Source: a virus
DNA length: 64,000 bases
IMG/VR virus record: IMGVR_UViG_3300032288_002265
Coordinates: 1 to 64,000 of that record
Reading direction: 5' to 3' (one strand)
Part shown: in pieces, positions 1-64,000 of the stretch
How the letters are laid out: every line of letters begins with the position of its first letter
How positions within the stretch are numbered: position 1 is the first letter of the stretch
Program-made: the position numbers and the translations under genes
Notes under the pieces: generated by a model
Told to the model about the DNA's origin: nothing
The model's database searches: none
What the model saw: only the letters and a program-made list of their open reading frames with translations

Positions 1-12
1 CCGGCTGATGGT

Positions 13-2613
13 ATGTACATCGGCTACGGCAATACGAGCGGAGGCCGGACAAGGATCTATGGTGAAGGATCTACGACTAGCCACTTTTACCCTGACTCAT
101 CGGGCAACCTGTTCCGTAGCGATGGTGTTGCTTACATTCACTCAAGCAATGTCGGGAACTACATCGTACCGCAGACCAACTACACGACTGCAATCAACGC
201 AAGCGGGTATACGTGGATTCGCATACCCTACGCAAGTGGTGATTCATTCAACGGCGGTCAGAGCCCGGTCGAGTTCTATGTAACCCGCAGCATCTACGAC
301 AATAGCAGCACGCCATACGGTGGACCGACAGCCAAGTTCGTAATCCAGAGCATGGAGTGGCACAACGGTCAGCAGATGGGTACGATTCAGTATGGTGAGC
401 GCGGAGACAGTGCTAGTCTTGGTGCCGCTAACTGGATTACACATGCCAAGGTAACAAACTTGTCTGGCGGTGGTTACTGGGTCTACATGCGACTCAGGAC
501 TGGAACTGCTGCTGGTGTTACCTACATGTTCCGCAGGTCTTTAGTCGGTGGCCAAGGTCTTAATCTGTCGGCCATTGAAGCGACAACCGATCCAGGCGGT
601 GCCGCGACTATTTACTACGGGTTCAACCTGATCTCAGCGGGTACTGAGGCGAGGTTTTACCGCGATGGAAACATGGTTCTGGATGCAGGGACCTACAACA
701 GCTACGCCCTCCCTCTCACGGGTGGAACGCTGACTGGAGCCCTGACGGCCACCAGCTTCTCAGGTGCCGGCACCGGACTCACCGGAACTGCGGCGAGCCT
801 AACCGCAGGTGCCGTTGCGTGGACTGGTGTCACTGGAAAGCCGACGACCATCTCTGGCTACGGCATCACTGACATTGTCTCGTCCAACTCGGGATCACCT
901 GTCGCTGCGGACACTACGACCAAGAACGGGTTCTACTACGTCAACTCGAACATCTCGTTGTTCGGTCAGACTGACGGTGCCCTATTCGTCCAGGCTTACG
1001 ACAATACATGGGCCTCTCAGATCTACCAAGACTACCGCACAGGTCAGCTTGCGATACGCGGAAGGAACTCAGGAACATGGCAAGCGTGGAGAACGGTTCT
1101 CGACTCCACCAACTTCCTGACATCAGCGCCAAACTCTGGTGTGACTGCCGGGACGTACAACAACGTCACTGTCAACGCCAAGGGTATCGTTACTGCGGGA
1201 AGCAACGTCAGCTACCTCACTGGGAACCAGACGATCTCACTTACGGGCGATCTCACCGGATCTGGAACCACATCGATCACAGCCACCATCGCGGGCGACT
1301 CGGTTACGAACGCGAAGCTGAAGACGATGGCGGCGACTACCATCAAGGGAAACAATACTGCGGTCGCCAACGCTCCTGCCGATCTGACCCCTGCTCAGGT
1401 GGCGACGATGCTCAGCGGTCAGGCGATGAACATCAACGGTTCATCAGCTTCCTGCACGGGTAACGCGGCGACTGCCACAAACGGTTTCACAGTAAAGCCT
1501 GGATGGGCCGGTGCTCAGAACCTCATCACGGGTCTTGCCAACTTCAATAACTCGGTTCCGTCCGGGTTCTACGAGTATTCTGGAGCCACAAACTCTCCGT
1601 CTGCGACGTGGTACAACCTGATCAACGTCCGTCACAGCAACACTGGAAACGACCACGGCTTCCAGTTGGCCATGAGCTACTACGACGAAATCCTGTGGTC
1701 TCGGACGTATCAAGGCGGCACGGGAGCAAACAACGGTACGTTCACTGCATGGCGAGCCCACCTTCATTCGGGTAATTTCTCGTCCTACGCGCTTCCTCTG
1801 ACGGGCGGCACACTCACTGGAGCTTTGACAGCCACCAGCTTCTCTGGTGCTGGTACGGGCCTCACAGGCACGGCTGCGAGCTTAAGCATCGGAGGTAGTG
1901 CTGGCTCAGTCGCAGCAAGCGGCATTACCGGCCAGACTGGAATGTGGACATCGGCTGCTAGGCCGGGTCCGTACCGCCTCTACCGCCGAGATGTAAACGA
2001 TGCGTACAGCGTCCAGAATTACTGGACCGGGACGTACTGGAGACTGGATGGATACTACAGCAACGATACGGTCCACGCTGGCTGCAGCGTAGCTTATGCA
2101 GACACGGCTGGTAGTGTATCAACGATTGCTGATGGCGCTGTTTCAACCACAGCTAAACTAGCTAACAGTGTTGTCACTTACGCCAAGATTCAGAATGTCG
2201 GCTCGTCGTCAGTGCTCGGAAACACGAGCGCATCTGTCTCACAGGCACCGCAGGAAATCACGTTCGCTAACCTCGGGCCGTACATCAACGGCGTCGCTCG
2301 CGCCTGGGTTACGTTCAACGAGAACCCGTCCACTGGAGCGATCACGATCAACGCGAGCTTTGGCATCTCCAGCGTCACGCGCATCAACTACGGACAGTAC
2401 CGTGTCAACTTCAGCACCGCATTCGCAGACGCGCACTACGCGGTTTCTGGCACGATCGGATACGAGTCCAACGGTGGGTACCTGTACGGCGGATTCCTGA
2501 ACATACCTCGCGTTGCTACGCCAAAGACCACCACCTACTGTGAAGTCACTGCGAGCTACGGTGACGGCAACACCTACAACGCTCGCTTCGTCCACGTCGT
2601 GTTCAATCGATAA
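13..2613 (+). CDS. Tail fibre / receptor-binding protein (probably 5'-truncated)
   Basis: Gly/Thr/Ser-rich. Two knob-like modules (NGFYY...WQAWRTV; PSGFYE...FTAWRAHLHSGN), a fibre repeat SGVTAGTYNNVTVNAKGIVTAG and a C-terminal ARAWVTFN...SSVTRINYGQYRVNFSTAFADAHYAV module. The frame is open from the window edge. Confidence 0.85.
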   Translation: MYIGYGNTSGGRTRIYGEGSTTSHFYPDSSGNLFRSDGVAYIHSSNVGNYIVPQTNYTTAINASGYTWIRIPYASGDSFNGGQSPVEFYVTRSIYDNSSTPYGGPTAKFVIQSMEWHNGQQMGTIQYGERGDSASLGAANWITHAKVTNLSGGGYWVYMRLRTGTAAGVTYMFRRSLVGGQGLNLSAIEATTDPGGAATIYYGFNLISAGTEARFYRDGNMVLDAGTYNSYALPLTGGTLTGALTATSFSGAGTGLTGTAASLTAGAVAWTGVTGKPTTISGYGITDIVSSNSGSPVAADTTTKNGFYYVNSNISLFGQTDGALFVQAYDNTWASQIYQDYRTGQLAIRGRNSGTWQAWRTVLDSTNFLTSAPNSGVTAGTYNNVTVNAKGIVTAGSNVSYLTGNQTISLTGDLTGSGTTSITATIAGDSVTNAKLKTMAATTIKGNNTAVANAPADLTPAQVATMLSGQAMNINGSSASCTGNAATATNGFTVKPGWAGAQNLITGLANFNNSVPSGFYEYSGATNSPSATWYNLINVRHSNTGNDHGFQLAMSYYDEILWSRTYQGGTGANNGTFTAWRAHLHSGNFSSYALPLTGGTLTGALTATSFSGAGTGLTGTAASLSIGGSAGSVAASGITGQTGMWTSAARPGPYRLYRRDVNDAYSVQNYWTGTYWRLDGYYSNDTVHAGCSVAYADTAGSVSTIADGAVSTTAKLANSVVTYAKIQNVGSSSVLGNTSASVSQAPQEITFANLGPYINGVARAWVTFNENPSTGAITINASFGISSVTRINYGQYRVNFSTAFADAHYAVSGTIGYESNGGYLYGGFLNIPRVATPKTTTYCEVTASYGDGNTYNARFVHVVFNR
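700..1884 (+). repeat. Two copies of a 102-nt (34-aa) fibre repeat at 700-801 and 1783-1884
   Basis: Both encode SYALPLTGGTLTGALTATSFSGAGTGLTGTAASL and differ at many synonymous positions. Confidence 0.9.
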
Positions 2614-2616
2614 CCC

Positions 2617-3099
2617 ATGAAAGTCATCGTCTTCACTGGAGACACCGGGAATGCCTGTGTGCTGACTCCGGTCTACCCACCAGACCTAACCCAAGAGCAG
2701 GAGGTCGAGTTCCTTGCCCAACGTCAGCAGCGCGACATTCCGCCGTTCGCAGACGGCACTTCACGCCAGTCGTTCATCAAGGACTCTGACTCGAGCGAGG
2801 TGAAGGAGATGACTTACCTGTTCAGCGCATGGCGAATCGACAGTGCTGGAAACATCACATTGGACAGAGCGGCCGCAGAGGAGTTGAAGCGCAGCCAGTT
2901 CCGAGCCCTCCGCAAGCCGCTCCTTGAGAAGCTGGACGTGGAGTTCATGCGAGCCCTTGAATCTGGAGACAGTGTCCTGTTAGCCTCAATCTCGACAAAG
3001 AAGAAGGAGCTTCGAGACGTCACGTTAATTGACATGTCGATGTACGACACTCCGAAGACGCTCAACGAGTTCCTTCCAGACTCACTCAAAAACAGCTAG
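2617..3099 (+). CDS. Tail fibre assembly chaperone-like protein
   Basis: Directly follows the fibre gene. The C-terminal RALRKPLLEKLDVEFMRALE...KKKELRD pattern is typical of tail-fibre chaperones. Confidence 0.7.
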   Translation: MKVIVFTGDTGNACVLTPVYPPDLTQEQEVEFLAQRQQRDIPPFADGTSRQSFIKDSDSSEVKEMTYLFSAWRIDSAGNITLDRAAAEELKRSQFRALRKPLLEKLDVEFMRALESGDSVLLASISTKKKELRDVTLIDMSMYDTPKTLNEFLPDSLKNS

Positions 3100-3104
3100 C
3101 CCAC

Positions 3105-3422
3105 ATGCAAAACAACTACCGCAAGATCGAGCCGGCCCCCGTGCTGGACAAGACCGCCAACGCCATCTGCATCCCGTATGCGAACGTGCAGTTGTTCCAG
3201 AACTGCACCGCTCAATACGAGGTGCGCCAGATCACCGAAATCCCGACGCTGCCTGACGGCCAGGTGCTGCCGGCGATGTGGGGTCCGGTGTTGATGACCG
3301 GCACCATTGTCCTTTCAGGCGATGACTACAATTCTTGGGGTGCCGACGACAACTACCTCTACGAGAAGGTGGCCGAGAAGCTCGGATTGACCTTGATTTC
3401 AGAGACGGAGACTGGTCAGTAA
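3105..3422 (+). CDS. Tail-associated hypothetical protein
   Basis: Tightly packed ORF with phage-like codon usage, ending DDYNSWGADDNYLYEKVAEKLGLTL. Confidence 0.6.
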   Translation: MQNNYRKIEPAPVLDKTANAICIPYANVQLFQNCTAQYEVRQITEIPTLPDGQVLPAMWGPVLMTGTIVLSGDDYNSWGADDNYLYEKVAEKLGLTLISETETGQ

Positions 3423-3461
3423 TAACCCCGCCGGCACATCGCTGGCATCACAAGGAGAGAA

Positions 3462-3701
3462 ATGACAACTGAGAAGATCACCGAATACCGTTCCACCCTG
3501 CTGAACCAGAAGAACGCTCTGGATTCCGAGGTGCAACGTCTCCAGGTCGCCCTGGAGCAGACCAAGAACAACGCCATCGCCACTGCCGGAGCCATCCAGG
3601 CTCTCGACAACCTGACCCGCGAGGAGCAGGCCCAGCAGGAAGCTGCCGCAAAGGCCGAGGCCGAGAAGTCTGCTCCGAAGGCTGAGCCCGCTGCGAAGTA
3701 A
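3462..3701 (+). CDS. Small coiled-coil protein
   Basis: AAGGAG Shine-Dalgarno upstream; heptad-rich sequence. Confidence 0.65.
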   Translation: MTTEKITEYRSTLLNQKNALDSEVQRLQVALEQTKNNAIATAGAIQALDNLTREEQAQQEAAAKAEAEKSAPKAEPAAK

Positions 3702-3703
3702 TT

Positions 3704-5386
3704 GTGAAGCAAGGTGTCGTCGTGGCGATGGCCACGCATAACTCGGAACGCTTCATCGAGCGCACGCTGAGTTCCATCAATGCGACGTTCAATGGAAGCG
3801 ACCGGCAGTATGCGCTGGTCATCGCCGACGACGCCTCTTCCGATTCCACGCTGACCAAGGCACGGCGCTTTCAAAGCTCCGCAGCCTACCGATCCACGCT
3901 CGGATTCACCAAAGCCTCGTGCGTTGGAGAGTCCAAGAACAGAGCCTCAATGATGGCTCTTCCATTCCTGGAGCAGTTCCCGTGGGTGCTCTGGATGGAT
4001 GACGACGACGAGATGCTGCCAGGTCGCCTGCAGCTGATCGACAAGATGGAAGCACACGGACAGAAAGCGGCGGTTGGTGACTGGATCCACTCGTTCGATG
4101 ATGGCTCAAGGAGGGAGTTCATCACCGGGGACTGGTCTATTGCCAACCGCTGCTTCTCTCCCTGCATGACGGCGATCCACGGGAGTCTGATTCCCAAGAC
4201 CGGGAAGTACTTTCACCACGCGCCGACCAACGTCTACGAGGACTTGGCCACGCACTCACTGATGACGCTCAACGGCGTCCACTGGTGTTACCACGGCGGG
4301 TTCAACATCCACACCTACCATCGCCGGGGCGACAGTTGGTCTGGTATGGGTGACCGGTCGCACGAGATCCTGAAGCAGTCGGTCGAGTACATGGCCGAAT
4401 TCAGGAACACCACGAACATCCGTAGCTTCTGCACGGTGGCGATCGGTTCGCACGCGATCAGTGAGCTTCGGCTCATGGTCAAGACGCTGCGCCTGCACAA
4501 CAACCACCAGCCGCTGACGATCCTGACCGATCCAGCCGGGGCCACTGAGATCGCTGGACTAGACCTTTCGGACGAGGAGCGCGGCACCACCCGCCTCATC
4601 ATCGAGCACGAGTTGGACAAGAAGGCTGCAATGTTCCCGGAGTGGAGCACCAAGTACCAGGCAGCGAACCTTGCGCCGGCTGCGATGATCTCGAAGATGA
4701 GGGTAATCCAGAACGCTATCTCAGCGTTCGGAAACACGCTCTTCATTGACGCTGACCAGATCATCCTGCGCGAGATCAACGAGCAGGTCAGGAACTCCAT
4801 CGGGCTCGTGCATGAGGGGCCGAACACGATGTCCTGGCCGATGGGTGAGAGCGATTGGCCTCTCCACTTCCTTGGTGCCTACAACGGCGGGATGGTGTTC
4901 TTCGATCAGGACTCGGCCCACAAGGTGGCCTGGTGGGCCGACGAATACGTCCGCTCGTACCTCTGGTGCGGCGACGACTCGAAGCCTCACGGTGGGTTCA
5001 ATGATCAGTCCATGCTGGAGATGATCGCAGCGACCGCACCGGTTCACGCCTTCCACCGGGGCTACGGCGTCAGCGTGTACCGCATGGAGCGTGGCATCTG
5101 GCCTGACGTGAAGGCTGGTAACATCACGTTCCACCACGCCACCAGCATCGTCGGAGGGCGCGACCTGTTCTACCAGGGATGGCCTATGATGACGATCCAT
5201 CAGCACTTCAGGAACCAGTTCTGGCACACAGACGGCCGCGAGCTCTTCACCCAGGCGCTGTCGATGTCCTCGAACCCGAAGCACGTCCGGACGCTGGAGT
5301 GGATTCGCGAGGGGATGCCGCCGGAAGAACAGGTGTTGAGTAGACGCCGTCGGGTACGTTACCTTGCATCAAAGGTTGCAGCATGA
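3704..5386 (+). CDS. Two-domain glycosyltransferase (GT2-like plus a second GT-A domain)
   Basis: N-terminal VAMATHN...IADDASSD...WMDDDD (GT2 signature). C-terminal FIDADQ (DxD), YNGGMVFF and NDQSML (GT8/nucleotide-diphospho-sugar transferase-like). Confidence 0.8.
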   Translation: MKQGVVVAMATHNSERFIERTLSSINATFNGSDRQYALVIADDASSDSTLTKARRFQSSAAYRSTLGFTKASCVGESKNRASMMALPFLEQFPWVLWMDDDDEMLPGRLQLIDKMEAHGQKAAVGDWIHSFDDGSRREFITGDWSIANRCFSPCMTAIHGSLIPKTGKYFHHAPTNVYEDLATHSLMTLNGVHWCYHGGFNIHTYHRRGDSWSGMGDRSHEILKQSVEYMAEFRNTTNIRSFCTVAIGSHAISELRLMVKTLRLHNNHQPLTILTDPAGATEIAGLDLSDEERGTTRLIIEHELDKKAAMFPEWSTKYQAANLAPAAMISKMRVIQNAISAFGNTLFIDADQIILREINEQVRNSIGLVHEGPNTMSWPMGESDWPLHFLGAYNGGMVFFDQDSAHKVAWWADEYVRSYLWCGDDSKPHGGFNDQSMLEMIAATAPVHAFHRGYGVSVYRMERGIWPDVKAGNITFHHATSIVGGRDLFYQGWPMMTIHQHFRNQFWHTDGRELFTQALSMSSNPKHVRTLEWIREGMPPEEQVLSRRRRVRYLASKVAA

Positions 5387-6729
5387 TCCCCACAAACATT
5401 CAGCTTACACTCCGAATCCCTAAAGGCTCTCCTCTCACCGCCGAGGAGGTCGATGCAAACTTCACCAGGCTGCGCGACGCCATCACGGCGCTGGCCGAGG
5501 AGTTCTCGCTGTCCCGGGTGGTCATCGGCAATGAGCCTCCTGCCGGTGAGCGCGAGGGCGTGCTGTGGATCCCGGCCGACTTCCGTGGCATCTACGTCTG
5601 GAACAGCGCGACCAGCCAGTGGGTGCTCCTGACGCCCAAGGAGGTCATCAACGCGACCGACACCGGCACCGGGGCGAACTTCATTATCCAGGTGCCCGAG
5701 GGCATCTCGAACTACTCCGACCTGGAGGGACGCCTGATCGTGATGAAGGCGTCGCACAACTCGACCGGCACCTCGAAGCTGAAGGTTAAGAACTCGGCCG
5801 GCACACTGTTCGACAACGACGGTCTGAACTTCTTCAACCACTACCTCGGCTCCATAGAGGCGAACGACATCAAGGCGGGCCAGAAGGTTCTGCTGGTCTA
5901 CAACACCGGCAACTTCCAGATGCTCTCGCCGACGCCTCCTGTGCGGGTTGGTGATCTGCGGAACGTCTACACCTACCAGAGCAACTTGGCTGCGGTGCCG
6001 TCCAGTTCTGGTGGTGTGCTGACCTACACGCACGGCCTGACCCATGCTGGCAACGCAGTCGTGCCTTCCATCGTGAGCGTCAAGCTGCGTCGAAAGGGGA
6101 GCGACTTCACCCACACCAGTGGTCTTGTCGTTAAGGTTGGAGATGAGATCTCAGCTGAGGCGCTATGGACAGCGACTCGTGGATCTGAGAACGAGATGTT
6201 CTGGCCGGTAGTTCGAGTGTTCTCTTCGGCCACAGAGATCCGCGTGCAGTTCTACTATCCAGCCGGAATAGCTCTGCCATGGAACTGGCTCAACAAGAAC
6301 GGAAGCACAAATTCGGCTGACCGTGGTGGAATCAGTGAGAGTGGTGCATACACCAACTGGGAGGTTCGTGTGAACGCAATGGCATTCAACCCAGACCAGC
6401 TTGGATCCACTTCAGGAGGCAATCAGTCTGGCGGATCGAACGCCCCGGTCATCACCACTCAGCCGGCGAACCAGTCCCAGACTCAAGGGAATGACATCAC
6501 GCTGACGCTCACGGCCAGCTACGGCACTTCGGTCGACTGGTATTACGAAGGATCCCAGGTCTCTGGCTCGAGGTTCTCGGACAGCGATGTTGTCAGCGGG
6601 ACCACGGTGACCTCCACGCTGGTGATCGACAACGTCACCATGTCTGACAACGGGAAGAAGGTCTACGCCATCGTCAACGGCCCTGGTGGCAGCGTCACCA
6701 GCACCGAGGCAACCCTTACTGTCACGTGA
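5383..6729 (+). CDS. Virion fibre/structural protein with a C-terminal Ig (I-set) domain
   Basis: N-terminal LTLRIPKGSPLTAEEVDANF attachment-type motif. C-terminal PVITTQPANQS...VDWYYEG...LVIDNVTMSDNG...ATLTVT Ig fold. Confidence 0.75.
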   Translation: MIPTNIQLTLRIPKGSPLTAEEVDANFTRLRDAITALAEEFSLSRVVIGNEPPAGEREGVLWIPADFRGIYVWNSATSQWVLLTPKEVINATDTGTGANFIIQVPEGISNYSDLEGRLIVMKASHNSTGTSKLKVKNSAGTLFDNDGLNFFNHYLGSIEANDIKAGQKVLLVYNTGNFQMLSPTPPVRVGDLRNVYTYQSNLAAVPSSSGGVLTYTHGLTHAGNAVVPSIVSVKLRRKGSDFTHTSGLVVKVGDEISAEALWTATRGSENEMFWPVVRVFSSATEIRVQFYYPAGIALPWNWLNKNGSTNSADRGGISESGAYTNWEVRVNAMAFNPDQLGSTSGGNQSGGSNAPVITTQPANQSQTQGNDITLTLTASYGTSVDWYYEGSQVSGSRFSDSDVVSGTTVTSTLVIDNVTMSDNGKKVYAIVNGPGGSVTSTEATLTVT

Positions 6730-7232
6730 TCGACGAACAGAAGGACCACGACCCGCTCTACGATTTCGCCAGGTGGTGGCTGACCGAGTGCTCGGCCACA
6801 CCGATGCCTCCGTTCAAGGACGGCGTCCACTTCCTGGCTGCGTTCGTTGGCACCACTCTGTTCCGCCACCGAGAATACCAGGTGCAGATGTGGACGTGTG
6901 CCCCGAACTCCGTCATCCCGGAGCACAGCCACCCGGGCGTGGACAACATCCAGATCTACCTCTGGGGCCAGGTCCACCTCACACACAACGGCCAGCCGGT
7001 GATCAGCGACGACCAGATGGGCGAGAAGGACGGACTGTCCGCCGCCTACTCCTCGTCGATCCGCATCCTCCCTGGTGAGACCCATGGTGCCCGAATTGGC
7101 TCGATGGGTGGTGCCTTCCTCACGATCCAGCGGTGGCTCGACGGCAACCCCAAGAGCGTGGCCACGGCGTGGTCAGGGGATCCACTGAATGAGGATCACG
7201 TCCGCGAACTGAACAATGACAAGGCTGCTTGA
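6726..7232 (+). CDS. Cupin-fold protein
   Basis: PEHSHPGVDN and ILPGETHGA cupin metal-binding motifs; GTGA overlap with the upstream stop. Confidence 0.7.
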   Translation: MIDEQKDHDPLYDFARWWLTECSATPMPPFKDGVHFLAAFVGTTLFRHREYQVQMWTCAPNSVIPEHSHPGVDNIQIYLWGQVHLTHNGQPVISDDQMGEKDGLSAAYSSSIRILPGETHGARIGSMGGAFLTIQRWLDGNPKSVATAWSGDPLNEDHVRELNNDKAA

Positions 7233-7668
7233 GCGCAGTGAACTGCCGATGTGCGTCAGGGGAGGCGGGCTCTTCTTCAAGGAGAGTCAGCTAACCTTGG
7301 AGTTCAAGCCCGATGTATTCCTCGATCGCATTGGCGGTCTGATGGATGCCGGCGTGGCTGGCGTGATCGGCAGCTTCGACTCGGACGGAACGATCCAGGG
7401 CGCACTGGCGTTCTCACTCTACGACGACATCTACACCGGGGACAAGACAGCCACAGAGATGTGGTGGTTCGTCCTGCCTGAGCACCGTGGCGGATCGGTG
7501 GCAATGCGCCTCATTCGGTCGTTTGAGAAACTGGCTGCGCTGAAGGGCTGCAAAAGGATCTGCATGATCCATCTGGCTGCGCTCCAGAAGGATCGGCTTT
7601 CCGAGCTTTACCAGGCCATGGGATACCAGCTGATCGAGTGCTGCTACTCGAAGCCCATCGGGGGTTGA
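7216..7668 (+). CDS. GNAT-family acetyltransferase
   Basis: WFVLPEHRGGSVAMRLI acetyl-CoA motif A and LYQAMGY motif B; usual position before the ejection proteins of podoviruses. Confidence 0.8.
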   Translation: MTRLLERSELPMCVRGGGLFFKESQLTLEFKPDVFLDRIGGLMDAGVAGVIGSFDSDGTIQGALAFSLYDDIYTGDKTATEMWWFVLPEHRGGSVAMRLIRSFEKLAALKGCKRICMIHLAALQKDRLSELYQAMGYQLIECCYSKPIGG

Positions 7669-7693
7669 TTTCGTAAAAGCGTTTCCCTTTACT

Positions 7694-7705
7694 AAGGGCA
7701 ACAGA
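7694..7705 (+). promoter_or_regulatory. Late-promoter-like motif AAGGGCAACAGA
   Basis: Intergenic, 30 nt before the ATG at 7736; related words precede other late genes. Confidence 0.5.
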
Positions 7706-7735
7706 CGCCAAGGAGGTGTCTCCCAAAGGAACGCC

Positions 7736-8899
7736 ATGTCATTCATTAGCGGAACGGTCTCAGGTGTTTTGGGTGCAAGTGCCCAGAACAAGGCCACGAA
7801 GACCAATATGCAGATCGCTCGTGAGACCAACGAGGCGAACCTGCGGATGTTTCAAGAGAGCCGTGGTGCTGGCGGGAGCTCGATCCTCCCGACCTACCTG
7901 GAACCCGGCACCGAGAAGGTCATCGCCAATCGCGCTGCTGCTGCCGCACAGGCCATGTTTCCGGAGAACCCGGAGATGCAGCTGGCCCAATACCAGGCGA
8001 TCCTCGAGCAGATGCGTCCGACAATCCAGGCCGGCACCGCTCAGCTGGAGGGTATCTACAACGGTAATCTCGAGGCCGAGCGTTCTGCCGCCCTGGCTCC
8101 AGTTCTCGCCGCCCGGATGGGCATGGCTGACGCCAACATCGACGCCATCAACATGGCCGGTCAGGACGCGATCAACCGTCTCAGTGCCCAGGACGCGCTC
8201 AAGGGATACCAGGGCACCGGTAGCTTTGCTCAGAACCGGATCCTCGATGGGCTCATGCAAGCCCGCCAGCAGGCTGCGATGCAGAAGGCTGGCAGCGTCC
8301 TTCAGAACGAGCTCGACAAGAAACAGTTGTCCGACGCCATGTCGCAGCTGCGCCTGTCTTCTGTCGATGCACCGATCAACCGGCTCGGCCAGCTGACCAA
8401 GGCTGATCAGGCTCCTCAGATGGCCCTCGGCGATCTCAGCCAGGCTGCGACTCGGCCGATGGAGTTCTTCCGTATCTCCCCGCAGGCCTTCCAGGCCCAA
8501 CGTCCCGACCCTGTCAGCGCCGTCCCTGGTGCCGCACAGCTTGCGTTGCAGGGCGTGTCCCAGACCGGCGGACAGGTGCTCGGAGCCTACCTACAGAGCA
8601 AGGGTACACTGTTCGGAGGCAAGGGGTGGGGTGCCGCCTCTGGAGGTGGATCGCTTCCGGCTGTTGCTGACTCGGCCACCGGCCTGTTTGTTGGCGAGTG
8701 CAGCGTCGCACGCTTGGTCATGCCTGAGTCGTGGGAGGCGTTCTTCTTCTACAAGGAACTGCTCGCTCCGAAATGGTTCCGTGATCTCTACAACGAGAAC
8801 GCTCGAGGATTCGCTTGCTGGCTACAGAACAAACCGACCGCTCAGTCGATTGTTCGCCGCCTGATGACTGGACGCATCAACTCAATCTTCAACCGATAA
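7736..8899 (+). CDS. Internal virion / DNA ejection (pilot) protein
   Basis: Gly/Ala-rich N-terminus followed by AQNKATKTNMQIARETNEANLRMFQE; Gln/Ala-rich helical body; follows the GNAT gene. Confidence 0.7.
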   Translation: MSFISGTVSGVLGASAQNKATKTNMQIARETNEANLRMFQESRGAGGSSILPTYLEPGTEKVIANRAAAAAQAMFPENPEMQLAQYQAILEQMRPTIQAGTAQLEGIYNGNLEAERSAALAPVLAARMGMADANIDAINMAGQDAINRLSAQDALKGYQGTGSFAQNRILDGLMQARQQAAMQKAGSVLQNELDKKQLSDAMSQLRLSSVDAPINRLGQLTKADQAPQMALGDLSQAATRPMEFFRISPQAFQAQRPDPVSAVPGAAQLALQGVSQTGGQVLGAYLQSKGTLFGGKGWGAASGGGSLPAVADSATGLFVGECSVARLVMPESWEAFFFYKELLAPKWFRDLYNENARGFACWLQNKPTAQSIVRRLMTGRINSIFNR

Positions 8900-8905
8900 T
8901 CAGCT

Positions 8906-10567
8906 ATGGACGCTACCCAGATCGTCAATCAGAACCTCGCACCCATGCTGGATGCGATCCGCTCATACGGGCAGCAGATCGCCAAGGAGCGTGAGCTCGC
9001 TGATCAGCGTCAGTATCAGGCTGAGCTTCGGAAAGACGAGCGCACCTACCAGGAAGGGCGCACTGCCGACGAGCGTACCTACCAGGAGAAGGTCCGCGAT
9101 AAGACTCGCGCCGATGCGTTCGCGGACGAGGCCCGCAAGCGTAAGATCGAGAACGAGCGGACCATCACCCGTGCCTTCCCTGGCGAGGACACGTCAAAGA
9201 TGAGTGACGCGCAGCTTGAGTCTCGTGCGCTCGAGGCTACGCGGAAGCTCACTCGGGACGACGTGCTGTCGAAGAGCGAATCTGATCTCCGCGCCGATGC
9301 ACAGAAGATGGGCATCGCCAACTTCGACAAGGCTCCCGTCGCAGAACTGCGGAAGTCCGTTGAGGACAAGAAGGTCCAGGAGCAGATCGACGCCAAGCAG
9401 AAGGCGGTCACTGCAGAGGAGGATTTCCAGACGGGCCGTCTCGCCACTGATGCGGGCAAGGGGGCGCTCACGCAGTACAACCAGCTTCGCCAGGAGAAGG
9501 CTGACCTGCTTCGGAAGATGGTATCCATGTCAGGCGCACCTGATGATGTGTTAGTCGACAAGGCTGCTGTCGGCGCTCGAATGATCCAGCTGATGGGCGA
9601 AGGCGACATCAGCATGGCCCCTGATGAGATCGAGATCGGCAAGAAGCTGTACGACCTGATGACCGATCCGAGGAACACGGCTCTCAAGACTTCTATCCTG
9701 GATGTGATCCGCGCTGGTGATCGTCCGTCGATGGAGGCACTGAGCAAAATCCCCGGCCTCACTCCTCGCGATCAGGCTTTCCTTATCGGGCTAAACGCTC
9801 GTGCGATTTCTGACGTGACCAGGCAGGATCCTAAGATGATCACCGCTCTCGCTGCGGCTGATCGCAACTCGATCTACAGCCAGAAGTACTTCATCGCTGA
9901 GCAGCTGAAGTCGATCGACACGGAGATGAACCGGATGACCTCAGAGTTTCCTGCTCTGCGGAAGATCCCGACGATCGACATGGAGCACCTTACGTCGCCG
10001 AAGCCCCCGGCCCAGCCGAGCGGTGGCGTGCCTGGTGGCCCTCCTGTTAGCGCGTTCCCGGCTACTGGGGCCACTGCTAGCCAAGCATCCCTCGGCTCTG
10101 TTGGAGGTGTGTCGGTCAACGGAATGCCGCCGATGCCTCCTGCTCCTATGAGCGTGGAGCAGGTGCGTGCTAATCGTGGGGCAGTGCCAGAGCAGTTCGG
10201 GCCTCCTGGACCGCGTGACGCCTTCATCCAAGAGGGAATCCGTCTGGGTCAACTCGCGGCTCGTGGTGGCGCGAACACTGCAGGTATGCAGGCGGATCTC
10301 ACCACGCCGTTCTACGAGAACGTGGCGTCTACGCTCGGCATCAAGCCGCAGCAGGTCGGCGCGAGCGTCTTCGAGAAACGTCCTCGCAGCATCGTCGCAG
10401 ACAACTTCCCGAACGATCAGTTCAACGCTCTACCCGAGGATGTGAAGAACAAACTGTACCTCGACGCTCTTGCTGCTGCAGCGAACACGCCGAAGCAGCC
10501 GTATTCAATTTTCGGTAGGAAGTCGAACGAACTCCCCTTCTTGGACTGGGCCGTCAACCGCGAGTAA
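8906..10567 (+). CDS. Internal virion / ejection protein
   Basis: Charged helical N-terminus with repeated DERTYQE and a Pro-rich linker; lies between the pilot and giant proteins. Confidence 0.6.
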   Translation: MDATQIVNQNLAPMLDAIRSYGQQIAKERELADQRQYQAELRKDERTYQEGRTADERTYQEKVRDKTRADAFADEARKRKIENERTITRAFPGEDTSKMSDAQLESRALEATRKLTRDDVLSKSESDLRADAQKMGIANFDKAPVAELRKSVEDKKVQEQIDAKQKAVTAEEDFQTGRLATDAGKGALTQYNQLRQEKADLLRKMVSMSGAPDDVLVDKAAVGARMIQLMGEGDISMAPDEIEIGKKLYDLMTDPRNTALKTSILDVIRAGDRPSMEALSKIPGLTPRDQAFLIGLNARAISDVTRQDPKMITALAAADRNSIYSQKYFIAEQLKSIDTEMNRMTSEFPALRKIPTIDMEHLTSPKPPAQPSGGVPGGPPVSAFPATGATASQASLGSVGGVSVNGMPPMPPAPMSVEQVRANRGAVPEQFGPPGPRDAFIQEGIRLGQLAARGGANTAGMQADLTTPFYENVASTLGIKPQQVGASVFEKRPRSIVADNFPNDQFNALPEDVKNKLYLDALAAAANTPKQPYSIFGRKSNELPFLDWAVNRE

Positions 10568-10573
10568 CCCAAA

Positions 10574-13500
10574 ATGCCTAACCAGCTTGTTGAGTGGTGG
10601 CGCACACAGCGCCCCGAGGATGCCTCTTTGTCGGACGACAGTCTGACGATGAAGATCGCGTCGATGGCCCCGGACTACAAAGCCCAGGGCAAGGACATCT
10701 TCGCCGACTACCCAGACTTCACGGCCGACTACAACTCGCTGCTCGAGCGGGCTGGCAAGGAGTACCGCCGTGGCACCGCGACGCTCGGCAACGAGGTTAG
10801 CCGTGGCTTGCAGCGTGGCATCAGCGGTCTGAAGTCGACGGCCTACGGTGCTGCGGCTCTGGCGGCTGACGCCATTCCTGGCACGTTCGCTGATCCTGCT
10901 CGAGATGCCCTGCTGCGGAAGTACAAGACTGCACAGGAGGATGCGTCTCAGGAGGATGTCACCCCGGCAGTTGGGTCGTACAAGGAGGTTGGAGATCTGC
11001 GAGATGCTGGTCAGTACGTCGCCGGCCTCGTTGGTGAAGGTCTACCGTCCGTCGCCGAGTCCATGGTTACTGGTGCCATTGGTGCTGCGGCTGGCAGCGA
11101 GGTGCCCGTGGCCGGCAACATTGCTGGCGGTATCGCCGGCATCGTCGGAAAGCAGGCGGCGAAGCGGCTCATCGCCAAGAAGATCGCTGGCTTCACGGCC
11201 CAGGAGATCGAGGAGGCCGCGCTCAAGGGCGTCGGATCCGAGGCGCTGAAGCAGCTGGTGCGTGCCGAGACCAAGGCGATCACGTCCACTGCAGGCGCTG
11301 CGCTCGCCAGCACGCTCAACAGCTACGGCTTGAGCGCGGGTGAGATCTACGGCGAGCTCGCGACCAACCCGAACGTCAAGCCTGAGGACGCCCTGGGCAT
11401 CGCTGTTGCCGCTGCGATCCCGGCTGCGATCGCCGACACGGCTCTGCCCGGGTACGTGATCAACAAGTCGGGCGTGCTGCGCCGGCTCGCTGGTCAGATC
11501 GAGAACTTTGGTGAGACCGAGAAGCGTGGGTTCTTTGGGTACATCACCAGGCTTGCTGCCGAGGTTCCCAAGGTCTCGACCATGGAGGCTGGCACCGAGG
11601 CGTTCCAGGAGCTCGTCAACATCGCCGCGACCAAGTACGGCGAGACGGGCAAGTTCGACCTATCACTGACTGAGGCCGAGAAGGAACGGATCATCAACTC
11701 CGGTATCGGTGGCGCTGTCGCTGCCACCACCACCGCCCCGCTCGCTGCCGCCCGCTTCGACAAGACGGAGCAGGAGGCTACCGCCCAGGCACCGGCTGCT
11801 GCTGCTCCTGCCCAGGCGCAACCTGGCTCTCCAGCCGCGCCCGCCGCACAGGCAGCGCCTGCTGATCCCACTGCTCCTGCTGCTCAACAGAACCAGCCAG
11901 ACACCGCCACGGACGTGCTCGAGGCTGGGTACGACACGAACATCGACGGCATCAAGGATCTCGCCCGCAGAAAGCTGGCTGGTGATGACGTGTCTGCCGA
12001 GGAGGCTGCACTGAAGCCTGATGCCGCTCGCCGCTACCAGCGCGAGGTGATCGCTGCGTCCGAGGCGAAGGCTGCTGCTGAAGCTACTGCTCCTACCGAG
12101 ACGGCTGCGACTGCCACGGAAGAGAAGAAGACTGAACCTGAATCGAAGAGCGCCCTCACTGCTGAAGCGCAAGATCTCCTGAGGAATGTGGATGCCGGCG
12201 GCGTTCCTGTATTCATCACCGCAAACCTCAAGCGGATTGCGTCTGAGAACGGCGTCACGATCGAGGGATCTGACACTTCGAACAGCGTGATTGAGAAGCT
12301 GCGGAAGAAGGGTGCGGAGACCGATCCTGCTCCGGATTCGACATCTACTGATGCTGGTGGCGAGGAGAAGAAGTCGACGATCAACCTCACCCCGATCGAT
12401 TACACCGACAACCCGTCCTGGGATGCGGCCACCAGGACGTTGAACCGCACGAGCGGATCGGCCCGCGTCATAGATTACTCCGACCGGAAGATCGTCCTGG
12501 TCAACGTGAACGGGCTCAACATTCCGTTTTACCTATCTACCGGACAGGCTAAAAAAAAGGAGGTCGCTGCCGGCAAGTGGTACCCGATCTTTGGCATCTC
12601 CTCGGATGGGTGGCTCAACAAGGGTTCCCAGAAGGAAATCAACAACTTCTACGGGAGCGAGGAGCTTAAGAGGATCGCCCAGCAGTTGGACGCTGAGCTT
12701 GGTAAGGATGTCAAAGCGGACATTAAAGTGTCCAACAGCGCGGTGTTTTCCTCGGTCAACGGGTTCCTAAAGGAGCTCGGGCTACAGCCTGTCGAGAACG
12801 AGCTCAGCACCACGGTCGATGATCTCAAGAAGAACATCTCAGCAGTCATCGCTGAGATTGAGCGTCGCAAGGCTTCTGCCTCCGAGCCCACTCCTGCTCC
12901 CACTCCCGCACCGGCTGCTGATGCTGCACCGACCAACGTCGACGCCGATCCTGTCGACCAGGCTGAAGAGGGTGAAGACTTGCAGCTTTCTACGGAGGAC
13001 TCTGCGGCGAAGCAGTCCATGTCGAAGGACGCCAAGGCTGCTCAGAGCCAGGTCGAACTGCTCAAGAAGAAGATCGCCGCGATCGAAAAGCTGACGGAGC
13101 AGCGATCGAAGGAGATCGAGCCGGCCCAGTCGTTGATGGATCGGTACATCGCCGCCGATGCGATCACCAACAAAGAGGAGCGGGCGGACGCTCTCAAGGC
13201 GCTCGAGGGTGAGCTCAAGAAGTACGGCGGCGTCGAAGGCCTGCAGAGCCGGCTCCAGACCCTGAATGTCCTGGAGACCGACAAGAACGGGAAGCCGAAG
13301 CTGCTGCTGAAGCCGGTCAGTGACGACCCGCGCAAGACAGTGTCGACGCGGCTGAACTACTACGCCAAGAAGCTGAACGAAGCGCAGTCGAAGTTGATGA
13401 TGATCAACGACGACATCGACACGCTGATGATGTCTGCCGCTCCGTCCGAGCGCAGCCGGATGCCGGCGTACTACGAGTCCGGTGACGAGTCGGAGCAGTC

Positions 13501-16500
13501 TGGTGAGCTTATGCGCCTGTACGGCGAGTCGCTCAAGGCCAAGGGACTTGCCAGGCAGACCGCGCTGAACGAGCTCGGTTACACCCTGACCGCCGACGCT
13601 CGTGGCAAGGATTCCAACCAGCGCCATAGCCGACGCCTCACCGCCTGGGTGAAGCGCAGCGAGGCTGGCAATCCGACCGAGATCATCGTCACCACCTCGC
13701 ACCGCGAGCCGATCCCTAAGAAGTCGAAGAGCGAGTTCAATCCGGTCGACCGGTACGTCTTCGCTGTCTCCAACACCGAGTACCTGCAGGGCGGTAACAA
13801 GAAGAAGGTGACCGAGAAGAAGGCTGATGTCCGCACGATCACCCAGATGATCGACGACGGCTTCATGCCGTACTCCTCGATCCTGCTGGGCTCTGCGCGT
13901 CACCGTAGCGTCGAGCGGTTTGTCTTTCAGGAGGGAGGTAAAACCGCGCTCGCGCAGTACAACGAGATGTTCGGCGAGGCCAAGCAGGCTGCTGCCGCCG
14001 GGAAGCCAATCGAGACTGGGTTCGGTAAGAACGAGGACGAGATCATCAACGAGGCCGCGAAGACCGCTGCCGAGGAGTTGTCCGATGTTGAGCTCGAGTA
14101 CGCCAACAGGTTCTTCCAGTACATCCGCGACCAGTTCCTAGAGCAGTCGGCTGAGCTCCTGGACAAGGGTCGCTTCTCTGAGGCGCTCGAGCAGAGCTTG
14201 CTCGGCAAGATGATCGGCGTGTACGACGAGATGGTTTCCAAGAACGCCTCGGAGACCGACATCTCGAATACGTTTTCCAGGTCGTTCAAGAGCGAGATCG
14301 AGGGATTCCTCAAGCAGGAGAAGAAGTTCGCTTCCGCCCGTGACATGGCGGTCATTGCTGAGACCCTGCCGTCCTACTTCGCTGGATCAGCCTTGAGAGC
14401 GACGATGTCCGCTCGTGCCGATGCACTGAAGCAGACGTATCAGGACATCAAGCTCAACGCCCTCAAGAAGGCGATCGGGGAGAAGAACAATGAGAACAAT
14501 CAAAGTACCTCAGGAACTAAGGCAGTCAGTCCCACCGGAGCAGCTGGTAAAGCTGATCGAAATGGTGGCGGTGACGGCAAAGGCAATCGGGTCGTCTCGA
14601 AAAAAGATGCTCAAGCAAAGGTCGCCAAAGCAGGCAAGGCCGCAGCAGGTAGCGTCGCGTCCAAGAAGCGTACCGCCTCCCGAGCAGATGTAGCCAAGGC
14701 CACCGCTGCGAAAGCGGACAAGCCCAAGCGCACTGACGCTGCCTCCAAGGCCAAGAAGCAGGCAGCGAAGAGCGAGGTCGTCAAGCGGGAGACCAAGTAC
14801 GTCTTCAATCCGAAGACCGGACGGGCCGAGCAGGTCTCGAACAAGATCATCGAGGCCGGCACGCCTGCGCCTGTCGCGAAGCCTAAGAAGGCTGGCACCA
14901 AGAAGGAGGCCGCTCCGAAGAAGGGCACGAAGCCTGCCGCTCCAGAGCAGCCCAAGCCCGAGGCCAAGCCCGAGCCGACGATCGAGCAGCGGAAGGAGGC
15001 CGCGCTTGAGGCTGTCGCCAAGCTGCTCGCCGCGAAGCTGATCAAGCGCAAGGAGTACAACGGCCTGATCGACGCGATCAACGCCGGCACGATTGCTCAG
15101 ATCCAGGAGATCCTGGACAAGTCCCAGGCTGCGGAGAGCTCGGCCAAGGACAGTAATTCGGTGGTCGCGCTGAAGGAGACCGTGCTCAACCTCGAGGAGC
15201 AGGGCCTGATCGACAAGGTTGTCAGGAAGGCGATGCTCAAGAAGATCGACCAGAACGCCTCCAATCAGGAGGCCTTGGCGAAGTTCGAGCAGGAGCTCAA
15301 GGACTACAGCGACCGCGAGGCGAAGAAGACCCGCAAGCGCCTGTCCCAGGCTGACCCTGAGGCCATCGAGTCGGTCGACCTGCAGAGCGGGCGTATCACC
15401 CCGGTCGAGCTCGTGCCCAACTCGATCGAGAACATCGAGCACAACATCCGCCGCTTCAGTCAGCCGGCCAGGAGCCTGCTCACCCAGAGCATGGACGCCG
15501 AGTCGGTCTCGCAGAAGTACCCCAACCTGATCACCGCGCTGCGTCGCATCGCCATCGAGGCTGCGACGGACTCCAGCCCGATGAGTGTGATCCGCGCCAC
15601 GATCGCCAAAGCGATGATGGACCGCGTGGCTAATACCGGTGCCAAGCTGATCTTCGTCGATCAGTCGATCACCCCTGGCGTGCTTGGAAAGTTCGACCTC
15701 CGGAACAACGAGATCGTCATCTACACCGGGGCGCACTCGACCGACCTGGACCTGCAGGCCACGATCCTGGAGGAGACGCTGCACGCCTTCACCTCGAAGA
15801 CGCGCCTGGCTTTCGACACCAACCCTGAGTCGCTGAGCCTCGCCCTGCGCGATGCTATCACCGGACTGAACAGCCTGATCGAGGCCGCGAAGAAGGCGGG
15901 GCTGAAGTGGCAGGAGAGCGACAGTGCGGATGCCGCCGTGGCGTTCGACGAGTTCGTGGCTGCTGCCGTTCGTGACGACCAGTTCAAGGCCCAGTTGGCC
16001 AAGATCCCGTTCAACAAGGACTTCGGCATCAAGAAGGCGACGACTCTGCTCGAGGCGATCAAGCTGCAGTTCTCGAAGATCCTCGAGGCGATCGTCAGCG
16101 CGTTCCCGATCTTCGGCAGTGGAGGCAAGACCGGCGGGATGACCGCCCTCGATGCCAGCGCAGCGTTCATCAACGCGATGGTGACCAACCACCAGAAGGT
16201 GGCCAACGAGCAGGGTGGCAAGGAGCAGCGAAACCGCTACGTCGAGGGCACGCTCGGGACCGGTGCCGACATCACGGTCGATGGCAGTCAGTTCTCGGCC
16301 GACGCGACCGCCGAGGCCAAGCGGCTTATGGCGCTGCAGAACCTGATCCAGGATGCCGCCACCCGCATGGTCGATATGTGGAACCGGAAGGGGAACAACC
16401 GTTCCTCGCAGGGCACCCAGCTTCTGAGCAATGACCAGGCGATCAAGAACATGATCCTGGACATGATCAGCAACTCGATGCCGCTGCCGTCCGACGCCAA

Positions 16501-19500
16501 GCAGGCGATCAACAAGGCGCTCTCAGACCAGGGTGCCAGCACGATCTCCGACGCCATCACCATGGGCGACCTGGAGCAGAAGAGCGATGCGCCCAAGGTG
16601 GCTCGCGACGGACTCAATGCGCTGAACACCGTGCTCTTCAACCTGAAGAGAATGCGGGCCGAGGCAGAGGAACTGTTCGGCAAGAAGAACATCCTCCAGA
16701 AGATCGCCGACTCGAGCTTCGAGATCAGCGAGCTCACCAAGAAGTTCGAGGACATGAACTTCATCGGGAAGGAGTTCGTGAAGGAGCTTCGCCGCTCGAT
16801 CGATGAGAGCGAGGACGTTGGCGCTGGCTCGATCGCCAAGGCGATGGGCATGACGACCGGACGTAAAGCCTCGTTGCAGAACGCCGCGACCTGGATCCAG
16901 GCGAACCTCAACGCCTACACCGACGCCCTCGTGGCCTTGTCCGAGTTGGGCGTGGACTTCAAGAACACCCCGCCTGCTGACATCCTCAAGACCGTCAACG
17001 CCGCCGCAGCGACCGACGCGAGGCTGGTGCCCATGCAGGACATTGGTCGGCTCGCCATGGCCGGTCAGTTCGCCCGCCGTCGCCCGATGGTGATGGACTT
17101 TCTGGCCACCCGCAGCAGCGGTGAGGCCGGTGCCCTGCGCTCGATCATTGCGATGGCCACCAGCAGCCGTGCCGACGCCATCGAAATGGCCAAGCGCGAC
17201 CTGTCGAAGCTGAAGCGGATCGGTGGAATCGCTGCCCGCATCATCGATCAGTTGTCGGAGATGAAGGCCGAGCACCGTAAGATGCTTGACCAGGCCAAGC
17301 TGCACGCTGAGCGCGAGCAGTTCGCCGTGGATGCCGAGGCCGCGCTCACCGAGCGGATCAAGTACCTGGATCGAATGCTGCAGGTTGAGGACACCTCCGG
17401 TAACAAGCTGTGGCAACCGCACCACAACGCCACCTACTTCGTACCGACCTCTCCGAACCAGTCGGAGGAGTCGCTCTTCGAGGACAACCCGACCTCCCAG
17501 TCGTTCCGGAAACTCCGGTTCGGCCAGGACTTCGACGGTGCCAAGGTCCGCAGCGAGCTCGCCCTGATGAAGGGATGGCTCGACGCCAACCAGAACCTGC
17601 GCGGCACCTCGAAGTACAACCTGATGAAGCGTCAGATCGACGGACTCACCAAGATGTATGCCGAGGAGGTCGACGCCAACGTGCGCCGTGGACCGTTCGG
17701 GTTCCTGGTGCGAGCCCTGGGATCCAGCGCCGACCGCCTTGAGCAGCTTGGCCTGCTGTCTGCCAAGGAGGCCGCGACAATGATCCGCCGGTACGTAGCG
17801 TCGTTTGAGCAGTCGCTGAAGTCGGTCGATGCGAAGTCGTTCCACGAATACGATGCGCTGATGCGGAAGGGAACTGAGCTCAGCGGCTTGCACCCGCTCG
17901 AGTTCAAGCGCCAGTACTACAACCGTGCGCTCGGCTACCTCGAGACCCGTCAGGATCTCCTGAATCCCACTCTCACGCAGCAGGCTCAGGAGGATCTGCT
18001 GGTGCGCGAGGCGATCCGTTTCATGGACCAGTCGACTCCGATGAGCGACGAGTTGAAGACCACCGTGGGGAACCTGCTCCGCACGGCCGGTCGAAACGGC
18101 GAGATCATCATCGGCCGCAACCGCGTGAACTTCGGTCTGAAGGTGGCCGACGTGATGAAGGATGGTCGAGTCTACCTCCGTGAGCCCATCGGACATCCGC
18201 TGTCCACCGCCGCCCGCAGCTTGGACGAGAGTGTTCGAGTGTTGGCCAACAAGATGGAGGCTGCGTGGAAAGAGACATTCACTGCCAACGGCGAGCCTGA
18301 TACTAAGCTCAAGCCGGCTACCGTCTCGGGCCTGTACACCACGGACGTGAACGCGCTGCGCTCTATCCTGGCCGGCCGGTTCACCGAGGAGGTGATGTCG
18401 AAGTTCGTGAAGCCGCTGGTCAGCAAGACCGGCAAGACTAACTTCAAGGGGCCTGAAAGCCTTGGTGTGGTCGACATGGCCAAGCGGGAGAACCTCATCG
18501 AGGCCTACCGGCTGGCTGGTGGCGACATCATCAAGTTCGCCGAGGAGCTTCACCGACTCGAGGGCGGCGACCCTGCCACGCTCGCTGACTTCGTTGGCGA
18601 GACGATTGGCACGCTCCAGAAGTACGCCTCGACCCTGTTCCAGGTGGCGGACACTGCCGGAAAGAACGCGGACGAGGATGCCGACCCTGGCCTGAACTTC
18701 CTGAACGCTCGCCAGGGCGAAGACTTCCCGTGGGAGTGGCTCGACTACAAGGAGTACGGCTACAAGAACCGGACTCGATACCTCCGTGTGATGGCTCAGC
18801 AGTTTGCATTCGGCGACAACCAGGATGGATTCAATCGCCTGGTCGAGGAGTCCCGCCGGCAGCTGATGAAGTTCAAGGACGAGTACGAGGATGCTCACAA
18901 GAAGCTCAACGCTGGCGACCGTGCCGGCTACGAGAAGGCCCTGAACGAGGGCGGCAACCGGATCGCCCGCCAGAACGCCCAGGCAAACGTCCTGGAGTTG
19001 AACGCCGCCGAGAAGCACCACTCCGCGCTGATGAGCGAGCTCAACGGCAACAAGCAGTCAGCCGGTGTGTTCTCCGAGATCCTGGGAGTCATCTCAGGCA
19101 TGACCGTGCAGGGTCTGGCGACGGCCGCGACCGACTCGGTCACGCTGTTCGAGGCTCCGTTGCGGAAGTTCGGCTTCTCCAAAGAGGCCATCCAATTCAT
19201 CGCCGGAACCTGGAAGGCGCTGGGCACCGAGATTGCCGGCACACTGGCTCAGGCGTTCGGGATGCAGTTCCACCAGGACACCGCCACATCCCGTGAGACC
19301 GACATCCTGAACCGCAACGGCCTGGCTGACAGCGACAGTATCACCTCCAGCCGTGGCTTTGCGGCCTTGCACGAGCGGTACATCCAGGAGCTTGCCGAGG
19401 AACTGACCTTCTCGGCGATCACCGATCGGTACAAGAACGAGCGTATCACGATGGCCAAGGAGCTCGCTTCGGGCGCGGTCAAGCGCGTGGCGAAGGCTGG

Positions 19501-20977
19501 CAAGGTGTTCCTCGAGTCCGGTATCGGCCAGGCCAAGGACGACAGCCAGGCGTTCGCCTCGTTGAAGCTGCTCAATCCGTTCACCCAGGCGTCGATCTGG
19601 ATGCACCGCGCTGCCGCCCGCCAGTGGCTGCGGACGATCAACAACGCCGTCCTGAAGGCCGAGGTCTACTTCAAGGCCCACCCTCAGGCTGAGTCGGATC
19701 CGAACTTCCGCTTCACCGCCAAGGAGCTTGGCTACTCGGGCAAGACCCTGACCGGCATGAAGCTGGACAATCGGGCCTGGGAGTTCCTGAGCGAGAAGCT
19801 GGCTCAGTCTGGCATCAGCCTCGAGGACGCAGCCCGCAAGAAGCTGCGCGGCCAGGATCCGCTGGACTTCAACCAGATCCAGTCGGCCTTGTCCCTGGCG
19901 CAGACCGAGATCCTGCTCAACACCAGCCCTGTCACCCGACCGGCTTGGTCCCAGGACACGATGCTCGGCCGTCTGTCCACCCCGCTGGTGGGCTGGGCGC
20001 TATACAAGAGTGCGGACGTGGCCAAGACCGCTGCCGGTCCCAAGTCCAAGGGCGACCTCAAGGCGTTCGCCAGCTTCATGGAGGCGATGCTGCTTGGTGT
20101 GCTGCCGATCTCGCTCGCCTACGCCATGCTGCGTGACGAGTACGAGGAGGAGGTTCTGAAGAAGAAGCAGAACGTCATGCCCCTGCGGGCGGACGCCACG
20201 CTGCCGGCTGCGATCCTCGATGCCACGTCCCGCCTGGGTATGCTTGGCATCGTCGGTGAGATCCCGAACTCGATCGCCAACCAGTCGACGCAGCGCGAGG
20301 TCTCGGTCGACAGCCGCGTGTTTGCCGTGAGCTCCGCGCTTTCGTTGATGCGTGCGATTTCGACCGCGTACAACCAGGGCACAGTGACCTACCAGTCGGT
20401 GGTTCGGCCGATGATGCAGGCGGTGGGTGGCTCAGGTTATCTGCAGAACTTCGATGCGATCAACGGCCTGGCTGGGCTGGACAATGTCGAGTCCCGGCTG
20501 GCCAAGCGTGTGAACGTCGGCAACCAACTGCGAGTCGCCGGCCGGATGAACGACATGGAGATCCGTGGAGGCAAGGGCATGGCGACCACCGCCAATCCGG
20601 TGAAGCCGCACGTGGTAAACATGGCCCTGGCTGCGTACGCCAACGACTCGATGGCGTTCCGTCAGGCGTACCAGAAGGCGCTGCAGGCGGCGATCAAGAC
20701 CTTCCCGGACTCGGATCCGTACGAGAAGGTGGCATCGGCGTTCGAGTCTCAGCACCCGCTGAAGTCGATCTTTGCCACCCGCCCAACCACGGCCGACTAC
20801 CAGAAGATGCTCCGGTCACTCGGGGACGAGGCTTCGGAGGTCAGCGCGGCGATCCGCAACCTGAATGCCTACGGTGCCCAGGTGCTCACCAAGCGCGGCG
20901 GCTCAGGCATCAAGCCGTTCTACGGAACCGAGACCAGCAGCAGGTCCACGGACTACCGCAGTATGCTCACGAGGTAA
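10574..20977 (+). CDS. Giant (3467 aa) internal virion / polyvalent ejection protein
   Basis: Single 10.4-kb ORF with strong GC3 bias. Gly/Ala hydrophobic N-terminal region, zincin-like EETLH segment and a helical C-terminus with hydrophobic segments; third ejection-gene position. Confidence 0.8.
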   Translation: MPNQLVEWWRTQRPEDASLSDDSLTMKIASMAPDYKAQGKDIFADYPDFTADYNSLLERAGKEYRRGTATLGNEVSRGLQRGISGLKSTAYGAAALAADAIPGTFADPARDALLRKYKTAQEDASQEDVTPAVGSYKEVGDLRDAGQYVAGLVGEGLPSVAESMVTGAIGAAAGSEVPVAGNIAGGIAGIVGKQAAKRLIAKKIAGFTAQEIEEAALKGVGSEALKQLVRAETKAITSTAGAALASTLNSYGLSAGEIYGELATNPNVKPEDALGIAVAAAIPAAIADTALPGYVINKSGVLRRLAGQIENFGETEKRGFFGYITRLAAEVPKVSTMEAGTEAFQELVNIAATKYGETGKFDLSLTEAEKERIINSGIGGAVAATTTAPLAAARFDKTEQEATAQAPAAAAPAQAQPGSPAAPAAQAAPADPTAPAAQQNQPDTATDVLEAGYDTNIDGIKDLARRKLAGDDVSAEEAALKPDAARRYQREVIAASEAKAAAEATAPTETAATATEEKKTEPESKSALTAEAQDLLRNVDAGGVPVFITANLKRIASENGVTIEGSDTSNSVIEKLRKKGAETDPAPDSTSTDAGGEEKKSTINLTPIDYTDNPSWDAATRTLNRTSGSARVIDYSDRKIVLVNVNGLNIPFYLSTGQAKKKEVAAGKWYPIFGISSDGWLNKGSQKEINNFYGSEELKRIAQQLDAELGKDVKADIKVSNSAVFSSVNGFLKELGLQPVENELSTTVDDLKKNISAVIAEIERRKASASEPTPAPTPAPAADAAPTNVDADPVDQAEEGEDLQLSTEDSAAKQSMSKDAKAAQSQVELLKKKIAAIEKLTEQRSKEIEPAQSLMDRYIAADAITNKEERADALKALEGELKKYGGVEGLQSRLQTLNVLETDKNGKPKLLLKPVSDDPRKTVSTRLNYYAKKLNEAQSKLMMINDDIDTLMMSAAPSERSRMPAYYESGDESEQSGELMRLYGESLKAKGLARQTALNELGYTLTADARGKDSNQRHSRRLTAWVKRSEAGNPTEIIVTTSHREPIPKKSKSEFNPVDRYVFAVSNTEYLQGGNKKKVTEKKADVRTITQMIDDGFMPYSSILLGSARHRSVERFVFQEGGKTALAQYNEMFGEAKQAAAAGKPIETGFGKNEDEIINEAAKTAAEELSDVELEYANRFFQYIRDQFLEQSAELLDKGRFSEALEQSLLGKMIGVYDEMVSKNASETDISNTFSRSFKSEIEGFLKQEKKFASARDMAVIAETLPSYFAGSALRATMSARADALKQTYQDIKLNALKKAIGEKNNENNQSTSGTKAVSPTGAAGKADRNGGGDGKGNRVVSKKDAQAKVAKAGKAAAGSVASKKRTASRADVAKATAAKADKPKRTDAASKAKKQAAKSEVVKRETKYVFNPKTGRAEQVSNKIIEAGTPAPVAKPKKAGTKKEAAPKKGTKPAAPEQPKPEAKPEPTIEQRKEAALEAVAKLLAAKLIKRKEYNGLIDAINAGTIAQIQEILDKSQAAESSAKDSNSVVALKETVLNLEEQGLIDKVVRKAMLKKIDQNASNQEALAKFEQELKDYSDREAKKTRKRLSQADPEAIESVDLQSGRITPVELVPNSIENIEHNIRRFSQPARSLLTQSMDAESVSQKYPNLITALRRIAIEAATDSSPMSVIRATIAKAMMDRVANTGAKLIFVDQSITPGVLGKFDLRNNEIVIYTGAHSTDLDLQATILEETLHAFTSKTRLAFDTNPESLSLALRDAITGLNSLIEAAKKAGLKWQESDSADAAVAFDEFVAAAVRDDQFKAQLAKIPFNKDFGIKKATTLLEAIKLQFSKILEAIVSAFPIFGSGGKTGGMTALDASAAFINAMVTNHQKVANEQGGKEQRNRYVEGTLGTGADITVDGSQFSADATAEAKRLMALQNLIQDAATRMVDMWNRKGNNRSSQGTQLLSNDQAIKNMILDMISNSMPLPSDAKQAINKALSDQGASTISDAITMGDLEQKSDAPKVARDGLNALNTVLFNLKRMRAEAEELFGKKNILQKIADSSFEISELTKKFEDMNFIGKEFVKELRRSIDESEDVGAGSIAKAMGMTTGRKASLQNAATWIQANLNAYTDALVALSELGVDFKNTPPADILKTVNAAAATDARLVPMQDIGRLAMAGQFARRRPMVMDFLATRSSGEAGALRSIIAMATSSRADAIEMAKRDLSKLKRIGGIAARIIDQLSEMKAEHRKMLDQAKLHAEREQFAVDAEAALTERIKYLDRMLQVEDTSGNKLWQPHHNATYFVPTSPNQSEESLFEDNPTSQSFRKLRFGQDFDGAKVRSELALMKGWLDANQNLRGTSKYNLMKRQIDGLTKMYAEEVDANVRRGPFGFLVRALGSSADRLEQLGLLSAKEAATMIRRYVASFEQSLKSVDAKSFHEYDALMRKGTELSGLHPLEFKRQYYNRALGYLETRQDLLNPTLTQQAQEDLLVREAIRFMDQSTPMSDELKTTVGNLLRTAGRNGEIIIGRNRVNFGLKVADVMKDGRVYLREPIGHPLSTAARSLDESVRVLANKMEAAWKETFTANGEPDTKLKPATVSGLYTTDVNALRSILAGRFTEEVMSKFVKPLVSKTGKTNFKGPESLGVVDMAKRENLIEAYRLAGGDIIKFAEELHRLEGGDPATLADFVGETIGTLQKYASTLFQVADTAGKNADEDADPGLNFLNARQGEDFPWEWLDYKEYGYKNRTRYLRVMAQQFAFGDNQDGFNRLVEESRRQLMKFKDEYEDAHKKLNAGDRAGYEKALNEGGNRIARQNAQANVLELNAAEKHHSALMSELNGNKQSAGVFSEILGVISGMTVQGLATAATDSVTLFEAPLRKFGFSKEAIQFIAGTWKALGTEIAGTLAQAFGMQFHQDTATSRETDILNRNGLADSDSITSSRGFAALHERYIQELAEELTFSAITDRYKNERITMAKELASGAVKRVAKAGKVFLESGIGQAKDDSQAFASLKLLNPFTQASIWMHRAAARQWLRTINNAVLKAEVYFKAHPQAESDPNFRFTAKELGYSGKTLTGMKLDNRAWEFLSEKLAQSGISLEDAARKKLRGQDPLDFNQIQSALSLAQTEILLNTSPVTRPAWSQDTMLGRLSTPLVGWALYKSADVAKTAAGPKSKGDLKAFASFMEAMLLGVLPISLAYAMLRDEYEEEVLKKKQNVMPLRADATLPAAILDATSRLGMLGIVGEIPNSIANQSTQREVSVDSRVFAVSSALSLMRAISTAYNQGTVTYQSVVRPMMQAVGGSGYLQNFDAINGLAGLDNVESRLAKRVNVGNQLRVAGRMNDMEIRGGKGMATTANPVKPHVVNMALAAYANDSMAFRQAYQKALQAAIKTFPDSDPYEKVASAFESQHPLKSIFATRPTTADYQKMLRSLGDEASEVSAAIRNLNAYGAQVLTKRGGSGIKPFYGTETSSRSTDYRSMLTR

Positions 20978-20980
20978 CCC

Positions 20981-21241
20981 ATGATCGACAAAGACAAGAA
21001 ACCCCTTGGTCAGAAGTGGCGCACTCCCGGCGAACGGAAGAAGTGGGCCGTCGTCATCAAAGATCCCAAGACCGGCAAGCGGAAGGTTGTGCGGTGGGGT
21101 GATCCGAAGATGCAGGACTTTACTCAGCACAAGGATCCTGAGCGCCGGAAGAACTTCAAATCCCGCATGAACTGCGACAGCGACCCGAAGGCCAAGGACA
21201 AGACGCGGCCCAAGTACTGGGCGTGCAACGCAACCTGGTGA
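20981..21241 (+). CDS. Small basic protein
   Basis: Lys/Arg-rich; VRWGDPKMQDFTQHKDPERRKNFKSRMNC...KYWAC pattern resembles small basic proteins of aquatic viruses. Confidence 0.65.
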   Translation: MIDKDKKPLGQKWRTPGERKKWAVVIKDPKTGKRKVVRWGDPKMQDFTQHKDPERRKNFKSRMNCDSDPKAKDKTRPKYWACNATW

Positions 21242-21247
21242 TGATTT

Positions 21248-21928
21248 ATGGAGAGGACACCCGAACAGATCAAACGCATCCACGTCGCGCTCGAGCAGGC
21301 TGGCAACATCTCTGGCGCGGCGTCGCTGCTGAACGTCAGCGCCGACTCCCTCAAGAAGGTGATCAGGGACCACCCTGAGCTACGCTCTTACCTGCCTGGC
21401 ACAACCGCACCGACAGAGCAGGAGGTCATCGGGCGCAAGCCACTTGCCTTGGTGTCTGTTGCCGAGTCGGACATTGTCAAGGCGGTGAAGGATGCGGACG
21501 AGCAGGTTCGATCTGGCTTCGAGGCGATCGGTGTGTCAGGCGATGCGCTCAAGGAGGCTATGGCGTTCCGCGACTTCGGTCGTATGCACTTCAACGATAT
21601 GCGCCACTACATCGGTGGCGGCATGGCCAAGCTCTTCGCTGACCTGATGGTCGAGGTGAAGGATGTGCGGAAAGAGATCGAAGAGGTTCACGACGTCGAG
21701 CGGGAGAAGCTCCTGCGTGAGGACCGCAGCCGCCTGGTGAAGCACTGCATCGATGTCTACGACCGAGTGCGTGAGGCTTCAGTGAGCGCGGCCGTGATCG
21801 AGGCCAAGAAGCAGGAGGCCAAAGAGAAAAAGAAGACAGGGAAAGCTGGGTTCGCCCCACTGGCCATGGAGGTCAAGGGTGACGTCCATGTCCATGAGGC
21901 GGGGAAGGTTCCGGGACCGAGTGCGTAA
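21248..21928 (+). CDS. HTH protein, possible terminase small subunit
   Basis: N-terminal Fis-like HTH (ALEQAGNISGAASLLNVSADSL), helical core and basic tail. Confidence 0.45.
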   Translation: MERTPEQIKRIHVALEQAGNISGAASLLNVSADSLKKVIRDHPELRSYLPGTTAPTEQEVIGRKPLALVSVAESDIVKAVKDADEQVRSGFEAIGVSGDALKEAMAFRDFGRMHFNDMRHYIGGGMAKLFADLMVEVKDVRKEIEEVHDVEREKLLREDRSRLVKHCIDVYDRVREASVSAAVIEAKKQEAKEKKKTGKAGFAPLAMEVKGDVHVHEAGKVPGPSA

Positions 21929-22039
21929 CACCTATGAATAAGGGCGGTCGCACTCGTGCAACAATGCCAAGCCGATTAGTCCCCACAACAAGCAAACAAG
22001 ACTCCGACCACGTTGTTTATCCCGGAACCAAAGAACAGG

Positions 22040-23128
22040 TCACTTCGCGAGTGACGGTTTTGCGGACCCGGACTTGCGGATGTAGCTCTTGGTCGAGCTC
22101 GTGCCGTTGTGTCCGAGTGCCTTGGCGATCTCCTCGATCGTCGCCCCCTTCGCCGCCATGGTGGTTGCCATCGTGGCGCGGAGACTGTGATAGCTGTAGC
22201 CCTCAAAGCCAAGGGACTTGAACAGCCGTCCGAAGTAGACGCTCATAATCGGGCGTCGCTTGGGGTCGTTGGCGACAAGCTGCTCGGCCGGAAAGAGGAA
22301 CCTCTTGTCCATCCGCTCCATGCTCCTCACCAGTCGGGCCACGCGATCCGTCATCGGGATCACCACCCGCGTGTTGGCTTTGTCGGTCCAGACTGTGACG
22401 GTGCCCTTCTCGAAGTCGAAGCACGACCACTCAAGGTTGCACACGTCACCCAGGCGCAGTGCCAGGTCTCGACCCAGCATGATCGATGCGTGGAAGAATC
22501 CCTCGCTCATCGAGTCGGGCTCGAGGCCCTCGCAGTTGGCTAGGATGAAGTCGATCTCGTCATCCTCGAAGACCAGCTTGTGCTTGGTCTCGCGCTGCTC
22601 GTGGCTGATCACACGGTAGTCCACGGACACCAACTGAGACGGATCACTCAGGATGTACCGCTTCACACCGCAGAAGCGCATCAGGTTCCTGATGGCCGCG
22701 AGCTTCATCGTCCTGGTCCCGAGCTTGTCGGGCCGGTTCGTGTCGTTGATCCACGCATGGATCTCATCGGCAGTCACTGTGCCGATCGTCTTCTCTTCGA
22801 TGCCGGTCTGCCTGATCCACAGGCTGATCGTGGTGGCGTTGTTGTCGCGGGTCCGTGGGGACCGCACGCCCACCTTCATCCACTCGATCCACTCAGCCAG
22901 CGCGTCACGCATCGTGATGCTCTTGTTGGCCGTGATCAGCGTGACCACATCAGCGGTCAGCCGGTGGATCTTCGCCGACCGTTCGATGTCCTTGATCTTG
23001 GACGCCTTGACCACCTCCTCGGCCTCTGCCTTGGTCTTGCAGAAGGTGGACAGTCGCTGCACACAGCCAGCCTCGGTGGTAACCTCGACGTGCCAGTGCT
23101 CCTCACTTTCTCGCTTTGATAATCTCAT
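22040..23128 (-). CDS. Tyrosine recombinase / integrase
   Basis: Catalytic residues in order: LALRLGD (R), TDKAN (K), HSLR (HxxR), LGH, TKSY (Y); core-binding domain upstream. Confidence 0.9.
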   Translation of the reverse strand: MRLSKRESEEHWHVEVTTEAGCVQRLSTFCKTKAEAEEVVKASKIKDIERSAKIHRLTADVVTLITANKSITMRDALAEWIEWMKVGVRSPRTRDNNATTISLWIRQTGIEEKTIGTVTADEIHAWINDTNRPDKLGTRTMKLAAIRNLMRFCGVKRYILSDPSQLVSVDYRVISHEQRETKHKLVFEDDEIDFILANCEGLEPDSMSEGFFHASIMLGRDLALRLGDVCNLEWSCFDFEKGTVTVWTDKANTRVVIPMTDRVARLVRSMERMDKRFLFPAEQLVANDPKRRPIMSVYFGRLFKSLGFEGYSYHSLRATMATTMAAKGATIEEIAKALGHNGTSSTKSYIRKSGSAKPSLAK

Positions 23129-23429
23129 GTCTCTCCTCGTCGTCTGCCCATCGCCTCGTCTCCTGCGGCATCACTGGGACACCATGAGCCTTGGCTCTGA
23201 GCAGAAATTCTTTTCGCATATGCTCGTCGATGTCATTCGCGCACTGCTTATGGATCTGCGCTGCGCGATTCATAATCGACTGTCGGTATCGTTTGATCGC
23301 TGGATCGGTGTCGATCCGCTTCCTGACTAGGTTCCAGAATGCCTGCTGCCGTTCGCTTCCGTTGGTCTCGAGCTTTTGCGGCTTGAGTTGGCCAAGCGGA
23401 TCAACATCGGCAGGTAAGTGGTCTTCCAT
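23103..23429 (-). CDS. Hypothetical protein (start uncertain)
   Basis: Fills the gap between the HTH gene and the integrase; helical C-terminal half. Confidence 0.4.
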   Translation of the reverse strand: MEDHLPADVDPLGQLKPQKLETNGSERQQAFWNLVRKRIDTDPAIKRYRQSIMNRAAQIHKQCANDIDEHMRKEFLLRAKAHGVPVMPQETRRWADDEERHEIIKARK

Positions 23430-23740
23430 TGTGGGTTTCTCCTGAGGTACGGGAACTTGCGGTTCGGGTCTCTCGTCGATGTCTTCAGGTACATCCTGAT
23501 CCGCCGCACGTCCTCCCTCGACGCGAGATCGATTCCGACCCCGGTCATGTAGGCACGCACGGTTGGCAGATCGATGCCTCTCCAGTCTGTTGCCCAGCTG
23601 ATCGCTTCGACCTGGCTGGGTGACAGACCAGAACGGTCTGCGATCTCGATTGTTGTAAGCGGTTCGCCTCTCGGGTGCCGCGCAAGGATCCTGAGCAGCA
23701 ACGGACAGAAGGCGTCGAACCTCTCCCAGTACTTCGCCAT
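23327..23740 (-). CDS. HTH DNA-binding protein
   Basis: LTTIEIADRSGLSPSQVEAI HTH; preceded by the AAGGGTAACAG motif. Confidence 0.6.
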   Translation of the reverse strand: MAKYWERFDAFCPLLLRILARHPRGEPLTTIEIADRSGLSPSQVEAISWATDWRGIDLPTVRAYMTGVGIDLASREDVRRIRMYLKTSTRDPNRKFPYLRRNPQWKTTYLPMLIRLANSSRKSSRPTEANGSRHSGT

Positions 23741-23752
23741 GACGTGATACTG

Positions 23753-24082
23753 TTACCCTTTTTTAAGTGAGTCAATTTCGGCGACCGACTGCTTCTTCGA
23801 CTTACCTTGATAGTTCTTGATCAGGTTCCAGATCGCGCTCTCTGACCTGCCGAACTTCTTCGACAGTTCGTCCAGGCTGTAGGTTGGGTTCTTCTGTTTG
23901 AACTTGATGATTCTCTTCTTCTCCTCGTCGGTCATGCGAACCCATCCGAACTGCTTCTTCGGTGCTGCCTCAATCTTCTCAATCTTCGGCTGTGGCCCGA
24001 TCAGTCGGGTGATCTGCTCTGCTGTCAGCGGTGCTTTCATTTCCTTCCTTTCTGTTTCTGTTTCATGTGCCACTTGCTCCAC
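23753..24082 (-). CDS. HTH DNA-binding protein
   Basis: MTDEEKKRII...YSLDELSKKFGRSESAIWNLIK. Confidence 0.65.
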   Translation of the reverse strand: MEQVAHETETERKEMKAPLTAEQITRLIGPQPKIEKIEAAPKKQFGWVRMTDEEKKRIIKFKQKNPTYSLDELSKKFGRSESAIWNLIKNYQGKSKKQSVAEIDSLKKG

Positions 24083-24282
24083 TTGGCGTACGCCTTCCAG
24101 ACTGGATGCTTCGGCCCTGGAGTTCTCTTCCGATCTGAACCGTCACGGTTGATGAAGATGGGACCGCCGAAGCCGGTCTCTTCCCATCTCCAGAACTTGC
24201 CATTGACGATCGCGAAACCCTCCGCTTCAGGTACGGTGAGGATGCAGGGGAGTCCGTTGATCTCGGTGAATATGTCCTTCAC
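24037..24282 (-). CDS. Hypothetical protein
   Basis: GGAGG SD and GTGA overlap with the upstream gene. Confidence 0.55.
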   Translation of the reverse strand: MKDIFTEINGLPCILTVPEAEGFAIVNGKFWRWEETGFGGPIFINRDGSDRKRTPGPKHPVWKAYAKWSKWHMKQKQKGRK

Positions 24283-24590
24283 GGCTTCACCTCCTCGACT
24301 TCATTGACCTTCATCACCTGACTGATCGGGGTGACCTTGGCGAAGAACATATCCTTGGGATCATTGCAGAGCCTAACCTCAACGAACTTGAACAACACCC
24401 ATGAGCTCTCGAACTCGTCGAGCAGGGTGTCGCCAACCTTTGGGCGGGATCTCTTGAATCCCATCACACTGTAGACCTCATTGTGTGCGAGCGGCCGATC
24501 AACGAACTGCATCCCATTCGGCCACCAGCGGATTGAGTTTCCCCATCCGTCGCCCATGTCGTAGTCGGCCTTGAGTTCAGGAGGCTTCAT
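24279..24590 (-). CDS. Hypothetical protein
   Basis: ATG at 24590 coupled to the upstream stop (ATGA). Confidence 0.55.
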   Translation of the reverse strand: MKPPELKADYDMGDGWGNSIRWWPNGMQFVDRPLAHNEVYSVMGFKRSRPKVGDTLLDEFESSWVLFKFVEVRLCNDPKDMFFAKVTPISQVMKVNEVEEVKP

Positions 24591-24934
24591 GTATGCACCT
24601 TCTTCGCATTGTTCCAGCGAGCGACGCACCTTGGAACCTTGCTCTTGCCGAGGCACAGTAGTTGAGCCATGTCGTTGCCAGCCACCATAAGGATTCGGAT
24701 GTGCTCTCGAAGGGCGTTGATGGTAATCACCGCATGACTCATCTTGTCTGTGCTGGACTTAATTAGTTCCAGATCCTCGTCGAGCTCCATCTGGAAGTCT
24801 GCGATGATCCTGGACAGGTCTGCGATTCTGTCTGCTGCTTCCATGACCGCAGCGTTCGCAACACCGTCCTCTGAATACATTTCTTTGGACAGTATGCGTA
24901 GCGAGGAGACCAATGTTTCAGTGGAGGTTTTCAT
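24587..24934 (-). CDS. Hypothetical coiled-coil protein
   Basis: MKTSTETLVSSLRILS...; ATGA coupling and GGAGG SD. Confidence 0.55.
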   Translation of the reverse strand: MKTSTETLVSSLRILSKEMYSEDGVANAAVMEAADRIADLSRIIADFQMELDEDLELIKSSTDKMSHAVITINALREHIRILMVAGNDMAQLLCLGKSKVPRCVARWNNAKKVHT

Positions 24935-25251
24935 TGCCGCCCCTCCAGATCCTCGACCACGCTGATGGTCCGGTTCACGTCGGCGAGCCACCGCTGAACG
25001 TACTTCTTGCGGTAGTCGTCGCGCACAGCGTCTCTCACCACGTCTCTCGCAAGATCGACAACGGCGGTACACCATGTGCCACGCGCCACCGTCACACTTG
25101 GAGCACCCGCTGGTCGTATCTCCTCTGCCTTGGTGTATCCGCGCAGCCGGTCATCCTTAATGATCGTGTTGAACGGCTCCAGCAGCTTCTCCAGTTCGCG
25201 GTCTGCCGCAGCGTTGAGCGCGGTCTCGATGTCGGAGATGGCCTTGCTCAT
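24931..25251 (-). CDS. Hypothetical protein
   Basis: ATGA coupling at both ends. Confidence 0.6.
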   Translation of the reverse strand: MSKAISDIETALNAAADRELEKLLEPFNTIIKDDRLRGYTKAEEIRPAGAPSVTVARGTWCTAVVDLARDVVRDAVRDDYRKKYVQRWLADVNRTISVVEDLEGRQ

Positions 25252-25433
25252 TTAACCTCCTGTCGCTTGAGGAACTCATCGATCGCCACATCGGCGATGT
25301 ACTGAAGTTTGTAGCCGGTCTTCAGTGCATAATCCTTGAGACGTGTGTGAGTCTCAGGCGAAACCATCACAACCTTGTAATCGTCTCGCACACGCACGTT
25401 CTTCACGGGGGCTACTTTAGGATGGAGGCTCAC
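25248..25433 (-). CDS. Ribbon-helix-helix-like DNA-binding protein
   Basis: KVVMVSPETHTRLKDYALKTGYKLQYIADVAIDEFL strand-helix-helix pattern. Confidence 0.6.
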   Translation of the reverse strand: MSLHPKVAPVKNVRVRDDYKVVMVSPETHTRLKDYALKTGYKLQYIADVAIDEFLKRQEVK

Positions 25434-26320
25434 AGCTTGTCCTCCTTGGCTTTGCGCCATGCTTCGGCTAGGTGCGGCTCATTCCATCCTTCATTGACCA
25501 TCCTGTCCCCCGCCTCCTCCATCCGCTTGATGCGCTTCTGTAGCCCATCAATCTCATTGATCTTCTCCATCAGCAACTTGCGGAGCTTATCACTGAGCTC
25601 AAGGCCCTTGTCGATGAACCCCTGACGGATATCGCAGGTGGCCTTCAGCGCCTTAATCGCATTGTCCTTCCGATCGCACTGCTTCTCCATCATATCGATC
25701 ATGTCGCTGCGCCTATTCATCTCTCCTGACCGTTTCGCAGCGAGCTCCTCCCACTGGTCCCGCTGCTCGGTGAGTTCCTCGATCACCTTGCTCTGGGAGT
25801 CGATCTGGTCGTTGAGACGCTCGATCGTGTCCTTCTGCTCGAAGTGCGCCTTGCCGCGCTCGGCACACAGCTGGATGACATGCTTGACGTTGTCCACCAG
25901 ACTGCACGGTTCCAACTGTTCAAGCCCCCAGTGCCCCAGCGCCTGGTAGATCTCGACGTTCGCTGCCACCAGTTCGTCGTTGTGCTCGCGGTAGCCCTTG
26001 TCGATCACAGCCTGTTTGTCCCAGTGCTCCATGTCCTCCGCGATCTGCTTCTGCAGCGACTGGATTTTCTGGGCTTGAGCCTTGATAATCTCCATCTGCT
26101 CTTGCGCTGCCTCTGCCTGACGCTCCTTCCACCACTCCTGCCCCAGTGGCTTCGCGGTGCTGGTGGCGCTGATCGTCACGGTCGGCTGAGGTGTAGGAAC
26201 TGGACACGGCTCGGTGTCGCTGCAGGACTGCAATAGTTCTGCGTGCGCCTTGTCGAACCGTTTTATGTCGAAAGCGTTCTCGCACATCTCACTGATCAGG
26301 TTTGCCTGTCTTTTGGTCAT
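25430..26320 (-). CDS. Coiled-coil protein
   Basis: Likely start MTKRQANL at 26320; long heptad-rich region. Confidence 0.6.
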   Translation of the reverse strand: MTKRQANLISEMCENAFDIKRFDKAHAELLQSCSDTEPCPVPTPQPTVTISATSTAKPLGQEWWKERQAEAAQEQMEIIKAQAQKIQSLQKQIAEDMEHWDKQAVIDKGYREHNDELVAANVEIYQALGHWGLEQLEPCSLVDNVKHVIQLCAERGKAHFEQKDTIERLNDQIDSQSKVIEELTEQRDQWEELAAKRSGEMNRRSDMIDMMEKQCDRKDNAIKALKATCDIRQGFIDKGLELSDKLRKLLMEKINEIDGLQKRIKRMEEAGDRMVNEGWNEPHLAEAWRKAKEDKL

Positions 26321-26475
26321 TGGGTCTTCCTTCTCTTCTTGCGGTTGTTGATGTTGATGTCGTTCTTGAGTTTGTATTTCTTCACTGCACGTGCGATCTC
26401 GCCGACCTCGCCTCGCTTGAGTGGGGTGGCGTTGTGCCCATGCTTCAGGAAGTTTTGGGCTCTGGTGAATGTCAT
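26317..26475 (-). CDS. 52-aa basic protein (below the ORF-track cutoff)
   Basis: MTFTRAQNFLKHGHNATPLKRGEVGEIARAVKKYKLK...; its stop overlaps the next ATG. Confidence 0.45.
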   Translation of the reverse strand: MTFTRAQNFLKHGHNATPLKRGEVGEIARAVKKYKLKNDININNRKKRRKTQ

Positions 26476-26487
26476 TGGGAAACGGGG

Positions 26488-26515
26488 ATGATCCCGAAAC
26501 GAATTTCGGGATCAT
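26488..26515 (-). other. Perfect 12-bp hairpin with a UUCG loop
   Basis: Minus strand AUGAUCCCGAAA-UUCG-UUUCGGGAUCAU, just after the DHH stop. Confidence 0.75.
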
Positions 26516-26519
26516 GGGG

Positions 26520-27512
26520 TTAGGCGACAATCTCTTCGAGTTCACGCAGAGTGATGCGGAACCCACACGCGCCCTTGTGGCCACCACCGCCGTACTCCAC
26601 GGCGATCTTGCTCAGGTCGTGGTGCTCCTTACCCGCAATGTGGTAGAGGCTCACCATGACCCTGTTGTCTTTGCCGGTGTACCGCCACGCGAAACACGCA
26701 TCATGCTCGGGTCTGATACCTCCCTTGAGCAGGTCGCTGTTGCCGCGCTGTCCGACGTTCAAGGCGCAGAAGGTCAGTCCCTCCCACTCGATGGTGTGGC
26801 TGTAGGTCGCGCTGTACTCGTCGTTCTGCTTGTCGCAGTAGGACTTGATTGCACGGCCTTGGGTGATTACGTCGTCCAGCTTGACGCCGGTCGGCTCGCC
26901 GCTGAACTGGTTCTCCACCAAGCGCCCGAGGTCGGTCTCGCTCAAGGCTCTCAGCCCGAACTGGAGCACCTTGGCATCCGGGTCGCGGTGGTCCCAAATG
27001 TCGTACTCCCCGGCGAGTCGAATCAGTCGCGGCTCCTTGATTTCGCGATCAACGAACACCGACTTGGTCAGCGGCCAGAGATGCTCTTGACCCACGTCCC
27101 AAGTGAACCACGCCCAGCACAGGCGGCACGCGGCAACGCCGTCAATGCGGATGCCTCGGAACAACTCGTTTGGTTGAGGCGTGGGTGTTGGGGCGTCCCA
27201 CTTCTCGATGGCCGACTTGTGGTGGTCGATCCACACGATCTTGTCGCAAAGCTCAGGCCGAGCCATGAGCTCGTCCACGCTCAGGTCCACGATGTAGATC
27301 GCGTCGTACAGAGACCATTCGTTGCTGAACTGGTCTCCAAGTTGCGGGTCGAACCACGCATGTAAAGGAACTGGAACCGGACGACCATAGTCCCACCCGT
27401 AAGAGTGGACAGCGGCGTCTGGGTGGAGGCGCTTCAGGTGGAAGCGGCACGTCTCGTTCGACAGCTTCCCGTCGAAGTCTGCGTCGTGATAGATGATCGC
27501 GATGTTGTTCAT
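26520..27512 (-). CDS. DHH/DHHA1-family phosphoesterase
   Basis: YHDADFDG, IVDLS, WIDHH and GGGGHKGACGF motifs. Confidence 0.9.
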   Translation of the reverse strand: MNNIAIIYHDADFDGKLSNETCRFHLKRLHPDAAVHSYGWDYGRPVPVPLHAWFDPQLGDQFSNEWSLYDAIYIVDLSVDELMARPELCDKIVWIDHHKSAIEKWDAPTPTPQPNELFRGIRIDGVAACRLCWAWFTWDVGQEHLWPLTKSVFVDREIKEPRLIRLAGEYDIWDHRDPDAKVLQFGLRALSETDLGRLVENQFSGEPTGVKLDDVITQGRAIKSYCDKQNDEYSATYSHTIEWEGLTFCALNVGQRGNSDLLKGGIRPEHDACFAWRYTGKDNRVMVSLYHIAGKEHHDLSKIAVEYGGGGHKGACGFRITLRELEEIVA

Positions 27513-28258
27513 TTCGTTTCTCCTTTCAGTTGGTTGATTTCCGTCTTGAGGCGTTCGATCTCTGACTTGAGCGAGTCCACCTCGCTCTTCCGTAGGGCCA
27601 TCGCCTCGACGACCGTGGGAAAGTGTGTTGCGAACTCAGCGCGGATCGCATGAGCAACCTCGCGGTGCTCCTTCTGTGCGTGCGATGACTCGCGCTGATC
27701 GAGGTAGTGGATCCATGTCCTCGCGCTGCCCTTCATGTAGAGCTTGGTCTTGGCGCAGGTAGGCAGGACGAAGCGTGCGCTCTCGGGGGCGATGCCTGCC
27801 TCGATCAGGGTGATGTAGGTGTCGACCGAATTCCGCACCGTCGCGTTGAAGTGCGTCTGCCTCCAGTCGTTGGAAGCGATGTCGTTGCCGCTCCCTTGCC
27901 GGTTCCCGCCCACAGCCTTCTCGCGCAGGACGATCGGCTCGATGACGGTGCCCAGCTTGGTGACCTCGGCATACCTGGCACTGAACTGCTGAAACTTCGC
28001 GGACCAGTGACGCAGGATCTGCATCGATATCGCGAGGCTGGTCTCGATCTCAACCGTCAGGTCGGCCTGGTCGAATACGGACCAGTGACCCTCCCTCATG
28101 CAGAAGTTCAACAGCCCTGGGCCGGTGAGGTGGTTCTGCTGGTTGCTCGGGTTGCTGACCCTGGCGGTGTAAACCAGGTGCTGATCTGGTGTGAGGTGCT
28201 GTTGTGTGGCGGAGTCGAAGACAAGGCTCGACGTGACTGCAACGGATGTGACTTTCAT
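27509..28258 (-). CDS. thyX: FAD-dependent thymidylate synthase
   Basis: GHWSVFDQ, RHWSAKFQQFSARY (RHx...SxRY), APESARFVLP and HAQKEHRE; AGGAG SD before the ATG at 28258. Confidence 0.9.
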   Translation of the reverse strand: MKVTSVAVTSSLVFDSATQQHLTPDQHLVYTARVSNPSNQQNHLTGPGLLNFCMREGHWSVFDQADLTVEIETSLAISMQILRHWSAKFQQFSARYAEVTKLGTVIEPIVLREKAVGGNRQGSGNDIASNDWRQTHFNATVRNSVDTYITLIEAGIAPESARFVLPTCAKTKLYMKGSARTWIHYLDQRESSHAQKEHREVAHAIRAEFATHFPTVVEAMALRKSEVDSLKSEIERLKTEINQLKGETK

Positions 28259-28397
28259 AGTGGTTCTCCTCGGCGTGATTGCCGACCAAGCGGCATCAGT
28301 TTCCCGATGCCGCTGGATCAGATATCGCCCCCTCTCCATGGGAGCAGACTGAACACAGTCTGTGTGACGGGAAGGGCGCGAGGTGTACAGGACAAAC

Positions 28398-29111
28398 TCA
28401 GTTGTTGATGACGAAGCTCGTCGCGATCTTGCGAGCCTTGCCCTTGGCCTTGAGGCCGACGATCACGCTGTGAGGATCGAGGAAGCGGAGATCGTGGTCG
28501 TCGCCACGGATGACGCGGACACCGTCCCACTCGGCGGGTGGCTCGTGAAGGAAGACGACGGAGACGTTGCCGCCACGGGAGATCACCTCTTTAACCACTC
28601 GGTCGTTGTCACCTGAACGGCTGAAGGTGAGGTGGTAGTTGGATGGCATCTCGCCGTTGAGGAACCGCTTCATGCGGAGTGGAACCTTGGTGTAGTCGTA
28701 GAACTGGACGTTGCTGAAGATGTCCATGATCGCCTTACCCTTGTGCTTGATGTTTTCCCACGGCAGATCACTCGTGCCGTTGGGTCGGATGCACGGGGTG
28801 AGTCCGAGGCGATCGGCCTTGCGGATGGTGGCCTCGATGTCGCGCACCAGGGTGTCGATGAACGCAGCCTGGTCTCGGTGGAACCATTGAGTCTTGAGGA
28901 TGCGTGACTGCTGGATCTGAGTGAAGATCCCTCGGCCTGCAGTGTTGAGGCAGGTCTCGGCGCAGGTGCTCCACTTGGCGTGGGAGCAGACGTTGATCCC
29001 GCTCAGCTTGAACGGGGCGAGGTACAGGACCGAGGTGAGAAAGCCCTTGGCTTCTCCCTTCACGGTCTTGGCGTCGTTGGATGTACAGAGTACGTGCTTG
29101 TTGTGATTCAT
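28398..29111 (-). CDS. GP88-like Cys-rich (radical-SAM-related) protein
   Basis: LYLAP...NVC...TCAETCLNTAGRG, IRPNGTSD, QFYDYTK, NYHLTFS and GDDHDLRFLD. Confidence 0.7.
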   Translation of the reverse strand: MNHNKHVLCTSNDAKTVKGEAKGFLTSVLYLAPFKLSGINVCSHAKWSTCAETCLNTAGRGIFTQIQQSRILKTQWFHRDQAAFIDTLVRDIEATIRKADRLGLTPCIRPNGTSDLPWENIKHKGKAIMDIFSNVQFYDYTKVPLRMKRFLNGEMPSNYHLTFSRSGDNDRVVKEVISRGGNVSVVFLHEPPAEWDGVRVIRGDDHDLRFLDPHSVIVGLKAKGKARKIATSFVINN

Positions 29112-29183
29112 GGTGGATTGTTTGCGGTGACGTGATTGACACCGCCCACTGCGCCCGACTTGCGCCAGACGCAGGGAGCGAGG

Positions 29184-29399
29184 TCAGGAAATGGTGGCGT
29201 GTCCTCGAGCGATCTCGATGGACTGCGCCTTTCCTGCGAGGACTACGTGCGGCTGCATCCGTCTGATCCTGGTGAACGTGGGCACCTGGATCTTCATGGA
29301 CTTGACCGTGAAGGACTGTCCCATCCAGTGGATGGTCAGGCGTGGAGCCTTAGCCTTGAGTGAGGCTGGCTTGTTGTAGTGGAACCAGAAGGGACTCAT
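29184..29399 (-). CDS. Hypothetical protein
   Basis: MSPFWFHYNKPAS...QPHVVLAG. Confidence 0.55.
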   Translation of the reverse strand: MSPFWFHYNKPASLKAKAPRLTIHWMGQSFTVKSMKIQVPTFTRIRRMQPHVVLAGKAQSIEIARGHATIS

Positions 29400-29488
29400 G
29401 GTTTGGTTGCGTGTACAGCCAATGCGGTAGCTGCCCGAAGATCGGGAAGCTGCTGGCTGAAATTGGGGGAGCTTGCAGTCCGGTCGGA

Positions 29489-29695
29489 CTACGCGATGAA
29501 GAAGTCTTCCACCTTGTAGGAAGACGTGACGCCGTCGGCCCAGAAGAGCGAGGCCCAGTCGTTGTTGATGATGCAGTGGACGAACCACTTGCCGTGCTTG
29601 TCCTGCTTCAACTGGTAGGCACCAGTCTTCCAGTAAACACGATGACCGCTCTTCACTGAATCAACAGCATCGGCGATGGTGCGGAACTGACTCAT
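29489..29695 (-). CDS. Hypothetical protein
   Basis: AAGGAG SD; AVDSVKSGHRVYWKTGAY. Confidence 0.6.
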   Translation of the reverse strand: MSQFRTIADAVDSVKSGHRVYWKTGAYQLKQDKHGKWFVHCIINNDWASLFWADGVTSSYKVEDFFIA

Positions 29696-29822
29696 GGTTT
29701 CTCCTTCTGTGCTGCAGCGATTGCCTTGGCCATGATGCGAACTACCTCGGTCAGCGACTTGCGCTGGCGTGGCGTGAGCATCCGGTCGAGTGGCTTCGGC
29801 ACGATGAGTTTGTTCTTTTGAA

Positions 29823-30149
29823 TCACTCCTTCTCCTCGGTTAGCGATTCGTAGTAGTGGCCGTGGTACTCGATGCGTCCCGGCGTGGCTGAGAATCCGTA
29901 CTGCGAGTTGATGAAGTCGGCGACGTTGTTGGCGTCACCCTCCATGATGCCTAGCTTTTCCTTAACGTAGGCTGGGTGCGCTCGGAACGGGCCGAACGTG
30001 TAGCACCCCTTGCCGATGATCCCGATGAACAGGTACGGAGCAGACCGCATGATCGCGATCTCGAACTGCGTTGCATTGCCGAGCGCGACTTGATGTATCC
30101 CGTCTTTGAGTACAGGGAACACGCCTTTGGATGTGGGTCGAATAGTCAT
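29823..30149 (-). CDS. Hypothetical protein
   Basis: CA-rich leader and a plausible globular sequence. Confidence 0.55.
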   Translation of the reverse strand: MTIRPTSKGVFPVLKDGIHQVALGNATQFEIAIMRSAPYLFIGIIGKGCYTFGPFRAHPAYVKEKLGIMEGDANNVADFINSQYGFSATPGRIEYHGHYYESLTEEKE

Positions 30150-30169
30150 GGTTGCAGTGTTGTTCGTGG

Positions 30170-30655
30170 TTACTTGTTTGCTTCCCTCTCAACTGTGATG
30201 GACAGATTGAACAGCCAGTTGCTTATCCTGGTCAGTAGGCGGCGGATCAGGCTAGGCTTTGGATTCCCGAGCTTGGGCGTTGGGACCGGAGACTCGATGA
30301 TGATGATCGGAGGGTATGTTGCCTCAGGCAGCTGCGGGCTACGGTGATGCAACTCGACGTGCAACTTACCGAAAGCACCTTTGATGAATCGACCATGCTT
30401 CAGGTGCTTGGGTGCATACCGGAGACGAGCGTTGGCGACTGCGCTTGGCGTTGCGATCATCTGGTTGCCGATCTCAAAGTTCGGCTTGCTCCAGTCGACG
30501 CCACGCCAGTTGATCGTCCACTCGCCGCGCTCGTGCCGGCGGTGGTGCATATTGCGGCGGTGGTAACTTACTGTGGCGATGGACACACCAAGCTCTTTGG
30601 CCAGAGCAGATGTCTTCTTGTTCCAGTCTACGTTGTTCCAGTTGATCTCTTTCAT
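30170..30655 (-). CDS. Tandem HTH-repeat protein
   Basis: WNNVDWNKKTSALAKELGVSIATVSYHR and WRGVDWSKPNFEIGNQMIATPSAVANAR repeats. Confidence 0.6.
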   Translation of the reverse strand: MKEINWNNVDWNKKTSALAKELGVSIATVSYHRRNMHHRRHERGEWTINWRGVDWSKPNFEIGNQMIATPSAVANARLRYAPKHLKHGRFIKGAFGKLHVELHHRSPQLPEATYPPIIIIESPVPTPKLGNPKPSLIRRLLTRISNWLFNLSITVEREANK

Positions 30656-30682
30656 AGTGTATGTGTGTGTTTAGGTGATGGG

Positions 30683-31309
30683 TCAGAGTGAATCGACGGC
30701 GGCTTGGAAGGCGTCCCTGATCTTGTTGGTCAACTCGCTTTCGAGTTCATCGTCATCCAAGCGATCGTCGATCTCGGACTTAACGAAGGCTCTCAGTCCT
30801 ACGATGTCGTCTGCATTGAGTGGGGCTTGGTTCTGCACCGCTTCATCGACTGCCTCGCTGAAGCCGGTGATGTTGTCAGCGGTGATGCTCTTGATGACCG
30901 CTTCAATCTTCTCGTCCACCGCATCGAGCAAGTTGGCCTTGATCACCTCAATCTTGACGGTGTCGAGAACCTCCTTAACAACGTCTTGCTTCACCGCTGC
31001 CATTGAGATGTTGACAGCGTTGTTGACGTGACCATTGAGACTGATCCCGATGATGTCATACAACTCATGGTTCTGTTGCTCCAGTCTAACAATGCGTTCG
31101 ACCAGTGGGTTGGTTGACTTCTCCGCCATCTGCGGAGTGTATGTGAAAATGACTGTGTTGAGGGCGGTATTCAGTGTCACTACCTCCCGCTCCAGTTTAT
31201 CGATGCGTTCGACCAGTGGTTTGGTCGCTTGCTCCACGACCTGCTGCGTGAAGATCGTGATGACTGCGTTGATAGCTGCGAGCACCTGGTTGTTCTGTTG
31301 TGTTTCCAT
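30683..31309 (-). CDS. Acidic coiled-coil protein
   Basis: Internal duplication PLVERIDKLE / PLVERIVRLE; acidic C-terminus. Confidence 0.6.
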   Translation of the reverse strand: METQQNNQVLAAINAVITIFTQQVVEQATKPLVERIDKLEREVVTLNTALNTVIFTYTPQMAEKSTNPLVERIVRLEQQNHELYDIIGISLNGHVNNAVNISMAAVKQDVVKEVLDTVKIEVIKANLLDAVDEKIEAVIKSITADNITGFSEAVDEAVQNQAPLNADDIVGLRAFVKSEIDDRLDDDELESELTNKIRDAFQAAVDSL

Positions 31310-31420
31310 ATCTGCTTGTTGTTGATGTTCCTTGGATCTACCGCCACGTTGTGTGGAAGCAGACCAAAGGAGCCGGGTTTCACCCCGGCTGTGTGGTTAG
31401 GGACTGGTCCCTAGTAGATC

Positions 31421-31636
31421 TTAATCATAGATGTCTTCGTCCTGAGGAACGGACGCTTCGACTACGCGGTAGCCACTGCCGTCTTCCTCACCGTGAATGA
31501 AGTCGGCCATCTGAGATAGGGCCTCTTCTCTAGTGTCGTAGTGGTCGTCGACGTAAGGGCCTCCATCGAATGACGTTTTGATGTCTGCCCAACCACGATA
31601 GAGTGCCGTCTGGATCTTCCACTTGGTGGCACTCAC
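31421..31636 (-). CDS. Hypothetical protein
   Basis: GGAGG SD and GTGA coupling. Confidence 0.6.
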   Translation of the reverse strand: MSATKWKIQTALYRGWADIKTSFDGGPYVDDHYDTREEALSQMADFIHGEEDGSGYRVVEASVPQDEDIYD

Positions 31637-31917
31637 TTCGCACCTCCCACGAAGATGTGAGCGTAGGTTCCGTCAGGCAGACCGCCTGTCACGAACGGCC
31701 TTGCCCATACGTTTTGAGATGAGTGTTTGCATATACCATCCTCCTCATCCTCCTTGATGAACCGCGCAACCAACTGGCGCACAGCCTCGCGATGAACCTC
31801 GTCGCCGCTCAGGTCGAACGGATACGAGATGGTGATTGAACCGCGCTCGCACCTTGCTTTGATGAGTGAACCACATTTGTCGGTGCGTGGTATGTACTTT
31901 GTGTGGACAGCTTGCAT
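31633..31917 (-). CDS. Hypothetical protein
   Basis: MQAVHTKYIPRTDKCGSLIKA, an N-terminus common among small phage early proteins. Confidence 0.65.
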   Translation of the reverse strand: MQAVHTKYIPRTDKCGSLIKARCERGSITISYPFDLSGDEVHREAVRQLVARFIKEDEEDGICKHSSQNVWARPFVTGGLPDGTYAHIFVGGAK

Positions 31918-31921
31918 GTGA

Positions 31922-32683
31922 TTACTTGGTTTTGAGTTGAAGGTTGCGGATCTGACTGACGAGAGTGCATTGCATCGAGACGGCTAGGTCTGCGATGTGT
32001 GATGAGTTCATACAAGCGCACAGCTTGCGGATGTCGGTATCGACGCGCTCCTTCCAGAGGCGGGAGTCGATCATCTCTACCACCTCCTCCACGTTGACGT
32101 GGTTGAGCACACCGACGGTGTTGAATGACGGCCCGTCACTGTGGTGTTCACAAATCCAGTTGGCCTTGTCCGCTGCGTTGTGCCAGAGGCAGTCAATGTC
32201 CTCATCGGTGAGCAGGTGGAAGGCATCGTCGATTTCCTCGGGCTTGAACCCATGCTCGGTGACTCCACTCCACTCGTGCTCGACCTCGCGCTTGAGAGCA
32301 CGTGAGAAATCGCTGCGACCCCACGATACCCACGCATCGTTCTCGGCATCGTTCTCCCGCTTGGACAGGTCTTCCTCATTCAGCACTGGGTAGTCATCGA
32401 GCGATGCCTCCATCGTTTCTGCCTCGGCAACGATGCGTTCTTCCTTCGGGTTTATGATGATGATCTCGTACCAGCCCGGCCCCCAATGGCCGAAGCGGTG
32501 AACCTCTACGTTGTCCCCCTCACCGCCAAGCCCTTCGAGGAAGGCGTGGAAGTTGGACTCTTCCATAGGGCCTGAGTCCCTAGTGCGGGTGACGGGACAG
32601 ACCAGCCAGTCTTGCCGGTCGTCGTCGAGGAATGCGCCGGCACGGTCGAACTGTGTCGGACGGTGATGCTTGTATGGTGTCAT
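31922..32683 (-). CDS. Conserved-looking acidic phage early protein
   Basis: Start MTPYKH; motifs RDSGPMEESNF, RFGHWGPGWYEII and LDDYPVLNEEDLS. Confidence 0.65.
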   Translation of the reverse strand: MTPYKHHRPTQFDRAGAFLDDDRQDWLVCPVTRTRDSGPMEESNFHAFLEGLGGEGDNVEVHRFGHWGPGWYEIIIINPKEERIVAEAETMEASLDDYPVLNEEDLSKRENDAENDAWVSWGRSDFSRALKREVEHEWSGVTEHGFKPEEIDDAFHLLTDEDIDCLWHNAADKANWICEHHSDGPSFNTVGVLNHVNVEEVVEMIDSRLWKERVDTDIRKLCACMNSSHIADLAVSMQCTLVSQIRNLQLKTK

Positions 32684-32687
32684 TGAT

Positions 32688-33041
32688 TCAGTGGCTGAGG
32701 TGGTTGTTGAGCTTCTCCTGAAGGGCCTTGAGTTTATCGTCGGATATGTCGAGTGAATCAGCGATCCCATCGAACAGTTCGGAATCAGCGAGGGTGATGC
32801 GTGCTGCCTCCAACAGGGTGATGAGTTCGCCCTGGTCGAACGGGTGGATGTGGACTGGCTTGTCATCATCCACAGTGACGAGAGACTTGAAGTAGCCGTC
32901 GTCGTCAGTCGTTGACAGTTTGAGTTCCGTCGCACCGGAGTGGATGTCTTCAATAACGTCGGAGCTCCAGTCTCGGTCGTCTTCCATCACGATCAGTGTG
33001 TGGATTGCGAATTGGATGAGACGGTGTTGCTGCTGTGTCAT
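32688..33041 (-). CDS. Acidic hypothetical protein
   Basis: Start MTQQQHRL at 33041. Confidence 0.55.
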   Translation of the reverse strand: MTQQQHRLIQFAIHTLIVMEDDRDWSSDVIEDIHSGATELKLSTTDDDGYFKSLVTVDDDKPVHIHPFDQGELITLLEAARITLADSELFDGIADSLDISDDKLKALQEKLNNHLSH

Positions 33042-33147
33042 GGTGTGATTCAGTGAAGAACGCCGGCAACTTGATGCGCGTGCCGGCTTTGCGCTTAGGG
33101 ACTGATCCCTAGTGACGCCACCGCTGCGACGATGGCGTCGGTAGGAG

Positions 33148-33435
33148 TCAGAGGACTTCAGTGGTGTCGAAGCCCAACTCTTGCAGGTATTCGATCGCTT
33201 CCTTGGGTAGCTCGAACACTCCGTCGTAACCGATGACGCGCCGACCTCGAAGCTGGATGCCGATGTGGACAACCTCGCAGTCGGTGTGCTGGCCAACCGG
33301 CCAGTAGCACCACTCGATCAGTGCGCCACGTCCATCATGCGGGAACCACTCCATCGTGTTCTCGTGAAGCCCGATGTCGATTGGCCGAGAACAGTTGGCG
33401 TGCTCAACCTGTAGCCGTGATGTAAATGACTTCAT
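33148..33435 (-). CDS. Hypothetical protein
   Basis: GYDGVFELPKEAIEYLQELGF; ATGA coupling. Confidence 0.6.
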   Translation of the reverse strand: MKSFTSRLQVEHANCSRPIDIGLHENTMEWFPHDGRGALIEWCYWPVGQHTDCEVVHIGIQLRGRRVIGYDGVFELPKEAIEYLQELGFDTTEVL

Positions 33436-33962
33436 TCAACCTCCATGGCTGCGGTGATGGTCTCGGACAACGCCCTGTGCTGGGTGAGCAGGCGATTGGC
33501 GGCACCTATTGCTTCTTTCTTGCAGTAGTCGAAGCCGTAGAAGCCCCAGCACGAGTCGATCATCTCGTTGTCCTCATCGGTGATCTCGTAGCCGTAGACA
33601 TCACCTCCGATGTATTGCGAGAACGCTTCGACGTGGGACTTGGCGGCTTCGCGAGCCTCTTCCTCTGAGTCCACCTGATCCTTGTCCACCGTCACGGTGC
33701 CGCTGCGCCCGCTGTCCCACGGGCAAGTGAACGGGGTGAGCGAGAGCGCAGAGGTGCCGTGAACCAAGGCGTAGACAGGAAACCTATAAACGTCCTCGTC
33801 CTGCCCCAGATTGAAGAGCGTTGTGTCTGACACCCGCTTATCGCCCAGCGTGTAGCGGGACTTGTCGCGGTAGTAGATGGTGACGCCGTGACTGAACGGT
33901 GCCTCTGCATCTGTGTCCTGCTTGATGGTGACCGTGAGGTGTCCGACTTTGAATGTATTCAT
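33432..33962 (-). CDS. Conserved-looking phage early protein
   Basis: PFTCPWDSG...QYIGGDVYGYEI...DSCWGFYG motif set. Confidence 0.65.
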   Translation of the reverse strand: MNTFKVGHLTVTIKQDTDAEAPFSHGVTIYYRDKSRYTLGDKRVSDTTLFNLGQDEDVYRFPVYALVHGTSALSLTPFTCPWDSGRSGTVTVDKDQVDSEEEAREAAKSHVEAFSQYIGGDVYGYEITDEDNEMIDSCWGFYGFDYCKKEAIGAANRLLTQHRALSETITAAMEVE

Positions 33963-34261
33963 TGTGTGATGTTGAGGTGTTGCTTGTGATTGTTGTAAGG
34001 GCAGAACTCTGCTCCTCCTTCGTCTGTCTGTGTCAGGTATCCCTTGATCCTTTTACCTTTGTATCGGGTAACGGCAGGGATTGAGAAGTAGGTGTTGGCG
34101 TAACCTGTGGCATAGCACGTCAGGCGCAGATCGGTGCCGTGGATCGGGCAGTTGTTCACCTTGGCCCAAGGTCCGAGGCAATCGAAGGGACCTCCGGGTC
34201 TCCACCCAATGGCTCCGTTCGAGAACTCGAATCGTTCACGAGCGATAAAGACTTGGCTCAC
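33959..34261 (-). CDS. Hypothetical protein
   Basis: TGYANTYFSIPA...GKRIKGYLT; GTGA coupling. Confidence 0.6.
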   Translation of the reverse strand: MSQVFIARERFEFSNGAIGWRPGGPFDCLGPWAKVNNCPIHGTDLRLTCYATGYANTYFSIPAVTRYKGKRIKGYLTQTDEGGAEFCPYNNHKQHLNITQ

Positions 34262-34518
34262 TTCGCACCTCCATCCTGTATTGCCTTGCCGGCGGGATAC
34301 TCGAAGACAACGGCGTCATCGATGATCTCGTGCTTCACCTTGCCGGTGAGCAGGTCGACGGCGCACCGCTTGGTGAGCATGTAGCCGCTTGTCAGCAGCT
34401 TGATCGACCATGATTTGTTGAATGAGTATTGGTTGATCGCCATCGCGATAATCCCGGGGGTGTGGATCATGCTGTCGGAACTGAGCCTGATCGTGTCTGT
34501 CTGTGTGGTTGCGTTCAT
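34258..34518 (-). CDS. Hypothetical protein
   Basis: Coupled ORF ending GGAK. Confidence 0.55.
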   Translation of the reverse strand: MNATTQTDTIRLSSDSMIHTPGIIAMAINQYSFNKSWSIKLLTSGYMLTKRCAVDLLTGKVKHEIIDDAVVFEYPAGKAIQDGGAK

Positions 34519-34841
34519 GGTTGTGTTTCGTTAGGGACTGAGTCTTTAAGCTCTGCCTCGATGAAGAACTCCGACCCGTCAGGCAGAATGACGGACGGAA
34601 CATAGGGGATGACGCCCATCTCTCGTTTGTCGTAGAGGCACGACGCGAGCATGGGCCTGTGTTTCTTTTCCATAGGCCACGGGATTTCGTCCCAGTCTCC
34701 TTCTGGATACTGAAACAAGATGACCGGGTCGGATGAAAACCATGCCTTCATCAGGGCGTCGACGATGTCGCTGTGCTTGGTGTGAAGACGGCCGTGTTCG
34801 ACGACCAGTGTGACTTGTGCTGTGTGTTGTATTGCTTTCAT
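34515..34841 (-). CDS. Hypothetical protein
   Basis: ATGA coupling at both ends. Confidence 0.55.
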   Translation of the reverse strand: MKAIQHTAQVTLVVEHGRLHTKHSDIVDALMKAWFSSDPVILFQYPEGDWDEIPWPMEKKHRPMLASCLYDKREMGVIPYVPSVILPDGSEFFIEAELKDSVPNETQP

Positions 34842-35296
34842 AGGTTGTAGAGGTATCCGAGTTCTCGGAGGCTGACGTGCTTTTCGGCACCGATAATTAC
34901 GCTGTCGTTGACGTTGATCCTGAGAATCTGTCCTCCCTTCTGGAGTTCGCGGCTGATCCTGATGTCAGCCTCGGATGGGGTCGGGTCTCCGCTTGGGTGA
35001 TTGTGAACCACCACAAGGGAGTGCGCTGCATTGATGATCGCAGCACGGAAGACTTCCCGTGAATGGACCACGACCTGATCTAGCGTTCCGAGTGCGACCA
35101 AGACGTGGCCAGTGATCCTGCATCGAGTGTTGAGCAGGATCGCAACAAAGGATTCCTGATCCGGCGAGAACCAGGAAGCTGACGGGATGTTCTGCCTCCA
35201 GTAGGAGACGATGCGTGATGGGCAGTCACCCATGACTGCTTCGCTAGGTCCGCAGTCCCTAAGCCGCATGACCTTGAATTCTGCGGGCGGTCTCAA
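34838..35296 (-). CDS. radC: RadC-like JAB domain protein
   Basis: QESFVAILLN, VHSREVFRAAI and HNHPSGDPTPSEAD; likely TTG start at 35296. Confidence 0.85.
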   Translation of the reverse strand: MRPPAEFKVMRLRDCGPSEAVMGDCPSRIVSYWRQNIPSASWFSPDQESFVAILLNTRCRITGHVLVALGTLDQVVVHSREVFRAAIINAAHSLVVVHNHPSGDPTPSEADIRISRELQKGGQILRINVNDSVIIGAEKHVSLRELGYLYNL

Positions 35297-35592
35297 TTGG
35301 CACCTCCAGTTGCTTTGGATACGGCTTCCTGTGCCCATCGTGCTATGGCGAGGAAGTCACCCCTCCCCGGCGCATTTGGGAACGTAGTGGCGGAAAAATC
35401 CGCTTGTGTCTTGATTGCAACGAGCGCGGCCAGCAACTCGGGGGAGGATGCGATGAGACGGGCGTTGGCACCCTCATTCATGTGCATGACAGCGATGACA
35501 CCATCTTCTCGATCACGCACCTTGGTGTAGGTGCAGAACTGGCCGGGAACTGTGTTCCTGGTGATGTGCCAAGGGCCTGGGGTGTGGCTCAC
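35293..35592 (-). CDS. Phage protein of the HTPGPW...ANARLIA type
   Basis: SHTPGPW and ANARLIASSPELLAAL. Confidence 0.7.
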   Translation of the reverse strand: MSHTPGPWHITRNTVPGQFCTYTKVRDREDGVIAVMHMNEGANARLIASSPELLAALVAIKTQADFSATTFPNAPGRGDFLAIARWAQEAVSKATGGAN

Positions 35593-35948
35593 TTCGCACC
35601 TCCCTTCTGCTGCTGAAGCACGCGGTTCACGCGGATCCAGTACCGATCCGTGGCGGACTTTGTCGGACCCTTGGGGCCACCGTTCCAGATTCTTGCGGCG
35701 TATTCCTGATCGCGACCCTCGGCGTACCTCTTGAGGTAGAGGGCGCACACCTTGCGGGCGGCGACCCTGTTGGTCATCGACTTCCAAGTGTATGACGTGC
35801 CGGCGAACCGGTTCACGTCTTCGACCACGCCACGGTGGATCTGGAGCGGGCCAACGGCCAAGCCTCCGTCACCGATTGCTGAGTCGCGACCGTTGCTCTC
35901 GACAATGATCAATGCCGAGACGAGTTGTGTGAGTTGTGCTGCATCCAT
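35589..35948 (-). CDS. Lysozyme-like protein (i-type/destabilase or SLT-like)
   Basis: ALIIVESNG (catalytic Glu), GPLQI and ARIWNGGPKG. Confidence 0.75.
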   Translation of the reverse strand: MDAAQLTQLVSALIIVESNGRDSAIGDGGLAVGPLQIHRGVVEDVNRFAGTSYTWKSMTNRVAARKVCALYLKRYAEGRDQEYAARIWNGGPKGPTKSATDRYWIRVNRVLQQQKGGAK

Positions 35949-36021
35949 AGTTGTGTTGTGTGTTCCGGTTCAGCCGGATCTGCTAGGGACTCATTCCCTA
36001 ACATCCGCAGCACTACGTCTG

Positions 36022-36254
36022 ATCTCTGGAGCATTTCGCTGAATGATCGGGCGCAGCCTGCGGAGGTTAAGAAACGCTGCTCTTTGGCCTCCTTTGCCAT
36101 TCGATGGGCGGCTCGTTTCGTTGCCGTTCCAAAGGGATCTGTTCGTCGCGGAGTGAATCCAACTCCGGGCAGTATTTGCGCCTTTCCACGCATCGGATCT
36201 CAGCGTCGCCCGCAACTTCCGATTGGCCATCTCTGGAGCATTACGCTGAATGAT
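36022..36254. repeat. 26-nt direct repeat, 2 copies
   Basis: ATCTCTGGAGCATT(T/A)CGCTGAATGAT at 36022-36047 and 36229-36254. Confidence 0.8.
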
Positions 36255-36669
36255 GGGAACCCTCTTTTGGTTGCGGCCTGAGTCGATGCGCCAGTGATGC
36301 GCCTGACTTGCCTTCATCTTACGTCTGACTGTGATCACCCTGTCCCGTGGTGTCGCCACGGTTAGGACTGACGGCGATGGAACATTTTACCCACGGAGGG
36401 GACCATCAAACGCGAGCCCAAGGCTTCTTCGATCTCCCGCAGGGTTCCCCCCACGAGCAGTCTTTCTTGCAAGGCCTGTGATTCGCACAGGAACGGTTGG
36501 TGTTGTAGGTTTATCCGTTTCAATCCGCCACGGATCACAGCAGCCCGGAGGATTGCAGCCTCGGGGTATCTCCGCAGTTTACGAGTTGCTCGCCGCACAC
36601 CGATCTCCTTGGCCTCGACGGCTGGGTGTCTGTTGGGTCTTGGCATTCTGCGCTCGACGGTCTCTATCC

Positions 36670-36825
36670 AGCTGACCGTTGCTTGCTAGGGACTTGGGGA
36701 CTAGTGCCGCTGACTAGGAAGGGACGAACCCTCCGGTCAGACCCACGCCGAAGCATGGGGCTGAACGGAAAGCCCGAGGGGCCGAAGCCCACCGGGAAAG
36801 AGACAAGGGACGCTGGTCCCTAGAG
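36670..36825 (-). ncRNA. Candidate structured RNA (hairpin array)
   Basis: Consecutive minus-strand stems, two with C(UUCG)G loops; no convincing ORF. Confidence 0.4.
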
Positions 36826-37064
36826 TAGGCCAGCCACAAGGAAGGCGCAGATGGCGACAACGCCCACGGACTCGCCCTCCTCGACAATCAGCCGAGCCTC
36901 ACGAGGCCCAAGCCTGACAATGTGGTGGACAGCACGGGGCCAAGCGCGGCGTTCATAGCCAAAGCCGAAAAGGACGGGGCGGGATTCAAGGATCATGGGA
37001 ATGGGATGAATGGGTTGAAGGCCGGGGCAGATTGCGCCACCCCGGCCCACTAGGGACGCCGTCC

Positions 37065-37625
37065 TTATTCGGCGGACTCGTCGTCGGCGGACTCGTCGGT
37101 GTCGTCCATGTCGCCAGCCTCGATCATGGCGATGGCCGCTTTCAGCATTTCCACGGCATCGTCGGCATCTTCATCGGCGAAGGCCCAAGCCCGCTTGGCG
37201 AGACGCTCCACGGCGTCGGTGTCGTCGGCTTCACCCTTGGCCTTGGCCTTGCCCTTGGCCTTCCCAGCCTGAATCAGGGCATCGAGGATCGACACGGCAT
37301 CGCGAGCCTTCCCGGCATCGGAGCGCAAGGCACGCTGGCGCAGGCCGGCCGCACGCAAGGCCTTGTTCACAGAGTTGCTCTTTTGTGCCCGAGCATAGAC
37401 CGCTTTGATTCGGCCCGTGATGGCATCATCATCGAGACCGAGTGACTTGTACTTGGCGACGGCTTCCTTGACGGCTTGGGTCAGATTGGCTGCAGCAATC
37501 ACGGCCGTTTCAACGATGGCCTGCAGGGCGGTGTCGATGGCGACGGCCGAGGCTTCAATGGCCTTGGCATCGGGCTTGGCGGACTTGGTGGCGGGCTTGG
37601 CTGACTTGTTGTTGTTGGTGCTCAT
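37065..37625 (-). CDS. First early-region protein with a basic N-terminus and acidic C-terminus
   Basis: Strong codon bias; CAA-rich leader; C-terminal DMDDTDESADDESAE. Confidence 0.75.
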   Translation of the reverse strand: MSTNNNKSAKPATKSAKPDAKAIEASAVAIDTALQAIVETAVIAAANLTQAVKEAVAKYKSLGLDDDAITGRIKAVYARAQKSNSVNKALRAAGLRQRALRSDAGKARDAVSILDALIQAGKAKGKAKAKGEADDTDAVERLAKRAWAFADEDADDAVEMLKAAIAMIEAGDMDDTDESADDESAE

Positions 37626-37759
37626 GTTGTGTCGTTGTTGTGTGGTGGGCGTTGCTGCCCGTTGTTGTTATTGAATAAGGGACGCACGTCCCTTGTACAC
37701 ATAGGGTTTATGGCGATAAACGGTTGATACCCTTACTATCAAAGGTAACAAACGGCCTC

Positions 37760-37779
37760 GGGGGTGGGGGGAGGGTGGG
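37760..37779 (+). other. G-quadruplex motif
   Basis: GGGGG-T-GGGGGG-A-GGG-T-GGG in non-coding DNA. Confidence 0.7.
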
Positions 37780-37900
37780 AACGCTCTGGGCTGGCTGTGG
37801 ACACATACCCCCCTTTTCTCAACTTTCTGACTTTGGCAGTATTGAACGGTCCCGCACTCGTCCAGTAACAGTGATAGACGCTGTACTACTACAACGATTG

Positions 37901-37983
37901 TGCTCTTGCTGGCACTTACTGGATCGTGCGGGCACTTGCTGGCACTTGCTCCGGGCGGTGGGAGGCACTGGCCGGCACGTGCG
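37901..37983 (+). repeat. GGCACTTGCT-like decamer repeats
   Basis: Units at 37901 (degenerate), 37911, 37931, 37941, 37964 and 37974. Confidence 0.7.
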
Positions 37984-38313
37984 GGGGTGGGGCGGGGCGA
38001 CGAAGCCTCCCAGGGGAGATGGGTAGGTTGGAGCGTGGGGGTCTCCTGTGTCAGCCTCGGGCGATGGTCGCCTTGTCCTACCCTGGCCTGCTACGTGGGC
38101 CTGCTGACGCCTTCTCCAGATCACCTGGAGCGCATTAAGCGGCGAGGGGTTCTGCCCCATTCCGCTCCATCCCTTCACTCGTGGACCGCCTTACGCGATT
38201 TCCAGGAGCTACACGGCCGTTCCTCTTGGGTTCGGCGTGCTCGTGTTACCCCTGTAGCGGTGTAGCGTCAAGGGTGTTGACGTTTCTGTGGGTGGCGGGA
38301 ATCCTCTGGAGCA

Positions 38314-38580
38314 ATGAAATCGACGTTTACCTCGACGACTGCAGCTGTGATTGCCCCAGCCAATGTCTACCGCAAGCACCTGATCATCCACAATGAGAGC
38401 GGTGGTCATCTGCACGTGCTTTTGGGGTCTCGGACGACCGTTTCCACCACCAACTACACTGTCGACATCTCTAACGGACAGGTGTGGCAGGTGCCTGCTG
38501 GGTTCATTGGCGTTGTCCAGGGCATCTATGCAGCCTCTGGAAGCGCCCAGGTGACCGAGGTCAACGAGACCGACCACTGA
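38314..38580 (+). CDS. Small beta-rich protein, possibly virion decoration
   Basis: ANVYRKHLIIHNES...LHVLLG pattern; lone + strand gene. Confidence 0.55.
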   Translation: MKSTFTSTTAAVIAPANVYRKHLIIHNESGGHLHVLLGSRTTVSTTNYTVDISNGQVWQVPAGFIGVVQGIYAASGSAQVTEVNETDH

Positions 38581-38603
38581 TCTTCGGGAATGGAGGGTCT
38601 TGG

Positions 38604-39557
38604 CTACGAGGCAACCTTGAACTCGGCCTTGATGACTCTCTCGTTCATTCCGGTAGAGTAAACCAGGTCCATCCAGACGCTTCCAAGCGGCTTCGGAGGC
38701 ATCCCACGCTCCACAGCCCAGCCATGGGAGCCATCACCGTAGTCGTCCTTGTAGCCTGGGGTGCGTATGAAGACCTGCGAGTCCATGGAGACGTGGCTGT
38801 TTTTCAGGCGCTCCCGTGCCAGGGTGGCCATCCATGAGTCATGGGTGTGCCCATTGAGTATCACGTCGGCATCGGGTAGGAACGATGCCTGGCGACGGGT
38901 CGAGAGCACACCATGGGTCATCATTCCACCGCCTCCAGATCCGTGGAAATACTTCAGTTTCATTGTAACCGAAGCACCTCCTCGCTGGTCCGGCTTGTAC
39001 TCCCGGTCAGCACCACGGAACTTCACCCAGCCACCGTAGCCACCAAGTCGAATGCCGTGTCCCTTGGAGCGCATCAGGGCCACCACACGCTCGCTCATGT
39101 TGATCTCGTGGCGCTTGAGGACCGAGGTCTCGTGGTTGCCCATGGCTAGTAGTGCCACAGGGTACTGCATCAGGAACTCGACCGTGTCATCGATGACGGA
39201 GTCAAAGTAGGCACCGGAACGGTACTCGGGTCGAAGCTCGTCCTTGGAGCCTCGAGGATCCCACTTCCCCTGCATGGCGTCGAACCAGTCGCCTGCAATG
39301 ATGATGACAGCATTCTGTTGGAGAGCTTCATCGAAGTGGCGTTTGAGCATCTTGCGGTCGCACTTCATGGAGTCGAAGTGGACATCGCTCGTCAGGAGCA
39401 CCTTCAGTTTCGATCCACGACCAAACGGAATTAGTATGGAGTGGACGTTACGTGAGAGCTCGGAGACTTCAACGGAGAGAGGATTGATAGACTTCATGGG
39501 AGGAGGAGGAAAACCCTTGACCTCTCCATCAAGCGCAATCCTGTAAGTGAGTGTCAA
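38604..39557 (-). CDS. Calcineurin-like metallophosphoesterase
   Basis: SDVHFD, AGDWFD, GNHE, YFHG and GHTH. Confidence 0.85.
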   Translation of the reverse strand: MTLTYRIALDGEVKGFPPPPMKSINPLSVEVSELSRNVHSILIPFGRGSKLKVLLTSDVHFDSMKCDRKMLKRHFDEALQQNAVIIIAGDWFDAMQGKWDPRGSKDELRPEYRSGAYFDSVIDDTVEFLMQYPVALLAMGNHETSVLKRHEINMSERVVALMRSKGHGIRLGGYGGWVKFRGADREYKPDQRGGASVTMKLKYFHGSGGGGMMTHGVLSTRRQASFLPDADVILNGHTHDSWMATLARERLKNSHVSMDSQVFIRTPGYKDDYGDGSHGWAVERGMPPKPLGSVWMDLVYSTGMNERVIKAEFKVAS

Positions 39558-39859
39558 GATATGGCGCTGGGCACAAACGGCTCACCAGGGCAACGTTGGG
39601 CGTGCTCTGCGAAGCCGGCGTAGGCTCGGAGATCGACGTAGTTGTCCTCGTGGAAGACCCGCATCGATCGCTGCAGCTTGAACTGGCACATCATCAGTTC
39701 AACGACGTGGGATGGCAGGGTGTGAGGCAGGCGGATGCCGTAGTGCTGCTGGATGGCGGCGGTCCAGCATAGGCCGATGTTATCGTGCGATAGGTGGGGC
39801 TCACCGTACACGCTGCCGCGTTGCTGGATTGTCTCGCTGACCTTGGATTCGGCGCTCAT
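39554..39859 (-). CDS. DUF6378-like protein (all-alpha, NTP-pyrophosphatase-related)
   Basis: QRGSVYG...DNIGLCW...KLQR...HEDNYVDLRAYA. Confidence 0.7.
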   Translation of the reverse strand: MSAESKVSETIQQRGSVYGEPHLSHDNIGLCWTAAIQQHYGIRLPHTLPSHVVELMMCQFKLQRSMRVFHEDNYVDLRAYAGFAEHAQRCPGEPFVPSAIS

Positions 39860-40100
39860 TTGAAAGTTCGATTGATACGTCGCGCCCCTTGATCGAGACC
39901 GACTCTACGGCCTCGCGCTTCAGGAGCTCTTCGGCCAGTTCGTTGTTCCCTTTCCAGGAATGGCAGACGCAGGCCATGGTGATGTCGTGGTTGTCGGGCT
40001 TCGTTGATTTCTTCTTCTTCTCGCCGTCCGCCTTGAGCTCGCCGCGCACCACCGTGACGACGCGCCCACCTGACAGGGAGACTTGGATTATTGCACTCAT
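39801..40100 (-). CDS. Hypothetical protein
   Basis: MSAIIQVSLSGG...; fills the intergenic gap. Confidence 0.45.
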   Translation of the reverse strand: MSAIIQVSLSGGRVVTVVRGELKADGEKKKKSTKPDNHDITMACVCHSWKGNNELAEELLKREAVESVSIKGRDVSIELSNERRIQGQRDNPATRQRVR

Positions 40101-40168
40101 CGTGGAGTGCGGTATCCGGCACACAAGTCAAGCACCGGATACCGCGTCAATCTTGTTGCGTTTGGGTG

Positions 40169-40270
40169 TTACTTGCCACCTTTGACAGCCTTACCACCCT
40201 TGCCGCCCTTGGGCGGAAACGGGAACGGCTTGCCACCCTTGGTGGACTTGGAATCCTTGGATCCTTTCAT
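40169..40270 (-). CDS. 33-aa Lys/Gly-rich peptide
   Basis: AGGAGG SD and ATGA overlap; MKGSKDSKSTKGGKPFPFPPKGGKGGKAVKGGK. Confidence 0.6.
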   Translation of the reverse strand: MKGSKDSKSTKGGKPFPFPPKGGKGGKAVKGGK

Positions 40271-40926
40271 TTCAATTCACCTCCTTTCCTTTTGCGTATC
40301 TCCGCAAAAACCAGATTTCCGTCCATGATGCGTACAGTGCAATCAGCGACGTGTTTGACCTTGTGGGTCACGTTGTAGAATTGGCCCTTGTTCCACAGCA
40401 CCAGGTCGTCCCCTGACGTGTCGAAGTTCCACCCGTGCATCCCCTGATACTTCTGCTTCTCACCCTCGTTGCGGTGGTGGAGCAGCGTTACCCAGCCTCC
40501 TGGCTTGGTCACTGCGATCATCTCGAGGATGACCGTCATCGGGTATTGGCTGTGGTCGACGCTGTTCTGGGCGTTGACCAGATCGAAGTAATCGGCTCCG
40601 AACTGCTCGTAGAGCCCCTCGCCAAAGCCCAGGATGGTCCTGACAGGGGGAACGATGCCATGCTTCTCCAGCAGGCGGTTGTAGCCCTCGGCCAGAGGGT
40701 CCACAGCGGTGACAATGATGCGGTCTTCGCCACAACGCTTGCCGAACGTGGTCAGCGGGCCAGCGCCCACATCGAGCACATGGGCGTTGGCAAAGAGTTT
40801 TCCGCGCATGAAGTCGGCAACTTGGGAATCGGGGTCAAGGCGGTTCTGGAAATCTCCAGGCCACTGACCTCCCTTGGTCTCCAGAATGGAGTCCCAGAAA
40901 TTGAGCTCGTGTGAAGTTTCACTCAT
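40267..40926 (-). CDS. Class I SAM-dependent methyltransferase
   Basis: VLDVGAG motif I, VTAVDP, FDLVNAQNSVDH and TKPGG; start MSETSHEL. Confidence 0.85.
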   Translation of the reverse strand: MSETSHELNFWDSILETKGGQWPGDFQNRLDPDSQVADFMRGKLFANAHVLDVGAGPLTTFGKRCGEDRIIVTAVDPLAEGYNRLLEKHGIVPPVRTILGFGEGLYEQFGADYFDLVNAQNSVDHSQYPMTVILEMIAVTKPGGWVTLLHHRNEGEKQKYQGMHGWNFDTSGDDLVLWNKGQFYNVTHKVKHVADCTVRIMDGNLVFAEIRKRKGGELK

Positions 40927-41227
40927 GCCAACCAACGTCTTGCGGCTGTCCTGTCTCCCTTGCCCAACATCCCCCTCCAAAGCGGATCTTGGTAGGCATA
41001 TGGCATCCGCACCCATAAGGCGCATTCTGCCATGGCCTGCATCTGTGGAGATCCCTCCCGTACAACGGACACCGAGCACACTGACGAAGTAGCGCGAGCG
41101 TAGTACGACGCGATCTCCATCGCCAAGGGGAAAGAAGGAATCGGAGCATCCAAATTCCTGGATCCTTCCCCTCGGCGTGGAGAACAGCGATCCACTCACG
41201 CAGCCTGCGAAACTTAACAAACCTCAT
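40919..41227 (-). CDS. Cys-rich (Zn-binding) protein
   Basis: CARCP...C...GCGCHMPTK...GC. Confidence 0.55.
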   Translation of the reverse strand: MRFVKFRRLREWIAVLHAEGKDPGIWMLRFLLSPWRWRSRRTTLALLRQCARCPLYGRDLHRCRPWQNAPYGCGCHMPTKIRFGGGCWARETGQPQDVGWHE

Positions 41228-41465
41228 GCCACAGTTTGTGTACTTTCTGTGGGGTGGTTGGCACGGCCTTTGCCTTGAACAGGTCAAACTGGCCTGAGAT
41301 GGCATCGGCGAGCACATCACCGCTGATGCTGCGCTTGAGCCTGGTGTGTTTCTGCCAGCCCTGAAGCAACTGCTTCTTGGGATCCCAGCGGAACACCCAG
41401 ACCTTCCCCTGCGCCATTGCCTCGAACTTGCAGCGGCGCACCCTCGTTTTCTTCGTTGGATTCAT
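41214..41465 (-). CDS. Small basic hypothetical protein
   Basis: ATGA-coupled ORF. Confidence 0.5.
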   Translation of the reverse strand: MNPTKKTRVRRCKFEAMAQGKVWVFRWDPKKQLLQGWQKHTRLKRSISGDVLADAISGQFDLFKAKAVPTTPQKVHKLWHEVC

Positions 41466-42442
41466 AGTCTCGTGACGATTTCTCCCGGCCCGAACCACTC
41501 ACCCTGGCGCGACCAACGAACAGCGTCGGTATTGCCATCGATGACCCGGATGGTCGGGAGATTGAGCTTGTTGGCGATGGCACGGACGATCGACTCATCG
41601 TTCGTCCCTTCCACGATGTTCCAGATCTCGTCCATCACCCACGAGAGGTACACCTCGCGGGCTCTGCCGTGCTTCGCGTAGAACCGCTTCGAGTTCCAGA
41701 GGTGGAACGCAGTCTTGTTCTTCACGGGATGATCAGCGGCAATGTCGAGCGTGGTGATCTTACCCACGCGCTTTTTCATCACTGCGGCGAGCATTGGGAG
41801 CGAATACTGCTCGGCAAACACCATCTCGGTGATCGGCAGGTCGCGGCCTGATCCCTTGATCAGAACCTTGTGCGCGGCTGTCACCCCCTTGATTGACCCA
41901 CGGATCATCAGGGACTCCGCAAGGTGGCGGTATTCCTCCAGGATCTCCTGGTCGTTGAAGCCCAGTATCGCCGTGTTGAGCGGTGAGACGCATGGAAGTT
42001 CTGTAGTCTTGATGATGTCTTCAGCTTCAGACCATAGGCTATTCCAGGCATATACTTCCCAGTGGCGCGGCTCGTCATGCAGCACGTTCACGTCGTTCCA
42101 CGTCGACGGCCGCTTCCACAGCACTGCATCGAGATCGACGAGGATGCACGGAGCCTTGAGCAGGTTGAGTGCGGCGATCTTACCAGCGGCCCAGTAGGTG
42201 TCCTGATTGATCTTTGGATCGATCCGGAGTCGCAGCACCCCGTCGTAGAGCTTGCTGATGCCGGTCGATTCAGCGAACTCCTGGCCGAGCTCATCGCAGC
42301 ACAGCATGATGGGTCCGATCATGTCTCGATACGCCAGTGCGCTGAGCATCATCGTGGCGATCTCGAAGTCCTCGAGGGGCTTCTTGTAGACCAGGGCGTG
42401 TGCCCCGATTGGGTCTTGGATGTACAGGCTTAATCTATTCAT
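41462..42442 (-). CDS. GT-A-like nucleotide-sugar transferase (DUF6734-like)
   Basis: YWAAGKIAAL...ILVDLDAVLWK (DxD), NTAILG and VFAEQY. Confidence 0.65.
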   Translation of the reverse strand: MNRLSLYIQDPIGAHALVYKKPLEDFEIATMMLSALAYRDMIGPIMLCCDELGQEFAESTGISKLYDGVLRLRIDPKINQDTYWAAGKIAALNLLKAPCILVDLDAVLWKRPSTWNDVNVLHDEPRHWEVYAWNSLWSEAEDIIKTTELPCVSPLNTAILGFNDQEILEEYRHLAESLMIRGSIKGVTAAHKVLIKGSGRDLPITEMVFAEQYSLPMLAAVMKKRVGKITTLDIAADHPVKNKTAFHLWNSKRFYAKHGRAREVYLSWVMDEIWNIVEGTNDESIVRAIANKLNLPTIRVIDGNTDAVRWSRQGEWFGPGEIVTRL

Positions 42443-42870
42443 TGGAACGAGTTTGGTTTTTCTTTTGCGAGGCGGACGAGATGCGGTTTGAGGCCTGGAG
42501 ATGGTTTGATCTTCAGCACGAACTGCGGGGGCTGAAACACCTTGAACTCTCCGACTCCTTGTCGCCCTGCGCGGAAAGTTGCGTGAATGGTGCCGATTCC
42601 AGGGAGCGCGACTCGCTCTCCGTTGGCGATCTTCGAGAAGATCCAGGCGATGTAAGCCCGGGTGATCTTCGCAGGCTTGTTGCATGGGCTTTTCTTGGCG
42701 TACCCGTAGACCTCGTGCGCGAAGTCAGTGTGGGTGTTGAGCCGATTGTTGTAGGAACCTTTCCGCAGCAGCCGCTTGGGATAGGCACTGCGAGCAGACG
42801 AACTGGTTGAGCTCGGAGTCGAACCACTTGTGGGGTCCGTCGGATTCACAGAGGTAGCATCGTTGTTCAT
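42439..42870 (-). CDS. HU/IHF-like DNA-binding protein (start uncertain)
   Basis: IANGERVALPGIGTIHATFRAGRQG...KIKPSPGLK matches the HU arm signature. Confidence 0.7.
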   Translation of the reverse strand: MNNDATSVNPTDPTSGSTPSSTSSSARSAYPKRLLRKGSYNNRLNTHTDFAHEVYGYAKKSPCNKPAKITRAYIAWIFSKIANGERVALPGIGTIHATFRAGRQGVGEFKVFQPPQFVLKIKPSPGLKPHLVRLAKEKPNSFQ

Positions 42871-42916
42871 TCCTGTTTTTGGGTGGGACGTATCTGATGG
42901 AAGTCTTCGGTTTCAT
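42725..42916 (-). CDS. Small zinc-finger protein
   Basis: CYLC...CSQC; ATGA coupling to the DnaB stop. Confidence 0.5.
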   Translation of the reverse strand: MKPKTSIRYVPPKNRNEQRCYLCESDGPHKWFDSELNQFVCSQCLSQAAAAERFLQQSAQHPH

Positions 42917-44226
42917 TCGTCGATGGGACTGATTCCCGTGAATCTACAGAACTGGCCCTCGTACCAGAGCTTCACGATTCCGCACTCACCGTCGCGTTGC
43001 TTCGCGATGATGAGCTTCGCCTCCCCTCGAGGCTCTCCCCGGTTCCTGTCGAGTAGGCACACAGTGTCGGCATCGCGCTCGATCTGTCCGGATTCGGCCA
43101 GGTCGCTGAGCTTCGGGGTGCGGTTTTTCTCCTTTTCCGATTCGCGGTTGATCTGCGCGAGGCAGACCATCGCCACATTCGAGGCGACCGCGCAACCCTT
43201 CAGCTTGGTCGACACCTCGCCGACCTCGTAGGTGCGCTTCTCGTGCTTACCAGAGGCTTGGATCTTCTGGAGGTAGTCGATGATCACCAACTTCACCTTG
43301 TGCCGCCGCACAGCCCTGCGGATCGACGCGGTGATGGTTGAGACCGTCCCGCCCGATGACACGTCGAGGAAGTGCAGCGGGGCTCTGGAGATCTTCACGC
43401 CGGCCGCTCCGATCTTCTTGAAGTCGCCCTCATCGAGGTCGGCCGTCTTGATCGTCTGCATGGGCACGCCGGCCACGGTCGACACCAGTCGGCGCATGAG
43501 GGCCTTCTCGCTCATCTCGGCCGTCACGAAGAGCGTGGGGACGCCCTCGTTGACGCACGCCACCTGGGTGATCGACACACCCATCGCGGTCTTGCCGATG
43601 CTGGGACGAGCAGCGACGAGGAAGAGCTCGCCGAACTGGATGCCGTCCGTCATGCGGTCGAGCATCTGGATCCCGGAGGTCACGCCGCTCAGCTTCCCGC
43701 GAGTGGCCCAGCGATCCTGGAGCGCATCGAGGAATCCGGAGACGACCGTCTTCGAGTTCGCGGTCGCCGGCATGACCTCCTGCTCCATCGAGATGCCAGC
43801 CTCGAGTTGAGAGATCGCAGCGTCGACCGGCGTCGATGAGTTTCCTGAGTCGGTCACTAGCCGCTGGCCAGCTTCACGCAGCCTGCGACGAGTGAACGCT
43901 TCGCGAACCCCCTGGACGTGGTAGCTCAGGTTGTGCTCCGAGGGACAGGAGTCCATCGCCTTGCTCCACACCTCGATCGGCATGGGCTTCTTCGAGTACA
44001 CCTTCTTCCATGCTCGGCCCAGCGTGTCCATGCCTGGCTTGCCGCCTTCCTTGAGGATCGCATCAACCAGGTCGAGCGACTCCCTGACCGTGTCGTTTGT
44101 CAGCAGGCCTGCGTGCATCTGGGCGACGGCATCGGCCGCTGTCTCGGTCGATCCGATCAGGCAGGCTCCAAGGATCCCGAGCTCGTCGGACTCCGAGAAA
44201 TACACATCTGTGTTTTCTAAACTCAC
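42913..44226 (-). CDS. dnaB: Replicative DNA helicase
   Basis: AARPSIGKT (Walker A), AEMS, IIDYLQ, AQINR, SDLAESGQIERDAD and AKQRDG. Confidence 0.95.
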   Translation of the reverse strand: MSLENTDVYFSESDELGILGACLIGSTETAADAVAQMHAGLLTNDTVRESLDLVDAILKEGGKPGMDTLGRAWKKVYSKKPMPIEVWSKAMDSCPSEHNLSYHVQGVREAFTRRRLREAGQRLVTDSGNSSTPVDAAISQLEAGISMEQEVMPATANSKTVVSGFLDALQDRWATRGKLSGVTSGIQMLDRMTDGIQFGELFLVAARPSIGKTAMGVSITQVACVNEGVPTLFVTAEMSEKALMRRLVSTVAGVPMQTIKTADLDEGDFKKIGAAGVKISRAPLHFLDVSSGGTVSTITASIRRAVRRHKVKLVIIDYLQKIQASGKHEKRTYEVGEVSTKLKGCAVASNVAMVCLAQINRESEKEKNRTPKLSDLAESGQIERDADTVCLLDRNRGEPRGEAKLIIAKQRDGECGIVKLWYEGQFCRFTGISPIDE

Positions 44227-44984
44227 AGCGAGTGTCTCCAGTCGGTTGGATCATTACGCCACTCTTGGCCTGGAGTAATAGGCGGTGGCGGAACCTTTTT
44301 ATCGTTGTCTGGATGAATGCCTGCCCAGTTATTGGCCATAGCACGCTCGATCGCTTTTGGTAATTCGCTGGGGCCGTATTCAGTTTCCCACTTCTTTAGT
44401 GCCGCTGTGAGTCCTGTGACCTTGTAGGACTGACCTTTCTCCTTCTTGTGCTTCAGCCACAGCTTCACTGCAGCAAGGCATTCGATCGTTCGTAGTGCTT
44501 CCGGAAGCTCAACTCCATGAGCAACGAACCAAGGCGAAGGAGGGAGCGAAGCGTCAGCGGAGCCCTGTTCCTTCTTCTCTATCTTCTCTATCTTCTCTTC
44601 TCTATCGGTTAGCCGGTCGGATACCGGAGGGTTAACCGGTCGGTTTCCCTTCGGTTTCTTACCACTCGGTCTACCGCCCTTTTTGCCGTTGTTCCATGCT
44701 GAAATCAGCGAGGCGTTGACCTCTGCCCACCCCCTGGCAACGACGGCATCTCCGTCCACTTCGAGGTATGTTTCGAGCATCGCATCCCACAGGGTTTGTG
44801 GGTCGGTTTCCCACCGGCAAACCGAGGCTAAAACGGTCGGTTTCCATCCGGTAAACCGGTCGGTTTTGCGAGCCTGGCAGTGAGCCCAGAGTCGGAGTAC
44901 GTAGATCGGTGCGACCTCAGTTCCGAGTAGGCGTACAAGAAGCCTGGTTTTCCAGTGATCTAAAAAGTCTGGTTCTACAATCAT
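44223..44984 (-). CDS. Replication initiator / replisome organiser
   Basis: Upstream of dnaB. N-terminal DFLDHWKT...LRLWAHC, NGKKGGRP linker, C-terminal WLKHKKEKG...AIERAMANNWAGI; contains internal iterons. Confidence 0.75.
   Translation of the reverse strand: MIVEPDFLDHWKTRLLVRLLGTEVAPIYVLRLWAHCQARKTDRFTGWKPTVLASVCRWETDPQTLWDAMLETYLEVDGDAVVARGWAEVNASLISAWNNGKKGGRPSGKKPKGNRPVNPPVSDRLTDREEKIEKIEKKEQGSADASLPPSPWFVAHGVELPEALRTIECLAAVKLWLKHKKEKGQSYKVTGLTAALKKWETEYGPSELPKAIERAMANNWAGIHPDNDKKVPPPPITPGQEWRNDPTDWRHSL
44607..44867. repeat. Iteron-like GGTCGGTTT repeats (putative origin)
   Basis: Copies starting at 44607, 44630, 44801, 44831 and 44850, inside the initiator gene. Confidence 0.6.
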
Positions 44985-45003
44985 TCCTCTCCTCCCCCTT
45001 TAT

Positions 45004-45038
45004 AAAAAGGGATCCACAGTATTAACTCCGTGGACCCC
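45004..45038 (-). terminator. Rho-independent terminator
   Basis: Minus strand GGGGUCCACGG-loop-CUGUGGAUCCC-UUUUU. Confidence 0.65.
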
Positions 45039-45051
45039 TATTGTATTACCA

Positions 45052-45588
45052 CTAGACTGACAGCGCCTGTCGCTCAGAGGCGAGGTCGCGGGTGTCGGCC
45101 TTGTGGTCCGAGTACTTCTCCGGGTATCGCACTCGCAGCTTTCGGATGTTGGCTGCAAGTACGTTCGTGAACTGGATACCAGAAATGTTGCAAATGCTAT
45201 TAACAAGCTCGAGCATGAGCTGGCAGGTCTGCAAGAAGGCCACTTTGTCGATCTGGCGACCGTAGAAGACGTTCTTCTTGGTCATGTCCAAAAGGTAGGA
45301 GGACTGCTCACAGAGGTTGCAGATGATAACTTCCCGGCCTAGGTGGTTAAAAGACCTGTTGCTGACCGGCTGGAAGTCGACCGGCTCAATGGTGTCCATC
45401 GCAATCGCGATGTACCAGCAGATGTCCCCGAGTTCCTCGGTGAGGTTGCTTTGGTCGGTGAACCCCATGAGCTCGACGGATTCCGTCATCGCGCCCATCG
45501 CGGCGTGCAGCAGTCGATTCTGCTCGCTGCAGGACGACCGAGGAGACTCGGTGCGAACCGCCAGCGGGATGTACTGATTAAACGTCAT
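45052..45588 (-). CDS. MazG-like nucleotide pyrophosphohydrolase
   Basis: LLHAAMGAMTESVEL, EELGDICWY and NIRKLRVRYP. Confidence 0.8.
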   Translation of the reverse strand: MTFNQYIPLAVRTESPRSSCSEQNRLLHAAMGAMTESVELMGFTDQSNLTEELGDICWYIAIAMDTIEPVDFQPVSNRSFNHLGREVIICNLCEQSSYLLDMTKKNVFYGRQIDKVAFLQTCQLMLELVNSICNISGIQFTNVLAANIRKLRVRYPEKYSDHKADTRDLASERQALSV

Positions 45589-45590
45589 AC

Positions 45591-46145
45591 TCAAAAAGGT
45601 ACATCGTCCGAACTGGCGTCGACTTCCTGCGTCACGGTGTTGCCGGACACGGTCCTCGTGCCGCCGGCCTGGACGCCGCTGGCAACCGGGGTCGCCTTGG
45701 CGATGGCCTTGGCCTTCGGACCGAGGCGTGATAGTAGGCTCGAGAGCTTCGAGGCCTCCATCGGCGCAGCGCCACCGCCGCCACCACCGGGAGGATTCAG
45801 CCACGCCACCTTGCACATGGCCTTGCCCTGGTAGGTCTCCATCTCGGTCTGGATGTTGCAGGGGCGACCGAGGAACGTGGTCTTGCCCGCGAACAGAGCG
45901 TTGAGGTCTCCGTCGAATCCGAACACCTCCTTGAGGCGGCGGATGGTGTTGTCGAACGCGCTGTCCGACAGCCACGCCCGATAGACGGCGATCTTGCCCT
46001 TGTCGACGCCCTCGGACACACGCACTGGGATGCGGATGAACGGGGTCTTTTTCTCTCCGCTCTCGCCGAACCATCCCGTTTCACCGGGGTCTTCGACGAT
46101 GCACTCGTAGGAACCTGCGTGTTCGATGTATTTGTTGCTGCTCAT
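45591..46145 (-). CDS. Single-stranded DNA-binding protein (DUF669-like)
   Basis: OB-like N-terminus, Gly-rich linker and acidic DDVPF tail; follows the AAA recombinase gene. Confidence 0.75.
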   Translation of the reverse strand: MSSNKYIEHAGSYECIVEDPGETGWFGESGEKKTPFIRIPVRVSEGVDKGKIAVYRAWLSDSAFDNTIRRLKEVFGFDGDLNALFAGKTTFLGRPCNIQTEMETYQGKAMCKVAWLNPPGGGGGGAAPMEASKLSSLLSRLGPKAKAIAKATPVASGVQAGGTRTVSGNTVTQEVDASSDDVPF

Positions 46146-46151
46146 GTTGGT

Positions 46152-47036
46152 TTACTGAAGGGTTTCGAGTTTCTGCACAGCGGCCTTGAGGCGGTCAGGA
46201 GGGAGCGTGCCGATCAGAGGCATGGTCTTCTCCCACTGAGCCTTGGCAGCGTCGCTGAGCTTGGCGGTGGCGTACAGCGCGGTGATGCGCTCGCGGAGGG
46301 CGGACGGGCTGTTGGCCTTGATCTCACCGGACAGGCTCTCCCAGTTGAGCGGGATGCTGTCTGGCAGGTTGAGACGGTTCTTCGCGTCCCACGCGGGGCT
46401 CCACTGGGTGTGCAGCACGCGGTCGCCGCCGATGGTCTTCTCTTTCATCGCGCCCTTCTCCTTGGTCTTGAAGACCTCGAAGACGGCGAACAGGCAGGCG
46501 TCGGGCCACTCGCGGAAGATGCCGGTGAACTTCTTGTTCCCCTTCATCTCGTAGCGATCCCACGAGTCGCCACGGGGATCCTGAAACGTGCGGATCTGGA
46601 CGTGCGACAGGATGATGATCCACAGGCGCTGGGCGTGGCGGATCTGGTCGAGCTTGGCGAGCACCGACACGAGCTCCTGCTCGGCGATGGTGTAGCCCTT
46701 CCCGTATCCGTAGTCCTCGATGTTGGCCTTGCCGTCCCGTTTGCAGATGCCGTCGTAGATCATCCGCTCGAGCCAGTCGGCGGTGTCGATGACCAGCGAC
46801 TTGTACTCGCCGGGGTTGGTCGCCAACTCATCGAGGAGGGCGTTGAGCTCCTGAAGGGAGCTTGGGGAGAATCGAGCGACGTGCTCGAGACCGGTCAGAC
46901 CGTCCTCGCTGCAAACGAACAGCGGGTTCGGAGCCTGGGATGCGATCGTCGACTTACCGATACCTTCGGGTCCGGCGATCAGGATGCGGGGAGGGAGCTC
47001 GGCGTCGCCGCGCTTCACTTTAGCTAGGATACTCAT
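46152..47036 (-). CDS. AAA_24 / Sak4-like ATPase
   Basis: GPEGIGKST, SLVIDTADWLE, GYGKGY, IILSH and AKNR. Confidence 0.85.
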   Translation of the reverse strand: MSILAKVKRGDAELPPRILIAGPEGIGKSTIASQAPNPLFVCSEDGLTGLEHVARFSPSSLQELNALLDELATNPGEYKSLVIDTADWLERMIYDGICKRDGKANIEDYGYGKGYTIAEQELVSVLAKLDQIRHAQRLWIIILSHVQIRTFQDPRGDSWDRYEMKGNKKFTGIFREWPDACLFAVFEVFKTKEKGAMKEKTIGGDRVLHTQWSPAWDAKNRLNLPDSIPLNWESLSGEIKANSPSALRERITALYATAKLSDAAKAQWEKTMPLIGTLPPDRLKAAVQKLETLQ

Positions 47037-47037
47037 T

Positions 47038-48105
47038 TCAGTTCTGTGTGTTTTTGAGGTGGTTGAAGTAGGCCTCAAGCCCGAGGTGAACCAACGTGCC
47101 CAGACGGAGAGCCTCGGACGCCTCATCGTCTTGGATTTTGCGGACCTGCTCTTCGTAGTGCAGGAAATGGTGGCGGGCGCATCGACGAAGCGACGACGAC
47201 CGCGAATTGGTCAGAAGCTGGCGTTCGCCGTCTGACTGGATCTTGAGCTCGTTGTGAGCGGACTTGGTCTTGGCAAACCGGATGCCATCGACCGAGGCGC
47301 GGCCCGAGCAGAGATCGAAGAACTCGCACGTGCGGTTGTAGGCGTTGCACGCATTCGGATTGCGCGGCCACAACTGCTGCTTGCGGAAGTAGAGGATCTG
47401 CTGGCTCAACTGCCAGGCGTCGCTCATGTACTCCAAGATGTCGGAGTCGAGGCGGGCGATCTCCTTCTGGGCATAGAAGTTGAACGGGTTCTCGCGCAGG
47501 ACTCCCAGCACGCGGGTCTCGAACTCCTCCGGGGTCTCCGGTCGAGTCTGGACGACGTAGCCGGCCTCGGTGTCACCGGTCTCGCGCCACTTCTTGCCGT
47601 CCTTCGTCCGCACACGGTTGCCGTTCGCATCGAGTACGATCTTGGAGCCGGCCTCGTCACGCAGCGGGATCTGCGCCTGGCGTTGACCAGGCTTGCCCAT
47701 CACGTCGTAGATGACGCCACCCACGTCCTGGCCGGTCTGCAACGCGCCCAGGAAGTACTTCGAGACCTGCGTGTCCATGCGAAGCCGGTCCCAGTAGTTG
47801 GACTCCGGAGCCACGTCATCGCTGGTGGTCTTGTGCTCAAGGACGATCAGCTTGCCGTCGGAGCGACGACGAAGCAGGGCGTCCATCTTGCCGGCCTCAG
47901 AGAACGAGCGGCTCGTGCCTTCGGTCTCCGGGTTCAGCAGCGGGAACGCGAACTCGCGCTCTACGTCGACGACCTGGTAGGCGCTCCAGTTGTTGCACCA
48001 CACCGCGTCGTAGACGGTGACCATCGCTCGGGCCTTGGCGACCGAGAACAGATCGTCACTCTTGATTGCGGTCAGTGCGACCGCCAGTTCCTCTCTCATG
48101 CTCAT
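47038..48105 (-). CDS. PD-(D/E)XK (Cas4/AddB-like) exonuclease, circularly permuted
   Basis: VEREF, GKMD, EHKT, QVSKY and C-x6-C-x5-C; the usual N-terminal motif sits at the C-terminus. Confidence 0.85.
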   Translation of the reverse strand: MSMREELAVALTAIKSDDLFSVAKARAMVTVYDAVWCNNWSAYQVVDVEREFAFPLLNPETEGTSRSFSEAGKMDALLRRRSDGKLIVLEHKTTSDDVAPESNYWDRLRMDTQVSKYFLGALQTGQDVGGVIYDVMGKPGQRQAQIPLRDEAGSKIVLDANGNRVRTKDGKKWRETGDTEAGYVVQTRPETPEEFETRVLGVLRENPFNFYAQKEIARLDSDILEYMSDAWQLSQQILYFRKQQLWPRNPNACNAYNRTCEFFDLCSGRASVDGIRFAKTKSAHNELKIQSDGERQLLTNSRSSSLRRCARHHFLHYEEQVRKIQDDEASEALRLGTLVHLGLEAYFNHLKNTQN

Positions 48106-48455
48106 GGTAGTATTTCGATTACCGTTTCTTCTTGGTCTTTTTTGCTGACCTTTTCTTGTCGAATTTCGAGCTCGATAAGGTCTGGAGAATCATCCCGCAG
48201 TACGCCCCCATATCGAAGGAGGTCGATGACGTACTTGGGGCAGACGTTGTCGGGGTCGAGGAGCCGGCAGCGCCTGCTCGTAACCACGACTCGAATGCGC
48301 GTTTTGCCTCCTTCTTTTCTCGGTGCCGCTGCCAGTGGTTCATTCCAAACAGCCGGTTGAGGCTGGGCAGTCGGTACTTGAGTGTGATCCTGAGTCCCCC
48401 TGGTGGAATGCCGTTGAAGGAACTCGGCGAGTTGCTCTTCATTCCAGCGGGGCAT
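48102..48455 (-). CDS. RusA-like resolvase, catalytic half (frame B)
   Basis: RLLDPDN...K...IDLL...GVLRDDS; its stop overlaps the nuclease ATG. Confidence 0.75.
   Translation of the reverse strand: MPRWNEEQLAEFLQRHSTRGTQDHTQVPTAQPQPAVWNEPLAAAPRKEGGKTRIRVVVTSRRCRLLDPDNVCPKYVIDLLRYGGVLRDDSPDLIELEIRQEKVSKKDQEETVIEILP
48119..48442 (-). CDS. Nested ORF carrying the RusA-like N-terminal half (frame A)
   Basis: ITLKYRLPSLNRLFGMNHWQRHREKKEAK; its ATG overlaps the upstream stop (ATGA). Confidence 0.55.
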   Translation of the reverse strand: MKSNSPSSFNGIPPGGLRITLKYRLPSLNRLFGMNHWQRHREKKEAKRAFESWLRAGAAGSSTPTTSAPSTSSTSFDMGAYCGMILQTLSSSKFDKKRSAKKTKKKR

Positions 48456-48642
48456 TGGTGAGTTTGGATAGGACGCTCGGCCAGTGGAATCTGAGGTCTC
48501 GGTTGTTGAGCCTGACAACAGGTATCTTACCCAAGGCTGCGTACTTCCTGACACGTCTCGCGCTGTATCCGATCTTCTCAGAAAGCTCGGATACCGTAAT
48601 CAACCTTTCGGAATCCAGTGGATGTTCAGAGGTTTTTTTCAT
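48439..48642 (-). CDS. Excisionase-like winged-HTH protein
   Basis: LITVSELSEKIGYSARRVRKYAALGKIPVVRL...LRF. Confidence 0.75.
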   Translation of the reverse strand: MKKTSEHPLDSERLITVSELSEKIGYSARRVRKYAALGKIPVVRLNNRDLRFHWPSVLSKLTNAPLE

Positions 48643-48652
48643 GCAGCAAATA

Positions 48653-48696
48653 TGCACTCAATGTGCTCTCAAGCTGCACTCAAGGTGCGTTCAGGG
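48653..48696. repeat. 4 x 11-bp tandem repeat (TGCACTCAAGG-like), putative operator
   Basis: TGCACTCAATG / TGCTCTCAAGC / TGCACTCAAGG / TGCGTTCAGGG directly upstream of the Xis-like gene. Confidence 0.75.
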
Positions 48697-48721
48697 TCAA
48701 ATGAAATTTCAAAAAAAAAGA

Positions 48722-50269
48722 TTACGCCGCGTGGATTGCTGAAACCGGTGCCGATCCAAAATCGGTCGATTTTCCGCCCGAAAGCTCGTGTCGAAGCATT
48801 GGATACGTCATCGCATCAAAAACGTGGATGAGGCCACGCGCAGTCTTCTTCGGCTTGAGAGGCTCGTCCTTGCGCCCCTCGAGCATTAGGAGCGTCTCCT
48901 GAGCCCACGGGCACTGGGCTGACACCAAAATCGTGTCCTGGTGCAGCTTGCTCTGCATCATGCGAACGCGGGCCTCGATCGATCCCGCGCCCTTCGGACA
49001 GCCGATCATCTTCATCTGAGGCAGATGGTGGAGCAGGCCGGCGCGGTTGAACTCCTTCTCGAAGTCCCAGGCGTCGTAGCTGCCACCGCCGCCAGGACGC
49101 CACTGGTTCACCGCGCTGTCGTCGGCGATGTGCTCCCAGGCCATCTTCCGACCGACGGCCTTGTTCCAGGCCAGGATCCGATCGACGATCTCGTTGGCCA
49201 TGTTCTTGTAGAGGATCTTCTCGTTCAGGTGGCAGATCTCGTCGAACACGATCCAGATCGGCTCATTCTCGAGTGGAACCAACTGCATGAACACGGCGGT
49301 CGAGTACACCTGGCCAAGGTCGTAGCCGATCGCACACGGAGCCCAGGGCACCGGAGTTAGTCCGGTTCCGAGCCTGAGGTCTCCGACGATGTGTCGCTCT
49401 GCGGAGTAGTGCTGCTTGAAAAGGGCTTCTCCTGTGGGTCTTTCGATCCACTTGCCTTCGATGAGGCGAGCCCTTTCGATCGGGTCTCCCTTGACAGCCC
49501 TTTCGAGTGTTTCCAGGTAGCTGGCCATCTCGGGCCGATGCGCGTTTTCTCGGAATGGGACATGGTAGACTGAGAAACTCTTGTCTCGTTCTCCGGTTTC
49601 GTGGTTGAAGGGCTCCTCAAAGAACACCTGGTACACCCAGTTGCTCGGACCCTTGGGATTGCAGGTCGCCACGTACTGCTGCGGGCCTTGGATGTGGCGG
49701 CGTCGGTTCAGCTGCGCGGCGATCAGGGTGAAGTAGTCACGCCCCTCACAGTCGGTCAACTCGTCGGGCAGGATGAACGACGGGTGAATACCCTTGATGC
49801 GTCCAGCGATCGCCTCGGCGTACGGAATGGCGATCTGGAGGATCGTCGACCATCCACCGTGCCGGTTACCCACCTTAAGGATTCGGTCCTTTGTGTTCGG
49901 GTCCAGCTTCGAGGGGATCCACTCCATTCCGATACCTTCCTCCCAGGCTGGCAGGATCAGTGTCTCCAGGTCATGGATCACACCGAACTTACCGGTACGG
50001 ATGGATGGGGTGACGATCAGACCGAGGGCATCCCAGTTCTCGTAGACGTGCCGCACCATCTTGTGCTCGGCACCGATGGACTTGCCTGAGCCCTTCTCGC
50101 CGTAGGCCAGAATGAACGGCGCGGCGTCGTTGAAGATCTTCAACTGTGTCGGGTTGAGATCAGGCATCCACACCTTGGTGGAGGCGGGGCGGGGCTTGTG
50201 GTCTGGATTAAAGTCCAGCTCCAGCGAGGCAAGGGCCTCCAGTTCTTCGTCGCTTGTCCTAGACGGCAT
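48722..50269 (-). CDS. terL: Terminase large subunit
   Basis: YGEKGSGKS (Walker A), PDELTD (Walker B), ATCNP, and nuclease motifs GYDLG and HVFDAMTY. Confidence 0.9.
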   Translation of the reverse strand: MPSRTSDEELEALASLELDFNPDHKPRPASTKVWMPDLNPTQLKIFNDAAPFILAYGEKGSGKSIGAEHKMVRHVYENWDALGLIVTPSIRTGKFGVIHDLETLILPAWEEGIGMEWIPSKLDPNTKDRILKVGNRHGGWSTILQIAIPYAEAIAGRIKGIHPSFILPDELTDCEGRDYFTLIAAQLNRRRHIQGPQQYVATCNPKGPSNWVYQVFFEEPFNHETGERDKSFSVYHVPFRENAHRPEMASYLETLERAVKGDPIERARLIEGKWIERPTGEALFKQHYSAERHIVGDLRLGTGLTPVPWAPCAIGYDLGQVYSTAVFMQLVPLENEPIWIVFDEICHLNEKILYKNMANEIVDRILAWNKAVGRKMAWEHIADDSAVNQWRPGGGGSYDAWDFEKEFNRAGLLHHLPQMKMIGCPKGAGSIEARVRMMQSKLHQDTILVSAQCPWAQETLLMLEGRKDEPLKPKKTARGLIHVFDAMTYPMLRHELSGGKSTDFGSAPVSAIHAA

Positions 50270-50285
50270 CGTTGACTCTCCTGTT

Positions 50286-50312
50286 CAGTTACCTTATTCC
50301 AAGGCCAACAGA
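50286..50312. promoter_or_regulatory. Back-to-back late-promoter-like motifs
   Basis: AAGGTAACTG on - towards terL and AAGGCCAACAGA on + towards the head genes. Confidence 0.5.
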
Positions 50313-50335
50313 TCAAGCAAGGAGCCAGGAAAAAT

Positions 50336-50614
50336 ATGAGCCCCAATAAAATGGTCATTTCCCTTGAGGGGAACGACGAACTCAAGGAGTACCTCTCGAA
50401 GAAATCGCCTGGTGATACCTGCGAGTTCGAGGTCACCGCGTCGATGGACGAGATGACTCCCGATCAAGCCACCTTCTCCGTGAAGAGCGCCGAAGCCTAC
50501 TCCGACGAGGAAGAGGCTCCCATGACTGAGGAGGCTTACACGGGGGAAGGCGAAGCGGCCGTACCAGAAAAGGGACCGGCCGCAGTGATGATCGCCTTCG
50601 GAAAAAAGAAGTAG
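50336..50614 (+). CDS. Acidic 92-aa protein ending in a slippery site
   Basis: AGGA SD; ends GGA AAA AAG AAG TAG. Confidence 0.7.
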   Translation: MSPNKMVISLEGNDELKEYLSKKSPGDTCEFEVTASMDEMTPDQATFSVKSAEAYSDEEEAPMTEEAYTGEGEAAVPEKGPAAVMIAFGKKK

Positions 50615-50883
50615 GCCACCCCCAGGAAACCGACAACCCACTTACCTACCGTGCGGTAAAGCGATATCAACAAATTGGGGTATGGGACGGATGGGGCATC
50701 GAGCGTTTCAAGAAGGCGTGCCGCTTGCTCGGCGAGACGCCAGAGGAGCTCGCCGTCTCATGCGCTATTACCATCCGTCAGCTTCGTCTCTGGATGAAGC
50801 AGGGATTGTTCCCAGGTCACGCTGCACTGCTGTTTCACCTGCGTGAGCAGGATTGGTTTCGAGCCCAAGGACTCAAGAAATAA
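50602..50883 (+). CDS. Start-less -1 frame extension with an HTH-like domain
   Basis: Open to TAA at 50881-50883; FKKACRLLGETPEELAVSCAITIRQLRLWMKQG; no upstream ATG or GTG in frame. Confidence 0.55.
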   Translation, partial: KKEVGHPQETDNPLTYRAVKRYQQIGVWDGWGIERFKKACRLLGETPEELAVSCAITIRQLRLWMKQGLFPGHAALLFHLREQDWFRAQGLKK

Positions 50884-53114
50884 TGCCACTCAACTACAAG
50901 CTGCTCACCAAGTTCGGGACTCACGAAGATCGCCTCAAGGAGATCTTCACTGCGGCTCCGGAGCGGCTTCCTGCCGATGCTCCCGAGGAGTTGAAGAAGA
51001 ACGTCCTCGCCGACTACCGCGTGCGGCAGAAGATCGAGGAGACCATCGAGAACCGGATCGACGAAGCCATCCTGCAGACGCTGCGGACCAGCCACCTGTA
51101 CGCCGCCGTTGACCTGGCCTGGGACTCATCGACGATCACACGTCGCACGATCCCGCTCGTTCTCTACGCCCAGAAGCGTATCGACATGGAGCGCTGTGTG
51201 ACGCAGTTGAAGGATCTCAGTTGTGCTGACCAGTTCGTCAAATACTCCGGAGGCAAGCCCAAGTCGATCGATCTACCCAAGTTCACCGAGGTCAGCATCA
51301 ACCTGCTGCGGTCGATCATCAGCCGCCGCGTGGCCGCACAGAGCGCCCGCTTCACCAACCTCTACCCGTTCTTCAAGTTTGAGCCCCGTGGCACCTCCGA
51401 GGCCGACAAGCTGCGGGCAGACATTCTCTCGCAGCGGATCGACATCATGGCCGACCAGTACGGCTACCGCGCTTCCCAGATCCAGTGGATCCGCGATATG
51501 CTTCTCTATCCTCACGTAGTCGCATTCCCTGCGGCGAAATGGGATCGCGAGATCGAGTGGTACGACGAGAACGATGAAAAGGCGGACGAGTTCCAGGACA
51601 AAGAGGTCAAGCCTAAGAGCCGCGTGAAGCGGGAGGGTGTTCCCCTGATCACCCCTCACCCGAGCCGAGTGTTCTACGATGTGGCTCACCCGATCCAGTC
51701 GATCAACAGCGACAGTGGGTGCGAATGGTTCGGTTTTTGGGACATCTTCCGGTACTCGCAGATCCTGGACAATCCGAGCTACTTCAATCGTCAGGACATC
51801 ACGTACTCGCCAGACGCCACGTCCTGGTTCCAGTCGTACTCGAGCTACTTCAGCCAGTACTACACGAAGATCTCGCCCCCGGTGAATGGTGAGGACATCG
51901 CCTCGCACAACGACCGTAAGGCGCAGATGGACCGATACACGTCGCAGATGCGCGATTCTTCGGTCTACGTCACGCACCTGTACTGGAAGATCAAGCCGAA
52001 CGAGTGGCGCATGGGAGACTACCCGCACGCCGTCTGGCTCCACCTGGTGGTAGCGAACTCGAAGAACGTCATCGCCGCCGAGATCATGCCCGACTGCCCT
52101 GGATTCGTGTTCTCGTTCAACACGAGCCAGCAGCGCCTGGTGAACCTCTCGATGGCGCACGAGCTCCTGCCGTTCCAGGACCAGCTGTCGAACCTCTTCA
52201 GCCAGCTGCTGGAGTGTGCGAAGCGGGATCTGTTTGGCATCGCGATGTTGAACCTTGATGCGTTCCCTGTGGAGAACGAGACCGCCAAGCAGGCGCTCGA
52301 TGCATTCCGCGAGGCGATGAAGAACGAGAACTTCTTCGCGCAGACCTCCGTCCTGGAGGTGTCGGTCACGAAGATGCGCGAGCTTGGTGTCGACCTGGAT
52401 AACGTCTTCAAGATCATCCGCCAGCCGCCAAATACTAATCTCAACACGATTATCAACTCGATCAGCCAGACCATTATGATGGCCGAGCGGGTGATGGCGC
52501 TGTCACCCCAGGAGCAAGGTCAGCAGAGCCCACGTGAGACCTCTGCGACGGAGGTGCAGATCATCGCCGGCACGACGGAGAACATCTACCAGTTCATCTC
52601 CGACGCCGTCGACGAGGGTCGTTCTGCGGTGAAGAGGTATCTCTACAACGCTCTGATCAGCCTGGGCACCGAGGATATCTACCTGCCGGTGGTGAACCGT
52701 TATCGCCGAGACGTGGCCGAGAAGGCTGGCTTCACCATCACGGACGACGAGGGTGCCGAGATGATGCCTGGTCCGAACCCAATCCAGTTCTCGGTGATCG
52801 GCACCAAGAAGAACCTGGTCGCGGAATACATCTTCAACAGCCGCGACGGTGCCGAGCGTGCGTCGAACATCCAGGGCGCTCAGACCCTGACTCAGATGCT
52901 CGGTGTGCTGATGCAGCCTGCTGTGCTCTCAATGCTGACAAAGGAGAAGCTCGCTGACATCATCAACACGATCATCCGGCAGTCTGGCGCTGGAGTAGAC
53001 GTGACGGTTGAGCCTCCTCCTGGTGAGGGTGCCCAACCTGTCATGGGTGCTCAGCAACAGATGCCGTCAGCGATTCCGAGTGAGACACTGCAATCGCAGC
53101 TTCCGACCTCGTGA
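50883..53114 (+). CDS. Portal protein
   Basis: Size and position; INLLRSII, PHPSRVFYD, LLPFQDQLSNL and RETSATEVQI motifs of P22/T7-type portals. Confidence 0.8.
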   Translation: MPLNYKLLTKFGTHEDRLKEIFTAAPERLPADAPEELKKNVLADYRVRQKIEETIENRIDEAILQTLRTSHLYAAVDLAWDSSTITRRTIPLVLYAQKRIDMERCVTQLKDLSCADQFVKYSGGKPKSIDLPKFTEVSINLLRSIISRRVAAQSARFTNLYPFFKFEPRGTSEADKLRADILSQRIDIMADQYGYRASQIQWIRDMLLYPHVVAFPAAKWDREIEWYDENDEKADEFQDKEVKPKSRVKREGVPLITPHPSRVFYDVAHPIQSINSDSGCEWFGFWDIFRYSQILDNPSYFNRQDITYSPDATSWFQSYSSYFSQYYTKISPPVNGEDIASHNDRKAQMDRYTSQMRDSSVYVTHLYWKIKPNEWRMGDYPHAVWLHLVVANSKNVIAAEIMPDCPGFVFSFNTSQQRLVNLSMAHELLPFQDQLSNLFSQLLECAKRDLFGIAMLNLDAFPVENETAKQALDAFREAMKNENFFAQTSVLEVSVTKMRELGVDLDNVFKIIRQPPNTNLNTIINSISQTIMMAERVMALSPQEQGQQSPRETSATEVQIIAGTTENIYQFISDAVDEGRSAVKRYLYNALISLGTEDIYLPVVNRYRRDVAEKAGFTITDDEGAEMMPGPNPIQFSVIGTKKNLVAEYIFNSRDGAERASNIQGAQTLTQMLGVLMQPAVLSMLTKEKLADIINTIIRQSGAGVDVTVEPPPGEGAQPVMGAQQQMPSAIPSETLQSQLPTS

Positions 53115-53131
53115 CACTCAAGGAGAGGACA

Positions 53132-54445
53132 ATGGACAAAGATCAGACATCCACCCAAGGCGACCAAACACAAACGCAACCCCGCATCATCGACGACCCT
53201 CTGCTGGCATCACTCGCAGAGGATCTGTCGATCCTGGCAAATACCGAGCAGGCTGTTCAGCAGAACCAGCCGCCCGAAATCAAGCCTGTCGACGAGAAGA
53301 AACCTGATGAGGCCAAGCCGGCCGAAACGAAGCCGGCCGAGACCAAGCCCGCCACTGTCAAGGCTGGTGTCAAGCAGCGCCCCGACATCAAGAAGGAGCT
53401 CGACGACGCACTGACACGCCACCTGGCTGACATCAAGCCGCAGGCGCAGACTCATCCCGCCCTGCCTGATCCAAAGAAGGCTGACGAGCTCGACATGGCC
53501 GGCCTTGTTGATGAGCAGATCGACGAGATTGAGGACGCGAGGTATCTCGAGCAGAAAGATCCCACTCAAAAGGGATACGCCAAGAAGCTGCTCGACTTCT
53601 ACAAGGCGGTCGACAAGTGGGTCGATGACCATAAGGACGACTCAGATCGCACGTTCGACGAGAACGACGAGGAGTTCACCTCGTTCATCCAGGAGAACAA
53701 GCCGAAGTGGGCTCCTGGTCAGCGCGACAAGATCCGCAAGGCCCGCCTCATTGACGAGGCTAAGCGTGAGGCTCTCAAGGATCTGCAGCCTGAGATCGAT
53801 GCCGCGAAGCGCGAGGCACGCGAAGCCCGTGTCACGCCCGTCATGGATCGCAAGGTCAATCAGTTCACCGAGGCTTTCGACAAGGCTGCGACCTCAGACG
53901 ATCCGCTCGAGAAGGATGTCTTCGGCCGCTACAAGGACAGTGCTGTTGCCCTAGCTTCCGACTGGGTGCGCCTGGCCGAGGGAGTTGACGACATCACCAA
54001 GCCGAAGAACCAGGAGCAGGCTGGCCGACACAAGTGGCTTATGGAGTTCATCGGCCACCAGTCGTCTGTGTTCGATGCCCAAGGCGGCGATAACAAGATC
54101 CGCGATGGCCGTCAGTTCGTCACGCCGGTCAAGTTCGCTGAGCTTGCGTCCTCTGGGAAGGACACCTCGAAGGTGTGGACGTTCAACAACGACGACGTGC
54201 TCACCATGCTGCAGACGCACATGATCGAGTCCGCAAAATCCCAGGTGAAAGCCGAGGAAGAAGTGGCTGTGAAGCGCGGTTTCGTAAGGCAGCGCCCTCA
54301 GGCCGCGTCCAAACCGGCAGAAGAACCGAAGCCGGTAACCGGAGTCCGTGCGTCGGCCTCTGCCGCTCCAGGCGCTGTCCCGTCGAATCAGACTGATGAT
54401 ACTCCGCACCCTGGCAAGGAGGTCATCTCGATCCTCGGTCTGTAA
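53132..54445 (+). CDS. Capsid scaffolding protein
   Basis: Between portal and capsid genes; charged and helical, with KPAET repeats. Confidence 0.65.
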   Translation: MDKDQTSTQGDQTQTQPRIIDDPLLASLAEDLSILANTEQAVQQNQPPEIKPVDEKKPDEAKPAETKPAETKPATVKAGVKQRPDIKKELDDALTRHLADIKPQAQTHPALPDPKKADELDMAGLVDEQIDEIEDARYLEQKDPTQKGYAKKLLDFYKAVDKWVDDHKDDSDRTFDENDEEFTSFIQENKPKWAPGQRDKIRKARLIDEAKREALKDLQPEIDAAKREAREARVTPVMDRKVNQFTEAFDKAATSDDPLEKDVFGRYKDSAVALASDWVRLAEGVDDITKPKNQEQAGRHKWLMEFIGHQSSVFDAQGGDNKIRDGRQFVTPVKFAELASSGKDTSKVWTFNNDDVLTMLQTHMIESAKSQVKAEEEVAVKRGFVRQRPQAASKPAEEPKPVTGVRASASAAPGAVPSNQTDDTPHPGKEVISILGL

Positions 54446-54465
54446 CACTTAGGAAAATCCGTAAT

Positions 54466-54513
54466 CCCCGCAGTGATTCCCGGCAAAAGTCGGGCGCTGC
54501 GGGGCTTTTCTTT
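54466..54513 (+). terminator. Rho-independent terminator
   Basis: CCCCGCAGTG..CCCGGC-AAAA-GTCGGG-CGCTGCGGGG followed by CTTTTCTTT. Confidence 0.65.
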
Positions 54514-54562
54514 GTACCAGGGTATCAGCGAGGGACGATGAGTGGCGAAAAGGACATAACCT

Positions 54563-56362
54563 ATGCCCGCACAAACCACGTTCCCCGGCTTCAACGCCAA
54601 TAACTGCACTCCGCTGTTCTTCGACGTTGATGGCTCCACCGGATGCTCCCTCACCCGGGCCGACATTCGTCCGTTTACCAAGGACGACTTCGCTGCCCAG
54701 GGTTTCAAGGAGGTCGGGATGGATCGCATCATCGCCCAGACTAAGGAGGCCCGCCTCGTCGGCGTCCCGCAGCGTTCGCTGATGGACCTGATCCTCTCCC
54801 GCCACGCCCCCATCAAGGAGGGTTCTCCCGGCAAGGATCAGTCGATCATTGCTCCGTACCGTCTGGTGCCTCGCCGCCACATGGTCAACATCAACTACTT
54901 CCTGATCAGCGCGGGCTCCGCGAGCGCCCCGAACGATCCGGCTTCCGCGTTCCCGACCGGACTCCCGGCTACGGCCTGGTATCTGACCGTGACCGCTTCG
55001 ACCGGCGGCTTCGGCAGCGCGATCAAGAACATCGAGAAGTACTTCCTCCCCGGAATGTACCTCTCGGTTGAGACGACCGCTCGTCACGTTGGCGCTGCCT
55101 GGCAGACCTTCGTTGGTGGTGGCAACATCGACCAGGGTCTGATGAACCAGTACCGCGTCGTCGGTGCTGTCGGTAAGACTGGCGACTCGAACACCGCCTA
55201 CGTCATCGTTGCCCCGACCGAGTTCCAGTCCTACGAGGCTTCCGCTTCTTCGTGGGCTACGTTCAAGGCGAACACCAGTGGTTCTCCGTCTCCTCAGGCT
55301 CGTGCTGCTTCTGTCGAGGTCACCAAGGGCACCGCCTTGATTATGACCAACTCGGTCAGCGACAAGGAGGCCTGGTGCTACCAGCAGCCGGCGATCAACA
55401 ATCTCGGACTCATTGAGTACTGGCGTCAGACCTACCGTTGGACGCATCAGTACAACGACGAGTACCTCAAGGCGCTTGAGGCCCCGCTCACCAGCGAGTT
55501 CTTCAAGAAGTTCCGCACCCTCCCGATCGCCGAGCAGCGCCGGCAGCAGGAGATGATGATGCAGAAGTGGTACTTCAACACCGTGTTCTACGGTCAGCGC
55601 ATCAGCGACAAGCAGACTCTGTCCACCTGGACCGACCTGCCGACCATCGATGACGTGACCAACCCGGGGTGCCCGCTCGAGTACAAGTCGAACACCCTCG
55701 GCATCCGGACCCAGCTGGGCGAGTGCGGCAAGGTGCTCGACCTCAACGGTGGTGCGCTCAACGTCGACACCCTCATGGAGCTCGCCTACAACCTGAAGCG
55801 CGAGCGCGGAAACGATGGCTCCTCGATCGAGACCATTGACCTCATGGGTGATCGTTTCACTAAGGCCAAACTGCGCGATCTGATGATCCGCTACTACAAG
55901 GCCAAGTACGGCGCTGCGGACATCAGCATCAACCTCCAGACCAACCAGAAGATCGTCGACAACATGACGAACCGGTTCGTCTTCGAGTACGACAAGTACG
56001 ACCTGCCCGACCAGGGTGTCAGCATCGCGTTCTTCACCGACACGTTCTTCGACGATCGCATCGCGGCGTCGCAGAGCCTCGGTGCTGGCTCTGGTACCAA
56101 GAACCGCGCTCGTCAGCTGTGGGCGGTCGATTGGTCCGACATCCTGGTCGGCGTTCTCGGATCCCGGTCTGTCACCCGCCAGACCAACACGTCCGACAAC
56201 CTCTACAACTGCGTGATTGATCCGAACATCAATCATTACAAGCTGAACTCTCGCACCATCGAGGTTCAGGTCGGCAACGCCAACCGCCACACGGTGATCG
56301 AGAACTTCAGCGATGCTTGCCCGAGCGTCACTGTCTCGCAGTGCTCTCCAACCGTCGCCTAA
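54563..56362 (+). CDS. Major capsid protein
   Basis: Follows the scaffold gene; very strong codon bias; FNTVFYGQR, NTLGIRTQL and LWAVDWSDI; terminator downstream. Confidence 0.75.
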   Translation: MPAQTTFPGFNANNCTPLFFDVDGSTGCSLTRADIRPFTKDDFAAQGFKEVGMDRIIAQTKEARLVGVPQRSLMDLILSRHAPIKEGSPGKDQSIIAPYRLVPRRHMVNINYFLISAGSASAPNDPASAFPTGLPATAWYLTVTASTGGFGSAIKNIEKYFLPGMYLSVETTARHVGAAWQTFVGGGNIDQGLMNQYRVVGAVGKTGDSNTAYVIVAPTEFQSYEASASSWATFKANTSGSPSPQARAASVEVTKGTALIMTNSVSDKEAWCYQQPAINNLGLIEYWRQTYRWTHQYNDEYLKALEAPLTSEFFKKFRTLPIAEQRRQQEMMMQKWYFNTVFYGQRISDKQTLSTWTDLPTIDDVTNPGCPLEYKSNTLGIRTQLGECGKVLDLNGGALNVDTLMELAYNLKRERGNDGSSIETIDLMGDRFTKAKLRDLMIRYYKAKYGAADISINLQTNQKIVDNMTNRFVFEYDKYDLPDQGVSIAFFTDTFFDDRIAASQSLGAGSGTKNRARQLWAVDWSDILVGVLGSRSVTRQTNTSDNLYNCVIDPNINHYKLNSRTIEVQVGNANRHTVIENFSDACPSVTVSQCSPTVA

Positions 56363-56372
56363 CCAACCAATT

Positions 56373-56411
56373 GGGTGAGGTCATCGGAGGCCCCGGTGGC
56401 CTCACCCTTTC
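56373..56411 (+). terminator. Rho-independent terminator
   Basis: 15-bp stem GGGTGAGGTCATCGG / CCGGTGGCCTCACCC followed by TTTT. Confidence 0.7.
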
Positions 56412-56431
56412 AACTCTCACTTCCTTGATTT

Positions 56432-56857
56432 ATGGCTAACTCCCAAGTCCCTTCTTCCCAGACTGGCGTCACCCAGGTTCCTGCCTTGCGTGAGGCTGGT
56501 CGCCGTACGTTTGCCGCCGAGGTTATCTTCGAGCGGTCTGCATCCCACGCTGCACCGTCCATCCGATCGATTGCTTCGCTGGCTTCTGCCGGAAGCACTC
56601 AGGCTGATGCTGGTGCCGTGTCGGGCGCTGTCCCGGTCTACAATGTCTCCGGTGGCGACGGCACCAAGGGTGTTGTTCTCCCGGTGGCTGTGGCCGGCAC
56701 TGAGCTCGCCATCTACAACGCTGGTGCTGGTGCGCTGAAGGTCTATCCCGCTTCCGGCGGATCGATCAACGGTGGTTCCGCCAACGCTGCGCTGAGCGTG
56801 ACCTCGAAGACTGTGGCCCGCCTCGTCAACCTGGACGGCACCAACTGGGCCGCGTAA
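56432..56857 (+). CDS. Capsid decoration / head fibre protein
   Basis: GVVLPVAVAGTELAIYNAGAGALKVYPASGGSING beta-rich module directly after the capsid gene. Confidence 0.6.
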   Translation: MANSQVPSSQTGVTQVPALREAGRRTFAAEVIFERSASHAAPSIRSIASLASAGSTQADAGAVSGAVPVYNVSGGDGTKGVVLPVAVAGTELAIYNAGAGALKVYPASGGSINGGSANAALSVTSKTVARLVNLDGTNWAA

Positions 56858-56908
56858 CCACACCCCCCCCCTCTCGGGTGCTGTCCCTCTCCCGGCACCC
56901 AGACGCCG

Positions 56909-56946
56909 GCCCCCATCACAGCGCAATGTTGTGGTGGGGGCTTTTT
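56909..56946 (+). terminator. Rho-independent terminator
   Basis: GCCCCCATCACAGC-loop-GTTGTGGTGGGGGC followed by TTTTT. Confidence 0.75.
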
Positions 56947-56949
56947 CAC

Positions 56950-57744
56950 ATGAAGACCATCATCTCAATACTGATTCTGGCCACGCTCTGTGGGTGTATC
57001 CTCACGAAGCCGGCAACGTCCAAACAAGCTGCCAATACGGTCGCCATTGAGAAGGTCGAGGAGAAGCTCGTCGAGGAGTCGAAGGCTCTGACGACCGGTG
57101 CGCTGGATGCGCTGTCGTTCGCCCCCACCAACAAGCCGACCGACCTGGCCAAGAAGTTTCTGCAGCGAGACCAGCAGATCGAGGGAATGCCCGCCGAGCG
57201 CATCGATGTCGCCGGGATCCTCGCCACCAACAAGGCCGCGATCGATGCCCTGGAGCGTCGCATGGAACTCCAGCAGGAGTGGCTTCAGGAGCGTGTAAAG
57301 CTGGAGGTGGAGCTCCACCAGGCCAACACCAAGCTGCTCGAGCTTGGTCGGCTGTACGAGCAGGAGAAGGCTAAGTCCACCTGGAAGCGTATCTGGGCTT
57401 GGACGATGAGCACCTTCGGCATCGGCGGTCTCGTCGCCCTGGTCATCTTCTGTCCTGCGGTCCTCCCGGTCTTTGGAGCTATCGCCTCGTTCCTGATCTC
57501 GAAGATTCCTGCACTGACCAATCTCCTGGGCCTAGTCGGCAAGTCCGCGTTCGATGCGGCGGTGAAGGGCGTGGGTAATACCAGGAAGCGGCTGAAGCTC
57601 TCGGCCGAGGAGAGTCCGCAGCGCACCTTTTCCGCAAAGGAGGTTCTCAACATTCTCGACGGTGAACTGAAGGATGCCACCGAGGTAGGTGACGCCAACT
57701 TCAAGAGTCTGATCGAGGCACGCAGAAAACGACTCAACGTATGA
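56950..57744 (+). CDS. Lipoprotein with a coiled coil and internal TM region (spanin-like)
   Basis: Signal peptide with an LCGC lipobox, a coiled coil and a long hydrophobic segment. Confidence 0.6.
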   Translation: MKTIISILILATLCGCILTKPATSKQAANTVAIEKVEEKLVEESKALTTGALDALSFAPTNKPTDLAKKFLQRDQQIEGMPAERIDVAGILATNKAAIDALERRMELQQEWLQERVKLEVELHQANTKLLELGRLYEQEKAKSTWKRIWAWTMSTFGIGGLVALVIFCPAVLPVFGAIASFLISKIPALTNLLGLVGKSAFDAAVKGVGNTRKRLKLSAEESPQRTFSAKEVLNILDGELKDATEVGDANFKSLIEARRKRLNV

Positions 57745-58037
57745 TTCGATCGATGATGAACGCACTGTTCTCGGCAGAGAACGGAGGTGACGACGCAACC
57801 CGTGTGATCTCGAAGGGGGTTCTAGGCTTTGTGGCCTCGATATTTCCGATCGCCGCATCCAAGTCAGGGATGTTCCACGCCGTGTTTGAGACGGCTGCAC
57901 TGTGCCTCGGCGTGGTGGTGTCGTTCCTCACAGCTGTGTCGCTGGCGTTCACGGTCGAGCGAAAGATCCGAGCCCGCATCGAAGAGTGGAAGAATCCGGG
58001 TGCAGCCAAGAAGCGTGAAGACAGCCTTCGTGATTGA
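57741..58037 (+). CDS. Holin-like membrane protein
   Basis: Two hydrophobic segments and a basic C-terminus. Confidence 0.5.
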   Translation: MIRSMMNALFSAENGGDDATRVISKGVLGFVASIFPIAASKSGMFHAVFETAALCLGVVVSFLTAVSLAFTVERKIRARIEEWKNPGAAKKREDSLRD

Positions 58038-58069
58038 CCACCCGTTACCCTCATACAAGGATAACTGCC

Positions 58070-58402
58070 ATGGAGAAGAAGTACTTTTTCGTGATGGCCT
58101 CAGACGGTGCCATCGATTTCCAGCCCACCGGTCAGTACAACCACAAGTTCTACGGCGTCACCGAGGTTGACAGCCAGGAGGAGTACGACCGGCTCAAGGC
58201 TCGTGGGTGTCGAGAGATTTCCAAGGAGGAGTACGCCGAGGAGTTCAAAAAAAAAGCGGGGCTGCAGGGGCTCTTGGACGAGTATCGTCCAATAACGGAG
58301 GTGCGGCGTGTGCAACTTGCGGAAAGAAAGCCCTCCGTTGAGGTCAAAGTCACAACGCTCGAGTCTGTGAAGACCGCAGCGCCCGTCCCAACCAAGAAGT
58401 AA
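58070..58402 (+). CDS. Hypothetical protein containing an A9 tract
   Basis: AAGGA SD and ATG at 58070. Confidence 0.6.
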   Translation: MEKKYFFVMASDGAIDFQPTGQYNHKFYGVTEVDSQEEYDRLKARGCREISKEEYAEEFKKKAGLQGLLDEYRPITEVRRVQLAERKPSVEVKVTTLESVKTAAPVPTKK

Positions 58403-58408
58403 CACACC

Positions 58409-60079
58409 ATGACGTGGTCCGAGTTTAAGGCTGCCGTCGATGAGCTACTCACAATTGAGCGGCGACGACTCGGCGTGCAGCCGTTCATTGACCGCCAGGT
58501 GCGGCTGGCAGTCGGAGACGTTCAGCGTCTCATCGACTACTACCGCAAGGGCATCGTGACGACACTGGATCACGACGACGTGATTCGAGAGGGGTTTACC
58601 TCCAAGGCGCAGCTGCCTAATGGTGCGAGCCTCCGCGAGCTCTATCACATCAGGACCGGCAGCATCTCTGCCAGCCGGCCGCTGTACGAGATACCGTTCT
58701 CGAACAAGCGCGAGCTCGTCGGTGGCGTCATCAACATCGGCTGCAGCGGTAGTCACTTCCGCTACTGCATCGACCACCGCGACGCCGCCCGGGACATCTA
58801 CGTCTATCCGGCGCTCACACCAGGCTACGCGATCCAGATCGTATGGGACGCTGTAGTCGGCCGTGGTGCTGATGGCGACTTCGCTGAGACGGATGTCGTT
58901 CCGTTCGATGAGCCGGTGGTCACCCTGGTCCATGAGTACGTGAAGATGAAGCTGGCCCGCGAAGTGGAGCGGGATCTGGCACTCGCCAAGGACTACGAGC
59001 GGACCTACCGCGTCGGCATCGCTTCGCTATACTCTGAGGTTCAGGAGCGTCTACGACTCAAGCGTGCCAAGAGCGAGGCTGATTGCGCTCCTCCGACAGC
59101 GTGCAACAACGACATCCTGGTGCTCGACAACGTCATCCCAGGTGGATGCGGCACGGTCTCTCCGGAAGCTCTCACCGGTTCGTGCGAGAGCCTGGCGATC
59201 ACGTCCCCCATGATCGAGTGGGTGATGTTCGGAGACAGCGGCGAGCAGGCGACACTTGCTGACACCATCGAGGTGGCTCGTGCGGTGCGGGCGCTGAATC
59301 CGCAGTTCGTCGTCCACATGGGCGATGCTGCGTACGGCACTGGCGGACTGAACGGTGGCAATCGAGCATTGGTTCGAGACCTCTTCACCAAGCACTACTG
59401 GAACTTCATTCGAGAGAACCGGATGCACTTCGCCTTTGGTAACCACGATCTCGAGACCAACTACGGCGCAGCGTTCTTCGAGGAGATCCCGATCCTCAAG
59501 ACCGTCATCGGATCGAACCAGTCGCTCAACAAGTATTGGTACGAGTTCGCCCAGGGGCCGATCCGCTTCTTCGTCCTGAACAGCGGATCCGACGACTCCG
59601 ACCCGAACATCTTCTTTGCCGAGCAAAAGGCCTGGCTGTGGCAGCGAGCCTGCACTGCCAAGGAGCAGTGGCTCGTGGCCGTCTACCACCGGCCTGCTTA
59701 CACCAGTGATGCGAATCACGCTCCGGGCAGTCTACTCATGCGGGATCTCAACCTGCACGAGATGGGCTTCGACCTGGTGGTCAACGCGCACGCCCACAAC
59801 TACGAGCGCATCCTCGACCAGCACGGCCTGATGCACGTCATCTGCGGCCTGGGTGGTGCCACGAAGCGCGGCAAGCTCAACGCTGGCTCTCCCTACGTGC
59901 CGACCGGATCCCAAATGTTCTTCAGCAGCAATAACGGGTTCCTCCGGTTCAGCGCCAACGAGGCTGAGATGCAGTTCGAGATGGTCACCGTGGAGAACGA
60001 GGTCGTCGACCGCGTGACTCTCCAGAAGCTGCATCCACGATACGTTGATTGCGACGGCTACGGGTATGCCAACGCATAA
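58409..60079 (+). CDS. Head-tail adaptor-like domain fused to a purple-acid-phosphatase-like metallophosphoesterase
   Basis: N-terminal MTWSEFKAAV...IYVYPALTPGYAI adaptor pattern. C-terminal FGDSG, MGDAAY, GNHD, YHRP and HAHNYER. Confidence 0.75.
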   Translation: MTWSEFKAAVDELLTIERRRLGVQPFIDRQVRLAVGDVQRLIDYYRKGIVTTLDHDDVIREGFTSKAQLPNGASLRELYHIRTGSISASRPLYEIPFSNKRELVGGVINIGCSGSHFRYCIDHRDAARDIYVYPALTPGYAIQIVWDAVVGRGADGDFAETDVVPFDEPVVTLVHEYVKMKLAREVERDLALAKDYERTYRVGIASLYSEVQERLRLKRAKSEADCAPPTACNNDILVLDNVIPGGCGTVSPEALTGSCESLAITSPMIEWVMFGDSGEQATLADTIEVARAVRALNPQFVVHMGDAAYGTGGLNGGNRALVRDLFTKHYWNFIRENRMHFAFGNHDLETNYGAAFFEEIPILKTVIGSNQSLNKYWYEFAQGPIRFFVLNSGSDDSDPNIFFAEQKAWLWQRACTAKEQWLVAVYHRPAYTSDANHAPGSLLMRDLNLHEMGFDLVVNAHAHNYERILDQHGLMHVICGLGGATKRGKLNAGSPYVPTGSQMFFSSNNGFLRFSANEAEMQFEMVTVENEVVDRVTLQKLHPRYVDCDGYGYANA

Positions 60080-60668
60080 GCGGGTCATCGCGCAGGCTTA
60101 CGATGAGAAACACATCGAGCTTGCTCGTTACTTCATTCCAAGGATGGCGAGGTGGTGCGAGGCCAACGGCTGGCGTCACATCGTCCGCCACGTCCATTCG
60201 ACTCACCACGATTACGATCACAACTACCGGAAGTACCCGCTCGTCCGGGAATTGATCTATGACCACGACGTGGTGGTCTGGGCTGACACGGATGTGATCC
60301 CGGTGTCTGGCAAAGACTTCATCATTCCCGACGGCGACATCCACTTCTCCTGGGACCGCCACGGGCTCTGCGCTGGATTCGTGGCGTACAGGTCATGCCA
60401 GTGGACGGCGGACTTCGTGGAGGGGCTGACAGCGATCATTCCCAAGCGGGGGCTGCACCACACCCACGAGCAGGAATGCCTCAAGGCGATCACGCTGATC
60501 GGCGACTGTGTCCACCACATCCGAATGCTCCCGGAGACGATCGTGGCGAATCCGCACTTACCGCACTGGGAGACTCCTCCTACCTTCTTCCACGCCTGGT
60601 CGAACGGTGGTGTGGCCGACGCGATCAACAGGGCTGATGCGATATGCAACTCCACCACAGCTTCCTAG
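60066..60668 (+). CDS. Glycosyltransferase (GT34-like)
   Basis: RWCEANGW, KYPLVRELI, VVWADTDV (DxD), LCAGF and HEQECL. Confidence 0.7.
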   Translation: MPTHKRVIAQAYDEKHIELARYFIPRMARWCEANGWRHIVRHVHSTHHDYDHNYRKYPLVRELIYDHDVVVWADTDVIPVSGKDFIIPDGDIHFSWDRHGLCAGFVAYRSCQWTADFVEGLTAIIPKRGLHHTHEQECLKAITLIGDCVHHIRMLPETIVANPHLPHWETPPTFFHAWSNGGVADAINRADAICNSTTAS

Positions 60669-61654
60669 AGACTAGGTGTGGTCAATGGCTTTCGAGAGAA
60701 TTGGCTGGAGACATCAAGGATGCGCTGGCCAGTAACCGGCCGAGGCCAGAGCAGTTCTGGATCGTCGACAACTCGGCGATGAACACGCCTGGATACAGGG
60801 CTTACAACCCAACCATCATCCGCAGCGGTGACAAGACTCTGATGGCATTCCGCCGCCACGGACTGGGCGACCACTCCGATCAGGCAATGGGCGTGGACTC
60901 CCACATCGTGGTCTGCGAGCTCGACCAGGATCTCCGCAGGGCCTCGAACCACCGGATCATCTCCAGCCTGGTCGGGCCGAACTCTGAGGATCCGCGCCTG
61001 TTCCACCACCGGGACGCTGTCCACCTCTCGTACACCTCTGCTGCGTACACTCCAGGCAACGTCTGGGATTGCATGATGCAGTGCGCTCAGCTGAACCAGG
61101 ACTCGGGATCCGCGCTGCTCCACTACGACAATCGGTTCGGCGTGAATGGTGCGTCCCACGAGAAGAACTGGACCTACTTCAGCGACGGCGGAATGCTGCG
61201 GTTCGTCTACAACATCGAGCCGCTGATTGTCTTTGAGGTCGAGACCAGGAAGATATGGTATCACCGGCATCGCGGAGAGTGGGTGTTCGGCATCCCTCAC
61301 GGCGGCACACCTCCGGTCAAGGTGGGCGACCTGTGGATCTCGTTTTTCCACTCGTACCGCAAGCATCCGATCTACAAGCGGCAGTACTTCGTCGGGGCGT
61401 ACGCTTTCGACGAGACGATGAAGGTGCGGATGTTCACCCCCTGGCCGATCTTTGCGGGTGACGCCTCAGATGGGTACTGCTTCGACACAAGCCGATCGAA
61501 CTGGACGCCGATCGTGGCGCTTCCGTGCGGGGCGATATTCGACGGGGATGATTGGACAGTGTCGCTCGGTATCAACGATTCCTACTGCGGCATCTTCAAG
61601 ATTCCTCACAGAGCACTGATGTCTGATCACCTCAAGGAGGTTGTAACTTCTTGA
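60644..61654 (+). CDS. GH130-like beta-propeller glycosidase/phosphorylase
   Basis: YNPTII, SEDPRLF, HEKNW, HGGTPP, PCGA and SLGIND. Confidence 0.75.
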   Translation: MQLHHSFLETRCGQWLSRELAGDIKDALASNRPRPEQFWIVDNSAMNTPGYRAYNPTIIRSGDKTLMAFRRHGLGDHSDQAMGVDSHIVVCELDQDLRRASNHRIISSLVGPNSEDPRLFHHRDAVHLSYTSAAYTPGNVWDCMMQCAQLNQDSGSALLHYDNRFGVNGASHEKNWTYFSDGGMLRFVYNIEPLIVFEVETRKIWYHRHRGEWVFGIPHGGTPPVKVGDLWISFFHSYRKHPIYKRQYFVGAYAFDETMKVRMFTPWPIFAGDASDGYCFDTSRSNWTPIVALPCGAIFDGDDWTVSLGINDSYCGIFKIPHRALMSDHLKEVVTS

Positions 61655-61685
61655 AGAAACCTCTTTGCGAGGGTAACAGACTGGC

Positions 61686-64000
61686 ATGGCGCAACTAACG
61701 GTCAAACCTGCGGATGGAGGCACCTTGATCACAAGGGCCGCATCTGCTGACGTTGGGGCGCAACGGTACACCGCCAAGGTGAACTGGCGGCGCGACCTGA
61801 CCGACGAGATGACCCGTGAGGGTTGGGACTACTTCAACCCGCTCCCAGACGAGGTTGACTTCCAGACGTTCCCGTTCCCTGGATCCTCCTTTCCGATCAA
61901 CCTGATCCACCACGTCCGCCGTCCAAACGGCGAGAGTGCGGTCGTGGTCGGCAACGCAACGACGCTGTACCGGTTCAATACCGTGCTCGAGGGATACACC
62001 ACGGCCGACTACGCCGACGGTGTGCTGGACAGTCCTGCTGGCGCACTGCTGCAACCGTACTTTGCCACGCCCACCCGCTGGCAGATCATCGGCTCTGGAT
62101 TCGATCCGGATGGCCGGCGCTGGGAGGCTGAGAACGTCAACGGATCAACCGTGTTTTCCAACGGGGTCGATCTCCCGGTCGAGTACCGCGTCGAGTACTG
62201 GGAGACCAAGCCGCTCTACGAGCTCCGCGAGCAGGGTGTTATCTGCCTTGGCACCATCGGCGAAGATGCGTCGATACTGATGGGTGGTGATGTCACTGAG
62301 ATTGACTCCACAGACATCGATACTGTCCTTGGCCTGATCACCTCCGGATCGATCACTGTCTCACAGGTTGGGTTTACCCGGAATCGGAACGTCAGTGCGA
62401 CCAGCACCGGCACCGTGGTCACGACGAACACGGCGTTCTTCCAGTCCACCGACGTTGGCCGTGTGCTCGTCTGGTCGAACGGCAAACGTCAGACGATCAC
62501 CGCCCGCAACAGCGCGACCGAGATCGTGGTGTCCTCTGGAGATGCGGTGCCGCTCGGCCGCACGTTCCACATCACTGACTCGCAGCAGATCTCCACGAGT
62601 AATGCTTTCAAGATCACCGCGTCTGCATCGTTCTTTACGAGCGAGATGGACGGCAAGGTTCTGTCCTGGCCAGACGGTTCCGTCCGCACGATTGTCGAGG
62701 TCGTCAGCCCGACGGTTGCCATCGTGGACTCGGACTGGCCGATCCAGGCCGGCGTGGTGAAGTACGACAATCCGAAGGCGTACCTCGGCCTTGAGGATCT
62801 TAAGACGGCCGTCAACCTTTCGCGTCCGAACACTCCGCTGGGCTACAGCCAGCGCCAGTATCGCGCACTCTGGTCGGAACTAGAGCAGCCCACCCGCTTC
62901 GCCGTCCGCATTCCATGCACGTTCGAGGCTCGATCTGGAGTCATCGCTGTCACCCGCACAAACCGATCGATCAAGACCGGCGACGTGGTTGCCATCGAGG
63001 GCGCAGGGGAGTCGGGTGGAACTCTTCAGACTACCGTCACCGGCACTGGCCCTGGTGTGATCACGATCAAGGACAAGACGTTGGTGTCCGGTTCTGGGTC
63101 GGTGACTCGGTTCTCGTCGATCGGCGGCACCGCTGGGTATGAGGATCTCCAGGACGATGGTTCAGCCATCCTGAAGATCGCCCGCCTCCAGGGGCGCGTC
63201 ATCCTCTACAAGGACTCAAACATCTTCGTGGGACGATACACTGGGTCCGCTGAGCGCCCGTTCGAGTTCGAGCGCATCGTCGCGTCCCACGGTCGCAGCC
63301 TGTACTTCCGGAACACGCTGGTCTCGATCAACAACCGGACGCACTTCTACGCAGGTAGGAACCGGTTCTACCAGTTCGACCTAGTGACCCGCGTCCCTAC
63401 GCCGATCGAGTCGGCCGACTACGTATCGAACCTATTCTTCGACACGGCCGACATCGCCGACACCGAGGAGATCTACGCTGCCGACAACCACCTCACCCAG
63501 GAGGTGTGGATCACGTGCCCGTCGTCGCCGACGAAGACGCTCTGCTTCGACCACGTCTACAGCACCTTCTCGACGATCGACTTCGCGTTCACTGCTGCGG
63601 CCCCGGTCAAGGATCCTTCCGCGCCACTGGTGAAGGAGACCTCGAACTGGTTCCTCATGGGCACCTCGAACGGTGTGCTCGTGCAGTACGGCCTGTCCGA
63701 CAAGCCGAACGACGCCTGGGAGGACAAGAAGTCGATCTGGTATCGGCGCAACGCCAGGCCTTACAACGCCACCAAGGCATCGTACCAAGCGACGCTCTCC
63801 AGCGGCCTGATCCACTTCGGTGATCCGTACAACGAGAAGCGCGTCACCTCGTACAACCTCCAGTTCTCTAGCCAGCAGGTTGATGGACCGGTGGCCGAGG
63901 TCGCGTTCTACTCCGCGCTCAACCAGGAGTCCGACGAGTTCGCTCTGGGTACCATGGCGATCTCGAGCGTCGGAAGCCGTGGCCTGGTCCCGCTGCACAC
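61686..64000 (+). CDS. Tail nozzle / DNA-stabilisation protein (3'-truncated, not in the ORF track)
   Basis: ATG at 61686 (MAQLTVKPADGG...NWRRD...REGWDYF); no stop found in the stretches I translated; beta-propeller-like, with WSEL and YKDSNI; follows the adaptor gene. Confidence 0.7.
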   Translation, partial: MAQLTVKPADGGTLITRAASADVGAQRYTAKVNWRRDLTDEMTREGWDYFNPLPDEVDFQTFPFPGSSFPINLIHHVRRPNGESAVVVGNATTLYRFNTVLEGYTTADYADGVLDSPAGALLQPYFATPTRWQIIGSGFDPDGRRWEAENVNGSTVFSNGVDLPVEYRVEYWETKPLYELREQGVICLGTIGEDASILMGGDVTEIDSTDIDTVLGLITSGSITVSQVGFTRNRNVSATSTGTVVTTNTAFFQSTDVGRVLVWSNGKRQTITARNSATEIVVSSGDAVPLGRTFHITDSQQISTSNAFKITASASFFTSEMDGKVLSWPDGSVRTIVEVVSPTVAIVDSDWPIQAGVVKYDNPKAYLGLEDLKTAVNLSRPNTPLGYSQRQYRALWSELEQPTRFAVRIPCTFEARSGVIAVTRTNRSIKTGDVVAIEGAGESGGTLQTTVTGTGPGVITIKDKTLVSGSGSVTRFSSIGGTAGYEDLQDDGSAILKIARLQGRVILYKDSNIFVGRYTGSAERPFEFERIVASHGRSLYFRNTLVSINNRTHFYAGRNRFYQFDLVTRVPTPIESADYVSNLFFDTADIADTEEIYAADNHLTQEVWITCPSSPTKTLCFDHVYSTFSTIDFAFTAAAPVKDPSAPLVKETSNWFLMGTSNGVLVQYGLSDKPNDAWEDKKSIWYRRNARPYNATKASYQATLSSGLIHFGDPYNEKRVTSYNLQFSSQQVDGPVAEVAFYSALNQESDEFALGTMAISSVGSRGLVPLH

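Follow-up and report, generated by a model that had tools for sequence, protein, structure and literature searches.

The genome studied here (G0 in comparisons with its relatives) is that of an uncultured freshwater phage, available as a virus record of 73,327 bp, of which the first 64,000 nucleotides constitute the window analyzed. Within it, a leftward block of small genes, presumably an early region to judge by its position and gene content, is punctuated by imperfect palindromes (Table 1). Scanning the whole 73,327-bp genome with spacers of 0-6 nt, we found nine TAGGGAC-N2-4-GTCCCTA sites with at most two mismatches in 31398-37694, and a single further site beyond this interval, at 63382-63399, inside an 809-aa ORF (61686-64115, plus strand). 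Nine of the ten sites thus cluster within 6.3 kb, as an earlier note on this DNA had proposed; its impression that the full motif is confined to this region holds, the copy at 63382 excepted. With spacers of 2-4 nt, the sites numbered 1, 7 and 10 at zero, at most one and at most two mismatches, respectively, against means of 0, 0 and 0.08 in 60 order-2 Markov genomes, none of which held a site of the class of the 63382 copy (at most one mismatch). The window contains 11 exact copies of the half-site TAGGGAC, of which 10 fall in 31398-37057; 100 shuffles yielded a mean of 3.65 and a maximum of 8. All ten palindromic elements listed in the earlier note were correctly located, that at 36687 being a half-site only, with three mismatches if scored as a palindrome; the CA-rich leaders, which lack a Shine-Dalgarno sequence, are likewise real.

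Table 1. Palindrome copies, stem-loops and associated features of the G0 genome.
Feature	Position	Strand	Remarks
Copy 1, AAGGGAC-GCAC-GTCCCTT	37677..37694	.	2 mismatches, symmetric; 51 nt upstream of the ATG of g1, the first small gene (37625->37065, minus strand)
Copy 2, TAGGGAC-GCC-GTCCTTA	37051..37067	.	1 mismatch
Copy 3, AAGGGAC-GCTG-GTCCCTA	36805..36822	.	1 mismatch
Half-sites TAGGGAC, GGGGAC, AAGGGAC	36687..36725	+	three, same orientation
Copy 4, TAGGGAC-TCA-TTCCCTA	35984..36000	.	1 mismatch; between g4 and g5
Copy 5, TAGGTCC-GCA-GTCCCTA	35245..35261	.	2 mismatches
Copy 6, TAGGGAC-TGA-GTCTTTA	34532..34548	.	2 mismatches
Copy 7, TAGGGAC-TG-ATCCCTA	33096..33111	.	1 mismatch; between g12 and g13
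Copy 8, TAGGGCC-TGA-GTCCCTA	32566..32582	.	1 mismatch
Copy 9, TAGGGAC-TG-GTCCCTA	31398..31413	.	perfect, 0 mismatches; between g16 and g17
Outlying copy, TAGTGAC-CCGC-GTCCCTA	63382..63399	.	1 mismatch
GC-rich stem-loop	37019..37048	-	3 nt downstream of copy 2; 50-nt fold -24.8 kcal/mol
GC-rich stem-loop	36773..36796	-	~8 nt downstream of copy 3; 50-nt fold -16.1 kcal/mol
Small 5-bp stem-loop, weak	35964..35978	-	5 nt downstream of copy 4
GC-rich stem-loop	33062..33087	-	8 nt downstream of copy 7; 50-nt fold -16.4 kcal/mol
Terminator-like stem-loop	31371..31390	-	7 nt downstream of copy 9; 50-nt fold -18.0 kcal/mol
Possible early promoter	37700..37765	-	suggested by the G0/G1 conservation pattern
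g3	36362..36646	-	94-aa ORFan with HTH-like stretch GGTLREIEEALG; candidate cognate regulator
g5, SLT-like	35948->35589		
Other weak HTH candidates	23327-23740, 23753-24082, 30170-30655		

In the leftward block, all six non-coding gaps of at least 35 nt hold a palindrome copy, and three copies lie in coding sequence. On the minus strand, the first three bases of copy 2 (TAA) are the g1 stop codon, and the TAG of copy 3 is that of g2 (36996->36820); copy 6 overlaps the last codons of g8, with the ATG of g9 13 nt further on. In the RadC-like g7 (35296->34838), copy 5 falls in the sequence for the N-terminal part of the protein and codes for a conserved R-x-R-D/E-C-G-P/T-S-E stretch; the palindrome was created by the codon choices of G0. 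Copy 8 is located inside g14 (32683->31922), about 100 nt past its start; since four relatives read through this position in frame, with CAGGGACTCGGACTGCC or similar, the G0 copy stems from substitutions and not from an insertion. The copies within g14 and g7 were produced by substitutions alone, without any indel, in reading frames that are conserved, which argues that the sequence itself is under selection. Upstream of g3, an ORF-free stretch of 173 nt contains one palindrome and the three half-sites, which cluster more densely than half-sites do anywhere else in the genome. An autoregulated regulator gene would be expected to look like this; we infer only that g3 may encode the cognate regulator of the array. 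Its homologs are near-identical copies alone, with no match in Pfam, PHROG or PDB, and its fold model is unusable (pLDDT 47).

Five copies had been described as followed, in the direction of transcription, by a second stem-loop. Compact GC-rich stem-loops are indeed present 3-10 nt downstream of four (37051, 36805, 33096 and 31398), but at 35984 there is only a 5-bp stem, and only the fold at 37051 lies beyond the 5th percentile (-19.0 kcal/mol) of 1,120 control windows. The stem-loop after copy 9 (7 bp, 6-nt loop, followed by CCTTTGG) is kept in the relatives L030 and L032, where a single base pair has switched from G-C to A-T by compensatory change. A consensus scan, which may not represent the promoter type of the host, detected no sigma-70-like promoters in 9.5 kb, with 3.4 expected, and none adjoining any copy. 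Between G0 and its relative G1, TTGATA and TTATCGCCATAAAC are kept with a variable spacer of 17-18 nt; given a promoter there, copy 1 could fall about 15-30 nt past the transcription start.

Across the 18 half-sites of the array, each of the seven positions is kept in 15 to 18. Fourteen arm positions deviate from the consensus, two of which form the sole compensated pair, at 37677, and this pair is not kept in G1. Covariation, which the earlier note had suggested as a check on the palindromes, is thus missing from the mismatched copies save for that pair; the ten broken pairs include one G-U wobble in the sense RNA and three in the antisense, chance alone yielding about 1.7 per strand by our own arithmetic. 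Further, 16 of the 18 half-sites are flanked by a pyrimidine when read on their own strand, yet the two flanks are complementary in only 2 of the 9 sites, a pattern that fits half-site recognition better than extension of a stem.

In G1, which is 86% identical to G0, the palindrome arms are kept and the loop and flanks changed; at copy 1, the arms AAGGGAC...GTCCCTA are retained, and the loop differs at two of its four positions and the 11 nt upstream at most of theirs. The early genes of L030, L032 and L033 share 65-90% amino-acid identity with those of G0, yet these genomes lack the TAGGGAC palindrome: at copy 9, L030 and L032 display a clean 21-nt gap, with stop codon, hairpin and leader conserved. 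This sister lineage carries instead GGTGTA-A-TACACC, found at three distinct junctions and arranged as the palindromes of G0 are, and L027-L029, L020 and L025 have other palindromes of their own in similar places; none of the relatives' palindromes occurs in G0. Such lineage-wise replacement is akin to the divergence of repressor and stoperator sets described for Cluster A mycobacteriophages (PMC6550527).

Of the readings offered in the earlier note, a repressor operator array is the one that we favor. On comparative evidence, we give about an even chance to the proposition that the copies are operator- or stoperator-like sites, bound by a dimeric protein specific to the lineage, and double as recombination points. 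It is favored because the half-sites are conserved position by position without compensation, the flank preference is symmetric yet not base-paired, the coding copies were made by substitutions, and sister lineages bear a different palindrome. An operator-type reading was also reached by the Cluster O authors for a 7+3+7 dyad repeat (PMC4351075). Several features sit less comfortably with it. Spacer length varies (2-4 bp in G0, 2-3 bp in one relative and 3-4 bp in another), and the 2-4 bp range turns one half-site against the other by as much as ~70 degrees, which is unusual for a rigid dimer and natural for a hairpin; the argument that a variable spacer favors a hairpin is nevertheless weakened by the sister palindromes, near-perfect 13-14-bp dsDNA palindromes whose spacers of 1-2 nt leave hairpin stems of only 4-5 bp. 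As no sigma-70-like promoter was found beside the copies, a link of the operators to transcription initiation is hypothetical. Lastly, it is not obvious why a DNA operator should sit by preference 3-10 nt before a terminator-like hairpin.

That placement resembles the position of λ nutR, which lies between cro and tR1, and would suit an element acting at the RNA level, a reading that we hold to be unlikely, though not negligible. The palindrome would then be a small stem-loop in a polycistronic early RNA, bound by a lineage-specific RNA-binding protein, for which the basic, arginine-rich ORFan products of g3 and g4, both unique to the lineage, are candidates; its role would be local nut/boxB-like antitermination, with the bound protein letting RNA polymerase pass the hairpin just downstream, or else RNA cutting or stabilizing. 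The conserved arms and variable spacer, the stem-loop downstream of five of the nine copies (terminator-like and covarying at 31398) and the succession of stop codon, small hairpin, terminator and next gene are consistent with it. Furthermore, the palindrome of L027-L029 lies 8-17 nt before an ATG, leaving no space for a promoter between them, and is therefore transcribed. Sense-RNA hairpins reach -6.2 to -10.4 kcal/mol in six of the nine copies, but the other three are weak (-0.2, -3.5 and -4.4 kcal/mol); no compensatory changes accompany the mismatches, and the loops have no sequence or size in common, whereas in boxB-type sites the loop is the part that is read. In addition, the sister palindrome GGTGTAATACACC is limited to a 4-bp stem, Rfam gave no match in the window, and RNA stems of 6-7 bp are seldom read in a sequence-specific way.

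It is improbable that the repeats are mainly recombination linkers, that is, PeSL-like boundary homologies for gain, loss and exchange of small cassettes, with no dedicated binding protein. Breakpoints of metagenome variants do fall 0-3 nt from three copies (0 nt at 35984 and 36805, 3 nt at 31395): contigs of two runs split exactly at 35984 and rejoin at 35956, and an insertion of 256 other letters separates 36799 from 36805 in one variant. The region is mosaic, g6 and g13 being absent in variants; the 31398 copy is a clean presence/absence difference; the junctions 31385-31415 and 33083-33113 (copy 7) are 87% identical over 31 nt (family D6); and the proteins of the phage include an AAA_24 ATPase and a PD-(D/E)XK nuclease. 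Recombination between repeats is documented for Cluster O (PMC4351075) and for the PeSLs of T4-type phages (PMC2839356). However, homology alone needs neither dyad symmetry nor two conserved arms with a free loop, the substitution-made copies in two coding regions are not cassette borders, and any mosaic phage is expected to break at gene borders. Other borders use unrelated repeats, such as the 7-nt leader homology through which the g13 deletion runs, and PeSLs include a sigma-70 promoter, whereas the consensus scan found none at the G0 palindromes.

The first choice of the earlier note, in which the palindromes extrude as DNA hairpins and serve as N4-type promoters read by an RNA polymerase activity of the injected 3467-aa virion protein, found no support and is in our view very improbable. 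A genome of ~73 kb with a protein of ~3500 aa is shared with N4; the 7-bp stem with a short loop, the restriction of copies to the presumed first-expressed block and the lack of sigma-70-like promoters in the scanned 9.5 kb would also fit. Nevertheless, no RNA polymerase signature was found in this protein: it has no sequence match in Pfam, PHROG or PDB, no T7-type motif B (RxxxKx6-7YG) and no NADFDGD, its sole DxDxD-type string being DEDAD at residue 2700. Its conserved C-terminal 1200 aa are modeled as all-alpha, a fold for which PDB gave no match at E <=0.001, and its N-terminal 2040 aa appear nearest to 'polyvalent' protein clusters by language-model features, which may be taken as a lead only. 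Homologs are kept in the relatives G2 and G3 (34% and 26% identity), where no such motif occurs. As ssDNA, the hairpins fold weakly (-0.1 to -5.7 kcal/mol), and their loops differ in both length and sequence, whereas the promoters of N4 require a loop of 3 nt with a purine at its center. Nor is the genome laid out like that of N4: it has an integrase, and one strand carries the large terminase subunit gene together with the replication genes and the small early genes.

Least credible is that the copies are site-specific recombinase sites (integron attC-like or invertase-like) or a miniature mobile palindromic element (REP/MITE-like), for although small ORFs in cassette-like series with imperfect palindromes between them, a tyrosine integrase at 22040-23128, the one clean presence/absence difference and the motif-edge breakpoints are compatible with this, a 2-4 bp spacer could not accommodate the 6-8-bp overlap that core sites of tyrosine recombinases have, neither a serine recombinase nor a RAYT-type transposase was found among the scanned proteins, two copies arose in reading frames by substitution, and none of 80 IMG/VR loci with an exact copy holds a second one at up to one mismatch.

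Under the operator-array reading, the palindromes would be dsDNA binding sites of a phage-encoded, probably dimeric, sequence-specific regulator of this lineage, each half-site being Y-TAGGGAC and the pairs forming an operator- or 'stoperator'-like array. This array would overlie the first ~6.3 kb transcribed leftward from a conserved non-coding region at 37.7-38.3 kb, with one copy just past the presumed early promoter, one per sizeable intergenic gap, where it mostly follows the stop codon and precedes the terminator-like hairpin, and a few made inside coding sequence. Since 16-18 bp recur at gene borders, the copies would also act as short homologies for the gain, loss and swap of cassettes. 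The closest known cases are the 17-bp dyad repeats of Cluster O, stoperators and PeSLs. When bound, it may silence or time the expression of the small-gene block, either in a lysogen, as the phage has an integrase, or at an early-to-middle switch.

The palindrome array of the presumed early block is real and lineage-specific. Every element that the earlier note had listed was found in its place, and a scan of the source genome (G0) for TAGGGAC-N2-4-GTCCCTA, with spacers of 2-4 nt, returned 1, 7 and 10 sites at 0, ≤1 and ≤2 mismatches, respectively, compared with means of 0, 0 and 0.08 in sixty order-2 Markov genomes. The confinement of the motif to 6.3 kb held for nine of the ten sites (31398-37694), but not for the tenth at 63382; for the exact half-site, 10 of the 11 occurrences in the window are inside the block. 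The outlying copy (63382-63399; 1 mismatch, 4-nt spacer) is distant from the array and lies inside an 809-aa plus-strand ORF (61686-64115); a site like this is expected near zero times by chance. Among the nine clustered copies, numbered leftward, the spacer measures 2 bp in two, 3 bp in five and 4 bp in two, and the arms are perfect in one. At least 117 stretches with the exact palindrome were found in IMG/VR, and none of the 80 such loci examined held a second copy at ≤1 mismatch.

The block comprises about 17 small minus-strand genes (g1 to g17, numbered leftward), and a copy is present in all six of its non-coding gaps of at least 35 nt between 31310 and 37700 (see the table of coordinates), with none in the gaps below 31300. 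In two of these six gaps the TAA or TAG that opens the motif is also the stop codon of the upstream gene, and three copies lie within coding sequence: one in the final codons of g8, 13 nt ahead of g9, another some 100 nt into g14, and the third close to the beginning of the RadC-like gene g7. The resulting layout is that expected of an operator array, with nine copies in 6.3 kb, copy 1 placed between a conserved non-coding region and g1, and copies 2-9 at gene junctions or in genes; the palindrome has no orientation, and a stoperator-type asymmetry oriented with transcription is absent.

Coordinates of the palindrome copies, associated repeated elements and landmark genes
Feature	Position	Strand	Setting
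Palindrome copies 1 to 9 (start)	37677, 37051, 36805, 35984, 35245, 34532, 33096, 32566, 31398		presumed early block
Gaps holding a copy	upstream of g1, g1/g2, g2/g3, g4/g5, g12/g13, g16/g17	-	minus-strand block
Translational-coupling cassette (4 copies)	31625-31648, 34250-34273, 35285-35308, 35581-35604	-	overlapping gene pairs
Duplicated junction modules	L047 1930-2010 and 2428-2508; L049 10464-10544 and 10962-11042		
3467-aa giant-protein ORF	10574-20977	+	
Tyrosine integrase	22040-23128	-	
DnaB-like helicase	42913-44226	-	
Large terminase subunit	48722-50269	-	

The window, which covers the first 64,000 of 73,327 bp, has a GC content of 59% and contains no N and no tRNA genes. Minus-strand genes occupy about 22 to 50 kb, where ThyX, a GP88-family protein, an AAA_24 ATPase and a PD-(D/E)XK nuclease are also encoded, and plus-strand genes, including those of tail-like proteins, lie elsewhere. 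When 50,697 phage records were searched by megablast with 31000-38000 and by tblastn with two structural proteins, no close isolated phage was found, and distant matches were obtained for the GP88-like protein only; a search of genome contigs with the large terminase subunit gave one match, 35% identical, in a MAG contig, and DNA near-identical to G0 was found in many freshwater, lake and estuary metagenomes. Some additional features were observed along the genome. Between the stop codon of the large terminase gene and the next minus-strand ORF (48555-48721, minus strand), a T9 run is followed by three TTGAG(T/A)GCA repeats, which may constitute a packaging or regulatory site. An 88-aa plus-strand ORF (38314-38580) lies within the minus-strand block, 100% identical in the related contig G1 and 42% identical to an ORF located elsewhere in the related contig G2, and the minus-strand ORF overlapping it looks spurious. 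The 66464-73327 segment of G0 (6464-13327 of L068) shows long stretches devoid of ORFs by a simple ORF caller and holds repeated fibre-like units (…GGTGGAAC.CT.A.CGGAA…, …CACGC.GGCAAC…TACGC…); it may represent a large repeat-rich tail fibre gene or a frameshifted assembly.

Related contigs were retrieved by using the large terminase subunit and two early proteins as queries; g1 and g11 yielded no relatives in IMG/VR scans. Palindromes of the relatives were searched for as perfect 6-bp arms, since k-mer enrichment and loose palindrome clustering were too noisy. G1 shares 86% identity with G0 across 37560-44275, where its contig ends, and retains copy 1 with intact arms (AAGGGAC...GTCCCTA), while two of the four loop bases are changed, as are most of the 11 bases upstream. 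In the syntenic G2 (70 kb; large terminase subunit 66% identical) and in G3 (72 kb), the exact half-site occurs once per genome, and no palindrome is repeated under the perfect-arm criterion, which a weaker or gapped motif could escape; GC hairpins and CA-rich leaders are present in the intergenic regions of both. Genes g5, g7, g10, g14 and g16 are common to three sister loci (L030, L032, L033) at 65-90% amino-acid identity, and the TAGGGAC palindrome is absent from all three. At the g16 junction, the alignment with the sister lineage shows a clean 21-nt gap that corresponds exactly to the palindrome, whereas the stop codon, stem-loop, T-rich tail and leader are all kept, the stem-loop with one compensatory change (G-C to A-T); since the stem-loop is kept and compensated where the palindrome is absent, the former appears to be a structural element and the latter an add-on. 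Where G0 has copy 8, the reading frame continues through partly similar sequence in four relatives, which indicates that this copy arose in G0 by substitutions, and copy 5 overlies a conserved peptide for which the codon choices of G0 produce the palindrome.

The sister lineage and other relatives carry palindromes of their own, none of which occurs in G0. In L030, L032 and L033, GGTGTA-A-TACACC is found at three distinct junctions, two of them in the order stop codon, palindrome, hairpin, CA-rich leader and ATG, and the third separated from the ATG by 17 nt that include a Shine-Dalgarno-like AAGGAG. In L027-L029, GGATCA-N2-3-TGATCC is located 8-17 nt ahead of start codons and directly after a GC hairpin, and two copies each of ACACCC-N4-GGGTGT and TCCACC-N3-4-GGTGGA are present in L020 and L025, respectively. 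The motif therefore diverges by lineage, TAGGGAC (G0, G1), GGTGTA (L030, L032, L033) and GGATCA (L027-L029) being mutually exclusive. In another relative, two different genes are preceded by exact duplicates of whole junction modules of about 60 nt, which consist of the hairpin AGCACC-N7-GGTGCT, a leader, a Shine-Dalgarno sequence and an ATG.

Conserved arms around a variable spacer had been taken as a sign of a hairpin rather than a duplex operator, and the spacer, which is also variable in two relatives, does constitute the main point against a duplex reading; the other comparisons favour the duplex. Each half-site position is kept in 15-18 of the 18 half-sites. The arms depart from the consensus 14 times, and two of these departures make up the one compensated pair, which is lost in G1. 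Further, the 10 broken pairs include 1 wobble in the sense RNA and 3 on the other strand, counts that by our own arithmetic are near the one-in-six expectation without selection. Predicted hairpins range from -0.2 to -10.4 kcal/mol in the sense RNA, with three of the nine copies at -4.4 or weaker, and from -0.1 to -5.7 kcal/mol as ssDNA. Read on the half-site strand, the base flanking the arm is a pyrimidine at 16 of the 18 half-sites, but only 2 of the 9 sites have flanks that pair with each other. The sister palindromes with 1-2-nt spacers form good dsDNA dyads and poor hairpins. Given the half-site conservation, few wobbles, weak folds, unpaired flanks and sister dyads, half-site recognition on duplex DNA is favoured. 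A scan of the genome and its relatives for clustering and covariation, proposed in the earlier note, confirmed the clustering and, for copy 1, intact arms in G1, but gave no sign that pairing is maintained by compensatory changes.

Judged from sequence patterns, the palindromes most likely form an operator-like array for a putative phage regulator and would serve secondarily as recombination points, a reading in which we place about even confidence. The half-site pattern, the lineage divergence and the layout all agree with the repressor operator array that had been listed among the possibilities, while the protein proposed to bind it has the standing of a candidate. This candidate is g3, a 94-aa product with an HTH-like stretch and only near-identical relatives among 5.8 billion proteins, for which no protein family was found; the 173 ORF-free bases upstream of it contain one palindrome plus three further half-sites, and its fold model (pLDDT 47) is too low to use. 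Other weak HTH matches exist at 23327-23740, 23753-24082 and 30170-30655. For g1-g4, no homologue was found in any related locus fetched. The neighbouring g4 ORF (35991-36359) is doubtful: its product would be very basic, and IIQRNAPE appears twice in it owing to a direct repeat of 29 nt (36022-36050 and 36229-36257, 93% identical). The ORF may be non-coding or encode an arginine-rich RNA-binding protein. Within g17, an 84-nt tandem-like duplication (31078-31272; 75% identical, spacing 111) was also observed.

Regarding recombination, variants of the region in metagenomes were read from contigs of four runs. Gene g13 is absent from some variants, with a joint (32676/33035) sharing 7 nt of repeated leader, and the X16 variant lacks g6. 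X11 carries an insertion of 256 other letters at 36799-36805, divergence between 35956 and 35984 is seen in both X11 and X14, and X14 breaks at 31395. Three breakpoints are thereby located 0-3 nt from a palindrome edge, but mosaic borders are expected at gene junctions anyway, so that their position is only a hint. Of 520 base differences, 40 were listed, and none of these places a change of X11 inside copies 7-9, a weak comparison with 99.7% identity over copies 8-9 and a 179-nt stretch around copy 7 (33035-33213) without any difference. In X11, the joint of the g13 deletion (region 32676-33044) lies in a 7-nt stretch of the repeated leader, CACTGAATCA, which precedes both g13 and g14. Five short contigs from metatranscriptome run X19 fall on the stretch; being contigs, they carry no information on RNA ends and are no proof of transcription.

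Arrays of comparable design are known from other phages. The repressor of phiC31, a temperate phage, reportedly binds conserved inverted repeats (CIRs) of ~17 bp that are said to occur as many highly conserved intergenic copies in the early region, in work by Ingham et al. in 1994 and Wilson et al. in 1995. CIRs so described and the G0 motif are alike in that a short inverted repeat recurs between early genes. The closest in form is the Cluster O repeat, TGTTCGG-NNN-CCGAACA, a 17-bp element (7+3+7) with invariant arms and a fixed 3-bp spacer, usually AAA or TTT, that is conserved in all cluster members (PMC4351075). [quoted passage not shown] The Cluster O repeat shares with the G0 motif the 7-bp inverted arms around a short free spacer, the restriction to one phage group, the enrichment in a leftward early operon and short intergenic gaps with some copies in genes, and the role of inter-copy recombination in explaining indels (PMC4351075). 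It differs in occurring in >30 copies genome-wide, against 9-10 in G0 nearly all within 6.3 kb, and G0 in turn has degenerate arms, a 2-4 bp spacer instead of a fixed one, a terminator-like hairpin after five copies, and a different palindrome in the sister lineages.

In logic, the closest system is that of the Cluster A stoperators (L5, Bxb1), which are 13-14 bp long, asymmetric, oriented with transcription and bound by a repressor that acts as a monomer (PMC9283540, PMC6550527), with up to 30 per genome (PMC6550527) spread across it (PMC9283540), and whose motifs diverge along with the repressor between heteroimmune lineages (PMC9283540, PMC6550527). Stoperators and the G0 copies both repeat one site in transcribed regions and short gaps, besides one at the early promoter (putative in G0), and in both the motif differs among related lineages, heteroimmune ones in the case of Cluster A; unlike stoperators, the G0 site is palindromic and its binding by a repressor is putative. 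In genomic role, the closest counterparts are the PeSLs of T4-type phages, which are built around a sigma-70 consensus promoter with no separate conserved palindrome (PMC2839356, PMC4122927). PeSLs and the G0 array both involve repeated composite motifs running from the stop codon of a small ORFan to the next start in a plastic early region, with a terminator-like stem-loop and a location at indel or replacement borders; stem-loops follow 4-5 copies in G0, one of them covarying, an indel lies at 31398, and breakpoints lie at 35984, 36805 and 31395. In contrast to PeSLs, the conserved part in G0 is a short dyad upstream of the stem-loop, and a sigma-70-like promoter was not detected with an E. 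coli-type consensus, which may not be that of the host.

The surroundings of the copies bear on the main rival, an RNA-level role beside terminators. The earlier note had placed a second stem-loop after five copies, and a compact GC-rich one does occur 3-10 nt downstream of four, the fifth being weak. The CA-rich leaders it described are also real, with no Shine-Dalgarno sequence before those start codons; at overlapping gene pairs a repeated GGAGGTGCGAAGTG cassette is used in place of these leaders. This translational-coupling cassette (minus strand, GGAGGTGCGAAGTGAGCC) comprises a Shine-Dalgarno sequence, a GTG or TTG start and the first codons. An RNA-level role would fit the adjacent stem-loops, yet we consider it less likely than the operator reading: a structured RNA hairpin of the boxB/nut-like or processing-site kind is not supported, as pairing is not maintained, three of nine copies fold weakly and Rfam gave 0 matches in the window at gathering thresholds. 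No sigma-70-like promoter was found in 29500-39000, against a shuffle mean of 3.4, with the E. coli-type consensus, which may not be the host's; the host may have a different promoter type, or transcription may start only upstream of g1. In the non-coding region 37700-38300, which lies upstream of the block, G0 and G1 share 94-100% identity, compared with 86% for the flanking genes. This region contains three AGCAAGTGCC-like repeats as well as a C-rich tract (CCCACCCTCCCCCCACCCCC) that is also present in the corresponding non-coding gap of G2, and it might function as an origin, as an attP region or as a regulatory hub.

A more speculative alternative, to which we attach a rather low probability, is a lineage-specific 'address code', in which each lineage would place its own palindrome between stop codon and terminator hairpin, to be read by a fast-evolving cognate protein. 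Such a protein would read the palindrome on nascent RNA or extruded DNA and set transcription terminator by terminator, as a distributed, local antitermination or initiation system, and the tags would double as points of exchange through which cassettes stay compatible with the regulator of the lineage. The lambda N/nut system has two sites and is processive, and N4 has three promoters; the proposed scheme would differ from both in its many local sites.

Very improbable, finally, is the suggestion that the palindromes are hairpin promoters of the N4 type, read by the giant virion protein. The three N4 promoters have a 5-7-bp stem, a 3-nt loop and conserved bases, and are read by a T7-like polymerase domain. 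The resemblance consists of short stems with small loops ahead of early genes, and of a phage genome of ~70 kb encoding a ~3500-aa virion protein; G0 differs in its nine copies, free loops (2, 3 or 4 nt without common sequence), unrelated genome layout and lack of a detected polymerase signature. The giant protein gave no Pfam, PHROG or PDB sequence match, and neither a T7-type motif B nor NADFDGD was found, the sole DxDxD-type string being DEDAD at residue 2700; a very divergent polymerase domain in residues 1-2249 could have escaped these searches. Moreover, G2 and G3 keep homologues of it (34% and 26% identical, respectively) without a repeated palindrome, which together with the missing signature speaks against the suggestion. 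The 24 homologues found for the giant protein, among them P0002, P0003 and P0006 (92-95% identical to it, on contigs of 58-71 kb), are all unnamed or have generic or plainly unrelated source names, and two of them share only 3-6% of the query, namely P0021, with polyvalent-protein domains, and P0023, named ArdC-like. Atlas features covered residues 1-2040, and this N-terminal part is nearest to clusters with LPD-type 'polyvalent protein' domains, which serves as a lead only; the C-terminal 1200 aa, which are conserved, were folded into an all-alpha model (pLDDT 68) with no PDB match at an E of 0.001 or better. An Ala/Lys-rich stretch covers residues 1250-1500. In appearance, the giant protein is closer to an injected protein of several domains than to a polymerase. 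Tyrosine-recombinase cores are inverted binding sites around a 6-8-bp overlap and attC sites are long bulged hairpins, so neither fits a motif of 16-18 bp with a 2-4 bp spacer, and parS, iteron, restriction-site and CRISPR-repeat readings were dropped because the 246-1437 bp spacing and gene-border positions are unsuitable; no ParB family match was obtained among 71 proteins scanned.

Phage-specific arrays of dyad repeats in early operons are already known from Cluster O, phiC31 and Cluster A, all of them cultured actinophages; the present array belongs to an unrelated, uncultured group of freshwater phages. Our results speak against the giant virion protein being an N4-like polymerase. If the cognate protein were found, protein-palindrome pairs could become orthogonal repressor-operator parts. 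Among sister lineages, whose genes are homologous, the palindrome changes while the layout stays similar, and one orthologous junction differs only by the 21 nt that contain the palindrome. This offers a natural experiment on the turnover of regulator and site specificities, on the creation of sites by insertion in spacers and substitution in genes, and on the way in which sites would double as recombination points.

What the first reader, a model, noticed from the sequence alone, without database searches (positions are those of the whole stretch)
48102..48455. RusA-like resolvase split between two fully overlapping reading frames
Seen: frame A (48442-48119) encodes LRITLKYRLPSLNRLFGMNHWQRHREKKEAKRAFESWLR, the strand, PSLN motif and long helix that begin phage RusA-like proteins, and then becomes low-complexity. 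Frame B (48455-48102) has a Pro/Gln-rich start and then the catalytic half RIRVVVTSRRCRLLDPDNVCPKYVIDLLRYGGVLRDDS. Both look translated: A's ATG overlaps the Xis-like stop and B's stop overlaps the nuclease ATG. A's helix (KEAKRAFESWL) and B's first strand (TRIRVVVTS) use the same nucleotides, so one frameshift cannot give both. Inference: either a two-chain enzyme assembled from overprinted genes, or a -1 frameshift near GAG GCA AAA C (about 48300-48312) giving a shortened fusion.
Basis: partly seen in the sequence, partly recalled or inferred. Interest (0 to 1): 0.85.

Follow-up and report, generated by a model that had tools for sequence, protein, structure and literature searches.

The report
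RusA-like resolvase from two overlapping genes
A phage gene for a small DNA-junction-cutting enzyme appears to be divided between two reading frames of the same DNA, and this odd layout is conserved across well over a hundred related environmental phages, so it is a real design and not an error.

Summary
On the minus strand, ORF A (48442-48119) and ORF B (48455-48102, -1 relative to A) overlap almost completely. This is not an assembly error. In 115 of 118 homologous sites the N-terminal PS(L/W)N motif lies in frame A, at a distance of 2 mod 3 from the catalytic D(P/E)DN of frame B; 102 of them have exactly 110 nt. No single-frame relative was found.

Selection switches frames along the locus. 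Frame A is constrained over strand-PSLN-HW-helix. Frame B is constrained over the RusA-like catalytic half (PHROG RusA-like in 38 of 48; D67, D69, N70, K74, D89 invariant). About 24 nt (48299-48275) are constrained in both frames.

Each frame stays open across the other's constrained part more often than synonymous shuffles predict, and the third frame does not. Frame A usually has a start codon just before its strand. Frame B has its own upstream start and conserved N-terminal motifs. A slippery heptamer occurs in only 5 of 45 sequences.

Best reading (0.55): two separately translated overlapping genes whose products assemble into a two-chain RusA-like resolvase. Assembly has only weak support: complex score 0.35 against a best control of 0.01. 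Sequence searches do not significantly link A to RusA.

The parts
48102..48455 (-). ORF B ('rusA-C'), 117 aa plus stop. It has an N-terminal motif, an unconstrained linker and a RusA-like catalytic half.
   Evidence: full-length homologues of 117-122 aa; 38 of 48 family members hit PHROG RusA-like phrog_34, best E 3e-9. R62, D67, D69, N70, K74, D78 and D89 are invariant in 48 sequences.
48119..48442 (-). ORF A ('rusA-N'), 107 aa plus stop, +1 relative to B and nested inside it. It has a strand, the PSLN motif, HW, a long helix and then an unconstrained S/T- and K-rich tail.
   Evidence: a profile of the N-part finds 345 cluster representatives at E<=1e-3. AF2 gives pLDDT 91-97 over residues 21-50 and a helix at 36-60.
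48411..48455 (-). N-terminal motif of B, MPRWNEEQLAEFLQR (predicted helix 6-15).
   Evidence: The motif is conserved in distant clades (P0004, P0006, L036, L054, L073, L084, L120). By regex, 14 of 122 B proteins carry this type and 42 of 122 carry an alternative (L/M)FP(N/R)AS..F..AN type. predicts the helix.
48269..48394 (-). The part of A under selection (L17-A58): strand LRITLKY, PSLN (48367-48356), HW, EKK and the helix up to ...SWLRAGA.
   Evidence: the most variable codon position is A's wobble; 63% of 158 substitutions between close pairs are synonymous in A and 17% in B. S27 and N29 are invariant; P26, W37, K43 and L54 are at least 90% conserved.
48275..48299 (-). Dual-coded stretch. 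Frame A reads A49-A56 (AFESWLRA, the end of the helix). Frame B reads R53-S60 (RIRVVVTS, the first strand of the catalytic half).
   Evidence: total entropy is 3.09 bits per codon here against 3.90 and 3.97 in the flanks. B wobble entropy is 0.15, 0.50 and 0.00 at three codons. The residue patterns of both frames hold together in 38 of 45 sequences.
48105..48305 (-). Catalytic half of B (K51-P117): strand, RxRLLDPDN, helix, DD, then two strands.
   Evidence: pLDDT 87-98, with E54-62, H73-82, E94-102 and E110-116; the top VIA-align match is E. coli RusA 1q8r_A residues 52-116 (Z 4.4, rmsd 2.8, 64 aligned), tied with unrelated beta-alpha-beta folds; 62% of 260 substitutions are synonymous in B and 20% in A.
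48439..48442 (-). ATGA overlap: the ATG of A and the TGA stop of the upstream HTH gene. The ATG of B lies 13 nt further upstream, at 48455.
   Evidence: read directly from the sequence.
48102..48105 (-). ATGA overlap: the stop of B and the ATG of the PD-(D/E)XK nuclease gene. The stop of A (48121-48119) lies 14 nt upstream of that ATG.

Best explanation
The locus holds two same-strand overlapping genes, and the two are translated separately. ORF A starts at its own ATG and makes a small protein. Its only constrained part is an N-terminal strand, a PSLN turn and a long helix. These are the elements that open a RusA resolvase and that B lacks. ORF B starts 13 nt upstream in the -1 frame. It makes a short conserved N-terminal motif, a roughly 35-residue unconstrained linker (the stretch that overlaps A's constrained part), and then the RusA-like catalytic half with the Asp/Asp/Asn/Lys/Asp set. 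I infer that the A and B chains associate non-covalently to complete the RusA-like fold, probably as an A2B2 particle by analogy with the RusA homodimer. The particle would resolve Holliday junctions for the phage's recombination module (PD-(D/E)XK exonuclease and an AAA_24/Sak4-like ATPase lie next door). What is shown: the conserved out-of-frame layout, frame-specific selection, the dual-constrained junction, openness of both frames, separate starts, and the RusA-like catalytic half of B. What is inferred: that both products are made, that they bind each other, and that the complex cuts junctions.
For: (1) Layout. PS(L/W/E)N sits in frame +1 at a distance of 2 mod 3 from D(P/E)DN in 35 of 37 loci and in 115 of 118 sites. 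The three exceptions are two contig-edge truncations and one PSMN in the same frame.
(2) No single-frame form. None of the 150 best A-profile hits has a real catalytic motif in frame; my pattern matched once (DLDK in P0153), which I judged spurious. None of the 117 newly returned B-profile hits has the N-half in frame.
(3) Selection switches frame. Across 22 disjoint close pairs, 63% of substitutions are synonymous in A and 17% in B over the N-half, against 20% and 62% over the catalytic half.
(4) Dual constraint at 48299-48275. B wobble positions are nearly invariant where A needs Leu/Phe, Ala and Leu. A wobble positions are biased to C where B needs Arg. Both patterns hold in 38 of 45 sequences.
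(5) Open frames. Frame A is open for 42 codons past the anchor in 22 of 24 representatives, against 12.3 expected from synonymous shuffles of B. Frame B is open across A's N-half in 24 of 24, against 16.9 expected. The third-frame control is open in 1 of 24, against 1.08 expected.
(6) Separate starts. Many loci have a stop and then ATG or GTG directly before A's strand. B has an upstream start with conserved N-terminal motifs whose register relative to A varies. In the window, B has no ATG, GTG or TTG between 48455 and its catalytic half.
(7) No conserved slippery site: 5 of 45 sequences.
(8) B is RusA-like. PHROG RusA-like families are hit by 38 of 48 and 33 of 48 members. Counterparts of the catalytic residues listed for RusA (D70, D72, N73, K76, D91; passages of PMC10956419) are invariant in B. 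The B model aligns to RusA residues 52-116 only.
(9) The spacing from PSLN to DPDN is 36.7 codons here, against about 57 residues in canonical RusA of the same phylum. A single reading therefore cannot hold both the helix and the strand.
(10) Complex prediction gives weak support: ipSAE 0.35 (runs 0.35, 0.38, 0.35), best of 3 controls 0.01. The mark was reached by 58 of 80 solved complexes and 2 of 110 mismatched pairs. Scores of 0.60 or under came from only 7 of those 80 solved complexes and from both mismatches. Partner pLDDT was 66-69, and the runs agree in at least 85% of contacts. Because RusA itself is solved, this pass may reflect likeness to that structure.
Against: Sequence methods do not show that A is related to RusA. 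None of 48 members hits a RusA PHROG at E<=0.01, and 1 of 48 does at E 0.016. Pfam gives nothing. hhalign places strand-PSLN on RusA's ELPWPPSVN, but only at E 0.16. Adding A (with an X at the break) to B's profile does not raise the local score against canonical RusA, and lowers the global E only from 9.6e-4 to 3.9e-4.

The complex score is in the weak band. B alone folds confidently. Foldseek found no RusA match, and the VIA-align RusA match (Z 4.4) is tied with unrelated folds.

Most loci show no Shine-Dalgarno sequence before either start. There are no expression, peptide or ribosome-profiling data.

Two database proteins carry the 'B-type' N-terminal motif in the same frame as the A part (P0065, P0115). 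The close-pair counts in the 24-nt stretch (39% and 39% synonymous, 31 substitutions) would also fit a frame switch in the middle of it. The case for dual coding therefore rests on the family-wide column analysis.
Confidence: 0.55

Rival explanations
1. B alone is the working enzyme: an N-terminally remodelled RusA-like nuclease with its own N-terminal motif. A is a separate overprinted protein with a different role, such as a small DNA-binding, regulatory or inhibitory protein, and does not complete the RusA fold.
For: A has no significant sequence link to RusA. B alone gives a confident model of its catalytic half plus an N-terminal helix of pLDDT about 82. The complex score is only weak. 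Selection on both frames fits this reading as well as the two-chain reading.
Against: B aligns only to RusA residues 52-116. It lacks the first strand, the PPSxN turn and the first helix, which every canonical RusA recovered here carries in the same chain. A supplies exactly that order of elements, strand, PS(L/W)N, then helix, starting at its N-terminus. A and B always occur together. The complex score of 0.35 against controls of 0.01 is above the mark, though weak.
Confidence: 0.25
2. A programmed -1 ribosomal frameshift, or transcriptional slippage, moves ribosomes from A into B between the HW motif and the catalytic half. This would give one fused, shortened RusA-like chain, possibly alongside the unshifted A product.
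For: The frame relation (B = A - 1) is the one used by classical -1 frameshifting. The window has A_AAA_C at about 48306-48301. One database protein, P0003, is such a fusion, with A's N-part joined to B. Selection switches from A to B along the locus.
Against: A canonical X_XXY_YYZ heptamer in frame A occurs in only 5 of 45 relatives, at three different positions. A or T runs of 6 or more occur in 8 of 45. The window's A_AAA_C site is absent from L004. Both frames are constrained over the same 24 nt, which no single shift point explains. Frame B is kept open upstream (24 of 24 against 16.9 expected) and carries conserved N-terminal motifs and start codons, which frameshift-only expression does not need. 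Frame A stays open about 45 codons past any possible shift site (22 of 24 against 12.3 expected). Any single fusion lacks either the helix or the strand. P0003 comes from one 924-nt contig and has a second indel at its 3' end, so it is probably an error-bearing read-through.
Confidence: 0.12
3. The locus is a broken RusA gene, either a pseudogene or an assembly indel, and the second open frame is chance.
For: A lone sequence with two half-genes in different frames would usually suggest this.
Against: The same offset recurs in 115 of 118 sites from independent viral, metagenomic and genomic assemblies, down to about 30-35% protein identity. Frame-specific purifying selection is present. Both frames are kept open while the third is not.
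Confidence: 0.01

Closest known systems
E. coli RusA Holliday junction resolvase (PDB 1Q8R; Pfam PF05866; PHROG phrog_34 and phrog_1682)
   Same: The catalytic half of B carries the R..D-x-D-N...K...DD set that matches the RusA residues D70, D72, N73, K76 and D91 (passages of PMC10956419). It hits RusA-like PHROGs. Its model aligns to RusA residues 52-116. The setting is a phage recombination module.
   Different: Canonical RusA is one chain of about 120 aa, with strand, PPSxN and helix 1 followed in the same frame by the catalytic part. Here the first elements lie in another reading frame, on a separate ORF with its own start. The junction is read in both frames. B has an extra N-terminal motif and linker. 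Pfam RusA matches neither frame.
Embedded phage gene pairs such as lambda Rz/Rz1 (recalled from my own knowledge, not from any call)
   Same: One gene lies in the +1 frame inside another on the same strand, both are translated, and the two products work as one complex.
   Different: Rz and Rz1 are two different proteins (spanin subunits). Here the two ORFs appear to carry the two halves of a single small enzyme fold, and the constrained parts barely overlap (about 8 codons).
Programmed -1 frameshift genes (phage tail chaperone G/GT, dnaX; recalled). PRFect paper PMC10885494, passages read.
   Same: Two frames offset by -1, with the N-terminal part in one frame and the C-terminal part in the other.
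   Different: There is no conserved slippery heptamer (5 of 45). The downstream frame has its own start and a conserved N-terminus. Both frames are open throughout and are co-constrained over 24 nt. PRFect lists 'RusA/RuvC' among genes 'known to contain a frameshift', but the reference that names a resolvase in the stretch of the list I saw is the 1991 ruvC identification paper. I did not see all of references 35-42.
Out-of-frame remodelled gene families (PMC8788219; search listing and abstract start only)
   Same: A frameshift changes which frame of an existing gene is read.
   Different: In that concept, as far as the part of the abstract I saw goes, a gene is remodelled out of frame. Here both the old N-half and the old C-half seem to be kept, as two co-expressed ORFs.

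Membership tests
RusA resolvase family (Pfam PF05866 / PHROG RusA-like) | Significant match to the family's sequence profile | tested here: inconclusive
   Pfam RusA matches neither frame, nor the six-frame virus record. PHROG RusA-like families match B in 38 of 48 (phrog_34, best E 3e-9) and 33 of 48 members; the window's own B scores E 1e-3. A matches in 0 of 48 at E<=0.01 and 1 of 48 at E 0.016.
RusA resolvase family | Catalytic residues Asp70, Asp72, Lys76 and Asp91, plus Asn73 (E. coli numbering; passages of PMC10956419) | tested here: met
   D67, D69, N70, K74 and D89 of B are invariant in 48 sequences. hhalign aligns DPDN..K..DD to the canonical D-DN-K..DD at E 2-3e-4. The Lys lies one residue further from the Asn than in canonical RusA. 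Arg69 has no exact counterpart; R62 (invariant) and R64 (at least 90%) lie 5 and 3 residues before the first Asp.
RusA resolvase family | RusA fold | tested here: inconclusive
   For B's model, VIA-align ranks 1q8r_A first of 48,161 chains (Z 4.4, rmsd 2.8, 64 aligned; model 51-117 against RusA 52-116). It is tied within 1 Z with 4-OT/MIF-type folds. Foldseek gave no RusA hit.
RusA resolvase family | One polypeptide carrying strand 1, PPSxN and helix 1, followed by the catalytic part | tested here: not met
   The two parts are always in different frames: 115 of 118 sites, 0 of 150 A-type hits and 0 of 117 B-type hits.
RusA resolvase family | Dimeric enzyme that cleaves Holliday junctions | not testable with these tools
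   Needs biochemistry.
Programmed -1 ribosomal frameshift genes | Conserved slippery heptamer at the frame junction | tested here: not met
   Present in 5 of 45 dereplicated relatives, at positions -69, -60 and -42. The window's A_AAA_C site is not conserved in L004.
Programmed -1 ribosomal frameshift genes | Only one frame is coding at any position, and the downstream frame has no start of its own | tested here: not met
   A dual-constrained 24 nt exists. B has upstream starts and conserved N-terminal motifs.
Programmed -1 ribosomal frameshift genes | Downstream stimulatory RNA structure | not tested
   No RNA fold or covariation analysis was run.
Same-strand overlapping (embedded) gene pairs | Both ORFs are kept open across homologues beyond expectation | tested here: met
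   22 of 24 against 12.3 expected for A, 24 of 24 against 16.9 for B, and 1 of 24 against 1.08 for the third frame.
Same-strand overlapping (embedded) gene pairs | Purifying selection at the protein level in both frames | tested here: met
   Each frame is constrained in its own part (63% vs 17% and 20% vs 62% synonymous), and both are constrained over 48299-48275. A's tail and B's linker show no constraint beyond staying open.
Same-strand overlapping (embedded) gene pairs | Both products are made | not testable with these tools
   No proteomic or ribosome-profiling data are to hand.

The most novel reading that the evidence does not exclude
This is an obligate two-chain RusA, probably A2B2. 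The subunits are encoded by overlapping frames of a single 354-nt stretch and are co-inherited as one module across hundreds of phage lineages. The junction of helix 1 and strand 2 is read twice, in two frames. Nearby alternative start codons set the subunit ratio. B's conserved N-terminal motif (the MPRW..L..F or FPNAS..F..AN type) docks the enzyme to another phage or host factor.
Probability: 0.45. Interest if true: 0.85.

Novelty: new variant of a known kind. Interest (0 to 1): 0.8.

Why it matters
If this reading is right, it is a natural case of a very small single-domain enzyme split into two chains by overlapping reading frames. It is conserved over deep divergence, and a short segment is under selection in both frames. 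That makes it a clean system for three questions: how a frameshift mutation can be rescued by fragment complementation instead of reversion, how overlapping genes become fixed, and how two starts 4-13 nt apart share ribosomes.

It also has a practical side. Gene callers keep only one of the two ORFs. In the one annotated phage record found (BK063671.1), only the frame-A ORF is annotated, as a hypothetical protein. In the protein databases, A-type and B-type ORFs appear separately, mostly unnamed or as hypothetical proteins. A widespread phage resolvase family is therefore being missed or half-annotated.

Tried and rejected
I rejected the pseudogene or assembly-error reading because the offset recurs in independent assemblies.

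I rejected the -1 frameshift at A_AAA_C because the site is not conserved.

I asked whether A's K/R-rich tail composition is selected. It is fixed entirely by B's protein sequence, with no variance under synonymous shuffles, so the test says nothing. That call's '0 stops against about 10.2 expected' covers 22 loci, from which I had dropped the two with frame-A stops (L020, L037). It is therefore biased, and I do not use it. The unbiased test is.

Profile searches of A2 and A3 against PDB sequences found nothing relevant. Foldseek against the PDB with the B model found no RusA. The ESM Atlas search with A residues 14-60 gave no usable hit.

hhalign of A against canonical RusA was not significant. 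Reading A and B together, with an X at the break, gave no real gain.

Substitution counts in B's N-terminal motif within the window's own clade were too few to decide: 2 to 7 substitutions per pair (one search's method applied).

Synteny (TerL, HTH, A/B, nuclease, AAA_24) holds only in the near clade: nuclease in 7, AAA_24 and HTH in 6 each and TerL in 5 of the 117 loci searched. It therefore says little about function elsewhere.

Literature searches for RusA together with frameshift or overlapping-gene terms found no description of this layout. PMC5764923 (passages read) mentions RusA and a tail-chaperone frameshift separately. PMC10885494 (passages read) lists RusA/RuvC loosely. No sequencing-run or read-laying step was used.

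Rows dropped: L038-L040 (spurious RVRLLDPDN matches in Erythrobacter and Aurantiacibacter); L041 (record BK063671.1; my anchor pattern did not match it, so only its annotation was read); L001, L026 and L086 from the alignments (identical to the window, internally duplicated, and at a contig edge).
Full report
WHAT IS THERE. On the minus strand of the window two ORFs overlap almost completely. ORF A runs 48442..48119 (107 aa). ORF B runs 48455..48102 (117 aa from its ATG). B is -1 relative to A. A's ATG overlaps the stop of an upstream MerR/excisionase-like HTH gene (ATGA), and B's ATG lies 13 nt further upstream. B's stop overlaps the ATG of a PD-(D/E)XK exonuclease gene, which is followed by an AAA_24 (Sak4-like) ATPase gene. 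The large terminase gene lies upstream of the HTH gene. The window belongs to a 73,327-base IMG/VR virus record with no Pfam RusA match. Pfam recognises neither frame. PHROGs gives B a weak RusA-like hit, phrog_34 at E 1e-3, over residues 45-114, and gives A nothing.

THE LAYOUT IS CONSERVED, SO IT IS NOT AN ERROR. A database search with B returned full-length homologues of 117-122 aa that share B's N-terminus as well as its catalytic half. Pattern scans with their alignment fetched three sets of loci:
- 33 viral loci;
- 7 genomic loci, of which 4 are real (Verrucomicrobium sp., Chthoniobacteraceae, Ca. Udaeobacter) and 3 spurious;
- 80 metagenomic loci.

In 35 of 37 loci, and then in 115 of 118 sites across 117 loci, a PS(L/W/E/Q)N motif lies in the +1 frame at a distance of 2 mod 3 upstream of B's D(P/E)DN. 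The distance is 110 nt in 102 sites; the other values are 107, 113, 116, 122 and 128. The three exceptions are two contig-edge truncations and one PSMN in the same frame. No relative has the two motifs in one frame. An exhaustive profile search with A's N-part found 345 cluster representatives at E<=1e-3 and 101 at E<=1e-10. Among the best 150, none carries a catalytic motif in frame. A profile search with B found 789 proteins at E<=1e-3 among 3594 candidates. Among the 117 newly returned proteins of the 120 listed, none carries the N-half in frame.

WHICH FRAME IS SELECTED WHERE. I took 45 sequences, dereplicated at 85% nucleotide identity from 100 gapless ones, and anchored them on the first Asp of DPDN.
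- From A's strand to about codon -20, the most variable codon position is A's wobble.
- From about codon -5 onward, it is B's wobble.

In 22 disjoint close pairs, 63% of 158 substitutions over A's N-half are synonymous in A and 17% in B. Over B's catalytic half, 20% of 260 are synonymous in A and 62% in B.

Between these two regions, B codons -14 to -7 (window 48299-48275) are constrained in both frames.
- B's wobble position is almost invariant at three codons (entropy 0.15, 0.50, 0.00, against a mean of 1.58 in the B-only part). These are exactly the codons where A has Leu/Phe, Ala (38 of 45) and Leu (43 of 45).
- A's wobble is biased to C exactly where B has Arg (37 of 45 and 33 of 45).
- Total entropy is 3.09 bits per codon, against 3.90 and 3.97 in the flanks.
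- The residue patterns of both frames hold together in 38 of 45 sequences.

The close-pair counts in this short stretch (31 substitutions, 39% and 39% synonymous) could also fit a frame switch in its middle. The case for dual coding therefore rests on the column analysis.

BOTH FRAMES ARE KEPT OPEN, AND EACH HAS ITS OWN START. I permuted synonymous codons within each gene, which is a conservative test because it keeps each gene's own codon set. I used 24 representatives that I chose from L001-L037.
- Frame A is open for 42 codons beyond the anchor in 22 of 24, against 12.3 expected.
- Frame B is open across A's N-half in 24 of 24, against 16.9 expected. The hand product of the per-locus fractions is about 2e-5.
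- The third frame, as a control, is open in 1 of 24, against 1.08 expected.

A's stop falls 43-51 codons after the anchor in 31 of the 37 loci, even where B runs on for 30 or more further codons. It is later in four (L008, L019, L021, L036). The early exceptions are L020, where A stops right after its helix, and L037. In several clades frame A has a stop followed directly by ATG or GTG and then the strand. By a selection rule that preferred that range, 39 of 50 loci have a start 6-13 codons before the Pro of PSLN.

Frame B always has a start at or upstream of A's start. It carries conserved N-terminal motifs: MPRW(N/T)..(Q/D)(L/Y)..(F/Y) as in the window, or (L/M)FP(N/R)AS..F..AN. By regex these occur in 14 and 42 of 122 B proteins, and the remaining 66 include variants. 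The register of the second motif relative to A's strand differs between loci, so it is not a by-product of frame A. In the window, B has no start codon between 48455 and its catalytic half. Without recoding, the catalytic half can therefore only be made by reading through the 50 codons that overlap A. Shine-Dalgarno sequences are mostly absent before both starts.

WHAT THE TWO PRODUCTS LOOK LIKE. B's family hits RusA-like PHROGs in 38 of 48 and 33 of 48 members, best E 3e-9. D67, D69, N70, K74 and D89 are invariant. They correspond to the RusA residues D70, D72, N73, K76 and D91 named in the passages I read of the review PMC10956419. AF2 with the 48-row alignment gives B a mean pLDDT of 81. 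The model has an N-terminal helix (6-15), a low-confidence linker, and then strand-helix-strand-strand at pLDDT 87-98. Foldseek found no RusA. VIA-align against 48,161 representative chains ranks E. coli RusA 1q8r_A first (Z 4.4, rmsd 2.8, 64 aligned). It aligns model residues 51-117 to RusA residues 52-116, but the hit is tied with unrelated beta-alpha-beta folds. B therefore corresponds to RusA minus its first 50 or so residues.

AF2 gives A a mean pLDDT of 72. Residues 21-60 score 82-97, with a long helix at 36-60 that covers the dual-coded stretch. The tail is of low confidence. A's order of elements, N-terminal strand, PS(L/W)N, then helix, is that of canonical RusA from the same phylum (ELPWPPSVN...). 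In those proteins the motif-to-Asp spacing is about 57 residues, against 36.7 codons here. Only two readings together can therefore supply both the helix and the strand.

Sequence statistics, however, do not link A to RusA. None of 48 members hits at E<=0.01, and 1 of 48 hits phrog_1682 at E 0.016. hhalign gives E 0.16. Reading A and B together with an X at the break brings no real gain.

DO THEY BIND? One complex job was run with B 46-117 and A 12-62, using my own alignments. It returned 'weak support'. The ipSAE was 0.35 (runs 0.35, 0.38, 0.35), and the best of 3 controls was 0.01. The mark was reached by 58 of 80 solved complexes and 2 of 110 mismatched pairs. Scores of 0.60 or under came from only 7 of those 80 and from both mismatches. 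Partner pLDDT was 66-69, and the runs agree in at least 85% of contacts. Because RusA is a solved structure, a pass for its two halves may reflect that likeness. It does not show that these chains bind.

FRAMESHIFTING. A canonical slippery heptamer in frame A between HW and the catalytic half occurs in 5 of 45 sequences, at three different positions. A or T runs of 6 or more occur in 8 of 45. The window's A_AAA_C site is not kept in L004. The one fused database protein, P0003, comes from a single 924-nt contig and carries a second indel at its end. I could not exclude a low level of unprogrammed shifting.

DISTRIBUTION. The module moves independently of its neighbours, since synteny with the window holds only in the near clade. 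It occurs in marine, freshwater and soil metagenomes. In sampled cellular genomes of the phylum of G001 it is rare: 1 of 201, and that one is G001 itself, against 22 of 201 for Pfam RusA. In the one INPHARED record that matched (BK063671.1), the only ORF annotated at the site is the frame-A one, as a hypothetical protein.

VERDICT. The best-supported explanation (0.55) is two separately translated overlapping genes that together make a two-chain RusA-like resolvase. The main rival (0.25) is that B works alone and A is an unrelated overprinted protein. Frameshift fusion (0.12) and artefact (0.01) are disfavoured. My literature searches found no description of this layout. I rate it a new variant of a known kind, with interest 0.8.

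Noticed in passing
window 48642-48693: Four copies of a roughly 19-nt unit sit at an exact 11-nt spacing (TGCACTCAA.. on the + strand, which reads TTGAGTGCA on the gene strand). They lie in and just before the start of the HTH gene, directly after the terminase gene. This looks like an operator or iteron-like array with helical periodicity. It also suggests that the HTH gene starts at ATG 48642 and not at the listed GTG 48657.
   Followed up: partly
P0003 (database protein, from a 924-nt contig): This is a natural 'fusion': A's N-part joined to B after HWQR, and at the other end read through into the nuclease's MSMREELAVAL. That needs two indels relative to the window. It is a single sequence and is probably error-bearing.
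   Followed up: partly
P0065 and P0115 (database proteins): The motifs that normally open frame B (MPRWTLDDLIRF and FPNASQSFY) are here in the same frame as A's strand-PSLN part. I could not fetch the DNA to see whether this is an indel, an error or a true variant.
   Followed up: no
L026 (IMGVR_UViG_3300037156_000077) and P0157: Both have an internal duplication of the catalytic region of B: the stretch from ...RVRPLDPDNFAGS... or ...VRFTLFRVRCLDPDN... onward occurs twice. This is either a tandem duplication or an assembly artefact. JGI names P0157 'Holliday junction resolvase RusA-like endonuclease'.
   Followed up: no
L099-L101 (contig JGI25616J43925_10000004, 105,714 nt): The same locus occurs three times at an exact spacing of 39,813 nt. 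The contig is probably a concatemer-like assembly of a phage genome of about 39.8 kb.
   Followed up: no
L041 = BK063671.1 positions 12539-12826: In this annotated phage record the only ORF called at the site is the frame-A one, as a hypothetical protein. The B-frame match (12496-12831) is not annotated.
   Followed up: partly
window 47038-47126: The AAA_24 ORF as listed (ATG 47126) starts 89 nt inside the nuclease ORF. Its Pfam match begins only at residue 46, so a later start (MSILAK...) seems likely.
   Followed up: no
window 1-64000: ARAGORN found no tRNA or tmRNA genes in the window.
   Followed up: yes

Follow-up and report, generated by a model that had tools for sequence, protein, structure and literature searches.

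A candidate programmed -1 ribosomal frameshift between the terminase and putative portal genes of an uncultivated freshwater phage

The 64,000-nucleotide stretch of phage DNA analysed here (hereafter the window) contains, between the gene for the terminase large subunit (TerL) and a putative portal gene, a short open reading frame (ORF A) that ends with an in-phase A_AAA_AAG heptamer and is followed in the -1 frame by a second conserved coding region (B), which appears, from the sequences of the window and its nearest relatives, to have no usable start codon of its own. This arrangement is probably explained by -1 programmed ribosomal frameshifting at the heptamer, which would generate both the 92-aa protein A and a predicted A-B fusion of 182 aa. 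We regard the site as a well-supported candidate for -1 programmed frameshifting, whose gene context is new and whose mechanism is ordinary; the protein family is unannotated. The window derives from a 73,327-base viral record (completeness, 69% according to CheckV) of an uncultivated freshwater phage, and the G+C content around the site is approximately 58%.

ORF A (50336..50614, + strand) starts with the ATG at 50336, ends with the TAG at 50612..50614, and encodes a 92-aa 0-frame product with the tail PAAVMIAFGKKK. Its last codons (50600-50614) read GGA AAA AAG AAG TAG, and the heptamer (50602..50608, + strand) therefore lies in X_XXY_YYZ phase with ORF A, one codon 5' of the 0-frame stop. 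The -1 frame is open from 50530, immediately after a TGA at 50527-50529, to the TAA at 50881-50883. When counted from the post-slip codon at 50608, the extension B (50608..50883, + strand) comprises 91 codons plus the TAA and specifies a variable linker followed by a predicted five-helix Xre/Cro-like domain. The final A of the B stop is also the first base of the ATG (50883) of the next gene (50883..53114, + strand; 743 aa), forming the sequence TAATG, and this overlap possibly couples translation of the putative portal gene to that of B. The sequence-only reading had described the same terminal codons and heptamer phase, a -1 frame that remains open to a TAA overlapping the next ATG, and a fusion product of about 182 aa, and our analysis reproduced each of these; the junction peptide that it gave also agrees with the -1 reading. 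It had further placed the site just upstream of the portal gene. A gene does directly follow B, but its identity as a portal is very weakly supported by homology (phrog_6547, E 0.31; PDB portal chains, E 0.47-0.57), and the gene is called a putative portal here on the basis of its position, its size, and these very weak matches.

The TerL gene (48722..50269, - strand) was identified by its match to phrog_2 (E 6.5e-21), with Terminase_3 and Terminase_6N scoring just above the cut-offs. In the clade to which the window belongs, TerL is divergent from A, whereas in most relatives it is on the same strand and directly upstream of A. A scan of positions 50000-51200 revealed no promoter-like sites and one terminator-like site (1.0 expected), and no tRNA genes were found in the window. 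Neither the putative portal nor TerL matched any of 50,697 phage records in tblastn searches. Two short, low-depth contigs from RNA libraries correspond to positions 50318-50544 and 50630-50883, respectively; neither spans the heptamer, and they are no proof of transcription.

We propose that a single message carrying A and the start-less B would give rise to two proteins. The majority of ribosomes would read A as far as the TAG and release the acidic 92-aa protein, and a fraction would shift into the -1 frame on A_AAA_AAG (50602-50608) as the Lys tRNAs re-pair with AAA AAA. The slipped ribosomes would continue in the -1 frame via a short linker into the Xre/Cro-like helix-turn-helix (HTH) domain and would terminate at the TAA overlapping the start of the putative portal gene, thus producing the 182-aa A-B fusion. 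A_AAA_AAG is the efficient bacterial -1 site of dnaX and IS elements. Slippage can be increased by a 0-frame stop close by, and the TAG of ORF A may act in this manner. We infer that slippage takes place on the ribosome at a useful rate.

The heptamer sequence is over-represented in the window: AAAAAAG occurs seven times on the two strands, compared with an expectation of 2.3, and none of 100 shuffled sequences reached seven. Among the 27 long ORFs of the window (14,472 codons), only one other A_AAA_AAG is in phase. The Lys codons of these ORFs are predominantly AAG (731, versus 89 AAA). The heptamer is also present in the related loci L001, L046, and L002/3, in the last of these despite a change of the preceding GGA to GCA, and it is unchanged in the DNA contigs of runs X4 and X11, which are independent assemblies that span the site without indels. 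L004 carries A_AAA_AAA instead, and there the -1 frame opens 7 nt before the A stop, those 7 nt being the heptamer itself.

Selection on the amino acid sequence of B argues that the -1 frame is translated. The dN/dS values of the B frame were 0.132 between the window and L002 (dS 0.63) and 0.138 between the window and L004, whereas the same aligned DNA gave values of 1.5-2.2 in the other two frames, indicating that B is under purifying selection in the -1 frame. An alignment of eight lineages extends over the whole -1 frame and contains 13 invariant columns. Three population differences were found inside B in the contigs of X4 (labelled estuary) and X11 (lake water), none of which changes an amino acid in the B frame. 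The spacing from the heptamer to the B core varies by whole codons (9 in the window and 10 in both L002 and L004), and indels in this interval thus keep the frame. Since these frame-keeping indels lie beyond the stop of A, only translation of B accounts for the constraint. These data bear directly on the idea that B is an unexpressed, recently orphaned remnant or that the two frames are the product of a homopolymer error in assembly. The GTG present in L002/3 has been lost in the window, and homopolymers are error-prone, both of which are in keeping with that idea. However, L001, L046, and the X4 and X11 contigs share the frame arrangement and run length of the window, with no indels; B has dN/dS values of 0.13-0.14 between lineages and silent differences within populations; and the start loss must be old, since L004 and L005 are start-less as well. 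A remnant or an assembly error is thus highly improbable.

No ATG, GTG, or TTG was found in the -1 frame between 50530 and 50724. The first canonical start codons are a TTG at 50725..50727, which is the only one within the first 60 codons of B, and an ATG at 50794, and both are located within the HTH-like part, as the sequence-only reading had implied when it noted no ATG or GTG before that part. The TTG is not conserved: L001 and contigs from runs X4, X11, and X15 have CTG (T>C) in its place. It falls after helices 1 and 2 of the B model, and helix 1 (residues 11-23, including the invariant P11 and Y20) is upstream of every candidate start. In the window, L001, and L046, there is also no CTG, ATT, ATC, or ATA from the opening of the frame to the conserved Y20.

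This finding has to be weighed against the usual organization of the B family. A search of 1.84 billion proteins yielded 40 representatives, of which 38 are 52-162 aa in length and apparently stand-alone, and all 19 representatives whose sequences were fetched begin with their own Met. No fused single-ORF A-B was found among the 40 representatives or among 69 A-B junctions of relatives; one match of 205 aa has a different N-terminus. B might thus be made as a separate protein through non-canonical initiation or reinitiation at the A stop, with the heptamer arising incidentally from the Lys-rich tail of A. That B normally has its own start in the database is compatible with this explanation, as is the variety of arrangements found in our survey of relatives.

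For this survey, loci were fetched using the putative portal gene as a neutral anchor, which resulted in 10 viral and 77 metagenome loci with portal identities of 36%-100%. With iterated profiles (HMM), A was detected in 80 of the 87 loci, B in 82, and both in 77, providing the 69 non-identical junctions. TerL adjoins A in 72 of the 87 loci, on the same strand in most of them and inverted solely in the clade of the window, and the module order is accordingly TerL, A, B, and putative portal. Relative to A, B is in the -1 phase at 40 junctions and in the +1 phase at 29. An in-phase X_XXA_AAZ heptamer opening into B was found at 22 of the 40 -1 junctions, compared with an expectation of 1.4, which was obtained by applying the frequency in the portal ORFs of the same loci (54 heptamers in 42,556 codons) to the 1,115 codons of the overlap windows. 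None of those 54 in-phase heptamers is A_AAA_AAG. At the +1 junctions, such a heptamer is present in the last 40 codons of A in only one of 29 cases. The conservation of the heptamer and of both frames in relatives, to which the sequence-only reading had looked for confirmation, is thus seen at more than half of the -1 junctions.

The 22 heptamers comprise 18 copies of A_AAA_AAG, the A_AAA_AAA of L004, G_GGA_AAG in L054, and G_GGA_AAA in L007 and L079. Their distance from the A stop varies, from one codon in the clade of the window to 18 codons in L005. In a marine clade (portal approximately 51% identical), an invariant GCT AAA AAA AAG G precedes the A stop by about 20 codons. Because CT AAA gives TAA in the -1 frame, that frame usually opens precisely at the heptamer. 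A 0-frame stop directly follows the heptamer in L054 (G_GGA_AAG, TAG) and L058 (A_AAA_AAG, TGA); in L094, the site reads GGA AAA AAG. In a later, separate set of 26 viral and 3 genome loci (MAG contigs), 9 of 19 new junctions contain an in-phase heptamer, including the new lineages L119 and L126.

Codon usage provides a further line of evidence. In the heptamer loci, 53% of the Lys codons in the last 30 codons of A are AAA, versus 18% in the portal genes of the same loci (p 6e-13), whereas in the non-heptamer loci the values are 27% at the end of A and 28% in the portal genes (p 0.89). This codon choice supports selection for slipperiness in the heptamer loci. The conserved Lys-Lys pair of A is encoded by AAG AAG in the own-start loci. 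To some extent, A-rich codons are also favoured by the protein-level conservation of the Lys-rich tail of A itself.

A missing start and the presence of the heptamer are associated in the raw counts (12/1 against 10/17; Fisher p 0.0017), in which many rows are close kin, and also under a stricter definition of the start (20/4 against 2/14; p 1.3e-5). Phylogenetically independent pairs on well-supported branches numbered 5-6, with the same direction in 1.3-1.5 and a median p of 0.5-1, and this paired test was non-significant because there were too few contrasts. On a portal tree of 66 N-termini, the heptamer state needs six changes, three of which are forced by well-supported branches, and the deep half of the tree contains own-start arrangements only.

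Several of these relatives show how B could be initiated separately. A start overlaps the end of A at most of the 29 +1 junctions, and at 14 of the -1 junctions there is a start on or close to the A stop, in many cases as a GTGA overlap. L002/3 and L058 have both the heptamer and a GTG overlapping the A stop. Start-less B regions without a -1 heptamer also occur, in L008/9, in L037, L042, and L085 (B at +1), and in L099, in which A and B share a frame and are separated by a single TAG. When inspected by eye, a sub-clade with start-less B (L037, L042, L085, L099, and L116) was seen to contain ATT, ATC, or CTG codons 6-10 nt after SD-like runs, which these lineages may use as starts. The start-less B regions without a heptamer in some relatives indicate that another expression route exists in the B family, and odd starts or other recoding may operate in those start-less lineages. 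None of these alternative routes is available in the window itself. No canonical or near-cognate start precedes Y20 in the window, L001, or L046; the codon of the window at the position of the GTG in L002/3 is GTA; and the first ATT, at residue 23, is not preceded by an SD-like run and would delete the conserved helix 1. Moreover, the shift towards AAA is specific to the heptamer loci, and the own-start loci write the Lys-Lys pair as AAG AAG. Separate production of B is, for these reasons, unlikely in this phage, and frameshifting at A_AAA_AAG remains the preferred explanation.

The fusion could alternatively be made at the RNA level, if the polymerase stuttered on the A run and produced mRNAs with one extra A (or two fewer), which would place B in frame. 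Runs of about nine A or T residues are the usual substrates of bacterial transcriptional slippage, and long runs are indeed found in relatives, i.e. A9 in L004, L032, and L035 and A8 in the marine clade. The run in the window, however, consists of six A residues only, short of about nine, and L054 (TCG GGA AAG), L079, L007, and L126 have G_GGA_AAR sites with 3-4 A residues. In addition, phase is irrelevant to polymerase slippage, yet it is kept. The lineages share a phased heptamer and not a length of A run, which favours ribosomal slippage over polymerase stuttering and makes the latter very unlikely as the explanation for the window, although both kinds of slippage could act on the A8-A9 runs.

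Elements that might stimulate ribosomal slippage were also sought. The sequence 3' of the heptamer is not more stably folded than shuffled controls (z +1.28 for 92 nt and +0.61 for 52 nt), and consensus folds for two clades are weak (-3.4 and -2.5 kcal/mol) and show little covariation; one of the alignments had three rows in register and the L046 row off-register. No upstream SD-like stimulator was detected near the heptamer of the window on reading of the sequence. A possible 3' stem pairing GTAGG (50611) with CCTAC (50645) had been suggested in the sequence-only reading. Both pentamers are present in the window, but the minimum-energy folds omit the pairing, and it is not kept in relatives, being absent in L002 and L004; the stem is therefore not supported. 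As no stimulatory element was found, the rate of slippage may be modest.

The predicted structure of A consists of a confident N-terminal domain of about 55 aa (helix plus beta hairpin; pLDDT of approximately 88-95 for residues 1-55), with the remainder disordered. The N-terminal domain is conserved in the family, and the disordered linker and tail are acidic. A matched no family in Pfam or PHROG, and its fold comparison returned no match (best Z 3.1).

B was modelled from a 43-row alignment as five helices with a pLDDT of 94.1 and a pTM of 0.81. Residues 26-91, approximately, of the model superpose on Aca10 (7xi5) with a Z of 7.4 and an rmsd of 1.9 over 56 residues (VIA-align), and further matches include Aca1 (7fa3; Z 6.9), HigA2 (5j9i; Z 6.7), and C-proteins (Z of about 6). 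Nearly all of the top 10 VIA-align rows are Xre-type; their Z values of 5.9-7.4 are below the value of 8 that marks a clear match, and a common arrangement of helices could suffice to produce them. Foldseek searches against PDB and BFVD returned nothing at E 0.001, with the weak rows likewise being of HTH type, and the leads for B from BFVD and Atlas are HTH_3-type. None of the 43 B members matched any Pfam family at E 0.01, no PHROG matched more than one member, and a PDB sequence search with the B profile gave chance-level rows only. Weak MerR matches were obtained (E 0.05-0.07); a MerR identity was set aside, since the match is only weak and the model fold resembles Xre/Cro proteins instead. 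Describing B as HTH-like is thus a reasonable reading of the modelled fold and not a family assignment. The five-helix superposition is a model-based likeness to Xre/Cro proteins such as Aca10, Aca1, HigA2, and C-proteins; unlike these, B has an extra conserved N-terminal helix, and there is no sequence-profile match.

The candidate site resembles several known recoding systems. The OrfA-OrfB transposases of IS3 and IS1 are made as a -1 frameshift fusion at A_AAA_AAG, and, as in these elements, a short ORF here ends after an in-phase A_AAA_AAG and is followed by a start-less -1 ORF, so that a short form and a fusion would result. In contrast to the IS elements, the HTH-like domain is downstream rather than upstream of the shift, the genes belong to a phage packaging/head module, no stimulatory structure was found, and relatives alternate between frameshift and independent start. 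The site also resembles that of Escherichia coli dnaX (tau/gamma), with A_AAA_AAG read by Lys tRNAs and two products sharing a common N-terminus. In dnaX, the shifted ribosomes soon reach a stop, which makes the product shorter, and frameshifting is stimulated by an SD-like element on the 5' side of the site and a stem-loop on its 3' side, whereas the shift proposed here would add a whole domain, and neither stimulator was detected. Programmed frameshifts of tailed phages are known mostly from tail chaperone and capsid genes.

A parallel among phage genes is the G/GT frameshift of the tail assembly chaperone (Xu et al. 2004, cited in PMC10885494). Both systems are two-ORF modules found in many phages, in which the long form, predicted in the case of A-B, keeps the N-terminus of the short form and gains a C-terminal domain, and the site or mode varies by lineage. 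The differences are that the A-B module lies between TerL and the putative portal gene and not between the tail tube and tape measure genes, that its families are unrelated and unannotated, and that many of the A-B relatives initiate B separately. The phage cases given as known or suspected in passages of the PRFect paper (PMC10885494) include tail chaperones, capsids, Cro, lysins, methyltransferases, polymerases, IS3 transposases, and RusA/RuvC, and none in those passages is placed between terminase and portal. A full-text literature search found no frameshift between terminase and portal genes in the passages that it returned.

The same genes are separate in some lineages and would be joined by a frameshift in others, which suggests that the two proteins work together. 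We infer, more tentatively, that A and A-B may act together in the packaging/head module formed by TerL, A, B, and the putative portal. The HTH part would be a DNA-binding arm, possibly small-terminase-like, and the frameshift would set the ratio of HTH-less to HTH-bearing subunits. The sequence-only reading had named a small terminase (TerS) or a late regulator as possible identities of the longer product. The gene position next to TerL, in 72 of 87 loci, is that expected of a TerS; neither A nor B matched a TerS family in Pfam or PHROGs. A TerS would combine a DNA-binding HTH with an oligomerisation domain that forms a ring; B has an HTH-like modelled fold, and the N-terminal domain of A resembles no known fold. 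In the marine relative L105, the region upstream of TerL contains an integrase, an HTH protein, and a metalloprotease-like protein and no recognisable small terminase. A 72-aa MerR/HTH_17-like ORF (48439-48657, - strand), located downstream of TerL in the window, has a weak TerS match (phrog_57, E 7e-4) and is present in four loci only. We therefore offer a small terminase-like role of A together with A-B as no more than a possibility. The more specific scheme, in which A and A-B constitute the missing small terminase or packaging-initiation factor of this large group of uncultivated phages, with the N-terminal domain of A forming the oligomer and recoding setting the fraction of subunits that bear an HTH arm, is doubtful; that fraction would be set by the -1 frameshift here and possibly by readthrough or odd starts in sister lineages. 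If the scheme were true, it would represent a second phage-wide module with a recoded short form and long form, comparable to G/GT of the tail chaperones, this time in packaging genes.

The variation among lineages offers a natural experiment on why some phages fix the stoichiometry and others do not. For gene callers, the site provides an explicit rule that applies to a widespread phage group of fresh and marine waters, in which the apparent non-coding gap before the putative portal gene would be a domain reached by recoding. The sequence of the window itself is present in runs from 13 studies.

In some sister lineages, the 92-aa ORF (A) and the Xre/Cro-like HTH domain (B) that follows it are arranged differently, and B again lacks a recognizable start. 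In the related phage locus L099 (1620-1900), A and B lie in one frame, separated by a lone TAG (AAA AAA TAG GAG), and a search for a canonical start of B found none; B may be reached either by stop-codon readthrough or from an ATT start located 6 nt after AGGAG. In three further loci, L037 (920-1130), L042, and L085, the frame of B is +1 relative to A, and no ATG, GTG, or TTG is present ahead of the conserved N-terminus of B. The C-terminal residue of A is Tyr in L037 and L042, a feature common to many marine lineages, and A of L085 ends in YPKE.

Only in the clade of the window does the gene for the terminase large subunit (TerL) run opposite to A, B, and the putative portal gene (window 48722-50335 compared with L026-L098); outside this clade, all four point the same way. 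Immediately downstream of TerL, the window contains a 72-aa MerR/HTH_17-like ORF (48439-48657, minus strand), which gave weak matches to excisionase and small-terminase PHROGs and which, among the related loci, was seen only in the window's close kin (L001-L004). This ORF is a rival candidate for the small terminase in the window's clade. In L105 (1573-3997), a marine relative, genes for an integrase, an HTH protein, and a small metalloprotease-like protein are located immediately upstream of TerL; we read the latter two as an ImmR/ImmA-like pair, and together the three genes suggest a temperate lifestyle. The only grounds for labelling window 50883-53114 a putative portal gene are its position and size, together with very weak matches to phrog_6547 (E 0.31) and to portal chains in the PDB (E about 0.5).

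A RusA-like resolvase (48102-48554, minus strand) also appears to be split over two frames, its N-terminal half being encoded by ORF 48442-48119 and its C-terminal half, with weak matches to RusA PHROGs (E about 0.002), by an ORF in the -1 frame that ends at 48102. L001, L002, and L004 share this two-frame layout, and a conserved CGA GAA AAG (A_AAG) lies just 5' of the frame switch. This split may represent a second frameshift in the phage, besides that proposed between A and B. Apart from the A-B site, the long ORFs of the window contain just one A_AAA_AAG in phase (12553-12559), at codon 660 of a giant ORF of 3,467 aa (10574-20977), which has no PHROG match at E 0.001 and is adjoined by ORFs with tail-fibre and tail-protein matches. 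The context of this heptamer, GCT AAA AAA AAG G, is identical to the A-B site of the marine clade, and the -1 frame entered there reaches a stop after 38 codons.

Twenty public runs, four of which were aligned to the window, contain DNA nearly identical to window 50200-51200; they come from 13 studies and carry the labels freshwater, lake, riverine, and estuary.
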